In this document: positions 1 to 64,000 of the stretch, one piece after another
How the letters are laid out: every line of letters begins with the position of its first letter
Numbering within the stretch: position 1 is the first letter of the stretch
Origin: Anaeramoeba ignava BMAN
Taxonomy: Eukaryota > Protista > Anaeramoebae
NCBI GenBank assembly: GCA_028826165.1
Contig: JAPDFW010000112.1
Location: forward strand, 120,996-184,995
Length of the DNA stretch: 64,000 nucleotides
Direction: 5' to 3'
Notes under the pieces: generated by a model
Databases searched by the model: none
The model's input: the letters and a program-made list of their open reading frames with translations, nothing else
Told to the model about the DNA's origin: nothing
Position numbers and translations under genes: made by a program

Positions 1-2151
1 GCCCAAATTCTCGTTTCGGTATCTCAAGTTTTTAGTACAAAAACATCTGAATTTTTCCAAAAAGAGCAAATGAAATGGAAAAAATCTTTTTCATATCCCT
101 TGAACTTGAATGTTTACTTTAAAAAATTCGAGCAATTCCTGCAGATTTTGCTGAACGGATTTGCTTCACAATTTCAATCAGAATCCATTACTTTCCAGGA
201 ACTACTTGATTATTTGTGGCTGATTTACAAACCTTTTTTAATTGACGCAACAAAAAATGAAAAAGTTCTCAGAAAGAAAAGTCGAAACTTTAATCCAAAA
301 GAAAAAGAAGAAGAAGAAGAGGAACAAATATTTTCCTCGTTTTTTGCACATTTTTCTGATTTCAAAATTAAAGATCCAATGCTTGCCTGTTCGCATATCT
401 TGGGGAAGTTTCTTTGTTCGGTTTCCAGCGAAAATGTGTTTTCCAAGTTATTTGTAAAGAAATTTATCAGCAATATTCTCGTTCCCAATTTGGAAATTAG
501 CAAAGAACTACTTGTCGATATTTTGCAAGTTTTCAGTTTTTTGCAAATGAATCTTTTGCAGCCCATCTTCAAATTGGTTGATTGGGAAAATTTCCAAAAA
601 GAGTACTCAAGTTCTCAAAAAGACATCGAAGTGGTTCTTTTCAATTCGCTTCTTAATTTAATGATGAGAAAAGAGAAATCAAGATTGAGCCACAAAATGA
701 AGAAGCAGTTCCAGCTCTTTATTTCGCAAATAATATCCGTTTTGGATTGGCAATCCGTTGATTCTTCAACTTATTCACAAGCTCTACAAAGAGTTGATTT
801 GGATCAACAGACTATCCTCAGCAGCTTCAATAAGTTTGACATCATTTTGATTGGCAAAACTATCAACCACGAAAATCTTGAATTACTTCCTTTAATTTTT
901 CAGTTGTTCATTTCTGTTGGAAATTTTGAAAAGCAAAAAAATTCTCACAATTTGGAACTGTATTTGCAAAAAGCCATTTCCTATTTTGAGAAAGTGTTCA
1001 CAAGCAAAGAAAAACAGGATCTTGTTGTTGAAATGAAAAGAAACGCGAATTTTTATTACCAAAACTTGCTGTTAATCGAAAAAAACCAGCATTTATTCAA
1101 AATTGAGAAGCAAAATGAAACGAAAATTGTCGAAATTCTCAAATTCGCATTTGGAATCGTAAATGATTTTTCAAGCCAGTATTTGGTGCCTTATATTCTC
1201 AAATTTATCCAACAATCCCCATCATTAATCCCTTACTTTTTCCAGAGCACATGCCAAATGGAAATGGACCAAATAATCACTGGAGCATTATTCGAAACAG
1301 CTATTGAGACCTTTTTTGCACAAAAGGAAACTACAGTTGGAAATTTGGTTGAAATTCTCCATTTCTCAGGATTTGAGAAGTTTCTTGAACAGACAGAATT
1401 TTTGGACTGCTGTTGTATTTATGGATATATTTTCACGCTTTGTTTCATGCTTGTTTTCCAGTATAAATTCGAAAATGCAGAAAATCAAAAATCACTCAAT
1501 CACCTCGAAAATCAAATCACAACATCGCTCAATTTCATGACACCACAACCGAATGAGGAATTCAAAGTGATATTGATTGTGGATTTCTGGTTGAATTATG
1601 TTCGAAATTCACCCAGATTTGGAAATGATATTTTTTCACAAAAACAAGAACAAACAACAACAAATATGATTAGAAAATTAACTGAAATAAACGATCCTTC
1701 TCGGATCCAGTCGTTATCAACTTTCCAGCATCCTTTTTCACAAAATGAAACCAAGGAAAGTAACGAAAAAGACTCAAGAGAAGAAGCTAGATTTGCCTTA
1801 TTTTTGTTGATCCACTTTTTTGATTCCAGTTTGAAAATTTCGCGTCAATTTAGAAAAATTTCTCCCAATTTTTTCCAGTTTCAAGCTGGTTTATTACAAG
1901 ATGTTGAGTCAACAAATCAATTCCAAATTTCAGCTCAAAATTTTCTTCAAAAAGTTAAACAAAATCAAACTCATTTATTGTTTCAAGAAACTGTTATCCA
2001 AATTTTTTCTGTTTTCTTAAAATTTAATGGAATTTCAAGTTTAATTGATTTAATTTCTTTGATTTCAAATAATCTTATTAACAAATTATTTGAAAGATTT
2101 TGGGATTTAGTTTCTCAAATTCGGGAAATTTTTTATCAAAAGAAAAAATAA
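1..2151 (+). CDS. EPG5-like protein, C-terminal part (5' end lies outside the window)
   Basis: Frame open from position 1 to the stop at 2151. Motifs (VLDWQSVDSSTYSQAL, FLDCCCIYGYIFTL, NEEFKVILIVDFW) resemble the EPG5 C-terminus and align with the C-terminal region of the 11789..18778 ORF (KFKWENINEEDYIQV, GNEYKMTTLVLLYL). Confidence 0.55.
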   Translation, partial: AQILVSVSQVFSTKTSEFFQKEQMKWKKSFSYPLNLNVYFKKFEQFLQILLNGFASQFQSESITFQELLDYLWLIYKPFLIDATKNEKVLRKKSRNFNPKEKEEEEEEQIFSSFFAHFSDFKIKDPMLACSHILGKFLCSVSSENVFSKLFVKKFISNILVPNLEISKELLVDILQVFSFLQMNLLQPIFKLVDWENFQKEYSSSQKDIEVVLFNSLLNLMMRKEKSRLSHKMKKQFQLFISQIISVLDWQSVDSSTYSQALQRVDLDQQTILSSFNKFDIILIGKTINHENLELLPLIFQLFISVGNFEKQKNSHNLELYLQKAISYFEKVFTSKEKQDLVVEMKRNANFYYQNLLLIEKNQHLFKIEKQNETKIVEILKFAFGIVNDFSSQYLVPYILKFIQQSPSLIPYFFQSTCQMEMDQIITGALFETAIETFFAQKETTVGNLVEILHFSGFEKFLEQTEFLDCCCIYGYIFTLCFMLVFQYKFENAENQKSLNHLENQITTSLNFMTPQPNEEFKVILIVDFWLNYVRNSPRFGNDIFSQKQEQTTTNMIRKLTEINDPSRIQSLSTFQHPFSQNETKESNEKDSREEARFALFLLIHFFDSSLKISRQFRKISPNFFQFQAGLLQDVESTNQFQISAQNFLQKVKQNQTHLLFQETVIQIFSVFLKFNGISSLIDLISLISNNLINKLFERFWDLVSQIREIFYQKKK

Positions 2152-2295
2152 ATTAAAAAAAATAAATTAAAAAAAATAAATTAAAAAAATAAATTAAAAA
2201 AAAATAAATTAAAATAAAAAGCAAAAAGAATTATAAAAAAAAGTTTTTTTTTTTCCTTTTTTTCTTTTTCATTTTTTTTTTTTCAATTTTTTAAA

Positions 2296-5200
2296 ATGAG
2301 TTCAAGAAAACAACAAAAAAAAAAAAAGAAAAAGAACAAAAACAAAACAAAAGCCAAAACAAAAGCACAAACACAAACACAAACACAAACAAAATGAAAA
2401 AGATAAAGAAAAAGATAATGAAAAAGATAATAAAAAAGGAAAAGAAAAAGAAGAACAAAAAGAAAAGAAAAAGAAAAAGAAGAACAAAAAGAAAAAGAAA
2501 AAAAACAAAAGCCAAAACATAAACACAAACACAAACACAAACACAAACAAAATGATAAACAAAATGAAAATGAAAAAGATAATGAAAAACAAAAAGAAAA
2601 AGAAAAAGATAAACAAAAAGATAAAGATAATGAAAAAGAAAAACAAAAAGAAAAACAAAAAGAAAAAGAAAAATGAAAACAAAAAGGAAAACATAGACAT
2701 ACACATACACATACACATATAAAAAAAGAAAATGGAAATAAAAATAAAGAAAATAAAAATGAAGAAAATGGAAATGAAAATGGAAAGAAATGAAGAAAAT
2801 GGAAATGAAAATGGAAATGAAAATGGAAATGAAAATGGAAATGAAAAAAATCAAAATGATATAAAAAAAGAAACAACCTTGAAACAACTTATGGAACTTA
2901 TCAAAAAAAACTTTGAAATTAGAAACAAAATACACAAATTTACAATCTCTTCACCACAAAACGAACCCAAATACAAAGACCAAAAAGATATCGAAGAAGT
3001 ACTAAAAACAATCAAGCCAGAAGAAATTGAAAATCAACTTCAAGAAGAAAATCAATCACTTCAAACAAGATTAGATCCTTTGGAAGTCAGAAATTTACTG
3101 GAAAATAAACTCAAAGAACAAATCAAAGAAAAAGAAGAAGAAACAAACAGAATTTATGAGAAAATAAAGCAAATTTCCTCCAATAATCCTGAACAAGAAA
3201 TCTCAAAACCATCAACTCAAACAAATTATCGTTTGGTTGGTTTCAATGATTTCAGAAATATTCTCGAAAATGCAATTTCCACAAATGATCGTTATAAAAA
3301 GAATCTTCAGGATCTTCTTGACGATGAATATATTCATTCAACCTGTAACATAGACTCTTTCCATCCCGCTTTTGAAAATATTTGGAATTTATACCGTATT
3401 TTGCTTGTTGAAGAATCATTTGAATTTCAATCAAATGAGAAAATTGTTCTTGAAAAAGACCAAATTTTTGCTCTTTTCAAAGGTGAGAATCTGACGAAAT
3501 TCTGTGGTGATTCAGAAATGCAAGACATCGATTTTGACAAACTGAATAAGCAAAAGAAAATTTATCCCATTGGAATTTATGGAGAAAAAAACTCAATCAT
3601 AAATTTTATGAAAAAATTATTTTCTAGTTTTGCAAAAAAAATCCCAGAAATCCAAAACAATTTGAAACCAGGATTGTATCTATGGGCCAACAGAACCTCT
3701 CAAAATACCAAGTTCAATCACACACTCTTTTTATGGCCAGGAAACTACGATATTTTGGGTCAAAACTCGAAAAGCTCCATTTTGACTATTCTTTTACGGC
3801 TTTTGCACGAGATTTGTGTTGAAGTTTTGTTGGTTTTTGATGACGACAAATATAGCAAAGAAATCCCCAATGAAAATAGTGATGAAATGAGTGAACCTGT
3901 TTTTGATCCACAATTCTATCACCATTTGAATGAAAGTTTACTTAACAGTTTCCAATTTGTGGGGAATTCCCAAGAGATTCAATTTAAAATTGAAGAGGGT
4001 TTTCCAACACACATGCTCACATCCTCATTTACTCAAATAATAACCGAAAAAGACGGCAACAAAAAAAAGGATATCAATTGCCGCTTTGCAAACGGTCCGT
4101 TCCGAAAAATCATTCTTTTTTCTCAGGTCGTTCATTCCCATCCTGAGAATGATGAAACTCTTTCTTTTAAAGAATCCGAAATTGAGGATTTCTACCAAAT
4201 ACTTGTCAGCACTAGTCTCCGATTCGAAGATTTGAGCAAAAATCAAATCATTGATTTCATCAAGCAATTTGAAATTTGGAGTAAAAATGATTGGGAAGAT
4301 GAAGAAATGGAAAATAAGATCAGGAGTTTTTACTTTTCCTTAAAAGATTTAAGCACAAGAATTAACGAATCTTCTGATCAAGATTTCTTCGTCAAATCCC
4401 TCAATAAAATTTTCACAATCCAAAACGCCAATTTCGAAGCAAGAGTTAAAAAATTTGAAAAATATACTACCAAGAATTTCAGAGCAAAATTTATCGATTT
4501 CCAATTTAATAAAAAGGAAATTTCTGATGAAATTATCAAGTACCAAACTTACCACATTTCTCTTCCCAAAAGAAGCTCAACCAAAATCAACGCGATGCAG
4601 GAAGACATCGACTCGAGGATTATCAAACATCCCGCTGGATTTGGATGAAGATAAAAAATGGTCAACTTGTAAATTTGATCAAAAAATCACTGAGCTTTAT
4701 ATTTTCTTAGAGGGTGATGCTCTTAAAATTGCGGAAAGTGGTTCAGATGAGGAAATTATCACGTCCATTTATTACATAGATTCAAATGAAAACTTGAATA
4801 GCATAAAAAGGAGCATTTATTCAACAACGGGAAAGATTTATTCTGTTTCAGTTGATGAAAATCTTGGAATTTGTGTTTTTTATCATATTGTTCCAATCGA
4901 ACTCGAACTCGAACTCGAACTCGAACTCGAAAGCGAAAGTGAGGATATGGATGACGATAATAACAAAAATAACGAAGCAGACCAAGAATATATCCACGAG
5001 TTGGTTATTCTTCATCTCGATAAAAAATCAAAAACACTTATCAAAATTGAAAAAAGAGATCTCACAAAATTTTGGACTTTAGAAAAAACCAGAAATGAAC
5101 TGATTGTCCAGCAAATGCACCTCATTCCCTCAGAAAGAATACTTGCAATTCTCCCCAATACAAATGAGATTTGGTTCTACAACTTGGAAGGATATTTCTA

Positions 5201-8200
5201 TCAGAAGAGATTATCTTTATCAAATATTGATTATCAATATTATAAGCTTAATATAATGGTGTCAATTCATCCACTCCTTTTTTTAGTTTATTATGATAAT
5301 TCAACAAATTACTGGGTTGCTCAAGCAAACAAATTGACAATTACTCAATCAGATTTCAATTTCGAGAAAATTGCTGAGGTTAGAATTGATATTAATCTGT
5401 CTCATGATACTATCTTCTCCTTTTTCTATATTCAATCCGTTTTTTTTCTTCTTGGAATTGATATGAAAGCAAAGAGAGTTGTTTGCAAAAAAATATTATT
5501 CAAAAGCCAAATAGAAAATCCCATCTTGCAAAATTACAAACAGTTTTTCCAAAGCAATCCAAATATGAAACGTTCGATTCCTCCTTTGAATTCTTTGCTT
5601 GATATTTGGCGTGATATTTTTGACATCCACCGATTAGATTCCCCATTTTTCCTGCCGCAGAAAGAAACAAACATCACAATTTTACTTCCGAATAACCCAA
5701 AGCTTAATGTCCAAGCAGTTATCGAATATACAAAAGAATTATTTCCTCCAAATTTTCCCACTATCAATAATTTATTCCGTTTCAATGTTTCTTCGTTTGA
5801 AAAATTGAAATTAGATTTCGATAAAGGAGATAATGGTGATGATCAACAAAATCAAAATTCATGGGAATTTGGAGAATGGATCCAAAAATTGATTTGCTTA
5901 ATTCCTTTGCAAATTGCCGAATTCAAAAACGGAGAATTGTCTCCTTTATCTAATGGTGGCAGAAACGATTCCAAAACAAATTTTCTGAAACCGGAGAAAA
6001 TAAAGGATAACACTTTGTGTCAAAACGATGATATACAAGAAGAAATCCTATTTGGATTATATGATTCGATATTCAATTTTTATGATTTTCCAGTAACAGT
6101 TGTTTCATGCTTTGGAGAGAAATCAAGTGGGAAAAGCACATTTCTGAATAAATTAACTGGGTAAAAAAAAAGTTTTTTTTTTTTATTAAATATTTAATAT
6201 TTAATATTAATTCAAATATTCTTTTTTAAATTTAGTTCTTTTTTTGGAGTTTCTGGAAGTGGGATTTGCAATAATGGTATTTGGATGACTGCTAGATATT
6301 TCCCAAAAGAGCGAAAATTATATATTTTCTTAGATTTCGAAGGATTTGAAAATGATCAGGAATCAAAAACTCAAGATTTAATGGCATCCTTATTTGGTGC
6401 TGCAATTAGCAACTTTTTAATTTTAAGAATCCCTTCAAAATCAATTCAAGTCCTTAACAAAATGGTTGAAAATTGGTCAATAGCAGCAAATCATCTAATG
6501 TTTGATGATGCTTCAGATTTTTTCCAAGGAAAATTAATTTTGAATTATATAAATGACGAGGAAAACCAAAATGAATTTGCTTCAAAATTAAGCAACATCA
6601 AATTCTCAGAAGATTTCCAAAAATTTATAAATTTGTCAAATGAAAACCAACAAAATCGAGGAATAATCCAAAAAACCCCTTTCTTTGAAATGTTTAAAGA
6701 TTTTGGGCAAATAACTTCTTCCAAAATTTTGTTGTTGGATGATTTGAATAAATTCAACATGCATTCATCAGCAATAGAATCCAAATTCCAAACAGGATAT
6801 CTATTTGCTACAAAATTCAAACAATTAATAATGCAACTATCAATGAAGAATTTCAATTCTTTTCAGAAATTATATCGCAAAAGAGTTCTGAATTATATCA
6901 AATCTATTGCAGTCAATTTTCTTTATGAAGGCGAATTATTTTCATATCATACCAAAATTTTGAAGAGAAAAAATCTCAAAGAATTCGCCATCACATCCAG
7001 ACAACCACTAGTTTCATTATCATCAAAAAAGAAATTTTTCCAAAGTAACGATACTCTTTCCTTTAAGTTTAAACTTGAAGCTCAAGATGTCAAAATATTT
7101 AAACAAGAAAACCAAAACCAAAATGAAAACCGAAAATGAAAACGAAAATGAAAACCAAAATGAAAATGAAAACCAAAATGAAAACGAAAACCAAAATGAA
7201 AATAAAAATAAAAATAAAAATAAAAAACGGAAAAAAGAACCAACTGTTTCAATTAAATATAGGAATGAAAAAAAAAACAAAAAAAAGGGAAAGATAATCG
7301 AAATACAAATTAATAATTACAGCGATTCAGGAATAATTTTAGGACCTGCAAATGGGGTGATAATGGCTCCTTATCAAACATATGAAGACTTTATGCATTC
7401 GTTACTTCTTGAGCAAAGAAATTTTTTTGAGAAACAAATTTTACCTCGAACTGTCCAGAATTTCAAAATATGGAATTTTATTTTCCAGGCATATCTTGAT
7501 TCAATTGTGAACAGGAGAGTGGAACAAACAAGAGAATGGATTGAAAAATGGGAGAAAGAATTATTTACTCAAAATAAGGAAAAAATTTCGGAATTTTCTC
7601 ATTTCAGAACAAGTTTTGATGCGAAATGCCAGAAACTCATTTCGACATGGAAATTATGTAATCATCAATGCGATAAATGCTATTTCACATGCTTGAATTT
7701 AAACAATCATTCAGAACACGGTCACGATTGTCAAGATGATCTTCATTTATGCACTTTGTCTTGTGATAAATGTGAGAAAACTTGTATTCATGAATTGGGA
7801 CATTCAGGAGCACATTTTTGTGAAAATTTTCATGATTATACTCAAAAATGCTCATTAATTGAACACAGAAATTGCAAAAAATTAATTAAAAATAATACCA
7901 ACCAAAAAAACCAAATTTGTGATGCAGGAAATAAAGCGCATTTGTGTGGACAGCAATGCTCAGCAACAATTAAAGCAGTCATAGACGAGTATGGCCGCAC
8001 AGAAGAAATAAAATGCAAAGAGAAGTGCATTCTCCCATTTGGACATTTAGAAAGATGCGATTGCGGCAAAAAAAAATGCATTGGAAAATGCCCAATTTGC
8101 GGCAATCCTTGCCAATCCACTGATCATTTCCATGGAGTAGACAAACAAATCCCTCATTTCTGTGGTCGATCGCATGAATGCCAACATTTTTGTGAACAAG

Positions 8201-9852
8201 AAAATTGCGAGATTGAAAACAAAAAAATAATTGAACCAAAAGGTCAATCAGAGAAAATAATCAAAATCAAGAGTTTTGATCCATTTACCAAGCAATTCAT
8301 AGTTAAAAACAGATGCATAATCCCAATACCACCTAATGAGTTTAAGCATAAAGAGAAGCATAGTTGCATAGATAAAGAAGAAGAATCAGGTGATCATTAT
8401 TGTGGATATCCTTGTAAATCATGTGGTTATTTATGTGTTCTTCCTAGAAATCATGAAGGTCTTCATTTTTGTCATCATGGAAATGCAATTTACTCTCGGA
8501 TTCTCCCTCCAAACACAAGCATCAATTCAGAATTCAATGAATTTCCAAATTTAATTCAGAATTCAAACTCAAACCCAAGTTTATATTCAAATCGAAATTT
8601 AAATAAAAATCCAAACCGAAATTCAAATCGAAAATCAATTTCAAAATTAATTGACAACGCAATTGAACATTCATTTCAAAATTCAATCCAGGATTTAAAT
8701 CAAATCCAAAATTCAAATTCAAATCCAAATCTAAATTCAAGTCCAAGTCGATTGAAAAATTCAACCCGGTTTAAAAACTCAGATTCGTTTTATTTGGATT
8801 CTCAATTAGTATCAAATCCAACACCATTTGTTTGTACTTATCAATGTGTTTTTTATGGGAGAGGGCATACTCATCTAATCCCAAAACAAGAATTCAATAA
8901 AATCAAACGTAAAATCCCACAAAAATACCTCATTTATACTCGAAAGTATATATCAAAGCAAAGCAATGATAATAACGAAGAATTATATGAAGTGACTTGC
9001 GCATTTTATTGGGAATACTATCTAAAATTTCAAAACAATTTTACTCAACAGCAAAACGCCGAATTTTTGTTGTGTCCAGTACAATTAGATTACAAAAATA
9101 AAGAGGAAGAAAAAATATATCATTGCAAACTTAAGTTGTGGCATAATAAAGCGAATCCTGAACATTTTCAAAACCAAAATAATCAAGATAATAAAATTGA
9201 ATTTGTGAAAAATGGGCATCTTTTTGAATGCGATAAAAATATAACAGAACCGCAAATAATTTATAAATATCACCATGTTTTTGTCATTGCAACTTCAAAG
9301 GAACTTTACTTTAAAAATGATTTCCAACCAAGTTTCGATTGGATCAAAAAAAATATCGATAAGAAATTGCAATGTGTTTTTGAATCCTTTGCAAATTATT
9401 TGGCTTTAAGATCCAAAAACAACGAGCTTTGTTCTTTGATTAATTTCAATAAAAATACAAATGTTATTTTCGAATCACAAGAAGTTGATTCTGATTTATT
9501 TAATCAACACTCTAAAGAAATTTCATTAAATCAAAATAATAGCATTGATTTTCAAAAAATTCTCGAAACAATGCTTAATTTAATATCAAAATTCAACAAA
9601 AATCCAAATTCAGAGCTGGTTTTCATTTGCTTATTTGAAGAACCAAAACAAAAAATCAAAAATTTGAATAAATTATTGAAAAATTTTAATCAAAATTTCC
9701 CTAAAATTTATATTTTGGGTCAAAACCCCCAAAATTATAAATCAACAAAATTATCCTCAGTTGCTCAAAATTTAAAAGCTAATCTTTTTTGGATTAAAAA
9801 TGGATCAGATTTATTTAAAAATTTAATTGAAATTTCTGACAAATTAAAATGA
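2296..9852 (+). CDS. Large GBP/atlastin-like (GB1/RHD3-type) P-loop GTPase with Cys/His-rich repeats and C-terminal VWA-like domain
   Basis: Joined from ORFs 2732-4648, 4455-6164, 6285-7139 and 7075-9852. G1 is VVSCFGEKSSGKST, an in-frame GT-AG intron at 6161..6235 leads to SFFGVSG..GIWM, and G3 is FLDFEG. C/H-rich repeats lie at ~7660-8480 and YHHVFVIATS starts a VWA-like region. Apparent frameshifts occur near 4640, near 7130 and in the K/E/N-rich 5' part. The start is uncertain. Confidence 0.65.
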
Positions 9853-9961
9853 GAAAATTTTTGATTTTTAATTAAAAAATAAAAAGGGAAAAAACCAAAA
9901 TTTTTTTTTCATTTTTTTTTTCATTTTTTTTTATATAATTAATTAATTAATCTATTAATTA

Positions 9962-12900
9962 ATGAAGCCTAAAAATTCAAAAAAAACAATTTATAAGAAT
10001 CCACAAAGTTTTTTATTAACACATCTTCAAGAAAATTATGAGATTGTAAAAATTACCAAAAAAAAAAAACAACAAACGAAAATTAAATTAAATTAAATTA
10101 AATTAAATAAAATAAACAAAATAAAGGAAGAAACAAAAGAACTAAAAGAGTTACTTAAAAAATATCGTAATGCAGAAAGTGATTTATTTTGTTTTCCAAA
10201 TGAGATTATCCATTTACGTTCAGAAACAATAATTTTAATGAAAGAAATGTGGGATATTCAATTAAAATCAATTCCAAAAGAAAAAATTTCATTAGAAGAA
10301 TCAAAAATCAATGAAAAAAAGGAAGAATTAAAATATTTTGAAATTGATTTAAACAATAAAAAGTTTAAAGAATTAGGAATCAATTTTAAAAAAAATAGGA
10401 ATTTATTATTTTATAAATTTTCAAATTTAGTTTGTAATGTTGTATCAACAAAAAGAAGAATAGATATATTTGTTGATAAATTTTTAAGAAAAAATTTGAA
10501 CATATTCACAAATTCAAATATAAATGAAAATCTAAATGAAAATCTAAATGAAAATGAAAATGAAAATATAAATGAAAATCAATGAAAATGAAAATATAAA
10601 TCAAAATCAAAATTTAAATATAATTCAAAATGAAAATGAAAATGAAAATCAAAATATAAATAAAAATGAAAATCAAAATCAAAATGAAAATGAAAATGAA
10701 AATCAAAATATAAATCAAAATAAAAATTTAAATCAAAATATAAATCAAAATCAAAATATAAATCAAAATCAAAATAAAAATAAAAATAAAATCAAAATAT
10801 AAATCAAAAATCAAAAATCTAAATCAAAAATCAAAATCAAAATCAAAAATCAAATCAAAAAAAAAATCAAAATCAAAATCAAAAATCAAAAATAAAAATC
10901 AAAAATAAAAATCAAAAAAATTTACAAAATCAAAAATCAAAATCAAAATCAAAATCAAAAATCAAAATAAAAATCAAAAATCAAAATCAAAAATCAAAAT
11001 CAAAATCAAAATCAAAATAAAAATCAAAATCAAAATCAAAAATCAAAAAATCAAAATCAAAAATCAAAATCAAAATCAAAATCAAAAATCAAAATAAAAA
11101 TCAAAATCAAAATCAAAATCAAATCAAAATCAAAATCAAAATCAAAATTCAAATCAAAATCAAAAATCAAAATCAAAATCAAAATCAAAATCAAAACTAA
11201 ATCAAAATCAAAAATCAAAATCAAAATCAAATTCAAATTCAAAAATCAAAATCAAAATCAAAAATCAAAATCAAAATCAAAATCAAAATCAAAATCAAAA
11301 TCAAAATCAAATTCAAATTCAAAATTCAAAATCAAAATCAAAATTTAAATCAAAATCAAAATCAAAATGAAAATAAAAATCAAAATATAAATCAAAATCA
11401 AAATCAAAATCAAAATCTAAATCAAAATGAAAATGAAAATCAAATTCAAAATCAAAATAAAAATCAAAATCAAAATCAAAATCAAAATCAAAATCAAAAT
11501 CAAAATCAAAATCAAAATCAAAATCAAAATCAAAATCAAAATCAAAATCAAAATCAAAATCAAAATCAAAATCAAAATCAAAATCAAAATCAAATTCAAA
11601 TTCAAAATCTAAATCAAAATATAAAAAAAACAAAAATTTTCCTGCTCAAATCTTACTTAAAAACATTTTTACACTTCCAAAAGAAAGAAAAAAGTAAACA
11701 AGAAATTCAAATTGAAAATAAAGAACAAGTTTCATTAAAACAAAAATGTCAAGAAATAATTGGGTTATTTAAATGGAAAAAACAAGATTTGAATATAAAT
11801 ATAATAGATAATTCTATAAAAAGTATAAGCGAAACTCCACATTTTCTTAAAGAAGAAATATTCCAGAAAATATCTTCAAATTTTCTTGTGGATATTCAAA
11901 ATTATATAATAAATTTAGGGAATGTACTTCTAAAATTTGGAAGTTATGAGGATTATCTATTCATTTTTAATGAAATAATTGATATTCCAAATTCTATTGA
12001 ATGGAGTAAAAAGTTATTGTTTTTTGGGACTTATTGGAATTTAGATAATTTGCATCATTTTTTGAATATGATTTCGATCCTTCACAAACATTTTTTCCCA
12101 TACAAAACAGAAGAAAAAACGGAAAAAAAGAACAATGAGCAAAATGGAAAAGAAGCAAAATCTTGGGAAACAAATCAAAAAAGATGGGAAATTATTGAAA
12201 TGAATTATCATAGTTTTTTTGGATTGTTTCCTTTTGAAGGATTGACCACATATTTAATTGAAAATTGCAATGATCTATCTTTTAATTCAAAAACAAGCAT
12301 TTTATCAGAAATAATTGGGATATTGTCAACTGCATTGAACAGATTTAGTTTTGATATTTATTCAATAATTTCAATCGCAAAAACTATATCAAATATATGT
12401 TTGAATTTTTGTAAATGGGCATATTCACTGTTTATAGATGAGTCAGATAACAAGGATAAAAAAGAAAATTGTGGTGAATATTTAAAAGCAATTGACGAAA
12501 TTATGATTATAACAGTTGATGGATTTTTATCATCTAGCAAAAGCCATATATTATTTCTCCTTAATGAATTGCCTTTTGATCTTGTTTCTCAAAAGGTTGC
12601 ATGGATTATTTTTTATGTTATTTTTACAGGAGAAAATTTAGTAAATTATCTTAACGAGAAAAAACAGGGCAAATTTACAATCACAGATAAGAAAGCGTGG
12701 AAGAATTTTCTTAACGAATATCAACTCTTCCCAACAAAAGAAGAATCAAAAATACAAAAAAGAAAGCAATTTTGGAAAAGTCTTGATGATATTTCTTTTG
12801 GCTCTCCGCTCATTTCAGCTTTGGCAAAAATTGCAGAAATCCAAAAGGATAATGATTTAGTTTATGTGATTTTCCAAGAATTATTTTTGTGTGGAGTTTT

Positions 12901-15900
12901 TGAATTCCGACACAACTATTTTTACACAAGCCTTCAATTAATGGAAAGCATTTCCTACAAAAACGCGGATTTAATTAGTTTAATTTTTCGGTTGATTGCA
13001 AAGAATATTAATGTGATAGAAACTAGTATTGAAAGCAAATTAATGAAGGCAATCCCGTTTGAATTATGGAAACCAAACAAGAAAGATGTGCAAATTTTGG
13101 AAGAATGGCTTTCATTTGGAGATAATTCAAGATTGTTTAGACTATCTCAAGCGCTAATCGATAAACTAAATTTTGGATATTCTCCAAAGAATCGAGATGG
13201 CCAGAACAATGAAGATCAACTCTTCATTCCCGCGTTAATTCATCGGGAAATATTTCTAGCTCTTGCACGAGCTTGGCTAAAATTCAAATCAATTCTGCCA
13301 ATTTTGAAAAAGAAGAAAAAGAAGAAATTCCAATTTTGGTGCTGGAAAACATCTTTTAAATTGAAAATATTTTCGAATTTTGGCAGAAGACTTGCACCAG
13401 CTTTCAAATATGAAACGGATATAAGATTAAAACCTTTGATAAAACAAACATTAACTGAAAAAGGAGCAAATAGTTTTATATCATGGTTTTTATTGATGAC
13501 AACAGATTTTCTTTGGCTTCATTCACAAAAGAATCCGCAAAATAACGCCGAAGAAAAAAAAATGAAAGAATACAAGCAACGCAGATATTTCATGTTTAAT
13601 TCTCTGCAAATAAACAAACACATGCATTGCTTCATCAAGATGCTGTTTTATTATACACTGCAAATTTTGGATCATAAGAATTTTGGAATTCAGGAATTGA
13701 AAGAAAATCAAAATGAAAAGTATTCCTTGAAATTGCATGTCCAAAAAATATACAATGCAGCAATTTATCTCTTTGAAATTTTCCGTTTTGCAATTTCCTC
13801 GCAATATATAAGAACATATTCACCCCCGTTTCTTGTTCACAAAACTTCAGATATAATTTCTCAATTAATCATTTCGATGATTTTTGTTCAAAACAGATTT
13901 CGGGAGTTTAGTGTTTTATCAACTCAAAAAATAGAAGAAAATTTCACTGAAGATTTTATTCAAGATGAATTGAATCAAATTTCAATAGAAATTGGGAAAA
14001 ATATTAAAAGTGAGGAAAAAATAAATCACAAAATCCTTTCAAGATCAGAAGAACTGATTATTTTTTGGGTTTCGATGCTCACTCATTATGAAAACTGGAA
14101 ACAAAATGAAATTACACAAAAATCACTTAATGAGCTGTTTAAATTCACTTTCCAATTTAGAATGGGAGGAATAATCCAGCATTTTTTCCAACTAAAATTC
14201 CCAAAAAATCAAGTACAAAATCTACAACAGAAGAGAATTGAAAAAACCAAATTCTCACCAATTATTGATCGAGAAGATTATGTATTCAACCAGAAAAATC
14301 AGTTGTTAAATCAAAACCCTTTCTTTTTGTTTTTCTTTTTGATTTATGAAACACGGATGCAATATGAAAATCGGAAAATTATTGGGAACGAAATCTTGAA
14401 GAAAACAGAAAAGAAGACAAGAAAGTTTCTGAAGAAGAAAAATATTCAAGATCACTTGAATCATATTTTCTGGTGGATTGAGTTTATTTTCTATTCTAAA
14501 TCAAATAATCCACTTTTGCCTATTATTTACCAAGTATTTTTTTCGTTATTTTTTGAGACCAATTTAACAAATTTGATTTTTGAGGATATGAATAATTTTA
14601 ATGATGCTATTCAAGATCATAATTACAAAAGTGATTTGGGAAATTTTGAAACATATATCAATGATAAAATTGTTTGGTATGGAAAAAGCTTATTATCAAT
14701 GTGCTATAAAATGATAACAAATGGAAATGACTTAATATATCATCTATCAGAAAAGATACATTCTGTTTTGAATGAAAGTCAGCCTTCATTGGAATCTAAA
14801 TTGCCAACAAAATTTGATCCACTTCTTCTTGGGAGAAGGAGTTTGATTTATTCATCTATGGATTTATGGATGAAAGAACCAATATCTTCACTTTTCAAAA
14901 TTATAAAATCAAATCAGAATATGGATATATATAGATACTCTCCAAATCGATTGAATACTGTTTTATTAGGAGATGGTCCAAAAATCAATTTAATTGAAGA
15001 AAAACTTGAAAATTGTTCAAAATTTTTCTCTTCTTTCTGGGATGATTTACTTGAGAATCAACCAATTTTTTATGTTCATGGATTAAGATATGGATTTAAT
15101 TTAGATATTTTTTTTACCCAAACGAAAGTGGAGAAGAATATAAATCAAAATATAAATATAAATACAAATACAAATCAAAAAATAAATCAAAATCAAAAAA
15201 TAAATCAAAATCAAAATATAAATATAAATCAAAATATAAATATAAATATAAATCAAAATCAAAATATAAATCAAAATCAAAATACAAATCAAAATACAAA
15301 TATAAATATAAATCAAAATCAAAATATAAATCAAAATATAAATCAAAATAAAAATATAAATATAAATCAAAATATAAATCAAAATCAAAATATAAATACA
15401 AATATAAATATAAATCAAAATCAAAATATAAATCAAAATCAAATTCATCCCATTTTTCAACAAATAAATCTTTTAATGGAACAATTCCGAGCATTTTACT
15501 TAAAAGGAAAAGAAATTGATCAACAATTTACTGATTTACAACCCAAATTATTTTTCAACCAAAAATTTGCAAAACGTATTGCATTTTTTGAAGAATATAT
15601 TATTGATAACGGAAATGTTTTTTTAATAAACAAAATATCGCAAAATGAAGTTGTTCTATTTAATTCTAAAATCAACCGAAAAAAATATAATTCGCTTTTT
15701 CATTTTCACATGATTGATCCTTCTATATCAATAAATTTAATTTTGATACTAGAAAAACATATCAAGTCATTAATTAAGAAAAAAAAGAAAGGAAAGGAAG
15801 GAAGTATTACTCATTCAATAAACTTGGAATTAAAAGAAATGAAAAGTCTTGAAGATATTTATTTTTGGAGTAATTTATTATTAGATTTATTAGCAAATAA

Positions 15901-18778
15901 ATGCTGTTGTTTTTATTCACCAATGATTAACTTATGTGTGGAAGTACTTCCTGGAATTATTGAAATTATTTTTGGAGATATTCAAAAAGAAAAAATAATA
16001 GAAGTTAATGGGAAGTTGATTAATTTTGAACAAAAAACAATATCTGTTTTCATATCTTTATTAAATATCAAATTATATGAATATTTCCCGAAACTTTATC
16101 AAATTCTTGAAGGGTTTTTGCAAAAAATAATTTCACATCAAAATTTTGATAATTTATATACAATTTTTAAAGTGATATTATTGAATACTATTAAGAAAAA
16201 ATGTCATCCAAATGCTTGGGATCTAATTACTAATTCGCAACTTTTGAAGAATTTTTCAAGTGAAAATATCAGCAAATCAATTAATATATTTTTGAAAGCA
16301 TTTCAATTTTTAAAAGCAAGATTAGTTCGCCAATTCTTAGAAGAAAAAATCAAGAAGAAAAACGATGGAAATGAAACTTTCATTGTTGGAAATGTGAATT
16401 TGAATAATTTCTTATTAGAATATACTGAAAAGATCATGAAATTGGTATCAAATTTGCTTAAGGCATCGAATAACAAAGGAAAAAAGAATAATGGATATCA
16501 AAACCAATTAGTGTTTGAAATATTTGCTCCATTTATTGAAACTAGAAGAGATGGGAAATATGTATTTTTACCTTTTTCTTTTGATGAAAATGAAATTTTA
16601 CAAGCAAAAATTATTATCAAAACGTTTTGCAAGCAATTTAAACAATGGGGAAATGAAGAATATTTCATTTCTGATTTTGGGCATATTTTGGGAAATTGTA
16701 AAATGGAAACAGAATATTTATCATCCTTATTTTTTGATGTTTTCAAAAGTGATCTTCCTTTCAAAGAAGTTGAAGTTAATTTACCAATTATTTCTTGGCT
16801 GACTGAAAATGTAGGGTTTAATAACTCAATTTTTATTATTGATGTTATTGGAAAATTTCAATGGAATAAGTTTTTGGAAATGAATTTTAAAGAAATGGCT
16901 ATAGGAAGTAATTATAGAGAAGATAAATTTTTAGAGTCGATATTACATTTATTTTTAACACTAATTACTAACATACCAAATGATCTTACATTTGAGGAAG
17001 ATTGCTATATAAAAAGCAAAATGATTGATTTTGTTGGGAAGTTCAAATGGGAGAATATAAATGAAGAAGATTATATTCAAGTAAATAATTTGTGTCTGAA
17101 ATGGGTCAAGAATCCTCAATTGAAAGATGTTAAAAATGATGGTTTTTTTAGTAATTTTGATGATGAAAATATTGAATTACAAGATGATTTGAAAAATTAC
17201 ATTTCTCTTTGTTCAAAAGATGAATTTACAATGATCTTTATATTGAGACTTTTAGAGGTTGTTGGTAAAGTTTTAGAAATTCCTAATCAGAAAAAATTTG
17301 AAGTTTTAATAGAAACTATATACAAGTTAATTTTGGAGATGATTTCTCAAGAAAATTTAACAAGAGGATATATGATGAAAAAGGGAGAAAATTTGATTGA
17401 AAAACGATTAGAATTTTTAAATTATTATGAAAATGAAAATGAAAATGAAAATTTAAATCAAATTCAAAATGAAAATTTAAATCAAAATCAAAATCTAAAT
17501 GAAAATCTAAATCAAAATCAAAATCAAAATCAAAATCAAAATTTAAATCAAAATCAAATTGAAAATGAAAATGAAAATCAAAATCAAAATCAAAATTTAT
17601 ATCAAAATCAAAATCAAAATATAAATCAAAATGCTCAATGGGTAATTTCTTGGAAATTTATTCTTCAAATTTATTATTATCTACTCCATCTTATTTTTAA
17701 AGAATACCAAATTTCAAGAAATGTTAATGAAAATATTATGAAACTTTCACTCTCATTAATGAATACAAAATCGAGTTTTCTCTCGAAAAATATGATAGTT
17801 CTAACTTTTAATTTTGTGGAAGAGTTTCCTTTGATGGGTTTTTATATTGCAAAAAATATAAATGAAAGTTTGAATTCAGATATATCCAAAATATTTCTAC
17901 TTGAAAAATGCACAAATAGTCTTCTTGCAAATACAATTTTGAAAGATGAAAAAACACAAGAGATGATGAGATTACCTCTTGAGAAAGAAGAAATACAAAG
18001 ATGTATTGATGATTATGGAGGTTCTCATGTTATTTTGTATCAATTTCTGAGAAATATTGAAATTGCAAAAAATAGTGATGGAAAAATTGGATTGAATTAT
18101 TTAGTGAAATTGAATCAATGGATTTTTACTTTAATATTGAGTATTCCATTTTTATTAGGAAATGAATATAAAATGACGACTTTGGTTTTGTTGTATCTTT
18201 CGAATTTGAAGTTGTTATTCAGGAATGAGAATAAGATTAGCAAAGAATATGAATCAAAACAAAAAATGCAATTGAAAGAATTAGGATTTGTATTTGATCA
18301 AATGCGTTTAGAGGTTTCACGAATCCAGAAGAAGAATTTAAAGCAAGATATTGTGTTTCCAAAAGTATATATTTTGTGTTTTTCGATTCTTGGAATGTTT
18401 TTTGAAAATCAAGACAGTTTAATTTTGAATGAACTTCCAAATGGAATGAAAAAATTAAAGAAGAAAGAAAAGAAGATGAATCACTCACAACAATTAAAGT
18501 TAATCAAAGTGAAGAAAAAGGTACAGAAGATATTGAGTGGATTGAAGAAGGAATTAGTTTTGAATGGATATTCTGGTAATGAGAAATTTGGAGAAGAAAT
18601 TTTGAAGATATTTGAAGAAAAGAAGAAAGATCTTGTTTTTTATGTTGAGAGTGGGATAGATTTGATATATTTTATTGCGAAGATTTTATCTTTTGATTAT
18701 AAGGATCGAGATTATTTGCTTGTTATTGAGAAGATTTATTTAGGAGAATTTAAGATTGAAATTTCTGACAAGAATTAA
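9962..18778 (+). CDS. EPG5: Ectopic P-granules protein 5 (EPG5) homolog, autophagosome-lysosome tether
   Basis: ATG at 9962; phase-0 intron 10046..10126 joins in frame to ORF 10238; an NQ tract with frameshifts (~10520-11620) precedes ORF 11789..18778. EPG5-like motifs: KAIPFELWKPNKKDVQILEEWL, LIDKLNFG, LFIPALIHREI, PLLPIIYQVFFSLFF. Confidence 0.7.
10520..11620 (+). repeat. (AATCAA)n microsatellite, Asn-Gln coding tract within the EPG5-like gene
   Basis: Long run of aaatca/aatcaa hexamers with occasional indels. Confidence 0.85.
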
Positions 18779-18819
18779 ATTGAATTTAATAAAGATAAAA
18801 ATAAAAAGCAAAAATAAAA

Positions 18820-21442
18820 AATTTAAATTAAAAAATTTTAAATATAAATTTAAATAAAAAGATTTAATTATTAAATGGTTAATATTATAATATTAAATAA
18901 TTATATTTTATTATTAAATATTTTTTATCCGATTTTTATTTATATTTTTTAATTTTAAAATTATTAATATAAATAAATATATTTTTAAAAAATTTAAATT
19001 AAAAAATTTTAAATATAAATTTATTTAAATAAATTTAATGATTAAATAATTAATATTATAATATTAAATAATTATATTTTATTATTAAATATTTTTTATC
19101 CGATTTTTATTTATATTTTTATTTAAAATTATTAATATAAATATATATATTTTTAAAAATTTAAATTAAAAATTTTAAATATAAATTTATTTAAATAAGA
19201 TTTAATTATTAAATAATTAATATTATAATATTAAATAATTATATTTTATTATTAAATATTTTTATCCGATTTTTATTTATATTTTTAATTTAAAATTATT
19301 AATATAAATAAATATATTTTAAAAATTTAAAAAATTAAAAAAAATTTTTTTTATTTAAATAAATTTAATTATTAAATAGTTAATATTTAATATTAAAAAA
19401 TTATTAAATATTTTTATCCGATTTTTATTTATATTTTTAAAATTAATATAAATAAATATATTTTTAAAAATTTAAATTAAAAATTTTTTAAATTTATTAA
19501 AAAAAGTTAATTAATATTATATTATTAAATAATTATATTTTATTATTAAATATTTTTATCCGATTTTTTTTTTTATTTTTTTTAAAATTTAAAATTATTT
19601 ATATAAATAAATATATTTTTAAAAATTTAAATTAAAAATTTTAAATATAAATTTATTTAAATAAAAGATTTAATTATTAAATAATTAATATTATAATATT
19701 AAATATTTATATTTTATTATTAAATATTTTTATCCGATTTTTATTTATATTTTAAAATTTAAAATTATTAATATAAATAAATATATTTTTAAAAATTTAA
19801 ATTAAAAATTTTAAATATAAATTTATTTTAAATAAAAAGATTTAATTCATTAAATGGTTAATATTATAATATTAAATATTTATATTTTATTATTAAATAT
19901 TTTTATCCGATTTTTATTTATATTTTTAATTTAAAATAATTAATATAAATAAATATATTTTTAAAAAATTTAAATTAAAAAATTTTAAATATAAATTTAT
20001 TTAAATAAAAGACGCGATGGCCGAGTGGTTAATATTATAATATTAAATATTTATATTTTATTATTAAATATTTTTATCCGATTTTTATTTTTTTTTATAT
20101 TTTTAAAAAATTTATTAAAATAATTAATAATATAAATAAATATATTTTTAAAAATTTAAATTAAAAATTTTAAATATAAAAATTTATTTAAATAAAAATT
20201 TTTAAATATTAAATTTAATTAATATTATAATATTAAATAATTATATTTTATTATTAAATATTTTTATCCGATTTTTATTTATATTTTTAATTTTTAATTA
20301 TTTATATAAATAAATATATTTTTAAAAATTTAAATTAAAAATTTTAAATATAAATTTATTTATATTTTAAAAAAATTTAATTAATTAAATAAAATATTTT
20401 TAAAAATTTAAATTATTAAATATTATAATATAATATTTAATATTTTTATATTTTATTATTAAATATTTTTATCCGATTTTTATTTATATTTTTAAATTTA
20501 AAATAATTAATATAAATAAATATATTTTTAAAAATTTAAATTAAAAATTTTAAATATAAATTTATTTATAAAAAATTTAATTATTAAATGGTTAATATTA
20601 TAATATTAAATATTTTATATTTTATTATTAAATATTTTTATCCGATTTTTATTTTATATTTTAATTTTAAAAATAATTAATATAAATAAATATATTTTTA
20701 AAAATTTAAATTAAAAATTTTAAATATAAATTTATTTAAAAAAGATTTAATTATTAAATAATTAATATTATAATATTAAATATTTATATTTTTATTATTA
20801 AATATTTTTATCCGATTTTTATTTATATTTTTAAAATTTAAAAAAATTTCTTTATTTATATAAATAAATATATTTTTAAAAAATTTAAAGATAAATTAAA
20901 AATTTTTAAATATAAATTTATTTAAAATAAATTTAATTATTAAATAATTAATATTATAATATTAAATATTTATATTTTATTATTAAATATTTTTATCCGA
21001 TTTTTATTTATATTTTTAAAATTTTTAAAATAATTAATATAAATAAATATATTTTTAAAAATTTAAATTAAAAATTTTAAATATAAATTTATTTAAATAA
21101 ATTTAATTATTAAATAGTTAATATTATAATATTAAATATTTATATTTTATTATTAAATATTTTTTATCCGATTTTTATTTATATTTTAAAATTTTAAAAT
21201 AATTAATATAAATAAATATATTTTTAAAAAATTTAAATTTAAAAATTTTAAATATAAATTTATTTATATAAATTTAATGATTAAATATTTAATATTATAA
21301 TATTAAATAATTATATTTAATTATTAAATATTTTTTATCCGATTTTTATTTATATTTTAAAATTAAAAATATTAATATAAATATATATATTTTTAAAAAA
21401 TTTAAATTAAAAAATTTTAAATATAAATTTATTTAAATAAAA
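18820..21442. repeat. Tandem array of 15 ~172-bp units ending at tRNA-Ser; each unit carries an invariant TTTTATCCGATTTTT
   Basis: ATCCG found at ~18927, 19098, 19264, 19416, 19558, 19732, 19905, 20076, 20266, 20471, 20640, 20810, 20995, 21166 and 21337. Confidence 0.9.
20011..20032 (+). pseudogene. 5' fragment of tRNA-Ser embedded in an array unit
   Basis: GACGCGATGGCCGAGTGGTTAA is identical to 21443-21464 and lies at the same 106-bp offset from the preceding ATCCG. Confidence 0.85.
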
Positions 21443-21555
21443 GACGCGATGGCCGAGTGGTTAAGGCGGTAGACTCGAAAAAATTAATTAAAAAATTTTT
21501 ATTTCTTGAAATCTACTTCCCTTTGGGAGCGCAGGTTCAAATCCTGCTCGCGTCG
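21443..21555 (+). tRNA. tRNA-Ser (CGA) with a 31-nt intron (21480..21510)
   Basis: Acceptor stem GACGCGA/TCGCGTC, D-loop/A-box TGGCCGAGTGGTTAAGGC, anticodon stem GTAGA/TCTAC, long variable arm TTCCCTTTGGGAG, T-loop GGTTCAAATCC, discriminator G, followed by a T11 run. Confidence 0.93.
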
Positions 21556-21566
21556 TTTTTTTTTTT
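21556..21566 (+). terminator. RNA polymerase III oligo-T terminator
   Basis: T11 immediately 3' of the tRNA. Confidence 0.7.
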
Positions 21567-21994
21567 AATTTAATTTTTAATTTAATTTAAAATTAATTAT
21601 TTTTTAATTTAATTTAGATTTAATTGTATTTTTTAATTTAATTTAGATTTAATTTAAATTAATTATTTTTAATTTAATTTAGAATTTAAATTAAAAGAAA
21701 AGAAAAATGAAAAGCTAAATTTTTATTATTTCCTTCAAAAACCAATTTAAAACCAATTTAAAAATCAATTTTAAAAACCAATTTAAAAAAATTTAAAAAA
21801 ATTCAAAAAAAAAAAAATAAAAAAAGCAAAATTCAAAAATCAATTTAAAAAAATTTAAAAAAAAAATTAAAAATCAATTTAATCAATTCAAAAATCAATT
21901 TTAAAAATCAATTCAAAAATCAATTTTAAAAATCAATTTAAAAATCAATTTTAAAAACCAATTTTAAAAACCAATTTAAAAACCAATTTAAAAA

Positions 21995-24900
21995 TTAATT
22001 CTTTGTTGCTTTTCTAATTAATACCATCCAATTATCCAAATCTGTTTTTGAATCAGAACTAATGGAATAAACATTTTTACTTTGTTTAATTGAAAAAGAA
22101 CCACCCTTTTTAGATTTTGTTGAATCCAAACTAATTCTGATACTTGAATCTAAATAAATCCATTCTTCAGGAAAATCAACAGGACTTGAAGGTTGGTCCT
22201 TGTAAATCAACAGAAACTTTTCTTTGAGTTGAATAAACTTCTTTTTGAAACTTTTTTTGTTGCTTGTCTTCCAATTTAGAAGTCCTTGTTTGATATTTGG
22301 AGTATTAAAAAGAGAGGGATAATTTTCCTCAAAATGATCTCTAATAAACTCAAAATCCAAATGTTGAATCATCATCTTTGGTTTTTGATCACTTGATTGA
22401 TTTGAGTTTTGCATTTTGATTGGAGTGGGTGATTTGGATAAATTTTTTTGAGAAGAAAGTCTTGGCGAAAGTGGAGACACTCTTTTAGATTGTTTTTCAA
22501 TTTGCTGTTCTTTTGAATTTCGATAGACTTGTTTCATTTGAGTTGAGTCTGTCTTTTTGGATTTATTTTGATATGGACTTTCTTGTTTGTACTGGCTTTC
22601 TTGTTTCTGGTTTTGATTTGAGACCACTTCAAGTTCTTGTGTAGATGTTATTATATGAATTGGCTTTTTGTCGGTTTTTTCTTGATTTTCTTTTTCTTTG
22701 TTTTCTTTTTCTTTGTTTTCTTTGTTTTCTTTGTTTTCTTTACTTTCTTGAATGAACTGAGACATCATGTATTTGGATTGTTTTGATTTAAGTTGTGAAT
22801 TTGTTTCATGGAATAAAGTTTTTAAATCACGAACATGAGAAAGATTTCTGTTTAAATCTTTGTAAATTCTTTCGAGTCTCATAATTCCCATTTCGCTTAA
22901 ATAGTCATCCATGAAATCAAACAAATATTCTTGAATACTTGACATTATTTCCGCGATAATTTTTGGATCTTGTGTTGTATTTATATTTGTATTTGTATTT
23001 ATATTTATATTTGGAATTTCATTTGAATTAGATGAAAGGAATGATGGTTCAAACAAGCGATATAAAAGTAATGGGCTAATTGATTCTCTTTTCCTGAGTG
23101 GGATTTGCTCTTTGATTTTAATTGGTATTTGTTCTTGTTCTGATTCTCCGTTAAAGATTTTTTCAAAAACATTCTCGTCAAGTAGGTTTTCTTGTGGGGT
23201 ATTTGGTTGTGTTTTATTTGCAATCATTTCTCGAATTTCTCTTGGATGAAAGTTTTTGTTGTTGATTGGTTGAGTTTTCATGGTTTCAAGGAGTTCATTT
23301 TGGATCTTGAATAGTATTTGGTGAGCAGTCTAATGAAAATATTTTTATATTTTATTATAAATATTTTATAAATATTTTTATATTTTATTATAAATATTTT
23401 TATATATTTTATTATAAATATTTTTATAAATATTTTATTATAAATATTTTTAAATATTTTTATATATATTTTTATATATTTTATTATATATATTTTTATA
23501 TATTTTATTATAAATATTTTTATATATTTTATTATATATATTTATATAAATATTTTTATATATTTTATTATAAATATTTTTATATTTTATTATAAATATT
23601 ATATATTTTTTTATATATTATAAATATTTTATATTTTTTTATATTTTATTTTTTTTTATATTTTTTTTATTTATATTTTTTATATATTTTATTATAAATA
23701 TTTTATAAATATTTTATATTTTATTATAAATATTTTATAAATATTTTTATATATTTTTTATATATTTTATTATAAATATTTTTATAAATATTTTATAAAT
23801 ATTTTTATAAATATTTTATAAATATTTTTATATATTTTATTATAAATATTTTATAAATATTTTTATATATTTTATTATAAATATTTTTATATATTTTTTT
23901 ATAAATATTTTTATATATTTTATTATAAATATTTTATAAATATTATATATATATTTTTTATAAATATTTTTATATATATTTTATTATATATATATTTTTA
24001 TATATATTTTTACCTTATCAGGATCAGTCAAGCCTAAAGTCGAGAAAAGTGATGAAAGAAAGGCAGGGATTCTATTCCACAATACTTTTATATTCAAAAT
24101 ATTATCAAAACAACGGAAAAGTTGTTGTTCAATTATTCCACACTCTTCCCCTACAAATCATATTTTATTAATTTATTTATTAAATTATTTATTAATTTAT
24201 TTATTAATTTATTAATTTATTTATTAAATAATTTATTAATTTATTAATTTATTAATTTATTGATTATACTTGAAACACCATCTTTTAATAAAGCATTTTC
24301 TTTAAGAAGTAAAACAATATGATGCGCTAAAAACTTATTAAAATTAAAATTGAACATAAAAATCACAAAAAGAATTCTAACTGAAGTTATAAATTCAAAT
24401 TCTTCATCGAAACTAATGTGATTTTCTTCGACAATGTGTTGAAATAATTCATATTCTATAAAAACAAGGCGATCAAATCCTAAAGATATTTCTTTTTTGA
24501 TTGGATCGAGAAATGATTTTTTGACCAAATTAAGTCCATAAAATGAAACAACTTTTTGAATTGCGTTCAAAAGATGAGGAATACTTGAAATGATATCTTC
24601 CTAAATTTTTTAGATAATTTTATATTTATTTAAAATTTATTTAAAATTGATATTTATTTATTTGATATTTATTTAAAATTGATATTTATTTAAAATAGAT
24701 ATTTATTTATTTAAAATAGATATTTATTTATTTAAAATTGATAGTTATTTATTTAAAATTGATATTTATTTAAAATTGATATTTATTTAAAATTGTTTTG
24801 TATTTTGTTTACATTTGCTCGTCTTTGTTTAATTGAATTGATTTCTTGAGAAATATTCATTAAATCAAAAGGTAGTGAAAATTTATTAAGAATTGTATTC

Positions 24901-27900
24901 ATTATTGAAAAATTTGAGCTAATTTGATTCCATAGTGTTTCTGATTGCTTAATAATTTCCATATTGTAATTTGCAAAATTAATAAGTATTTGTGCTTTTT
25001 CAACATCAATATTTTCGCTCATCAAAAACACAATTGGCCGCTTCTCATCAGTTTCTTTATTATCCTTCTTTTCGTTAACATTTTCTTTAAGATTCTTAGT
25101 TGATTGGAGTTTTTTCTCAATTGAAACCAATTTTGACTTCAAATCCTCAATTTTTTGTTTTTCTTCATCAACCATAGATTGGGTAGATTCCAAATCGTTG
25201 GTTTTCTTAACAAGATCTTCTTCAAGTTTCTTTAATTGATCTTCAGCTTTTTTAACTCGAAAATTCCCAGTGTTTGATTTTGATTCTTCATTTTCGACTT
25301 GCTGTTTTTGTTCAGGTTGAGGAGCAGTAAATTTACTCAAAGATTGTGTGTGAGGAATAGGTTTAGCAACAATGTTACTGGGCTGCTCTTTGGGAGGAGA
25401 CTGGAAAGATATACTTGGTTGGGATTGTTGTCTCTTGATTTTTGCAATGATTTCATTGATATCTTTTTTGGGTTCAGTTGTTTGTGTTTGTGGATTCTCA
25501 ACCGCTTTATTTTGTGTAGTAGATGAAGTATAGGATGTTGTGGAAGTTGAGAGAACGGGATTTTTCCTATATTTACTAAAGGGATTCAACACCGTTTTTT
25601 GTGGAAGTGCTTGATTTTCAACCGTTTGTTGATTTTGAACAGAATTTGTATCGTTTGATTTGCTATTCAATACTGGATTGGGTTTCGGGTTCGTTTTTGC
25701 ATTCGATGTCGTGTTGACTGAAGTTGTCATGTTTGTTGTTTTATTCGATGTGTTTTGTGCTGCTTGTTTGTTCATTTTTAATTTTTCTAAAATTGACATT
25801 GTTGATGTGGTTTTTGTTTTTGAAAGTATTTTTTGAACGTTTGATGAAAAGACATTTGGTGTGGATGTTGTTGTTGTTTTTTGAGCTTGTTTTTTTGTTG
25901 GTTTGTTTTTGACTGCTGGACTCCAAAGAAATAAATTAGAAACTAACTTGACAAGTTCAGCTTCATTTGGCTTTAAGGAGATAATAAATGATATTAAAGT
26001 GTATTTTATTATTTTTTATTATTATTTTTTATTATTTTTTATTATTATTTTTACTTTCTCAATATCTGTCTCAGTACAAAATGGTCCAGTAAAGTCTGTT
26101 TGTTTCAATAAATCAAGAAATTTTTGAGATCTTTGTGATTCAATTGGCCATTTTGCAACAGAAACAAAATCAAGATCAGTTGTTGTAATTTCTGATAAAA
26201 GAAACGATAAAGCAATACAATTCTGGAAAAATTCAAATCAAAAATTTAATTCATAAAATATTTAATTCAAAAATATTTAATTCAAAAATATTTAATTTAA
26301 TAATATTTAATTTAAAAATATTTAATTTAATAATATTTAATTTAAAAATATTTAATTTAATAATATTTAATTCAAAAATATTTAATTCAAAAATATTTAA
26401 TTCAAAATATTTAATTTCATAATATTTAATTCAAAAATATTTAATTTCAAAAAATATTTAATTTAATAATATTTAATTCAAAAATATTTAATTTCAAAAA
26501 ATATTTAATTTAATAATATTTAATTTAATAATATTTAATTCATAAATATTTAATTCAAAAATATTTAATTCAAAATATTTAATTTAATAATATTTAATTT
26601 AAAAATATTTAATTTAAAAATATTTAATTCAATAATATTTAATTCAATAATATTTAATTTAATAATATTTAATTTAATAATATTTAATTTAATAATATTT
26701 AATTTAATAATATTTAATTTAATAATATTTAATTTAATAATATTTAATTCATAAATATTTAATTCAAAAATATTTAATTTAATAAATATTTAATTTAATA
26801 ATATTTAATTCATAAATATTTAATTTAATAATATTTAATTTTATAATATTTAATTTAATAAATATTTAATTTAATAATATTTAATTTAATAATATTTAAT
26901 TTAATAAATATTTAATTTAATAATATTTAATTTAATAATATTTAATTTAATAATATTTAATTTAATAATATTTAATTTCAAAAATATTTAATTCATAAAT
27001 ATTTAATTTAATAATATTTAATTTAAAAATATTTAATTTAATAATATTTAATTTAATAAATATTTAATTTAATAATATTTAATTTAATAAATATTTAATT
27101 CAAAAATATTTAATTTAATAAATATTTAATTTAAAAATATTTAATTTAATAAATATTTAATTTAATAAATATTTAATTTAATAATATTTAATTTAATAAT
27201 ATTTAATTTCATAAATATTTAATTTAATAATATTTAATTCAAAAATATTTAATTCAAAAATATTTAATTTAATAATATTTAATTTAATAATATTTAATTC
27301 AAAAATATTTAATTTAATAATATTTAATTTATAAATATTTAATTTAAAAATATTTAATTTAATAATATTTAATTTAATAATATTTAATTATTATAATATT
27401 TAATTTTATAATATTTAATTTAAAATATTTAATTCAATAATATTTAATTCATAAATATTTAATTTAATAATATTTAATTCATAAATATTTAATTTAAAAA
27501 TATTTAATTCATAAATATTTAATTTAATAATATTTAATTTAATAATATTTAATTTAAAAATATTTAATTTAAAAATATTTAATTTAATAATATTTAATTT
27601 AATAATATTTAATTTAATAAATATTTAATTTAATAATATTTAATTCAAAAATATTTAATTTAATAATATTTAATTTAATAATATTTAATTCAAAAATATT
27701 TAATTTAAAAATATTTAATTTAATAAATATTTAATTTAAAAATATTTAATTTAATATATTTAATTCATAAATATTTAATTTAATAATATTTAATTCAATA
27801 ATATTTAATTTAATAATATTTAATTTCAAAATATTTAATTCAATAATATTTAATTCAATAATATTTAATTTCAAAATATTTAATTCAAAAATATTTAATT

Positions 27901-28527
27901 TAATAATATTTAATTTAATAATATTTAATTTAATAATATTTAATTCATAAATATTTAATTCAAAAATATTTAATTTAATAAATATTTAATTTAATAATAT
28001 TTAATTTAATAATATTTAATTTAATAAATATTTAATTCAAAAATATTTAATTCAAAATATTTAATTTAATAATATTTAATTCAAAATATTTAATTCAAAA
28101 ATATTTAATTCAAAAATATTTAATTTCAAAATATTTAATTTCAAAAAATAGCAAATAATAAATATTTAAAATATAAATATAATTATAAATATAAATATAA
28201 ATATAAATATAAATATAAATCTGAATTGAAGAATTCGGGATTTGATTTTAGAAATTTTTAATTAGTAAATGTTCGTTTAGTTTAATCAATTATTCTTATT
28301 GTTTTGGGTTGTTTTTTTTTTCTTATTTTATATTGTTTTACTTTCAAATCTTCGTTAAAATTCGAAATTTCTTTTTGATTTTTGTTCTTTAAATGAAAAT
28401 TAACCCATTTTTGTAATGTTTGAATTGGTGTTAAATTAACATCTTCTGGGTTTGTTTTTAGTAATTTTGCCTCTGCATGAAATGCAACTCGATATAACAA
28501 GGCTCGAACATCAAATGGTAATTCCAT
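21995..28527 (-). CDS. Multi-exon protein with N-terminal calponin-homology (CH) domain, coiled coil and C-terminal PH domain
   Basis: Exon 28527-28342 (LQKWVNFHLK..SNFNEDLK), intron 26223..28341, exon NCIALSFLL..TETDIEK, intron 25971..26054, then PNEAELVKLVSNLFLWSP in frame with ORF 24783-25799. Further introns lie at ~24601-24812, ~24151-24258 and ~23329-24013. The PH domain IKQGLLNWK..DLDNWMVLIRKA is at the C-terminus. Confidence 0.7.
23335..24010. repeat. A/T-only low-complexity tandem repeat filling an intron
   Basis: Variants of aaatattttt(atat)attttattat between the splice sites at ~23329 and ~24013. Confidence 0.8.
26245..28150. repeat. 15-bp minisatellite (TATTTAATTTAATAA) filling a 2.1-kb intron
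   Basis: A period-15 repeat is directly visible. Confidence 0.9.
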
Positions 28528-28982
28528 TTCGATAAAATTTTTGTTTTTTTTTTTTTTTTATTTTTTTTTAAAAAATAACAAAAAAAAAAAGAAAAGAAAA
28601 AAAATGGAAATAAGAAAAGAAAAAAAAAAGAAAAAATGATTCTAAAAAAAAATTTTTTGTTCTTATTGTTATTATTTTTTTTATCTTTTTATTATTGTTT
28701 ATTTATTTTTATTTTTATTTATTTTTTTTTTTGCTTTTTTTATTTTTATTTTTATTTTTGTTAATCCAAAATTATTTTAAAAAAATAAAATAAAACAAAC
28801 AAAAATTTAATTTTCTTCTTTCATATTTTTTTATTCCAAATTAATTTTAGAATAAAAAGTAAAAAATTTGGATTTGATTTTGATTGTAAAATTTGTTTTT
28901 TTAATTAGTAAAAATAAAATAACATAAATTAATTATAAAAATTAATTATAAAAATTAATTAATTAATTATATTAATTATAAA

Positions 28983-31900
28983 TTATTTCTCATCATTGCT
29001 TTTTGAATTGAGTAATTCCTTAACAACATTTGATTGAAAACTATAATTTTTAAATATTTTTTGTTCTTCCTGAGTTAAAATTGAAGAAACTTCTAAAGGT
29101 GGAATCCAATTATTCTTTTCAATATTTTGAAAAAGTGGCTAATAAAAATAAATTTAAAAATAAATTTAAAAATAAATTTAAAGTTTAAAATGTTTTTTGA
29201 AAAAGTGGAATAAAAAGTACTTTAGGAATAAGAGGAGGTGTTAAGCTTTTTTTCGCAATTTGTTCCCAATCAATTCCTTTAAAAAATTCATGTTTTTGAA
29301 TTTCTTGAAAACCATTATAACCAATTCTTTCATTTGGATTTTTTTCCAAAAGCTAAAAATAAAAAAAAATTATTTAAGAAATTTTCCCTAAAAAAAAAAT
29401 TTTTTTTTTTGATTAAATTTTAATCTTGTACTTTTGCTATCAAATCTCCACAAGGTTTAGAAATTAATTCATCAATGATTGGTTTATCATTTAATATTTG
29501 ATCAAGCATTTTTGTTTGATCTGGTGAATAAAAAGGAGGCTAAATCAAAATTTTCAAAATTCAAAAAATAAATAAATCGAAATTCGGAATAAAAATGAAA
29601 AAAAACTTACCAAACCATGAAACATTTCATATAAAATAACTCCTACACTATAAAAATCAGAAGCAAAAGTCGGATTTTGAATTTTAAGTAATTCTGGAGC
29701 TAAATTAAATTAATTTAGGTTTTTTTTTTGGGATTTAATTTGAAAATTTTAAAGATATTTTTTATTATAACAAAATATACCCATATAAGCAAAAGTTCCA
29801 CAAACAATTGGTGGATTTATTCTTGTTGATGTTTCTTTGATTATATCAGTTGCAGAATCAAAATCTATGATTCGAATATGACCGTCTTGAGCTGAAATTA
29901 AAATATTTTCAGGTTTTATATCACTATTCAAAGAAAACATTTCAATTTAATTTATAATTTAATTTATAATTTTATTTATAATTTAATTTATAATTTAATT
30001 TATAATTTAATTTATAATTTAATTTATAATTTGTTTATAATTTTATTTATAATTTAATTTATAATTTAATTTATAATTTTATTTATAATTTTATTTATAA
30101 TTTAATTTATAATTTTATTTATAATTTTATTTATAATTTAATTTATAATTTTATTTATAATTTAATTTATAATTTAATTTATAATTTAATTTATAATTTA
30201 ATTTATAATTTTTATTTATAATTTTATTTATAATTTAATTTATAATTTTTATATTTTATTTTATATTTTATTTATATTTTAATTTTAATTTTAATTTATA
30301 ATTTTATTTATAATTTTATTTATAATTTTATTTATAATTTTATTTATATTTTTATTTATTATTTTAATTTATAATTTTATTTATAATTTTATTTATAATT
30401 TTATTTATAATTTTAATTTATAATTTTTATTTATAATTTAATTTATAATTTAATTTATAATTTTATTTATAATTTTATTTATAATTTAATTTAATTTTAA
30501 TTTATAATTTTATTTATAATTTTATTTATAATTTAATTTATAATTTAATTTATAATTTAATTTATAATTTAATTTATAATTTTATTTATAATTTTATTTA
30601 TAATTTAATTTATAATTTAATTTATAATTTAATTTATAATTTTTAATTTATAATTTTATTTATTTATTTATATTTTTATTTATAATTTTATTTATAATTT
30701 AATTTATAATTTAATTTATAATTTTATTTATAATTTTATTTATAATTTTATTTATAATTTTTATTTATAATTTTATTTATATTTTTATTTATATTTTAAT
30801 TTATAATTTTAATTTATAATTTTAATTTATAATTTAATTTTATAATTTAATTTATTATTTTATTTATAATTTTATTTATAATTTAATTTATAATTTTTAT
30901 TTATAATTTAATTTATAATTTTATTTATAATTTTATTTATAATTTTATTTATAATTTTATTTATAATTTTAATTTATAATTTAATTTATAATTTTATTTA
31001 TAATTTAATTTTATAATTTAATTTATAATTTAATTTATAATTTTATTTATAATTTAATTTATAATTTTATTTATAATTTTATTTATATTTTTATTTTTTT
31101 TTTTATTTTATATTTTAATTTATAATTTAATTTATAATTTAATTTATAATTTAATTTATAATTTAATTTATAATTTTATTTATAATTTTATTTATTATTT
31201 AATTTATAATTTTATTTATTATTTTAATTTATTATTTTATTTATATTTTAATTTATAATTTTATTTATATTTTTATTTATAATTTTATTTATAATTTTAT
31301 TTATAATTTTATTTATATTTTTATTTATAATTTTATTTATAATTTTATTTATAATTTTATTTATAATTTTATTTATAATTTTATTTATAATTTTAATTTA
31401 TAATTTAATTTATAATTTTATTTATAATTTTATTTATAATTTTAATTTATAATTTTATTTATAATTTAATTTATAATTTAATTTATAATTTTATTTATAA
31501 TTTTAATTTATAATTTTATTTATAATTTTATTTATAATTTTATTTAATTTTTTTTATTTATAATTTAATTTATAATTTTTATTTATAATTTTATTTATTA
31601 TTTTTATTTATAATTTTATTTATTATTTTATTTATAATTTTAATTACAATTTTATTTATAATTTAATTTATAATTTTTATTTATAATTTAATTTATAATT
31701 TTATTTATAATTTTATTTATAATTTTATTTATAATTTTATTTATAATTTAATTTATAATTTTATTTATAATTTTATTTATAATTTAATTTATAATTTTAT
31801 TTATAATTTTATTTATAATTTTATTTATAATTTTATTTATAATTTTATTTATAATTTAATTTATAATTTAATTTATAATTTTATTTTATAATTTTTATTT

Positions 31901-32664
31901 ATAATTTATTTTTTTATTTATAAATTTTATTTATAATTTTATTTATAATTTTATATAATTTTATTTATAATTTAATTTATAATTTTAATTTATTATTTTA
32001 ATTTATTATTTTATTTATATTTTAATTTATAATTTTATTTATATTTTTATTTATAATTTTATTTATAATTTTATTTATAATTTTATTTATAATTTAATTT
32101 ATAATTTTATTTATAATTTTATTTATAATTTTATTTATAATTTTATTTATAATTTTAATTTATAATTTTATTTATAATTTAATTTATAATTTAATTTATA
32201 ATTTTATTTATAATTTTATTTATAATTTTATTTATAATTTAAAGTTACCCATGAATGATTCCAAAAGTATGGATCCAATCTAAAGCAACTAAAATCTCTG
32301 CGATATAAAATCTCCAAAAATCCTCACCAAAATTATCAGTTTGATGCATAATATGAGTCAACTCCGGACCATGAATGAATTCAAAAACCAAATACAAATT
32401 ATCTTCATCTTGAAAAGAACCAAAAGCATTAGAAACAAAAGGACCTGAAAGTTGAATTGCAAGATTTCTTTCTTTGAAAACATTTTGAACCAGATCTTTT
32501 GTTATGATCTCTTTTTTATTATATTGTTTAATCGCAACTTGTTGTTTTGTTAGTTTCTCTATTGCTAAAAATAATTTAGAACTGTGTCCTCTTGCAATTT
32601 CCGTTATTAACTGAAAATTTTTTGCATCAATTCTTTTATTAAAATCACAACAAATATTTCCCAT
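28983..32664 (-). CDS. AGC-family Ser/Thr protein kinase, N-terminally lipid-anchored, with atypical HGD/DFD motifs
   Basis: MGNICC N-terminus; VAIK; HG|DIKPEN across intron 29924..32248; IIDFDSAT; CGTFAYM-APE; downstream exons SDFYSVGV, KNPNERIGYNG..KHEFFKGIDW..PPLIP; hydrophobic motif IFKNYSF; stop at 28983-28985. Confidence 0.85.
29945..32240. repeat. 12-bp minisatellite (TTATAATTT[A/T]AT) filling the 2.3-kb kinase intron
   Basis: A period-12 repeat is directly visible. Confidence 0.9.
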
Positions 32665-33097
32665 TTGTTTTATTTTTAATAAGAAAAAAAATTATAAAAA
32701 AAAAAAAAAGAAAATTGTTTGTTGATAATTTTTTTTTTTGGATTAAAAAAAAAATGATAAAAAATTTTTTAATTAAATTTTTTTTTATTAATTAATTATT
32801 TAAAAAGATCAAAATAAATAATAAAATTAAAAATAAAATAAAAAATAATTTATAATTAAATTGTTAATTTTAATTTGATCTGTTAAAGAAATAAAAGAAG
32901 AATTAAAATTAACAAAATAAAATTAAAAATAAAAATTTATTTTTTTTAGGGGATCCTTTTAAAATTTAAAGAATTACAATTATAATCAATAAATAATTAA
33001 TTAAAAATATCTTAAATTCTTGTAATCAAAGTCAAATCTTTTATTTTATTTTTATTTTTTTTTTTATTTTTTTATTTTTTTTTTTTTTGGAAGGAAA

Positions 33098-33643
33098 ATG
33101 GACAAAAAAATTCAATTAAAAAATATCAAAAATAAAAAAAGAAAATCAATAGAAGAAACAAAAGAAAATCTTCCAATTCAATCAATATTAAAAAACCCAG
33201 TAAAATAACAAAATAAAAAAAAATCAAAAAAAAAAATAACCAAAAAATAAATTTTTTTTTATTGATTATTTTGATCAAAAAAGAAAAAAGGAAAAAAAAA
33301 AGAAGAAAAACAAAAAGAAGAAGAATTAGAATTAGAATTAAATTTTGAGAAAGAAGAAGATTATTATTTATGGGCAAATCAATTATTTGAAGAATTAATT
33401 TCCCAAAATGAAGAATTTGAAAAAAAAATTGAAGAATTTATTCATTTATTTTCTTCTCAAATGGAAACTTTTTGGAAATTATTCATTCAAAAAATGAAAA
33501 ATATTAAAAATAATATTAAAAATAATTCCAAATTGTTTTCAAAAGAAATTAAACAAATTCATCAAGAAAATCAACAATTATTTGTTGAAATTTCTTCAAT
33601 TAAACATCATTCAAAACAATTAGATAAATCTTTATCAAATTGA
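33098..33643 (+). CDS. Possible small coiled-coil hypothetical protein (frameshifted or fragmentary)
   Basis: Coding-like composition from an ATG at 33098 to a stop at 33643; only a 60-aa ORF is intact. Confidence 0.25.
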
Positions 33644-33674
33644 TCTTTTTTCTTGATTAAAACAACAATTAAAT

Positions 33675-35675
33675 AAAGATTTGATCAAATTTATTTCAAA
33701 ATTTAGAATATAAATTAAAAATGATTTATTTATAAATTATTAATAAATTATTTGAAAATAAGAAATATTTGATTAAAATTAATAATTTATTATTTAAAAA
33801 TGTTTATTTTAAATAATAAAATATTTAATTAAATTTATTTCAAAATTTAAGATTTAAATTAAAAATGATTTATTTATAAATTATTAATAAATTATTTGAA
33901 AATAAGAAATATTTAATTAAAATAAATAATTTATTAATTAAAAATGTTTATTTTAAATAATAAAATATTTAATTAAATTTATTTCAAAAAATTTAGAATA
34001 TAAATTAAAAATGATTTATTTATAAATTATTTATAAATTATTTGAAAATAAGAAATATTGAATTAAAATAAATAATTTATTAATTAAAAATGTTTATTTT
34101 GAATAATAAAATATTTAATCAAATTTATTTCAAAATTTAAAATATAAATTAAAAATTATTTATTTATAAATTATTAATAAATTATTTGAAAATAAAGAAA
34201 TATTTGATTAAAATTAATAATTTATTATTTAAAAATGTTTATTTTAAATAATAAAATATTTAATCAAATTTATTTCAAAATTTAGAATATAAATTAAAAA
34301 TGATTTATTTTATAAATTATTAATAAATTATTTGAAAAATAAGAAATATTTGATTAAAATTAATAATTTATTAATTAAAAATGTTTATTTTAAATAATAG
34401 AAGATTTAATCAAATTTATTTCAAAATTTAGAATATAAATTAAAAAGGATTTATTTATAAATTATTGATAAATTATTTGAAAATAAGAAATATTTGATTA
34501 AAATTAATAATTTATTATTTAAAAATGTTTATTTTAAATAATAAAAAGATTTGATCAAATTTATTTCAAAATTTCAGAATATAAATTAAAAAGGATTTAT
34601 TTATAAATTATTAATAAATTATTTGAAAATAAGAAATATTTGATTAAAATTAATAATTTATTAATTAAAAATGTTTATTTTAAATAATAAAATATTTAAT
34701 TAAAATTATTTCAAAATTTAAAATATAAATTAAAAATGATTTATTTATAAATTATTTATAAATTATTTGGAAATAAGAAATATTGAATTAAAATTAATAA
34801 TTTATTAATTAAAAATGTTTATTTTGAATAACAAAATATTTAATTAAATTTATTTCAAAATTTAGAATATAAATTAAAAATGATTTATTTATAAATTATT
34901 TATAAATTATTTGAAAATAAGAAATATTTGATTAAAATTAGTAATTTATTAATTAAAAATGTTTATTTTGAATAACAAAATATTTAATCAAAATTATTTC
35001 AAAATTTAGAATATAAATTAAAAAGGATTTATTTATAAATTATTAATAAATTATTTGAAAATAAGAAATATTTGATTAAAATTAATAGTTTATTAATTAG
35101 AAATGTTTATTTTGAATAATAAAATATTTAATTAAATTTATTTCAAAATTTAGAATATAAATTAAAAATGATTTATTTATAAATTATTTATAAATTATTT
35201 GGAAATTAAAAATATTTGATTAAAATTAATAATTTATTAATTAAAAATGTTTATTTTAAATAATAAAATATTTGATTAAAATTATTTCAAAATTTAGAAT
35301 ATAAATTAAAAAGGATTTATTTATAAATTATTAATAAATTATTTGAAAATAAGAAATATTTAATTAAAATAAATAATTTATTAATTAAAAATGTTTATTT
35401 TGAATAATAAAATATTTAATTAAATTTATTTCAAAATTTAGAATATAAATTAAAAATGATTTATTTATAAATTATTAATAAATTATTTGAAAATAAGAAA
35501 TATTTGATTAAAATTAATAATTTATTAATTAAAAATGTTTATTTTAAATAATAAAATATTTAATCAAATTTATTTCAAAATTTAAAATATAAATTAAAAA
35601 TGATTTATTTATAAATTATTAATAAATTATTTGAAAATAAGAAATATTTGATTAAAATTAATAATTTATTAATTA
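33675..35675. repeat. Intergenic tandem array of ~14 units of ~145 bp
   Basis: AATGTTTATTT recurs at ~33800, 33945, 34090, 34235, 34381, 34525, 34671, 34815, 34959, 35102, 35247, 35391 and 35534. Confidence 0.9.
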
Positions 35676-35843
35676 GAAACTAATATTTATTTATTAAGAA
35701 TATAAATGAAAAAAAAATAATTTATTTATAAGTTAATTTTTGACATATTCAGTTTAAAAAAAAAGCAAAAAAAAAATGTCTATTTTTTAAATTCATTTTT
35801 CTTTTTCGAATTTTTAATTGAAAGATTTTTCTTTTTTTTTAAA

Positions 35844-36215
35844 ATGAATCCAATATTTTTCTTTTTGTTTTTGTTTTTCTTTCTTATTTTAGGATCATTA
35901 TCTTTTCCATCTATGAAAACAACAGATAACACAATTATAAGTTACTATAGTGATAAAGATTGTTCACAATTAGTAAATTCAATTAATATGACTGCTAATG
36001 TTTGCAAAGATCTATCTGGAGAAACTTTTGGTCAATCAGCTACAACTTCAGTTACAACAACTATTTACTTTTATGAATCTACTGATGATTGTTCTGGTAA
36101 TGGTGATGCAGACTATGCTCAAGCAGGTTTTTGTCATAATGATAATGGTTCTGGTTTAGTTTCATTTCAATTTTTTGTTATTGCTCTTTTTCTTTCTCTT
36201 TTCTTTCTCTTTTAA
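35844..36215 (+). CDS. Small secreted Cys-containing surface protein, probably GPI- or TM-anchored
   Basis: Hydrophobic N-terminal signal, four Cys (YYSDKDCS, NVCKD, FYESTDDCSG, GFCHN), small-residue GSG linker, then a hydrophobic C-terminal tail. Confidence 0.7.
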   Translation: MNPIFFFLFLFFFLILGSLSFPSMKTTDNTIISYYSDKDCSQLVNSINMTANVCKDLSGETFGQSATTSVTTTIYFYESTDDCSGNGDADYAQAGFCHNDNGSGLVSFQFFVIALFLSLFFLF

Positions 36216-36322
36216 TTAAGCAAAACAACCACCTTTTTTTTTCTCTTTCATTTTTATTTTCAATTCATTTTCTTTTCATTTTCAATCCATTTTCAATCCA
36301 TTTTCAATTAAAAAACAAAACA

Positions 36323-36353
<31 letters not shown>

Positions 36354-36362
36354 TATTTAAAA

Positions 36363-36667
36363 AAAGAAAAGAAAAACAATATAAATTTCCTAAATTAATA
36401 TTAATAATGAGAAGTGAATTATATCGAGGAATGTTTTTATCTGTAACAGAAGATACTTCTAATAAAGTTACAGATTATAGTGAATTAAGTAATAAATCAT
36501 TTCAAATATTTGAATATTGGATTTATTCAAATCAAATTAAAGATGAAATTCAAATTACACAAGAAATAATTAATGAAATTCAAATAGGAATTGATTATTT
36601 TCAATTAAATCAAACAAATCCAAATTTATTTGATTTATTAATTAAAAAATTTAATAATCAAAATTAA
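36363..36667 (+). pseudogene. Orphan 3' fragment duplicating the C-terminal BTB region of the downstream RCC1-BTB gene
   Basis: Near-identical to ~38207-38511 (KQYKFPKLILIMRSELYRGMFLSVTED...FNNQN*), with no upstream coding part. Confidence 0.75.
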
Positions 36668-36700
36668 AAATCATTTTTTTTCATTTTTTTCTTTTCTAAA

Positions 36701-38511
36701 ATGAATGATTGTTTATTTTTTGGTTATAATCAATCACCAAAACTTATCGAAAATGAACCAGAAAAAATAACAAAACCAATTCCATTTAAATTTGAAAATG
36801 AAAATGAAAATGAAAATGAAAATGAAAATGAAAAACAAATTAAACAAATTTCATCAGGTTTTTTTGCAACAATTTTCCTTTTTAAAAATGGAAAAGCAAT
36901 AGAATATTTAAATAAAAATGATTTAAAACAAAATCCTTCAAAAATCCAAATTGAAGAAAATATTCAAAAAGTAACTGTTGGCTCTCGAAATGAAGCTATT
37001 TTAACAAAAGAAGGAAATGTATTTGCCAAAGGAGAAGATATTAATCCAAAAAATCTAAAAGAATTTATCAATATTTCATCATTAATTGAAGATAAAAATG
37101 ATAGAATAATTCAAGATATTGTTTCTGGAGAAAATTCAATTTACTTATTAACTTCAAATCAAAATGCTTATGGATTTGGCTCAAATGAATATGTTCAACT
37201 TGGTTTTGATTCCGAAACACTTAAAAAAACAGAAAAACCAATTTTAATGATGAAAAGTGTTTCTAAAATGTTTTCAGGAATTGCTTCACATCATGTTTTT
37301 CTTTTAAATTCAAACCAAGAATTATTTGGATGCGGATATAATCAATATTCTCAACTTGGATTAGGAAAATCAAAAAAGAAGAAAGAATCGATAAATTAAC
37401 CAAAATCCAAAATATTCCAAAAGGCAAAATAATTGATATTCAATGCGGAATTGTTCATTCAATAATGTTGATTGAAGATGAAAATGAAAATGAAAATCCA
37501 AAAAGAAAACTTTATTCATGTGGATTTTTTTTGTTTAATGGGCTCTATCAAGAAAAATATTCAAAAGAAGATACTTATGAATTTACTGAAATCAAATCAT
37601 CTTTATTTGAAAATGATGATAATATTCTTGATTTTTCTGTTGGAAACGCTCATACTTTGATTTTAACTTCCAAAGGGAAATTGATTACATTTGGGAATAA
37701 TTTCTATGGTCAATTAGGAACTGGAGATACAAAAGAACAGTTAATTCCGATTCAAATTGAACTTCCTAAATTAAGATTTAATGAAGATATTTCCAATTAT
37801 CATATTTATTGTGGATTTTGGAAATCATTTCTTTATTATTCTCCTTCTCCTCCTTCTTTTTCTAATCTTGAAGAAGATTTGATAAAATTATTTGAAAGAA
37901 AAGAATTTTGTGATATTTCATTTAAAACCAAAAATGGAGAAATAATCTCAGCTCATAAATTAATATTGAAATATAGATTAAATCAAAATCAAAATCAAAT
38001 TGAAAAACTTAAAGAAATTATTTCAAAAAAATCAATTAAAGAATCAAATCAAATATTTGAAATGATTTATTCAAACAGAATAATAAATTCAAAATTATAT
38101 TATGAAATTAAAGAAATTATAAATTCCAATGAAAAAATTGAAGAAACAATGAAAAGAATTTATTTAAATGAAAATGAAAATGAAAATGAAAAAGATTTTA
38201 TAATTGAAAGAAAAGAAAAACAATATAAATTTCCTAAATTAATATTAATAATGAGAAGTGAATTATATCGAGGAATGTTTTTATCTGTAACAGAAGATAA
38301 ATCTAATAAAGTTAAAGATTATAGTGAATTAAGTAATAAATCATTTCAAATATTTGAATATTGGATTTATTCAAATCAAATCAAAGATGAAATTGAAATT
38401 ACACAAGAAATCATTGATGAAATTCAAATTGGAATTGATTATTTTCAATTAAATCAAACAAATCCAAATTTATTTGATTTATTAATTAACAAATTTAATA
38501 ATCAAAATTAA
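36701..38511 (+). CDS. RCC1-repeat and BTB/POZ domain protein
   Basis: RCC1 motifs (GFGSNEYVQLG, FGCGYNQYSQLGLG, VGNAHTLILT..FGNNFYGQLGTGD) and BTB motifs (FCDISFKT..ISAHKLILKYR; MRSELYRGMF). One apparent frameshift near 37390. Confidence 0.85.
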
Positions 38512-38699
38512 AATTAGAATTAGAATTAGAATTGTTTTTTTTATTTTTTATTGTAATAATTTCTAAATTTGATTTTGATTTTCAATTTCAATTTAATTTT
38601 GAATTTCAATTTAATTTTGAATTTGATTTTAAATTTGATTTTGATTTTCAATTTGATTTTAAATTTGATTTTGATTTTCAATTTAATTTGAATTTGATT

Positions 38700-41600
38700 T
38701 TAATTTTGATTATCATTATCATTATCATTATCATTATCATTTTCATTTTCATTTTCATTATCATTTTCATTATCATTTTCATTTTCATTATCATTTTCAT
38801 TATCATTATCATTTTCATTTTGATTATCATTTAAATTTTCATTTAAATTTTCATTGTTATTATCATTATCATTTTCATTATCATTTTCATTTTCATTATC
38901 ATTTTCATTATCATTTTCATTTTCATTTTCATTTTCATTTAAATTTTCATTTTCATTATCATTTTCATTTTCATTTTCATTATCATTTAAATTTTCATTT
39001 TCATTTTCATTTTCATTTAAATCCTCTTTCAATTCAAAACAAGGAGGAATAGGAACTCCATTCAATATCATATCTTGCTCAAGATCATCATTTCTTAAAA
39101 ATTCAGAAGGATCATAAACAGAAAATTGTTTAATTTTTTGAGATAAAATCCTTTGGAAGCAATGATGAGAGGTTTTAGTAAGAGAATCATTCAATTCAAA
39201 ATTATCGATTGTGAAAGTGTTTTCAAGATCAAAATAAACTTGCAAATTTCTTAATTTTCGGAATTGTTTTTTACTTTGGATAATATCTTTATTCATTTGC
39301 TCAGTTTCTCTTGATTTGTTTTCAAGAAGTAACTCTATATCTTTTTCGGGCCAACTAACAAACTGAATATTTGATTGTTTTATCATTTGAGGAAGATCTT
39401 TAATAAATTGCAAATCAAGCTCCATTTTGATCGATAAAAATTGACTGAATTTTTGAATTTGAAGAGAAAATTGATTCCTTCAATTTCTTGAGAGATTCGG
39501 AACCAATTCGGTTACCAGTGATATCGATGTGGATCAATGAATCCAACTTTGGAATACGTGTGAAAAGCTCAGTCATAATATCTCCGAAATGGAATTTTTT
39601 ATCACCACAAATTCTGAGATGATCAATATGTGATTTTGATTCGAAAATGCCTTTCAAAATGGAAACTGAAAGTTTGGAATCTTTGCCTGGTTTTGTGTTT
39701 CTTGAAATGGAAAGACGAGAGATCGAGGTGTTTCCACAAAGAACACCGTTTTCGGAGAAAAGAGTCGAAAAACCTCGCCAACCAAATTGGTTTCCATCAA
39801 GATGCAATTCCTTGAGAATTGTTGATTTTTTATTTCGCAGAAAACTCTCTGCAATAAACTTTGCTCCTTGATTACCAAATTTATTATCATTTGCAATTAA
39901 AGTGAAATTTTGAATGTGTTTTTGAGTGAAAATTTCATCAAGTAGTTTCCCCATAAAATTGGGGTTCATATAAGTTGAGCTGATATCCAAATCTTGGAGG
40001 GTTTTTGTGTTTTTGATCATTTGCAAACAACTTTCATGGGAAGAATTCTCGAATTTATTTCCCGAAATATTCAAATAGCAAAGTTTGGAATCCGAACAGT
40101 TTTTTGTAATTGATTTAAAAATAACATCCAAATTCAAAGAACAAAAAGCAAGTGCGATAATTCGCAAATTTTGGGCTTTTGATTTTTCCAAGAAATTTGC
40201 AAATGCTAATGAACCTTCATTTCCGAAATTTTTATTGAATGATAAATTCAGAAACTTAAGTGAATGATGCTTTTCATTTTCACAAAGAGAGTTGAATAAG
40301 TCTTCAACACTTTTCTTTTTCATTTGGCAATAAGAAAGATCCAAATGAACCAGACCGTTTGTCATTAAAGATAATCCTTTACAAAATCCACTTGCAAAAT
40401 TCTTGACCTTGATTTGGTTGAGCGATAAATCAAGATATGCGATTCTAGTTTTATTGTTTTCGATCAGAGCATTTCCAAGTTCATCAAATCCAACTGAAGT
40501 ATTCATTCCAGAAATTGTGATTTTAGACAAAGTGTCATTGTGTTTGATGCATTTGCTGAATAGTGAAATTGGATCCTTTCGGAAAATATCTACAATGTAT
40601 AATTCTGTGAAATGTTTGTTGTATTTAAGTGCTTTTATTACTGGAAATATGTCAATTGCTTTTTCTGAATATAAATCGATGTGTGGAAATTTCTTGAAAT
40701 CTAATCGGTGACTGATTTCCTTGTCTTTATTTCCTACTGTTTCTTTGATAAATTTTGTAAATGGTTTACTTCCAGCTGTGCTAAAAAGTTGAGCCATAGC
40801 TTTATATGTTTGAGAGAAGCCACAATCAGGTGAGTAATCTTTATTAAGATATATTTCAAATTTTACAAATTTTATAAATTTTAATTTTACAAATTTTATA
40901 AATTTTGATTTTATAAATAATTTTATAAATAATTTTATAATTAATTTTATAAATAATTTTATAAATAATTTTATAAATAATTTTATAAATAATTTTATAA
41001 ATAATTTTATAAATAATTTTATAAATAATTTTATATTTAATTTTATATTTAATTTTATAATTAATTTTATATAAATTTTAATTTTATAAATTTTTTATAA
41101 ATAATTTTATAAATAATTTTATAAATAATTTTATAAATAATTTTATAAATAATTTTATAAATAATTTTATAAATAATTTAATAAATAATTTAATAAATAA
41201 TTTTATAAATAATTTTTATATTTAATTTTATAAATAATTTTATAAATAATTTTATTAATAATTTTATAAATAATTTTATAAATAATTTAATAAATAATTT
41301 AATAAATAATTTTATAAATAATTTTATAAATAATTTAATAAATAATTTAATAAATAATTTTATAAATAATTTTATAAATAATTTTATAAATAATTTTATA
41401 AATAATTTTATAAATAATTTTATAAATAATTTTATAAATAATTTTATATTTAATTTTATATTTAATTTTATAAATAATTTTATAATTAATTTTATTAATA
41501 ATTTTATAAATAATTTTATAATTAATTTTATTAATAATTTTATAAATAATTTTATAAATAATTTTATAAATAATTTTATATTTAATTTTATAAATAATTT

Positions 41601-42856
41601 TATAAATAATTTTATAATTAATTTTATAATTAATTTTATAAATAATTTTATATTTAATTTTATATATAATTTTATAAATAATTTTATAATTAATTTTATA
41701 AATAATTTTATAAATAATTTTATAAATAATTTTATATTTAATTTTATAAATAATTTTATAAATAATTTTATAAATAATTTTATAATTAATTTAATAAATA
41801 ATTTTATAAATAATTTAGTAAATAATTTTCAAATCAAAAAAGTACCTAAAACAGTTTTCAATCCTTGTCTATTGAAAGAAAAAAAATTGTATAAATTAAT
41901 CATAATTTGAAAACAAAATTATAAAAATTACATTGAATCATATTTCGCAAATTTTGATGGAGGATATCCACGAGTTATATTACTATAATTTAAAAGAACA
42001 ATTTGATAAAGTTCACTTGCTCTTTTTGAAAACAATTCAATTTTAAATTCAGAAAAAATCAATTCAATCTTGATTTTGATTTTTGATTTTGATTTTGATT
42101 TTGATTTTGATTTTGATTTTAATTTTGATTTTGATTTTGAATTTAAATTTTAATTTTGATTTTGATTTTGATTTTGATTTTGATTTTGATTTTGATTTTG
42201 AATTTAATTTAAATTTTGATTTTGATTTTGATTTTCATTTTCATTTTGATTTTGATTTTGATTTTGATTTTGATTTTGATTTTAATTTTGATTTTGATTT
42301 TGATTTTGATTTTAATTTTGAATTTAAATTTTGATTTTGATTTTAAATTTTGATTTTAATTTTGAATTTTAATTTTGATTTTGATTTTGATTTTTGATTT
42401 TGATTTTGATTTTGATTTTAATTTTAATTTTGATTTTGATTTTGATTTTGATTTTGATTTTGATTTTAATTTATTGAAATTGGAAAAATTAGAATAATAC
42501 ATGTTCTTTTCCATGATTTATCATTCTTTGTAAATTTAATAAATTAGTCTTACGACAAATCTAAAGAATAAAAAAAGAGTTTTTAAAATTTAATCAAAGA
42601 AAAATTTTTCGCATTTTCATCAAATTTTTTTTTAATTTACAGAAACCATAAGAGAAGCTTTTCTTTTCCCAATCGTAAATATTTTATATTTTGTAACAAC
42701 TAAAATTCGATCTTCTATTCTATGATGTTTTCTATTATTTTTAATAATCCAATCATAAAAATCAAGCTTTGTTTTTTTTCCTAAAAGTGATTTCACTTTT
42801 TTTTTATCATCTTCTGATAAAATTTTATAATCCTTTTTTGGTTTATTTTCATCCAT
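38700..42856 (-). CDS. CARMIL/LRRC16-like protein (non-canonical PH domain plus LRR array, acidic N/E/D tail)
   Basis: EDRILVVTKYKIFTI (CARMIL PH-like), PDCGFSQTYKAM linker, VIKALKYNKHFTEL and RI-like LRRs. Introns include 42069..42500 and 40839..41845; apparent frameshift near 39420. Confidence 0.75.
40865..41830. repeat. 12-bp minisatellite (TTTTATAAATAA) filling a CARMIL-like intron
   Basis: A period-12 repeat is directly visible. Confidence 0.9.
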
Positions 42857-43188
42857 TTTAAATTTTTATTTTAAAATAAAAAAAAAAATGAAAAAAAAAA
42901 AAAAGAAAAAAAAAATATTTATACGTGTAATTATTTTTAATATTATTTAATATATATTTGAAAAAATATTAAATATAGAAAAATAAATAATATTAAATTA
43001 AAAGAAAAAAAGTTGACCCTTTTCTGATTAATACTGACACAGCAAATGTGTATAAAAGAAAAAAAAATTTATTTTCCATTTTCATTCTTTTTTTCATTTT
43101 TGGATTTACTGTTTTTTTTTTAGTCTTTTACTTCTAAGTTTTTTTTTTTAATTTAGTGAAGATCAATTTATTCAAACAATAAAAAAAA

Positions 43189-44775
43189 ATGGAAACAACA
43201 AGTTCGGATTATGAAATGCAAATTGAAAAGGAAATAGAAATGGTTCAAGTTAAAGATCTGGAAAATCCAAATCAGCAAAAGATCAACAAGCAAAACAAAG
43301 CAAGTCAAAACAAGAAGAAAGATCAACAAAAATTAGACTCCATAGCCCAAGGAAATCAAACTCCACATCCACAAGGGAATGCAAATGGAAATTCACAAAA
43401 AAAACCTAGTTGGATTAAATTTGTTCCAAACGCTCTTTTTGCAACAGGTAAACTTTAAAATAAAATAAAAAATATTTGAAAATTGTTTTTTGGATTGTTG
43501 AATAAAAAAATTGCATTACTCATCCTAATTTTCCAATTTTCAATAAATAATGAACAATTTTTTTTGCCTATTCAAAAAAAAATTTTTTTCTAAATCTTTC
43601 TCTTAATTTAAAAAAAATTATTAGTTATGGGAACTGGAGGAAATATTCTTGTTTGGAAAAAAGCAGAACCAGCACTTAATGTTTCACCAACTATTTGGAA
43701 AGTAATTTTTTGGATTACTTTTGGTCAAGCAATTTTGATAGCTTTGATTTATCTTGCTAAAATGATTCGATATCCAGAAGCTGTTATAATGGAAATTAAG
43801 AACCAGATCAGAATCAATTTCTTTCCAGCAGTTAATATCATTTTGCTGATTTTTTCAATTGCTCTTATTCCTGAACATAAAACACTTGCTGAATCTTTTA
43901 ATGTGGATTGGAGCTTCTCTTCAACTCTTGATGTCAGTTTTTATTCTTAGATCATGGTTTACTAAAGATTTTGATTTAAATCTTTTTAATCCAACAGGTT
44001 TGATTATTTTTTTTAAATATTTTTGAATAATTTTTGATTTAAATCAAAATTAATCAATTAATCTTCTTCTTCTTCTTTTTATTTTTATTTTTATGATTTG
44101 ATAGCTTTTATTCCTATTGTGGCTCCTTTATTAGTTTCAATTCCAGCAGGGAAATTGGATTATAATGATATCGGATGGTTTTTTATGGCATTTGGATTGT
44201 TTTTTTGGATAATAATTATGACAAATCTTTTTTCAAGAATTGCTTTTCGAAAATCAATGTAAATATTTGGAAATAATAAATATTTTAATCAAAATTATTT
44301 TAATCAAAAATATTCCAAAATAATAAATAGGGATGCGAAATATTTTCCTTCTTTTTGGATAATTCTTGCTCCTCCTTCAATTGCTTTGATTGGTTATCTA
44401 TCTATAAATCCACCACATTATTGGGATCATTTTTGTGATTTTCTATTTTACACATCCTTTTTTCATTTCATCATTTTATTATCATTAACTGATTATATTT
44501 TTAAATCACCTCCTTGTTTAACTTTTATTGCAATTACTTTCCCATTAGATGCATTTGCAATAGCATCATTAGAATATCATTTGCATATGGATAACATTCA
44601 CACAAAAAGATTTGGTTGGATTATTACTATATTTTCTACTGTTTGTCTTGGTTTGGTTTTGGGATTAATTTTGGTTATCATGTTTCAAGGAAAATTATTT
44701 GTTCCAGAAAATAAGAAAATGCAATGTTGGTGGTGGAAAACAAAATCAAAAAGAGATAAAAAAACAATAAACTGA
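43189..44775 (+). CDS. TDT/SLAC1 (TehA-like) anion channel or transporter, copy 1
   Basis: FATVMGTGG, NFFPAVNI, FWIILAPPSI and TFPLDA motifs; introns 43448..43624, 43998..44104 and 44259..44330; apparent homopolymer frameshift near 43897. Confidence 0.8.
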
Positions 44776-44893
44776 ATTATTAAAGATAAAAAAAGAAAAA
44801 TTTTTCTTTCAATTTAATTCAATTCAATTTAATTCAATTCAATTTAATTCAATTTCTTTTTCTTTTTCTTTTTCTTTTTCTTTTTCTTTTTGG

Positions 44894-45312
44894 TTTGATC
44901 CAAATAAATGATTAATAAAGAAAATGATTTTTAATTTAAAAAGAAAAAAATTTTTTCAAATAAGTGATTTAAAGAAAGTTTTAAATTTTAAATTTTAAAA
45001 AAGGAAAAGAAATTTTTTTGATCCAAATAAATGATTAATAAAGAAAAGAATTTTAATTTTGAAATTGTTTTAGTTTTAAATTTTAAATTTAAAAAAGAAA
45101 AGAAATTTTTTTGATCCAAATAAATGATTAATAAAGAAAAATATTTCAATTTTGAAATTGTTTTAGTTTTAAATTTTAAAAGGAAAAGAAATTTTTTTGA
45201 TCCAAATAAATGATTAATAAAGAAAAATATTTTAATTTTTAAATTGTTTTAGTTTTGAATTTAAAAAGGAAAAGAAATTTTTTTGATCCAAATAAATGAT
45301 TAATAAAGAAAA
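44894..45312. repeat. Five-copy tandem repeat with core TTTGATCCAAATAAATGATTAATAAAGAAAA
   Basis: Cores at ~44894, 45017, 45110, 45195 and 45281; the intervening sequences also resemble each other. Confidence 0.8.
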
Positions 45313-45547
45313 AATATGAGATGGAATAATTTTTTAATTCCAAATATTTATTGAAAATTAGAGGGATCTTTTTTTCTTTTATTTAATTTTTTTTTTCTTG
45401 TTTTCTTTTTAGATTTTCTTTTTAAAAAAAAAATGATGAATCATGTTTAGCAAAAAAAAATTAATAAAAGAAAAATAATTTTTTAATTTTGATCCTTTCA
45501 TTTTTTGATTTCTTTTAAAAAAAAAACAAATAATTTAATAATTTAAA

Positions 45548-48532
45548 ATGGAATCAACAAGTTCTGATTATGAATATAAAATTGAATATGAATTACAAGA
45601 TTTTTCAAAAAAAAATCAAGAAAAACCAAAAGAAAAACCACAAGATCTAGAAAAACCACAACAACAACAACAAGAAAAACAACCGGAACAAGGAAAACAA
45701 CTGGAACAAGGAAAAAAACCAAGTTGGATTAAATTTGCTTCCATTTTAAAATTTTTTAATTTTTTTAAACAGGTAAAATAAAACAAAAATAAAACAAAAT
45801 AAAAATTTGATGAAATGAAAATAATTTTTAAAAACATAATTTAAAACAATTCCAATTAAAATTATTAATTAATTTAATTTAAAAAATTGATTATTTCTTT
45901 AATTTAATTTTTTAATTAAAATTATAAACAAATTTAAAATAGATTTAATTTATAATTAAATTTGAAAATAAATTTTAAAAATATAATTTAAAAACAATTC
46001 CATTTAAAATTATTAATTAATTTAATTTAAAAATTGATTATTTATTTGATTTAATTTTTAATTAAAATTATAAACAAATTTAAAATAGATTTAATTTATA
46101 ATTAAATTTGAAAATAATTTTTAAAAACATAATTTTAAAACAATTCCATTTAAAATTATTAATTAATTTAATTTAAAAAATTGATTATTTATTTAATTTA
46201 ATTTTTAATTAAAATTATAAATAAATTTAAAATAGATTTAATTTATAATTAAATTTGAAAATAATTTCTAAAAATATAATTTAAAACAATTCCAATTTAA
46301 AATTATTAATTAATTTAATTTGAAAAAATTGATTATTTATTTAATTTAATTTTTTAATTAAAATTATAAATAAATTTAAAATAGATTTAATTTATAATTA
46401 AATTTGAAAATAATTTCTAAATATATAATTTAAAATAATTCCATTTTAAATTATTAATTAATTTAATTTAAAAAATTGATTATTTATTTGATTTAATTTT
46501 TTAATTAAAATTATAAATAAATTTAGAATAGATTTAATTTATAATTAAATTTGAAAATAATTTTTAAAAACATAATTTAAAAATAATTCCAATTAAAATT
46601 ATTAATTAATTTAATTTAAAAAATTGATTATTTATTTAATTTAATTTTTTAATTAAAATTATAAACAAATTTAAAATAGATTTAATTTATAATTAAATTT
46701 GAAAATAATTTTTAAAAACATAATTTAAAACAATTCCATTTTAAATTATTAATTAATTTAATTGAAAAATTGATTATTTATTTAATTTAATTTTTTAATT
46801 AAAATTATAAATAAATTTAAAATAGATTTAATTTATAATTAAATTTGAAAATAATTTCTAAAATATAATTTAAAACAATTCCATTTAAAATTATTAATTA
46901 ATTTAATTTAAAAAATTATTAGTTATGGGAACTGGAGGAAATATGATTGTTTGGAAAAAGCAGAACCAAAAGCACTTGATGTTTCACCAACTATTTGGAA
47001 AGTAATTTTTTGGATTGTTTTTGGTCAAGCAATTTTGATAGCTTTGATTTATCTTGCTAAAATGATTCGATATCCAGAAGCTGTTATAATGGAATTTAAA
47101 AATAAAATTTTAGTTAATTTCTTTCCAGCAGTTAATATCATTTTGTTGCTTTTTTCAGTTGCTCTTATTCCTGAACATAAAACAACAGCCGAAGCTGTAA
47201 TGTGGATTGGAGCTTCTCTTCAACTCTTGATGTCATTATATAGTATTCGTTTATGGTTTACTAGAGATTTTGATTTAAATCTTTTTAATCCAACAGGTTT
47301 GATTATTTTTTTTGAATATTTTTGAATATTTTTGATTTAAATCAAAATTAATCAATTAATCTTCTTCTTCTTCTTCTTCTTTTTATTTTTATTTTTATAA
47401 TTTGATAGCTTTTATTCCTATTGTAGCTCCTTTGTTTATTTCTGCTCCATTAGGTCAATTAGGATATAAAAATTTAGGATGGTTTTTTATGTCATATGGA
47501 TTGTTTTTTTGGACAATAATGATTACAATTCTTTTTGCAAGAATAATTTTTTATAAACCAATGTATTTATTCTAAAATAATAAATATTTCTGAATATTAA
47601 ATATTTGAATAATAAATATTTAAATAATAAATATTTCAATAATAAATATTTGAATAATAAATATTTAAATAATAAATATTTGAATAATAAATATTTAAAT
47701 AATAAATATTTGAATAATAAATATTTAAATAATAAATATTTGAATAATAAATATTTAAATAATAAATATTTGAATAATAAATATTTGAATAATAAATATT
47801 TCAATAATAAATATTTGAATAATAAATATTTCAATAATAAATATTTAAATAATAAATATTTAAATAATAAATAATAAATATTTAAATAATAAATAATAAA
47901 TATTTAAATAATAAATATTTGAATAATAAATATTTCAATAATAAATATTTCAATATTAAATATTTAAATAATAAATATTTAAATAATAAATATCTAAATA
48001 ATAAATATTTCTAAATAATAAATATTTAAATAATAAATATTTGAATATTAAATATTTGAATATTAAATATTTCAATAATAAATATTTCAAAATTAGAGAT
48101 CGAAAGTTTTATCCAGCTTTTTGGATCATAATTGCTCCTCCAGCAATTGGTTTAGTTTGCTATTTATCTTTAAATCCACCAAATCATTGGGATCATTTTT
48201 GTGATTTTCTATTTTACACAGCTGTTTTTCATTTCATAATTTTATTATCATTAACTGATTATATTTTTAGATGTCCACCTTGTTTAAACTATATTGCACT
48301 TACTTTCCCATTAGATGCAATTGCAATAGCAGCATTAGAATATCATTTGCATATGAAAAACACTCACACAAAAACATTTGCTTGGATTACTTTGATATTA
48401 GCTTCTGTAATTGTTGTTCTTGTTTTGATTTTGATTTTTATTCTTATTATAACAGGAAGATTTTTTGTTCCTGAAAATAAAATGTTACAAAGATGGTGGT
48501 GGCAATCTAAGGATAAAAAAGTTGAGAAATAA
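45548..48532 (+). CDS. TDT/SLAC1 (TehA-like) anion channel or transporter, copy 2
   Basis: Paralog of 43189-44775 with the same intron positions (45773..46922, 47297..47408, 47563..48096). Small apparent frameshifts at the end of exon 1 and the start of exon 2. Confidence 0.8.
45825..46915. repeat. ~147-bp tandem array (about 7.5 units) inside intron 1 of transporter copy 2
   Basis: AAAA[C/T]AATTCC recurs at ~45843, 45991, 46137, 46283, 46433, 46582, 46728 and 46872. Confidence 0.88.
47575..48090. repeat. 15-bp minisatellite (AATAAATATTT[G/A/C]AAT) inside intron 3 of transporter copy 2
   Basis: Period-15 repeat; it is the source of the spurious NNKYL/KYLLF ORFs. Confidence 0.9.
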
Positions 48533-48619
48533 TTCCAAAAAAAAAAATTTTTTGTTCCACTTTTTTTTTTAAATAAAAAATTATTTCAAAAGAAAAAATT
48601 TTTATCTTTTTTATTAAGT

Positions 48620-50695
48620 TTATTTTTCAAACAAAAATTCCTTTAAAAGTTCTAGTTTTTGTCTTAAATTAAATACAGGAAAATTTGGATCAAATGATAA
48701 ATTTTCAAGAAGAAAATGAAAATCTTCATTTTGAATTTCATTTTGAATTTGATTTTTATTTTTATTTTCATTTTGAATTTGAATTTGATTTTGAATTTGA
48801 TTTTCATTTTGAATTTGATTTTGATTTTGATTTTGATTTTCATTTTGATTTTCAATTTGATTTTGATTTTTATTTTGATTTTCAATTTGATTTTCAATTT
48901 GAATTTGATTTTGATTTTTATTTTCAATTTGATTTTCAATTTGAATTTCATTTTTAATTTGATTTTTATTTTGATTTTGATTTTGAATTTGAATTTCATT
49001 TTGATTTTGAATTTGATTTTCATTTTGATTTTGATTTTGATTTTTATTTTCAATTTGATTATTTTGATTTTGATTTTGAATTTGAATTTCATTTTCAATT
49101 TGATTTTGATTTTTAATTTGATTTTGGTTTTCAATTTGATTTTGAATTTGATTTTGATTTTGAATTTGATTTTGATTTTGATTTTCAATTTGAATTTGAA
49201 TTTGATTTTTATTTTCAATTTGATTTTCAATTTGAATTTCATTTTTAATTTGATTTTTATTTTGATTTTGATTTTGAATTTGATTTTCATTTTGATTTTG
49301 AATTTGATTTTCATTTTGATTTTGATTTTGATTTTTATTTTCAATTTGATTATTTTGATTTTGATTTTGAATTTGAATTTCATTTTCAATTTGATTTTTA
49401 ATTTGATTTTGATTTTGAATTTGATTTTCAATTTGAATTTCATTTTTAATTTGATTTTTAATTTGATTATTTTGATTTTCAATTTGATTTTTATATTCAA
49501 TTTTAAATTGATTTTGATTTTCATTTTGATTTTCAATTTTAAATTCATTTTGATTTTCAATTTTAAATTCATTTTCTAATTGATTTTCATTTTGGTTTTC
49601 ATTTTGATTTTCAATTTTAAATTGATTTTCATTTTGATTTTCAATTTTAAATTGATTTTGATTTTCAATTTTAAATTCATTTTCTAATTGATTTTGATTT
49701 TGATTCAATTTTAAAATTTCTTGCTTAAGAATATTCCAACTTTCTTCAAGATTTTTTGCAAACAAATCAAGAGTAAATTGAAGAACTTTAAATTGAGGAT
49801 CTTTTTCCCATAAATAAAGAACATAATTGATAGGTTTGAGATTTTTAAAGACAAGAAAATAATGATCAGGATATGAATTTTTTTTGAAACAAATTGAAGG
49901 AAAAATTCTTTGAGTTTTTTCTTGAGAATCAATAGATTCATGACCAATAAGAATTAAAAGGGACCAAATAGGAGGAGAAAGAAATGTATTTGGAGAATTT
50001 CGTGGAACACAAATATGCACTTCTGTGTCTGTATTTTGTGCGGATGTGATGCTGTTTTTTAATTCCAAAAGATCATTCTTGAAACTTTGAATAATTTCAT
50101 TTTCATAATCAAAAGGGGATTCATTTAATAAAGATGAATAAGTTGAATATTTTCTTCCTTCAAGTAAAGCTTCAACATATTTTTTTTCTTTTAATAATTT
50201 CTTGTATTTAATCTGATAAATCCTCGCTAATATTTCTGTTTCAATTGGCGTATTTTTGATTGAATCAATTGAAACACAAGAAATCAAACAATCCAATTCA
50301 AATTCCTTTTGAAAAATCACATTCATTAAATTTTTGAATATTTCGATATTGAAGTTAGTTTGCAAATTTGATAAAATTTCTTGAATATCTTCGTTATGAA
50401 TTGGTCTCGATCGAAAATGCCGAGAAATTATAGTGTTTGATATTATTCGATGCTTTATTAATTCAGATGCTTTCTTAGGCATTAATTTTCTTGCCTCTTC
50501 AAAATCCTTTTCTGCTTTTTTATTCTCATTTAATAAACAATAACAATATCCTCTATTATTATAAAATAATCCAATTGTTGATTTTTCTTCAATTGCTTGT
50601 GAAAGTAATTCTACAGCTTCTCTTAATTTTATTTCTGTTTGTGATTCTTGTGATAAAATAATACATGCTTTTTTATATTTTAAATAATATTCCAT
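48620..50695 (-). CDS. TPR-containing protein with a long N/Q/E/I low-complexity tract
   Basis: [48 protein letters not shown] is a typical TPR pair; intact 691-aa ORF. Confidence 0.75.
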
Positions 50696-50903
50696 TTTTT
50701 TTATTATAAAAAATGAAAAATAAAAATGAAAAATAAATTTTTTTTTGTTGTTGTTTTTTATTTTGAAAAGAAATGAAAAAAATTTTGAAATTAAAACGGA
50801 AAATTAAATTTAAATTTAAATTGAAAATTAAAATGGAAATTGAAAAAAAAATTCCGTTTTAAATTTCTTTTGATTTGAATTAATTTTTTCTTTTGTTTTA
50901 AAG

Positions 50904-53900
50904 TTAATCTGGTGAAGACCAAACAATTAATGCAGTTCCTCTTTGATACCATGTTTGAATTGGAACATCTTTTGGTGTTGTTAAATCAAGTGAAAATAAT
51001 AACTCTTTTCTTGTATTATTCAAATAAACAGGTAAATTAATTAAATCACTTCCAACTTTTGATTTCACATTCAATTCATTTTCTTGATTAGGAACCCATC
51101 TTAATTGAACTCTGGGTAAAGGATTTGAAATATCACTTGAAATAGCCAAACAATTATTTTTCCAAATTGCTCCTTCAAGTGTAAAATCATCAACAAAAAA
51201 ACTTGTGTTTTTAAATTTGGATTGTGTAAACTTCCCAATTTCAATCTCTAATTTTAAGGTTTCTAAAGACCACATATTAGATTGAGCCGCAGATTGTCTT
51301 GTTGCTGTGATAAATGCCTCTGGTGAAAATAACCCACCAAGCCATATTCCATCAAGACAATAATTTTTGGATAAAATAATTTTTTGTAACTGTTTGATTC
51401 GTTTTGAAAAATCAACAATCCAAATTCCAACAGGAATATTAGCAACTGAATAAACTCTCCAAGAAGAAGGAATAGTTGCTTGAGTTAAATCACGAATCAA
51501 ACCTCTTAAGTAATTTGTGTGTTTCTGTTTTCCTTGACATAATAATAAAATCTTCTCAAGATCTTCTCGAACTTTATTCAATAATTTTTTCCCTATTATA
51601 ATTTCCCTATTGAAACATCTAAACAATGGGTCTTTAATACTACTTTCTGTTTTCTTCAATGAATCAAGTGATTTTGGTAAAATATCAATCCATTCTCTTG
51701 TTGATTTTTCAAGTTTTTTCATCCATGAAGGTCGACGATCTTCTTTTTTTTCTTTTTCAATATCTGATTTTTCTTCTTCATAAATATTTTCCATCTTCAA
51801 GAAATTTCCAAGTGTTTCTTTGCCTTGATTTGCTAATAAAAGAAGTTCTGCTTTAGCAGGTAATCCGAGCCAAGCAGGATTTTCATTTTTAGGTAATTTC
51901 TCAATCCAATCAGCAAAATGTTCCATTTTGGTTCCTTCTGGAATTTCAAGTGAAAATTTATCAAATCCATCTTCAGTAAGTGAATCATATTCAATCAATT
52001 TGAAATTCAATGAGTAACTTTTGGGAACAAATAGTTTTTCAAGCATTGAATCAAGAAGTCTTTGATCAAAATCATTATCAATTCTTCCACCATACATAAC
52101 TTGTCCCAAAATGGTTCTAATTGCAATCCAAGGAATTTTCTCAGGATCAACATTGGATCTTCCCTTTGCAACAGATCCAACCCAATAATCAATTGAATCA
52201 AGTGAACATCTTTGATCTGCTTCATTGAATTCATATATTTTTGACCATCCCAATGGAACATATCGAAGTCTTTCTTGAATAACAGCATGAAGCCAAGAGA
52301 GAATAAAATGCATTCTTGCTCTTTCAACTGGTGCTCTGTTGACTCTTTTACTTGATAGAAGTGAAAATGTGTGGGAAAGATTAGCTTTGATTCCTGGAGG
52401 TGCTTCAAACACAAAAATTTGGCACAATCTCAAGAAATTAACAGGTAATTTAGGATTAAATTCTGAAGTCATAAACAATCTAAATCCTGGTTCTGGATTG
52501 ATATTTCTGACTCTTTTTTCTATCTGATTCAACCATGGTGGTGCTAAATGGACATTCTTAATCAAAACCCAACTTCCAATCTTGGCTGCTGTTTCAATCG
52601 CTTGTTCAGCATGATGATAACTTTCTTGTGATCCAATTGCTATTGATTGTTTTTTCACTCCCAATTCATTCGCTAATTCATCTACTCTCGTACTAGGATC
52701 ATATCCTGGTTGTGTGCATAATAATAATGGTTCTCTTGCATTTGATTCTTTTTCAATAACATTTTTTAAGTTCAATTCTGGTATTGATTGGATATTGTAT
52801 CCAAATACTGTTTCAATAAGACTTGATGTTCCTGAAAGAACTCGATCAGGTCTGAAGAATTTCAATAATAATAACCGCTTAAGCATTTTCTTCACATTCA
52901 TCCAGTGAGCTTTTTCTTCTTCGCTTACAACTTCGGTTGATTTTGAGAACGAAAATCCAATTTGTTGTTGTTTTTGTTGTTTCCCAATTTTCAGGAATAT
53001 TTGATTCTGGATTTGCTGATTTGATAAAGTTCTTCCATTCACTTTGATTCTTTCTAATATGAGAAGGTAAATCTTTAAATGAAGGTAATTCTGAGATAAT
53101 TTGAAGGTATTTAATTTGAGAAGATGGAATAACTGATTCAGGAATATTATAATAAGAATTATCAATTTTATCTTGCAATTTGTTTGGAGAAAGAATTATA
53201 TCTGAACGTAATAATAGATTCATTTCTTCCTCATCAAAATCTTGTCCCATTTGTTTCAGATAAATTTGGGCAAGTCTCAATGCAAATGTTAGTCTGTCTT
53301 TGTGAAGTAATCCATATGAAACTCTTCTGTAAATCACCTTGAAAAGATCGTGTGTTAAAATTTTCAATCTTTCTTCATAATCTTGAACATTCATAATATT
53401 CTGATTCATTGTGTTAACAACATTGAAGAAAATTCCAAGGAAGAAATTTAATGAATATTGATACAAATAATGAATTGAACTGAGTTGTTCAAGTGTGAAA
53501 TAAATTCTACTTGAAGATAATGCAAATGGTTCATATTTGGCTGAAATTTTAGTGATATTTGCCAATGTTTGATCTGCTTGATTTGCCTTTTCTGCAACTT
53601 CTGCTGCTTCTGTTTTCAATCTTTCAAGTGAATTGAACACGGAATCATCATCCAAAATATTTCCTTCAACTTTATTCAAAGCATCAAGAAGTGATTTTTC
53701 CAAATTTCTCAATCTGACTTTGTATTCTCCTTGCAATTTCAAAATATCTGATCTTTGTTGATCAATATCAGGTCTTTCATTTCTTAAAATATGATTCAAA
53801 CATTGTGCTTGTAAACTCTCAAGTGTAACTGTGAAATTGCAGAATGTTACTCTTGAACATAAATCAGGTGTGAAATTGAATGAAGGATCTCTTGTTGTCA

Positions 53901-56900
53901 TGAATAAATTAAATGATGGTGAAAAATAGATCTCTTGATCTCCTAATCGAATGACAACACCTCCTCCACTTTTGTGGAACTCCTTATTCAAAACTGGATT
54001 TAAAATTGGATCAATATTCTCAACATCTTGTAAAAGAATAGCTGTTCCAAATCTCAATGCACTTTCCAAATTTTTCATGAAAGAATCATCAAGGAAACTT
54101 GTTTTCGTAATTTTGGATGATTCAAATTGTCTCATTAAAAATTCAGTTGCTTGACCTGATGGATCAATAACAAGAGGATAACGATTAAATCTTGTTAAAA
54201 TGATTGCATTTTCAGTGCAAAGATCATCTGCAGGAAGAGAATTAGATTGCCAAATCAATCTATCATCAGGAACAGATAGATATTCAATTAATGATAATCC
54301 TTCTCTATATTTAATATTAACAGTCATTAAATGCTTTTTCCAAATATTCATTAATACTTGTCTGTAATGTTGATCGAAAAATCCAATGTAAGTTAAAAAG
54401 GAAGCTGAAAGTAAAACATCTCCTGGAACTGTTGACATTTGTTGCTGGAAACTCTGTGACTCCAAACTCCATCTTTCTTGTTCGCTTGATAAACTTTTCA
54501 TTAATGCAATTGATCTTTCAACTTTTTGTGAAACAAGATTCATTTCTGATTTGATTTCTTGTGTTTGGGAAATCAATTGTGCGTATTCTTCTGTATATCT
54601 TTGAATACTTTTCTCCAAATTTTCAATCATATCATTAAGTTCTTTTTGTTTATCTCTGAGTATGTTTGCTTTCTCTTCAAGTGATGCTACTTGTTTTTTC
54701 AATGGATCTACTTTCTCAAGAACAACTGAGTATTGAACTTGTGCTTCAAGCCATTTTTGCATTGGTCCACATGCTCTACTTGCTCTATTAACATTTTCAA
54801 AAGTGAATTTTGGATCGGCAAGTGCCTTGGAAACAAGATCTCTTGCTTTAGATGTCATTGAATTGGTATCAAAATTAACAACACTTGGAATAAAATCATC
54901 TTTTCTTAACAATCTTCGAATTTCTCCCCATGAAGTCTCTTTACTTCCCAAAAATTGTGAAACTGCTTGAAGAGTCATTTTAACTAATTCAGGTGGATTT
55001 GACATGGATTTTAATTCTTCTAAATGACTTTTCTTGATACTGTTAACACTTTTCTTTGCTGCTAAAACTGCAGGTTCTGCTTTTGAAAGATCATCCATTG
55101 CAATTTTTTGTTGTGCTGCAATTTCCTTGTTTTGCTCTTCCAATTTTGTTTGGATTTCAAGTGAGGCCTTTCTCTTTGCTTCTGCTTCTTGTTGATCTTT
55201 AACCATTTGTTTCAATTTAGCTTCTGCTTCTTCATTTTTGGATTCAAGTTCTTTTTCTTTTTGTTTCAATTTAAGTTGTAATTTCGCAACTTCTTCTTCA
55301 GTTTCTTTCATCTTTTTCAATCCAACATCCAAATGATGTTGTTGTTCTTCAAGAGAACTTCTTTTTTCATTGAAAAGATTCAGATAATGTGTAATGAAAT
55401 CCAAATAATGTCTTGGTGTAACATAATTACTTCTTCCTTGAGTTTTTTGCAATTTCTTTGATGATTTTTCAACACTTTTATGAATTGTAACAAAAGAACT
55501 AACAATTGATTCTCTATGATTAGGTGAATCTGGGAAATTATCTTTTGCATCAAATTCATGTGGGAAGCTAATTGGTGGGAAATAGTTTGGATTTTCCAAA
55601 TTAAGATCTTTTGTGAATTCATATCCAACTTGATACATTGCTGATGGTGACCAATCTCCAAACCAATCAAGTACACATCTGTTAAACAAAGCTGGTGAAG
55701 TTGCTGCTCGATTTGAAAAATCTCCTGTTGCTGGATTCATTGTGAAAACAATATGTAAATTGTTTTGAACTTGTTTTGTAAACCAATTAAATAATTCATC
55801 ATTTGTATCAAGAATTGCTCCATCAGATTGAGCTGCTTCTCTGCATTGATTCATTAAAGCTCCCATTTCATCTCCTTCAAATAAACCTGGTACTTCTCCA
55901 CTTGCCAATAATGCATTCATTCTTTCCAAAAATGATGTTTCAAGAATATTACTTTCATCGAAAATGAAACATATTTTTTCTCCTTTAATTCCTGCTCTTT
56001 TCATAACAACTCTAAGATCTTCATCAAAATCAAATAATGTGTATTTTCTACTAATTTTGATTTGGAAAACTGATAATCCATTCATCCAAGCAACAAATCT
56101 TGATAAAACTGTATTATGTGTAACTGTGAAATCTCCAAGTAAAAATCTTCTATTCCCATCAATTTCAAATCCACAATAATCTCCTTCTCCAATTAATTCA
56201 ACTTCAATTTCACTTTCTAAATTTGAATTTTGTATTTTATTTTGATTTCTAATTTTCTTATTTGGATTTCTAACAGGAATTTCTTCAATTTCATTTCCTG
56301 ATATTATAATTTTTTCTTTTTCTTTTTCACAAGAAAATCCAAGTGAACGTGAAATGAATTGAATATCTTTATATAATTCTTCTTGATTTTCATTAATTGG
56401 AATATTATAACAATTATTCATTTCATCATAAATTATTTCATCATTTGAATCAATTAATCCTGCCAAAATATTTAATCTTGTTTCACGATCATTAATTTTA
56501 TAACATTGAGGAATTTTAATTTCTTCATCTGATTTATTGTTTTCCATTCCAAGATAAATTCCCAAATTATAAGGATCTATTGGAATATTTGGATTTGAAT
56601 TGAATTGAATTGGAACTTTAAATCCAACATGATATTTTTTCCAAATTTGAGGTTTCTTAATATAATCAATAACAGCAATATCAATAACATCTCCTTTATG
56701 ATTATATTTTTTACTTTCCAAAATTTGATTTATAAATTTGTTTGCGAAATGAAGAGCATTTAAACTTGAAGTAAAAGATTTAGATTCAGATAATTTTCTT
56801 TTTTTACCGTAATTGAAATATTTAATTTTCTCACAATGATTTTCAAAATAAAGAACTGAATATCTTTTAAGATCTTTTTCATGATTAAGAATTGAATTGA

Positions 56901-59900
56901 TTGTTAATTTCAAAGAAAGAATATGAGGTTCATTAACAATATATTCATCACCATTTGATTGTTTTATTCGATACATATTTTCTCTTCCTTTACAAATACT
57001 TAAAACATTTCTTGGATTTGAATCATCACCCATAAGTTGATCATTAACTTTAATATTTTTAGCCAATTTTGATTTTCCATTATAAAGCATAACAGGAGTA
57101 TTTGGATCTAAGCATTTACCAGCACCACTTGATCCAATTAGCAAACAATGACCTAAAATTAAAATAAAATTAAAATAAAATTAAAATAAAATTAAAATAA
57201 AATTAAAATAAAATTAAAATAAAATTTAAATAAAATGAAAATAAAATTTAAATAAAATGAAAATAAAATTAAAATTAAAATTTAATTAAAATTAAAATAA
57301 AATTAAAATAAAATTAAAATAAAATTAAAATAAAATTAAAATAAAATTTAATTTAAATAAAATTAAAATAAAATTTAAATGAAATTAAAATAAAATTTAA
57401 ATAAAATTAAAATAAAATTTAAATAAAATTTAAATAAAATTAAAATAAAATTTAAATAAAATTTAAATAAAATTTAAATAAAATTAAAATAAAATTTAAA
57501 TAAAATTAAAATAAAATTTAAATAAAATTAAAATAAAATTTAAATAAAATTTAAATAAAATTTAAACAATATTTAAATAAAATTTAAATAAAATTAAAAT
57601 AAAATTTAAATAAAACTTAAATTGAAATTATTTTGAAATTATTTTGAAATTTACCTTGTGGTTGCTTTAATACTCGATCAATTCTTAAAATATGATCAAG
57701 TGCTTCATTAAATAATACTAATTTAACATTCAATTCTTCTTCATAAAATACTTTCAATCTGGCTTTAACATGTTCTCTTAATTTCTCTCTATCAACATCC
57801 ATATAATCCTTAGATAACCAATCACTAAATAAAATGGGTCTTTCAAGAGTTTTCTCTCGGATTCCTGGGAAATATTTCTTAGAAACTGAATCTAATTGTT
57901 CATCAGTCCAATCTCTTTCTTCTTTATAAACTAATCTATCTTGAAACAATCTTAATCCTTCATGAACAAATATTCTAACAAGTCCATCTAAATCAAGATC
58001 TCCACCTAAAGGTTTTAAAATTTCTCTGAGAGAACGAGTCCATCTACTCAATTCTCTTGGTGAATAAACATAATGAGGTTGCATATCTTGTGTGAATCTT
58101 TGTTGAGAAAGTGAATAAAATTCAACCATTGCATCTGTTAATGATCTTGCATTTGAACGAAGAGTAGGACACAATCTAAGAACTGCTCTATTAAAAGTTC
58201 CATAAATTTGTTTGAGTGAATCTGCAGAAGGATAATCAACAAGAATTACAGGTGCATGTCTAAGGAATCGATGTGATAAAGGAACTCGACCAACCATTGT
58301 TGGTGGATTACATGCTCCTACAAATTGAATTCTTCTTGTTGTTACCCATTGATAATCCGATATTCTCCAAAATCCTCCTCTTTCAACTAATTGTCTTAAA
58401 AATGTTATTACTTTTTGTGTTCCATATCGATCTTGTTTGGGAAGATTAATTTCATCACAGAAAATAACAAGCCATTTATCTAATTTTGTTGGCTCAAGAA
58501 TAACTCCATTTGGTGTTTTTTGATATTTGCAATAATGTGTTAATGTTTTCATAACTAATTCAGGTGTTGTTGCACTTGAAAAGTTAATTCCTACAACTTC
58601 AAAATTTGGTAATGATCGAAGTGTTGAATATAAAGTCATTGTGTTATGTGTTACAACAAAATTATCTGTTAAATATAATTCTTCTGGATGATCAATTGTA
58701 ATACATGTACATTCATCTTCTCCAACACATTCAATAGAAATTATTCTTCTTTCAAATACAAATGGACTTGGTTCTCCAATTTTATCTTTATTTTTGGATA
58801 ATTTGAATAATTCTTTTGGTGTTTTATAGAAAATTTTGCATAAATTTGTTTTGTTTGAATTTGTTTCAATTGAACACATTCCTCCCAATGATTGAATAAC
58901 TTTTTTAAAATCTTGTGATAATTTTGTTGATTTACATTTGAATATAATTGAGTTATCTTTATAATTAATGGATGAATTTGAATCTAATAATCCTTTAATA
59001 ATTTCCAATCTAATTTCTTTAGAATTGAAAATGTAATCTTGAGGAATAAATAATTTATCTTTTGGTTGATTTAAAAGTCCCAATTCTTCAAGTATTTCTT
59101 TATAATGATTTTGTTTTTCAATATTTTCATTTCCAATATAAATTTCTTCTTTTCCAATTAAAACTCCAAGTAAATAAGGATCAAAAGGAACATTTCTTTC
59201 CATAAATAAAATTGGTTTTGGAGTATCAATACTAAATCTAGCTCCTTTTCTTTCAGGAATAGTTGGGATAATTTGAAGATTATCAATAATTTGTTGAGTT
59301 GTAAGAACAAATTTTTGTTTTTTATAATTTGAATGATCATTAACAGTCCAAAGATGATCAGCAGAACAATCAACAAAATCTCCATCTTCAAATTTAACTC
59401 GATAAACATGAAGTTTACCTTGTGGATAAATACCAATAATTTTAGAAGTTTTTCCATCAGGAGTGCAAACTACATCTCCAATTTTTAATTTTCCATTAAT
59501 TTTAGGTCCATTTGGAGTATAAACTGTTGCTGAATTTCTAAGTGATTTACCAGATCCAGGTGGTCCACAAAGTATTAAAGGAAGATGGTCTTTAAGCCAA
59601 GAATTAACAACTTCTTCATGTCTTAAAGTATCCACAGTTGGGATAACAACATCTGAACTAGCAACCATATATGTTTCAATTTCAAGATTTGGAACTCGAT
59701 TTTTCCATAGAGCCCATTCTCCATCTTCAATTTGAACTTCAAAATCAATTAATGGATGCATTTTATCTTCAGGTCCTTGAATATCACAATTATTTAATAA
59801 AAATGTTCCAAATTCTTCTCGATCTTGTAAAGACATTGATCCTCCAAATCCCCAAATCAATGAGAAAAGTAATCTTTTTGTAACATATTTTTTGGATATG

Positions 59901-62900
59901 TTCCTTTTCCATTGAAAACCAGAATGAGTTGAATTATATTCGTGAATATGGTTTATTCCTTGATCCAAAAGTGAGAATGCTGATGTTAATGAACGAAGAT
60001 TTGTGAAATCCATTACATTTTGTTTTTTAGAAGCATAATCAATTGCTTTAATAACAACACCATTTGAATCGAAATATTTTTTTAAAGCATCAACACAAAT
60101 TTCTTGAGTTCTTAATAACTCTTCATTTTTTTCTTTTTCATCTGAAAGTTGCTCTTCAAATCCAGTTTTTTCACTTTCTAATAAAGGAACATGTTTAGTT
60201 TTTTCAAGATAATGAGCAAAATTCATATCTAATGAAATGATATCATCAGAGAACCAAACCATTCCACATCTTGAAACTGTTGCTGGTGTTGCATATCTTA
60301 AGTCTTGAACTTCAAACATTACTCTGACATTAGGAGTCAAAGCAACTCTTTCACCATTAGGCAAAGTAAGTATTTTATTATCATCAAGAACTGAATTTAA
60401 ATTCTCAACCCAAATAGAATCAACATCTCCATCAAAAATAATCCAGTGTCTCATATTTGATTCTCCTCTTACATTATCAACAATTTTCCTTAAAATATGT
60501 GTGAATATTCCATCAGTCCATTCTCTTGTTGTTGGATCAAGAACTCCGAAAAGTTCTTCTTTAGTAATAGCTTTAGGATCAATAACATGTGATTGTGATT
60601 TAATTCCTTCAACTCTTTCAAGTGCTTCCAAAAGAATTTTCCATGCTGTTGATTTTCCACTTCCTGATGGACCAACCATCATAACTCCATGATGAATTTT
60701 TTGTAATTGAAATAATTGAAGCATTTTTTCTATCCATCTGTTTCCTGGAACTAAATAATGTTTCTTGCAAATATCATAAATAACATTTCTTAATTCTGCC
60801 ATTTCTAATTCTATTGGAAGTGCTCCTGGGAATACATCTGATAATAAACTGTGTAGTAATGGAATATCATCTGCAACTAATTTTGGAATAACTGTTTCAC
60901 ATATACTTTTAATAACTACAGATTTTTCTTCTTCTCCAAGTTGTTTTTTATCTTTGACTTCATCTTGTTTTTTATCTTTAATTTCTAATCTTTTTATATT
61001 TCCTGCTGAAACTAATACACTTTTTAAAGCTCTTAATCCAAAATCATAATGTTTTTGTGGTGAAAGTTGGTCTGCACATAAATTAAATAAAGGAACAACT
61101 TTTCCTGATAATTGTTCAGCTGTTTTAAATCCTATTTTAAAATTAATTAAAATTAATTAAAATTTTATATTTTTATTTTTTATATTTTTATTTTTGTTTT
61201 TACCTTGAGAAAAAAGCATAACTTGAGCAATTAATTCTCTATCAGGTTTAACAACAGAAATTGTTCTAAATAATGTTTTTAAATTTTCTGGTAATTGAAC
61301 TCTTCCAGTATAACCAGGATTCCTAAATTAAAAAAAAATTTTTTATTTAAATAAATAAATTTTTGTGTTTTAAATTTTATATATTTTTTACATTGTAATA
61401 AAAATTCCCATATTTGGATTAATTTTAACATTTCTTCCTATCAATTCAACTTCTTTTAATTGTTCTTTTAAAGATAATTGAATTGTTTGAATTTGTTGAG
61501 AAACTGCTGATAACATTCTTTCTTCTAATCTATTAAATTCATCAAAAACATCCCCAAGCTCCACATTGACAAAGACCAACAAAAATTCTTCCCATTGCTT
61601 GGAAATCAAAATTTTCATCACAATTAAAAACCAAAACAAATCTTCCTAATTGATTTCCAAGTGCTTTAACAGTTTCTGTATTATGTGTTACAATATGATT
61701 TTCTGTGATAAATAAATGATCTGGATGATCAATTAATATGCATTGACATTCATCTTTGCAAATATATTCAATTTTGGAAACAAATCTTTCATTAATAAAT
61801 TTTTTAGATTTTTTAGCAATTAAAATTTTATCATTTAATGTGAAAAGTTTTTCTGGTTTTTCAATTTCAATTCGACAATTAAATATAATTTCCTCGTTTT
61901 GTTTTGTTCTGGAAATATAACAAATTCCTCCAAGTGATTCAATTAATTTCTTTAAATCAAATGCTAATTGTTGAGATGATGTTGAATAAATTGGTGAATT
62001 TGTTTTGGAATCAAAATATCCATTTCTATCAAGAATTCCTTGAAGTAATTGGAATCTTATTTCTTTGGAATTAAATTGAAATTCATTTGGAATAAATTTA
62101 TTTTGTGAAAGTTTTGGCATATAATCATTAATTTGATCATAATAAATTTCATAATTTCCATCAGATGTAAGATTTAATAAATGCTGAATATTTTGGAAAA
62201 TTTGTTTGTTAATTGAATTGGAAATTTTGATATTTTGGTTTTCTAATATCTTTTCATTTCCTGCAATTAAAACTCCAAAAAGATAAGGAGATATTTTGGT
62301 TTTTTGAGTTTTGAAATTTGTATATTTAGGAGTTTCTATTGAAATTTTTTCTTCTCTTCTTAAACATCTTCTCATTTCTTGAGTTGTTATAATTTTTAGA
62401 TGAATGATCAACAGACCAAAAGATGATCATCAGAACAATCAACAAAACCACCATCTTTGAAATGAACTCTAAAAACACCAATTTTACCTTGAGGATAAAC
62501 AGCAAGAATTTTTAGCAAATTTTCCATCAGGGAGTACAAACTTCATCACCAATTTGTAAATCACCATTTAATTTAGGACCATTTGGAGTATAAACTATAG
62601 TTGAATTTCTTAAAGATTTACCAGTTCCAGCAGGACCAGCAGGAGCACCACCTTTTTATTTATTAAAAAATATTTATATTAATTTATATTTTAAATTTAT
62701 TTAAATATTTTTATATTTTATTTACCTAATCGCAAATTTAATGCTTGTGTTAATGTAAGATAACATCGATCTGTAAGTGGTGTTTGTACTAATTTATCAA
62801 CAACTCCTAAATATTCAAATCCATATGCAAATGATGCATTTGCAATTGAAATCATTAATTTCGTTTCATGACTTTCCTTTTCATTCCAATAAAATCTCAT

Positions 62901-64000
62901 TTCTTCAGTCCATGCAAAATCTTTTAGGGTTTTTACACCAGCTTGAATCAATCTTCTAATAACATCTCTTTGATGAATTAATTCAATAATTAAATGTTCA
63001 TATTTCTTTCTTGTAATTGGTTGTAAATCAAAAAGAACATTAAAAGCTAACAAATCTAAAATATTTCCAATCCAATCAAGTGTTTGTTTAAGGAAAACTT
63101 GACTATTATTTGAAAGTGCATTTTCAACTTTTTGTGTCCAAATTACTTTAATAGTAAGAACTATAATTTGAGCAGGTGTTGTTTCAACCCATTTTAAAAA
63201 GAGATCCTTATCAAGTTCATCTTTTGAAGATAATTGAATAAATTCTCTTAATGAAATATCCAAACAATTTCCCAAAGAAACTCTCATTTGATTTTCAACC
63301 ATATTCAGCCATTCATGAATTTTGGAAATTTCTTTATATTTAACAGGATCTGGAAAGTTAATTTCTTCATGTTCTCTTGATAACATCCCAATAATTGATG
63401 TTTCATCATCACTTAATTTAAGTAAAGCAATTCCTGCAAACATTTTCCTTAAATGTCTTTGTATTTTAACTACATCTTTGCTGTGTCCAATAATTTCCAA
63501 AAGATCTTCATCTCCAACAAAATAAAATCTTGGGAAAGCTGATCTTTGTTTTTCTAGATATTCACCAAGAGCCTTTTGAACTTTGGAAAGCATATCAGAT
63601 AATCTTTCCAATGTGTGTTGAAGACCTTGAATATTGAGAACATCAAGAATATGAGGTGATTTGGCGACTTTTTTCATCATGATGAGGAAATCATTATCAA
63701 TAGTTTTGAATTTGGATGATTCTTGAGGTAATAATTGTTGGATATCACTACTTCCACAAAATACTCCTTCTAAATAAACCCATTTTCTTTGAACATCAAT
63801 CCATGTATCAAAAAGTAAATGTAATCTGTTTAATTTATCTTCCCACGCAATTGCTTCTTCTTCAAATACTTTTATAAAATGGAGAGTTTTCATTGCGACA
63901 AGTGAATTTAGAGAATCAGAAATTTTGGTAAATAAATCATCCCATCCTTTAATCAGTTTACATTTATTCTGGTAATTCACGAGATCAAGGATGTAGTTTT
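50904..64000 (-). CDS. DYNC1H1: Cytoplasmic dynein heavy chain (motor domain; 5' part outside window), interrupted by three inteins
   Basis: [47 protein letters not shown], four P-loops, stalk/MTBD ([14 protein letters not shown]), AAA5-6 and C-terminal [13 protein letters not shown]. Introns 62652..62725, 61323..61391, 61132..61203 and 57153..57654. Apparent homopolymer frameshifts near 61545 and 52980. Confidence 0.95.
56113..57114 (-). mobile_element. Intein 3 in the dynein AAA4 Walker A (GSSGAGK|intein|TVLSRFVAW), 334 aa, degenerate LAGLIDADG domain
   Basis: In-frame 1002-nt insert: [13 protein letters not shown]...VNEPHILSL...[10 protein letters not shown]...[10 protein letters not shown]...[22 protein letters not shown]|T. 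Removing it restores [16 protein letters not shown]. Confidence 0.97.
57155..57615. repeat. 11-bp minisatellite (TAAAATAAAAT) filling dynein intron 57153..57654
   Basis: A period-11 repeat is directly visible. Confidence 0.9.
58643..59545 (-). mobile_element. Intein 2 in the dynein AAA3 Walker A (GPPGSGK|intein|TMTL), 301 aa, degenerate LAGLIDADG domain
   Basis: In-frame 903-nt insert: [13 protein letters not shown]...CSADHLW...[10 protein letters not shown]...[10 protein letters not shown]...FVVTHN|T. Removing it restores the canonical GPPGSGKTMTL. Confidence 0.96.
61680..62616 (-). mobile_element. Intein 1 in the dynein AAA1 Walker A (GPAGTGK|intein|TETVKALG), ~311 aa, degenerate LAGLIDADG domain
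   Basis: Starts [13 protein letters not shown], has block B CSDDHLW, ends HIVTHN followed by Thr. Endonuclease-like blocks are YLFGVLIAG and [10 protein letters not shown]. Four +1 homopolymer insertions in ~62395-62532 must be removed (937-4=933 nt). Confidence 0.92.

What the first reader, a model, noticed from the sequence alone, without database searches (positions are those of the whole stretch)
56113..62616. Cytoplasmic dynein heavy chain carries three inteins, one in each catalytic P-loop (AAA1, AAA3, AAA4)
Seen: three inserts of ~311, 301 and 334 aa with intein termini (Ser/Cys first residue, block B His, terminal His-Asn, +1 Thr). Each sits precisely between K and T of a Walker A GKT, and excision restores textbook dynein motifs. 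Established: inteins favour P-loops of nucleotide-binding proteins, but well-known eukaryotic nuclear inteins are rare and occur in hosts such as VMA1, PRP8 and RNA polymerase, not cytoskeletal motors. Inference: this cell must protein-splice ~946 aa out of three sites to assemble a working dynein ring, making minus-end transport dependent on, and potentially regulated by, triple protein splicing. Intein-rich genomes have been reported for Anaeramoeba, so novelty of these alleles must be checked there.
Basis: partly seen in the sequence, partly recalled or inferred. Interest (0 to 1): 0.95.

Follow-up and report, generated by a model that had tools for sequence, protein, structure and literature searches.

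The report
Three inteins in an amoeba's dynein
The microtubule motor cytoplasmic dynein of the anaerobic amoeba Anaeramoeba ignava carries three self-excising protein inserts (inteins) in its ATP-binding loops; they are real, but were already published in 2023 and are annotated in NCBI.

Summary
Real but already known. The window's genome matches the published Anaeramoeba ignava BMAN assembly exactly (42,843,398 bp, 147 scaffolds). Gallot-Lavallée et al. [quoted passage not shown] The inserts sit at the Walker A K/T of AAA1, AAA3 and AAA4. AAA1 and AAA3 are related class-3-type (Trp-Cys-Thr) inteins with phage relatives; AAA4 is an unrelated Cys1, VMA-like intein. All three lack the canonical endonuclease acidic residues. 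One correction: in the window the AAA1 insert is broken by four +1 homopolymer bases. It is intact in an overlapping contig, in a second paralog and in a spliced EukProt protein, so these are probably contig-end errors. Not in that paper's main text: both dynein-1 paralogs carry all three inteins and no intein-free copy was found; intein DNA differs 0.18% between paralogs against 3.5% in motor exteins (recent gene conversion); the axonemal dynein probably has an intein at AAA2. Splicing of these three inteins is untested, and regulation by splicing has no evidence. The scan noted the same trio on another contig (s1-692236).

The parts
50904..64000 (-). Cytoplasmic dynein-1 heavy chain gene, 3' two thirds (linker to stop). 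The 5' part lies on the overlapping contig C92; the window ends at the end of contig C113
   Evidence: Pfam DHC_N2, AAA_6, AAA_7, AAA_8, MT, AAA_9, Dynein_C; best PDB hits are DYNC1H1 and Dictyostelium dynein; NCBI model KAJ5068892.1 on a contig of 184,995 nt
61680..62616 (-). AAA1 intein, 311 aa when in frame; Ser1, block B C60-S-D-D-H64-L-W66, block F Cys, T-H-N/+1 Thr; class-3-type; four +1 bases in this assembly copy (62532, 62513, 62421, 62397)
   Evidence: protein identical in C92, C35 and EukProt P0002
58643..59545 (-). AAA3 intein, 301 aa; Ser1, H64, W66, C281, T299, H300, N301, +1 Thr; class-3-type; decayed LAGLIDADG domain
56113..57114 (-). AAA4 intein, 334 aa (336 in paralog A); Cys1, block B His, T-H-N/+1 Thr; class 1, VMA/Prp8-like; decayed LAGLIDADG domain
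   Evidence: Hom_end_hint E 1.6e-17, Hom_end E 1.2e-4; PI-SceI and Prp8 intein hits
60641..60673 (-). AAA2 Walker A (GPSGSGK/S), no intein
62652..62725 (-). Spliceosomal intron (GT-AG, 74 nt) ending 35 nt before the AAA1 intein
   Evidence: junction joined in EukProt P0002
61323..61391 (-). Spliceosomal intron (69 nt)
   Evidence: junction joined in P0002
57153..57654 (-). AT-rich spliceosomal intron (502 nt) ending 38 nt before the AAA4 intein
   Evidence: GT-AG ends and frame; no transcript evidence for this junction

Best explanation
The gene encodes an A. ignava cytoplasmic dynein-1 heavy chain precursor with three cis-splicing inteins (946 aa together) between the Walker A Lys and Thr of AAA1, AAA3 and AAA4. 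Shown: positions, intein motifs and fold, retention of the AAA1 insert in a spliced product, absence of an intein-free dynein-1 in the assembly. Inferred: each intein excises itself with the +1 Thr as the transesterifying nucleophile and Asn cyclisation at the C-terminus; AAA4 starts with Cys1 (class 1), AAA1 and AAA3 most likely with the internal block-F Cys (class 3), restoring GKT at each site. They are selfish elements from two independent sources: a phage-related P-loop family that spread within the Anaeramoeba genome (also Prp16, a second DEAH helicase, a Brr2-like and a RecA-like protein, kinesin) and a VMA-like family shared with large eukaryotic viruses. Their endonuclease active sites have decayed; they persist because only exact loss from an essential P-loop is tolerated. 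Recent gene conversion has made them almost identical in the two dynein-1 paralogs. The window's frameshifts are contig-end consensus errors.
For: Sites and termini (human numbering 45, 51, 52). Hint + LAGLIDADG fold. W66, C281, T299 invariant across 28 family members; C281 aligns with the engineered D107C of gp41-1_WCT, which outscores wild-type gp41-1. Most of the viral relatives sit at GK/T or GK/S and start with Ala, Glu, Gly or Leu, so the family does not need a position-1 nucleophile. Viral copies mostly keep GDG and D-T/S-D-G; the dynein copies read A-G-N, G-K-E, G-M-E and D-R-N-G, D-S-N-S, D-S-N-D. The paper reports three inteins in a dynein, class 3 character and P-loop hopping of cluster 1, and splicing of three other Anaeramoeba inteins. 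Paralog comparison. C92 and C113 end inside the same gene, overlap about 9.2 kb at 98-99.5%, and each carries its indels near its own end.
Against: Splicing of these three inteins has not been shown by anyone I could find. Ser1 and an S-x-x-H block B leave a class 1 start open for AAA1/AAA3. No raw reads could be laid. Transcript-level evidence covers AAA1 only, and P0002 turns into unrelated sequence after AAA2, so it is chimeric or misassembled. Paralog A also has a frameshift in the AAA3 lid and the window has one more frame change near 52900-53200; neither is resolved.
Confidence: 0.88

Rival explanations
1. The inteins are domesticated switches: the class 3 catalytic Cys of AAA1/AAA3 is oxidised on exposure to oxygen, splicing stalls and dynein is held as an inactive precursor until conditions are reducing again.
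For: Precedent: the class 3 P-loop intein DnaBi1 of Mycobacterium smegmatis is blocked by a Cys48-Cys118 disulfide under H2O2 (PMC6195587). The host is an anaerobe; AAA1/AAA3 keep extra cysteines (C60, C279 in AAA3 numbering); no intein-free dynein-1 exists to bypass them.
Against: No data on conditional splicing. This genome has 103 inteins in 79 proteins of unrelated function, and dynein is not among the eight sites shared with A. flamelloides, which fits selfish spread better than a conserved control. C60 and C279 are also common in phage relatives.
Confidence: 0.1
2. The window's copy is a real pseudogene (AAA1 intein frameshifted) and only another copy makes dynein.
For: Five +1 bases near AAA1, a compensating pair at 59916/59893 and a frame change near 52900-53200 are in the assembly; the paper mentions pseudogenised inteins.
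Against: All five are homopolymer extensions within 2.5 kb of the contig end; contig C92 covers the same locus without them; a spliced EukProt protein with this paralog's tail has the intact intein.
Confidence: 0.05
3. The near-identity of the inteins in the two paralogs is made by assembly polishing with cross-mapped reads, not by gene conversion.
For: The assembly was polished with medaka and Pilon; differences are patchy and the intein-free last 900 nt are also nearly identical.
Against: Neighbouring exteins and the intron 35 nt from the AAA1 intein keep paralog-specific differences (7 substitutions and 4 gaps in 73 nt); polishing has no reason to follow intein borders; the EukProt intein equals both copies.
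Confidence: 0.12

Closest known systems
A. ignava BMAN three-intein dynein (Gallot-Lavallée et al. 2023, PMC10710043; NCBI KAJ5068892.1, KAJ5071176.1, KAJ5078911.1)
   Same: Same genome, same gene family, same count of three inteins; cytoplasmic dynein 1 heavy chain named as a host; NCBI product names say 'intein-containing'.
   Different: The main text speaks of one paralog and gives no sites; I could not read Dataset S1 or Fig. 6B (no supplement held). The presence of all three in both paralogs, the conversion pattern and the C92/C113 overlap are not in the main text.
Anaeramoeba cluster 1 inteins / class 3 inteins (MP-Be DnaB, Msm and Mch DnaBi1)
   Same: WCT triad, P-loop GK/T site, phage relatives, spread among unrelated P-loop proteins.
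   Different: AAA1/AAA3 start with Ser rather than Ala or Pro and have S-x-x-H rather than D-x-x-H in block B; they keep a decayed endonuclease domain; the mechanism is untested.
Sce VMA intein (PI-SceI) and fungal Prp8 inteins
   Same: AAA4: Cys1, Hom_end_hint family, His-Asn end, LAGLIDADG domain between the splicing halves.
   Different: +1 Thr instead of Cys; site in a dynein P-loop; catalytic Asp positions not conserved.

Membership tests
Intein (cis-splicing) | In-frame insert whose removal restores a conserved host motif | tested here: met
   GK/T at three sites; following residue = human T1913, T2602, T2944. AAA1 in frame in C92, C35 and P0002, not in the window's consensus.
Intein (cis-splicing) | Hint splicing domain, split around the middle domain | tested here: met
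   AAA4 Pfam E 1.6e-17; AAA1/AAA3 by family profile and fold. Pfam and NCBIfam Hint models alone do not detect AAA1/AAA3.
Intein (cis-splicing) | Block B His, terminal His-Asn, +1 Ser/Thr/Cys | tested here: met
Intein (cis-splicing) | Insert is translated (kept in mRNA) | tested here: inconclusive
Intein (cis-splicing) | Self-excision and extein ligation | not testable with these tools
   Shown in the paper for three other Anaeramoeba inteins only.
Class 3 intein (AAA1, AAA3) | Trp B:12, Cys F:4, Thr G:5 | tested here: met
   W66, C281, T299 invariant; definition from PMC5050341; register from gp41-1_WCT
Class 3 intein (AAA1, AAA3) | No nucleophile at position 1 | tested here: not met
   Both begin with Ser; most viral relatives do lack one. 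They are class-3-type by motif; membership is not settled.
Class 3 intein (AAA1, AAA3) | Branched intermediate on the block-F Cys is obligate | not testable with these tools
   needs mutagenesis
Class 1 intein (AAA4) | Cys1 or Ser1, no WCT triad | tested here: met
   Cys1; no Trp at B:12; Gly at the F:4 position as in PI-SceI
Active LAGLIDADG homing endonuclease | Acidic catalytic residues in blocks C and E (PI-SceI D218/D326, numbering of function from my own knowledge) | tested here: not met
   Block C Asp absent and block E Asp replaced by Asn in all three; present in most viral relatives
Cytoplasmic dynein-1 heavy chain | Closer to DYNC1H1 than to dynein-2 or axonemal chains in each motor segment | tested here: met
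   AAA3 exon 520 bits to DYNC1H1 vs 127 best axonemal; AAA4 403-412 vs 155; AAA1 142-152 vs 124 for dynein-2. No tree built.

The most novel reading that the evidence does not exclude
Every cytoplasmic dynein-1 of this anaerobe must pass two class 3 splicing steps that rely on an oxidisable cysteine, so minus-end transport is gated by redox state, and gene conversion keeps both paralogs under the same switch.
Probability: 0.08. Interest if true: 0.7.

Novelty: already known. Interest (0 to 1): 0.2.

Why it matters
The fact itself (a core eukaryotic motor that must protein-splice three times) is striking but published. What remains useful: exact sites and classes for a splicing test; evidence that no intein-free dynein-1 exists in this organism; a natural Ser1 intein with the class 3 triad, a clean test of which nucleophile is used; an assembly fix (C92 and C113 are one gene); and a possible case of inteins homogenised between old paralogs after their endonucleases decayed.

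Tried and rejected
The spliced model was searched exon by exon by reference; the joined step was left out. NCBIfam and Pfam Hint models miss AAA1/AAA3. Three copies as haplotypes of a triploid: rejected, because the tails of C35 and C92 are only 64-68% identical in protein, the downstream TPR gene is single-copy and C92/C113 are overlapping contig ends. Direct jump AAA1 to AAA3 as sisters: not resolved; 47% identity is no higher than AAA3 to the Prp16 intein (48%), and FastTree does not pair them (two IQ-TREE runs and treekit failed; three partial sequences in that tree were clipped). A shared DNA target (same three codons at all three sites): rejected, chance of any shared triple 0.115 and other sites differ. 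Dyneins with these inteins in other organisms: none among the listed hits of three homolog searches and one profile search, but length limits and clustering would hide full-length chains, so absence is not shown. A literature search found no second paper on dynein inteins.
Full report
Verdict. The three inserts are real inteins in the Walker A loops of AAA1, AAA3 and AAA4 of a cytoplasmic dynein-1 heavy chain. The finding is already published for this same genome assembly.

Source. The window's genome has 42,843,398 bases in 147 contigs, the figures given for Anaeramoeba ignava BMAN in Table S1 of PMC11550330. Gallot-Lavallée et al. [quoted passage not shown] The paper's supplement is not held, so I could not confirm that it lists these exact sites.

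Observation. The gene runs on the minus strand from the window's end to 50904. Inserts lie at 62616-61680, 59545-58643 and 57114-56113, each after GK and ending His-Asn before Thr. The residues that follow map to T1913, T2602 and T2944 of human DYNC1H1, and each segment is closer to dynein-1 than to dynein-2 or axonemal chains. AAA2 is empty. The four GT-AG introns all lie outside the inserts.

A correction. In the window the AAA1 insert is not in frame: single extra bases stand in homopolymer runs at 62532, 62513, 62421 and 62397, with another in the extein at 61548. The NCBI model of this contig therefore starts after AAA1 and holds two inteins. The window ends where contig C113 ends, and contig C92 ends inside the stalk of the same gene; the two overlap by about 9.2 kb at 98-99.5% identity, and each has its indels near its own end. 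C92 has AAA1 and AAA3 intact, C113 has AAA3 and AAA4 intact. An EukProt protein of A. ignava (P0002, whose name has the form of a transcript-derived ORF call) joins three exon junctions and holds the 311-aa AAA1 intein, identical to the C92 and C35 copies. I read the shifts as consensus errors (inference). That protein turns into unrelated sequence after AAA2, so it says nothing on AAA3 or AAA4.

What the inserts are. AAA4 matches Pfam Hom_end_hint end to end (E 1.6e-17) and PI-SceI and Prp8 inteins: Cys1, class 1. Its listed relatives are inteins in helicases, AAA proteins and topoisomerases, mostly from metagenomes, one named from a giant virus. AAA1 and AAA3 are 47% identical and escape the standard Hint models, but a family profile hits gp41-1, the class 3 DnaB inteins and PI-SceI, and an AlphaFold model of AAA3 (pLDDT 91.8) matches PI-SceI at TM 0.67-0.75 and mini-inteins over most of their length. 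Trp66, Cys281 and Thr299 are invariant in 28 family members; this is the class 3 triad (PMC5050341), and Cys281 aligns with the engineered Cys of gp41-1_WCT. Viral relatives sit mostly at GK/T or GK/S and mostly begin with Glu, Ala, Gly or Leu. The dynein copies begin with Ser and have S-x-x-H in block B, so a class 1 start is not excluded. Family members in the same genome occupy the P-loops of Prp16, another DEAH helicase, a Brr2-like and a RecA-like protein; kinesins of both Anaeramoeba species carry related inteins. Most Anaeramoeba members group together (FastTree support 0.98), but AAA1 and AAA3 are not resolved as sisters.

Endonuclease. All three keep a LAGLIDADG-shaped middle, but the block C Asp is gone and the block E Asp is Asn in each, while most viral relatives keep both. 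By established knowledge of PI-SceI these are the catalytic residues, so the domains are probably inactive (inference).

Two paralogs, no empty copy. Searches with three dynein AAA families find only C35, C92/C113 and one axonemal chain on C126. C35 is a true paralog: its tail is 64-68% identical in protein to that of C92 and its downstream flank differs. It carries the same three inteins in frame, with one unresolved frameshift in the AAA3 lid. Between paralogs the inteins differ at 5 of 2,838 bases (0.18%), the motor exteins at 312 of 9,002 (3.5%). Differences are clustered, so I shifted the intein mask round the coding string: 1.3% of shifts, including the true position, did as well, and identity extends 110-157 nt upstream of each intein. 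The intein-free last 900 nt are also nearly identical, so conversion is not unique to inteins. As both copies share the same decayed active sites, ordinary gene conversion is the simpler cause; a polishing artefact remains possible.

How it works. Shown: anatomy, motifs, fold, translation of AAA1. Inferred from established intein chemistry: acyl shift onto Cys1 (AAA4) or the block-F Cys (AAA1, AAA3), transfer to the +1 Thr, Asn cyclisation, O-to-N shift, leaving GKT. An unspliced insert separates the Lys and Thr that bind phosphate and Mg, so each site should be inactive until spliced. With no empty gene, dynein-1 activity should depend on three reactions that remove 946 aa. Dependence is not regulation. 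A redox switch has a precedent in a class 3 P-loop intein (PMC6195587) and the host is an anaerobe, but 103 inteins in 79 unrelated proteins and little sharing of sites between species point to selfish spread.

No RNA run was listed. The spliced model was searched exon by exon; the joined step was left out.

Scores. Novelty: already known. Interest 0.2. Most novel reading left open: redox-gated dynein maturation, probability 0.08, interest 0.7 if true.

Noticed in passing
G000:C126:524970-525173 (-), axonemal dynein heavy chain: An intein N-terminus (44% to the AAA4 intein) begins directly after the AAA2 Walker A Lys (PF12774 position 326 ends at 525174), and the AAA2-AAA3 distance is about 295 aa longer than in the window's gene; AAA3 and AAA4 are uninterrupted. 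So all four dynein P-loops appear to have been hit in this genome. A break of about 180 nt falls at the AAA1 P-loop of this gene, possibly an intron at the empty site. The locus could not be fetched and the intein's C-terminus was not found.
   Followed up: partly
window 54847-64000 vs G000:C92:276288-285537: Contigs C113 and C92 overlap by about 9.2 kb and could be joined; NCBI splits this one gene into several models (KAJ5068892.1, KAJ5071176.1, KAJ5071177.1, KAJ5071178.1).
   Followed up: yes
window 62652-62725 and 57153-57654: Spliceosomal introns end 35 and 38 nt upstream of the AAA1 and AAA4 intein sites, so introns at that distance did not prevent (or came after) intein insertion.
   Followed up: partly
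L004, L007, L010, L014, L023, L024, L027, L037, L039, L048, L049, L057 (own genome): Related inteins in Prp16, a second DEAH helicase, a Brr2-like helicase, a RecA-like protein, SMC, a P-type ATPase (DK/TGT), MCMs, Lon, an eIF5B-like GTPase and Prp8, judged from flanks; the first 15 residues of the Prp16 and AAA3 inteins are identical.
   Followed up: partly
window 70-18778 (+): A run of long ORFs (693, 638, 569, 925, 2329 aa) with no Pfam hit; one ends in a GTPase-like P-loop (GEKSSGKS) and one is Cys/His-rich; possibly one very large gene with frameshifts or introns.
   Followed up: no
window 30001-32000: About 2 kb of almost pure A+T short-unit repeat (GC 0.001), probably intronic.
   Followed up: no
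window 52880-53200: Frame change and a 25-nt difference relative to paralog A between the AAA5 and AAA6 regions; not covered by C92, so error or real is open.
   Followed up: no
window 48620-50695 (-): Single-copy TPR protein with a long N/Q/E/I repeat directly downstream of the dynein gene.
   Followed up: partly

Follow-up and report, generated by a model that had tools for sequence, protein, structure and literature searches.

The movement of inteins to non-allelic sites is rare and bears on how new intein sites arise; to our knowledge, Anaeramoeba provides the best eukaryotic case of it. Class 3 inteins, with which the inteins of this locus are to be compared, include those of mycobacteriophage Bethlehem DnaB and M. 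smegmatis DnaB1. The class is defined by a Trp-Cys-Thr triplet at positions B:12, F:4 and G:5 (PMC5050341). In A. ignava BMAN, one dynein paralog has been reported to host three inteins (Gallot-Lavallee et al., PNAS 2023, PMC10710043). The same report defines a 'cluster 1' of class 3-like inteins with atypical N-terminal residues shared with phages, which always lie in P-loops and branch together, and reads it as transfer between the P-loops of unrelated proteins; its splicing tests covered other Anaeramoeba inteins. The literature thus already covers the inteins of the dynein gene, their assignment to class 3 and their P-loop-to-P-loop spread (the gene has been annotated accordingly), and with them the phenomenon that a preliminary description of this DNA had presented as a rare view of how new intein alleles arise. 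The main text of PMC10710043 does not single out the pair of inteins in AAA1 and AAA3 of dynein, whose relationship is the main subject of what follows.

The dynein gene and its three inteins

The window (the whole stretch of 64,000 nucleotides of A. ignava BMAN DNA that was analysed) carries the greater part of one dynein heavy chain gene. Its features are the following (a slash marks the boundary between the Walker A Lys and the +1 residue):

50904..64000, minus strand: cytoplasmic dynein heavy chain gene, 3' two thirds, spanning DHC_N2 to the C-terminus; continues past the end of the window
62652..62725, minus strand: spliceosomal intron (GT..AG), read from the sequence, 35 bases upstream of the start of intein 1
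62617..62637, minus strand: AAA1 Walker A codons (GPAGTGK), directly upstream of intein 1; the AAA_6 profile is broken here
61680..62616, minus strand: intein 1, in the AAA1 Walker A loop; 311 amino acids in intact copies; probable class 3 type with a degenerate LAGLIDADG domain
61677-61679, minus strand: +1 Thr codon of the AAA1 site, next after intein 1
61322..61390, minus strand: spliceosomal intron (GT..AG) of 69 bases, downstream of intein 1; absent from mRNA-type contigs
60650..60673, minus strand: AAA2 Walker A loop (GPSGSGK/ST; Pfam AAA_5), without an intein; its +1 residue is Ser
59546..59566, minus strand: AAA3 Walker A codons (GPPGSGK), directly upstream of intein 2; the AAA_7 profile picks up after the intein
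58643..59545, minus strand: intein 2, in the AAA3 Walker A loop; 301 amino acids, an intact, uninterrupted frame
58640-58642, minus strand: +1 Thr codon of the AAA3 site, next after intein 2
56113..57114, minus strand: intein 3, in the AAA4 Walker A loop (GSSGAGK/TVL); 334 amino acids, Cys1, PI-SceI/VMA type

The series of Pfam domains in this gene (DHC_N2, AAA_6, AAA_5, AAA_7, AAA_8, MT stalk, AAA_9) is that of a cytoplasmic dynein heavy chain, and NCBI entry KAJ5071176.1 names the product 'intein-containing dynein heavy chain precursor [Anaeramoeba ignava]'. Each of the three inteins (in AAA1, AAA3 and AAA4) is inserted between the Lys of Walker A and the Thr at +1. Inteins 1 and 2 were found where the preliminary description had placed them, and the DNA contexts that it quoted for the AAA1 and AAA3 Walker A motifs are correct. 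At both junctions the host sequence resumes seamlessly (GPAGTGK/intein 1/TETV in AAA1, GPPGSGK/intein 2/TMTL in AAA3), and the Pfam AAA_6 and AAA_7 profiles resume past the inserts: a conserved host motif is interrupted in frame. Intein 3 belongs to a different family (Pfam Hom_end_hint, 1.6e-17, and Hom_end).

The assembly carries three copies of this intein-bearing gene, in the window (contig C113) and on contigs C92 and C35. In the window copy, intein 1 contains four +1 homopolymer insertions (62532, 62513, 62421 and 62397), and a fifth +1 insertion lies in the extein at 61548. Of the peptides first quoted for the two inteins, those of intein 2 are exact, whereas those of intein 1 can be read in the window only by skipping the four insertions. 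The C92 and C35 copies give an intact 311-residue intein 1; the intact C92 copy served as its reference, and the window copy was left unrepaired, with its exons unjoined. The case for reading the window copy as a decaying pseudogene, and its intein 1 as a truly frameshifted, dead relic, would rest on the five +1 insertions packed into 1.1 kb, on two compensating pairs at other places in this copy and on the presence of the gene in three copies. That reading is improbable: every insertion in the window copy falls in a homopolymer run, all read-derived contigs (four runs from two studies) lack the five insertions, and frames of 1061 and 1421 codons remain open in the rest of the copy. Similar clusters of indels are found in other near-identical duplicates (inside intein 3 of C92; 26 gaps in 3.6 kb between two PRP16 copies), a pointer to unpolished redundant contigs. 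Caution is in order when the window's intein 1 is used, as it bears assembly-type frameshifts.

Spliced mRNA-type contigs of runs X3 and X4 join 61321 to 61391 and keep intein 1 in frame, so that transcription of the gene with its intein is seen. The loose ends of X3 and X4 contigs at 62653 run on into the upstream exon. The window copy has private SNPs at 61917 and 62079. As a separate observation, one low-depth X4 contig has extra pieces placed at both ends of intein 1, 652 bases apart; their position would make them the two ends of intein 2, on the same transcript, but their zero mismatches conflict with the ~82% N-terminal identity of the two inteins, and the observation is given no weight here.

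Splicing motifs and the LAGLIDADG domain

The residues of intein 2 that bear on its class and its splicing are:

59348-59350, minus strand: Trp66, class 3 residue, block B:12
58703-58705, minus strand: Cys281, class 3 residue, block F:4
58649-58651, minus strand: Thr299, class 3 residue, block G:5
58643-58645, minus strand: Asn301, terminal residue

The corresponding triplet of intein 1 is W66, C291 and T309. Both inteins have the terminal motif of inteins, ending VTHN/T, and their N- and C-terminal splicing blocks align to the solved inteins gp41-1 and DnaB. The PDB matches of intein 2 are the gp41-1 intein and the 'Replicative DNA helicase' chains 6bs8, 6rix and 6riy, the first of which we take to be the class 3 M. 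smegmatis DnaB1 intein. Position 1 is Ser in both inteins, whereas a class 3 intein has no nucleophile there, and Ala occupies that position in most of their outside relatives. On these motifs, class 3 membership of inteins 1 and 2 is probable. The intein would be translated in frame within dynein and would then remove itself by protein splicing: the first step would most likely be taken by the block F cysteine (Cys281 of intein 2), followed by attack of the +1 Thr and cyclisation of the terminal Asn. Because the first residue is Ser and not Ala, splicing might instead start in the manner of class 1.

The endonuclease part of both inteins is degenerate. Their matches to Pfam LAGLIDADG_3 are weak (18.1 and 17.0 bits, under the cut-off of 22.5), and the canonical Asp is replaced in both LAGLIDADG motifs (..IGKE and ..DSNS in intein 2, ..IAGNE and ..DRNG in intein 1), leaving neither intein with two motifs that carry catalytic acidic residues. 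The same holds for all members of the Anaeramoeba clade described below, which lack the canonical catalytic Asp in both motifs; the outside relatives retain it (..DTDG in relatives P0155 and P0018). The endonucleases of the clade's own inteins may be dead, a point against the route of spread proposed below.

Relationship of inteins 1 and 2

The A. ignava genome contains about ten related P-loop inteins, inteins 1 and 2 among them. Nine Anaeramoeba P-loop inteins, one of them from A. flamelloides, form a single clade (99/97; 100/98 in a second tree) from which all 36 external relatives included in the tree are excluded. Lying in Walker A and branching with the other Anaeramoeba P-loop inteins, inteins 1 and 2 have the two marks of cluster 1. 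The clade's other hosts are PRP16, another DEAH helicase, two kinesins, a BRR2-like helicase and a RecA-like ATPase; the insertion is exactly at GK/T in every member of the family, and the clade shares as derived features an SL.. start and the loss of the LAGLIDADG Asp residues. Its sister is a PhoH intein (98/95), the gene for which lies on a 181-kb contig with small unannotated ORFs and thymidylate synthase and DHFR genes; by its gene content this contig looks like phage. The wider family comprises 14,046 library proteins at E<=0.001, with matches mostly in P-loops; the Pfam-annotated hosts are PhoH, DnaB, RecA, terminase and other ATPases.

The great size of this wider family, which is mostly prokaryotic or phage-borne, and the phage-like contig of the closest outgroup would fit separate entries of inteins 1 and 2 into dynein from phages or viruses, without movement inside the genome. 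The existence of an Anaeramoeba-only clade at 99/97, whose members also hold derived traits in common, makes separate entry most improbable and is the reason for rejecting it. In the phylogeny, inteins 1 and 2 do not each group with a separate external intein, the outcome that the preliminary description had named as contrary to its proposal. What it proposed in general terms, movement to non-allelic sites with a Walker A context in common, holds: the spread of P-loop inteins within the genome is supported.

Its more specific proposal was that the inteins of AAA1 and AAA3 are close paralogs, produced by a jump within one gene. Intein 3 is indeed less like either of them than they are like each other, but this is uninformative, intein 3 being of the PI-SceI type and aligning to them over the endonuclease part only (29-30% identity). 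Inteins 1 and 2 are homologous; to call them close overstates a protein identity of 46% in the family alignment (42% by BLASTP) that is distributed unevenly (N-terminal splicing domain 70%, middle 35%, C-terminus 51%) and is equalled by the 48% identity between intein 2 and the PRP16 intein. Across the genome, intein 1 matches intein 2 best (226 bits, against 186 bits for PRP16), while the best match of intein 2 is the PRP16 intein (252 bits, against 225 bits for intein 1): the best hits are non-reciprocal. At the DNA level no pair is nominally more similar than inteins 1 and 2, with 82% identity over the first 210 bases (at most 71% for other pairs) and 64.6% at codon positions 1+2 (at most 62.2% elsewhere, a margin of about 3 points). 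Across the junction, their target sites agree at 16 of 17 bases; only the two DEAH helicase sites, which do not differ at all there, match more closely.

These likenesses, taken together with an approximately unbiased (AU) test that does not reject a clade of intein 1 and intein 2 (p-AU 0.12-0.46), are what speaks for a direct jump between the AAA1 and AAA3 P-loops in which one intein is the immediate parent of the other. Inteins 1 and 2 are sisters in no maximum-likelihood tree, of protein or of DNA; forcing them together costs 1.6-8 log-likelihood units and is always worse. The interior of the clade is a star in every tree, with no supported inner order, and no order of transfers can be given for that reason. 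DNA closeness was set aside as proof of sisterhood: the DNA trees, too, are stars, and the AT-rich third positions are shared with the DEAH intein of contig C75 (GC3 of 0.06-0.08 for inteins 1 and 2, and of 0.03-0.09 when the C75 intein is included), so that likeness at third positions is confounded by common host-gene codon usage. Inteins 1 and 2 also have the shortest end branches of the clade; short branches and a shared extreme AT codon usage account for their similarity, which can be a shared ancestral state. A direct jump is rather unlikely, and the claim made for it is not supported: on these data, such a jump and an origin from any of the genome's other P-loop inteins look the same.

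Quite likely, inteins 1 and 2 belong to a radiation of phage-type class 3 inteins that is specific to Anaeramoeba and targets the Lys/Thr junction of Walker A. An ancestor akin to the P-loop inteins of phage PhoH, DnaB and RecA would have entered the Anaeramoeba lineage and spread inside the genome to the P-loops of ATPases unrelated to one another: dynein AAA1 and AAA3, PRP16, the other DEAH helicase, the two kinesins, the BRR2-like helicase and the RecA-like protein. Spread would probably have gone through endonuclease-triggered repair, at sites with the DNA motif GGnAAA/ACA in common; AAA1 and AAA3 would both have been targeted because their target DNA is nearly identical. Their being the most alike would be due mainly to slow change, the two having diverged less than the others from the state at the time of the radiation.

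Possible exchange among dynein paralogs and comparison with described systems

A comparison of the dynein copies adds a second aspect. Between the window and C35 copies the three inteins differ at only 6 of 2838 bases (99.8% identical), whereas 388 of 10044 bases differ outside the inteins (3.9%); over the DHC_N2 region the exteins are 89% identical in protein. The odds are about even, in our judgement, that all three dynein inteins were exchanged between paralogs very recently, by homing or by intein-centred gene conversion with short co-converted flanks. Either process would leave a contrast of this kind between gene copies. If so, mobility of the inteins persists, or ended only very recently, despite their dead-looking LAGLIDADG motifs, and inteins 1 and 2 reached at least one dynein copy long after diverging from each other. 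Two other readings were discarded. Extein patches copied from a fourth, intein-free paralog would need a donor, and there is none in the assembly, the next dynein being only 37% identical. The C35 copy is probably a paralog and not a haplotig: nothing beside it corresponds to the unique part of the downstream neighbour gene, and for that reason it resembles a duplicate of gene size. (C92 and the window may still represent a single locus that was assembled twice.) The contrast between intein and extein divergence among dynein paralogs finds no mention in the main text of PMC10710043 and is possibly new here; near-identical inteins in diverged exteins make recent intein exchange testable.

Three described systems bear comparison with this locus. 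A parallel for movement within one protein is the proposed passage of an A. flamelloides Prp8 intein from site b to site d (PMC10710043); the Prp8 b and d inteins branch together in the published tree, whereas the AAA1 and AAA3 inteins are not recovered as sisters here. With the class 3 inteins of phages and actinobacteria, the dynein inteins have in common Trp B:12, Cys F:4 and Thr G:5, the 'classic' P-loop insertion between the invariant Lys of Walker A and the Thr, a nested LAGLIDADG domain and the match to 6bs8. They differ from them in their host, a eukaryotic nuclear gene for a cytoskeletal motor, in starting with Ser and not with a non-nucleophile such as Ala, and in that the catalytic Asp residues of LAGLIDADG are not conserved. 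With cluster 1 of PMC10710043 the organism, the gene and the intein type are the same, the present trees reproduce the clade, and nothing essential differs: the pair represents no element of a new kind, and its placement is an independent confirmation of the published clade.

Inteins of the dynein gene and its copies

In this very AT-rich genome a cytoplasmic dynein heavy chain gene lies on the minus strand; its motor part, from ~50904 to the window end, shows the Pfam domain order DHC_N2, AAA_6, AAA_5, AAA_7, AAA_8, MT stalk, AAA_9. Three of its Walker A loops carry an intein, each exactly at the Lys/Thr junction (slashes mark junctions); the AAA2 loop of the window gene (GPSGSGK/ST) is without an insert.

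Inteins of the window dynein gene
61680-62616, minus strand: intein 1, AAA1 Walker A, GPAGTGK/../TETV
58643-59545, minus strand: intein 2, AAA3 Walker A, GPPGSGK/../TMTL, 301 aa
56113-57114, minus strand: intein 3, AAA4 Walker A, GSSGAGK/../TVLS, 334 aa

The assembly holds three copies of this gene: that of the window (contig C113), one on contig C92 (98.2% identical to the window by BLAST, ~99.5% with gaps set aside) and one on contig C35 (about 96-97%). The gene as present on another contig is deposited at NCBI as KAJ5071176.1, under the name 'intein-containing dynein heavy chain precursor [Anaeramoeba ignava]'. In the protein of the adjoining gene (48620-50695, minus strand), a long Asn/Gln/Ile/Glu repeat (NQNQIENQ...) makes up the C-terminal half; repeats of this type also occur at about 10500-11640 and elsewhere in the genome. 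Kilobase stretches of nearly pure A+T (GC 0.001-0.07) lie at 30001-32000, 20001-22000 and 26001-28000; the one segment read, 30400-30700, consists of short units repeated in tandem, for example TTTATAATTTAA.

Inteins 1 and 2 are both in place as the preliminary description had them, but the intein 1 peptide can be read in the window only by skipping four +1 insertions, each in a homopolymer run (62532, 62513, 62421, 62397). A fifth (61548) lies in the extein, and single-base homopolymer indels form compensating pairs at 63891/63873 and 59916/59893. All these indels are specific to the window; the C92 and C35 copies lack them and have intein 1 as an uninterrupted frame of 311 codons. None of the five insertions occurs in read-derived contigs from four public runs of two studies (region compared, 61300-62700). 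Two read-derived contigs lack the 69-base intron 61322-61390, are joined across the intron 62652-62725 and are therefore of mRNA type; they keep intein 1 in frame. Similar indel clusters are found in other near-identical duplicates: C92 has its own within intein 3, and 26 gaps in 3.6 kb separate the PRP16 pair on contig C68. These duplicates and the reads indicate that the frameshifts most probably arose during assembly, in a redundant contig with poor polishing; the assembly seems to contain several such copies. The intact C92 copy serves as the reference for intein 1, the window copy being left unrepaired.

One 5.5-kb mRNA-type contig from a single public run (X4) matches both ends of intein 1 a second time (62419-62630 and 61677-61734), with pieces that lie 652 bases apart. 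Judged by position, the pieces are the intein 2 ends of the same transcript; the zero mismatches listed for them are at odds with the ~82% identity of the N-terminal regions of inteins 1 and 2.

Intein types and their relatives

Inteins 1 and 2 are indeed more alike (46% protein identity) than either is to intein 3, which belongs to another family: it is of the PI-SceI/VMA type, with Cys1 (Pfam Hom_end_hint, 1.6e-17), and its splicing domain is unrelated to theirs, the endonuclease part alone matching at 29-30% identity. Inteins 1 and 2 start with Ser and end in ..VTHN/T. By sequence they match solved structures of the gp41-1 intein and the 'Replicative DNA helicase' chains 6bs8, 6rix and 6riy; we take 6bs8 to be the class 3 M. 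smegmatis DnaB1 intein. Both have Trp at B:12, Cys at F:4 and Thr at G:5 (W66, C281 and T299 of intein 2), the combination by which class 3 inteins are defined (PMC5050341). Their nested LAGLIDADG domain scores under the Pfam cut-off. The canonical catalytic Asp of both LAGLIDADG motifs is missing from all Anaeramoeba members and kept in the outside relatives P0155 and P0018; by motif, the Anaeramoeba endonucleases look inactive, so that the route by which the inteins moved is a matter of inference.

An exhaustive profile-free search finds 14,046 proteins related to inteins 1 and 2, and in the best of these the intein nearly always follows the GK of a Walker A loop. Their hosts, from a word-index search with Pfam annotations, include PhoH, DnaB, RecA, terminases and other ATPases; the usual start of the outside relatives is AQPLD.... 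Searching the whole assembly with inteins 1 and 2 (family pattern SL..VYTP.GP...THN/T) locates further members, and pairwise protein identity among the Anaeramoeba P-loop inteins is 27-48%, intein 2 and the PRP16 intein standing at 48%.

Other P-loop inteins of the assembly, by host and contig
PRP16: C68, two copies
Second DEAH helicase: C75, with a degenerate copy on C103
Two kinesins: C27, C93
BRR2-like helicase: C18
RecA-like ATPase: C126
SNF2 protein (more distant intein): C71

The SNF2 (L019) and BRR2-like (L010) hosts have a spliceosomal intron shortly before the intein, in or adjoining the Walker A codons; PMC10710043 discusses introns at intein sites as possible barriers to homing. Inteins of the intein 3 type (CL..NTP...GDFTVTHN) occur in other proteins (L023 on C82, L024 on C55, L025 on C102, L027 on C106, L028 on C56), after the Lys of nucleotide-binding motifs in an SMC protein, a Lon protease and an MCM protein, and splitting the DK/TGT phosphorylation motif of two P-type ATPases. 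They constitute a second family that has repeatedly landed after Lys, before Thr or Ser.

Common origin and the relation between inteins 1 and 2

The full tree (LG+C20, careful search) comprises 36 external relatives and nine SL.. inteins, one of them from an A. flamelloides kinesin. The nine form a single clade (support 99/97), the sister of which (98/95) is a PhoH intein (L036:8001-9770) that likewise starts SLRNSE and has the canonical LAGLIDADG Asp residues. It is on a 181-kb metagenome scaffold that resembles a large phage: besides small unannotated ORFs, the scaffold has genes for thymidylate synthase and DHFR. The tree thus rejects a separate arrival of the two dynein inteins from outside sources, and the proposed spread to non-allelic Walker A sites within the genome is supported.

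The preliminary description had gone further, taking inteins 1 and 2 for close paralogs related by an ectopic jump between AAA1 and AAA3. The target DNA speaks for a direct relation: CTGGAACTGGTAAA/ACA and CTGGATCTGGTAAA/ACA agree at 16 of 17 bases. However, the two are sisters in no maximum-likelihood tree. The full tree pairs intein 1 weakly with a long-branch kinesin intein and places intein 2 basal to the remainder; smaller data sets, with or without long branches, and DNA trees of codon positions 1+2 or all positions give a star. Forcing the two together lowers the likelihood every time (by 4.2, 6.0, 8.0, 2.1 and 1.6 units; p-AU 0.12, 0.32, 0.12, 0.16 and 0.46), none of the five AU tests rejecting the constraint, and their best matches are non-reciprocal. 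Their likeness is otherwise accounted for. They have the shortest end branches of the clade and are therefore similar to each other, and nearly as similar to the phage outgroup, without need of sisterhood. Their DNA similarity is inflated by common codon usage (GC3 0.06-0.08; the PRP16 and kinesin inteins have 0.22-0.37); the pair leads other pairs by ~3 points at codon positions 1+2. A direct jump between the two sites is accordingly unlikely.

Divergence between dynein copies and comparison with published inteins

The window copy and the C35 copy (450023-462924 of that contig) show 6 mismatches in 2838 aligned bases of the three inteins (0.2%; 99.8% identity), against 388 in 10044 in the gene outside them (3.9%), where the exon preceding intein 1 reaches 6.8%. 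Sliding the three-intein mask along the gene yields as few mismatches in 10 of 1309 shifts, all within 50 bases of the true position. Around the inteins, divergence stays low for 100-700 bases of flank. Extein differences are mostly amino-acid changes (89% identity in the DHC_N2 region), whereas the inteins have none. The assembly contains no further close dynein paralog as donor of the divergent extein patches, and nothing corresponding to the unique part of the downstream neighbor gene is present in the 30 kb examined around the C35 copy. The simplest reading is recent intein-centered gene conversion, or homing into a paralog; if so, at least one copy of dynein received its inteins well after the split between inteins 1 and 2. 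The contrast between intein and extein divergence is possibly a new observation.

The inteins themselves are already known, since their features reproduce published conclusions. PMC5050341 had already described both the 'classic' Lys/Thr P-loop insertion and a proposed origin of class 3 inteins from phages. Gallot-Lavallee et al. (PNAS 2023, PMC10710043) report 103 inteins in A. ignava, with three in one BMAN dynein paralog; their cluster 1 inteins are class 3-like, have N-terminal residues in common with phages, all lie in P-loops and branch together, a pattern suggesting P-loop-to-P-loop transfers among unrelated proteins, as well as intragenic and inter-paralog transfers. The clade, P-loop sites and class 3-like features of cluster 1, as given there, are reproduced here for inteins 1 and 2.
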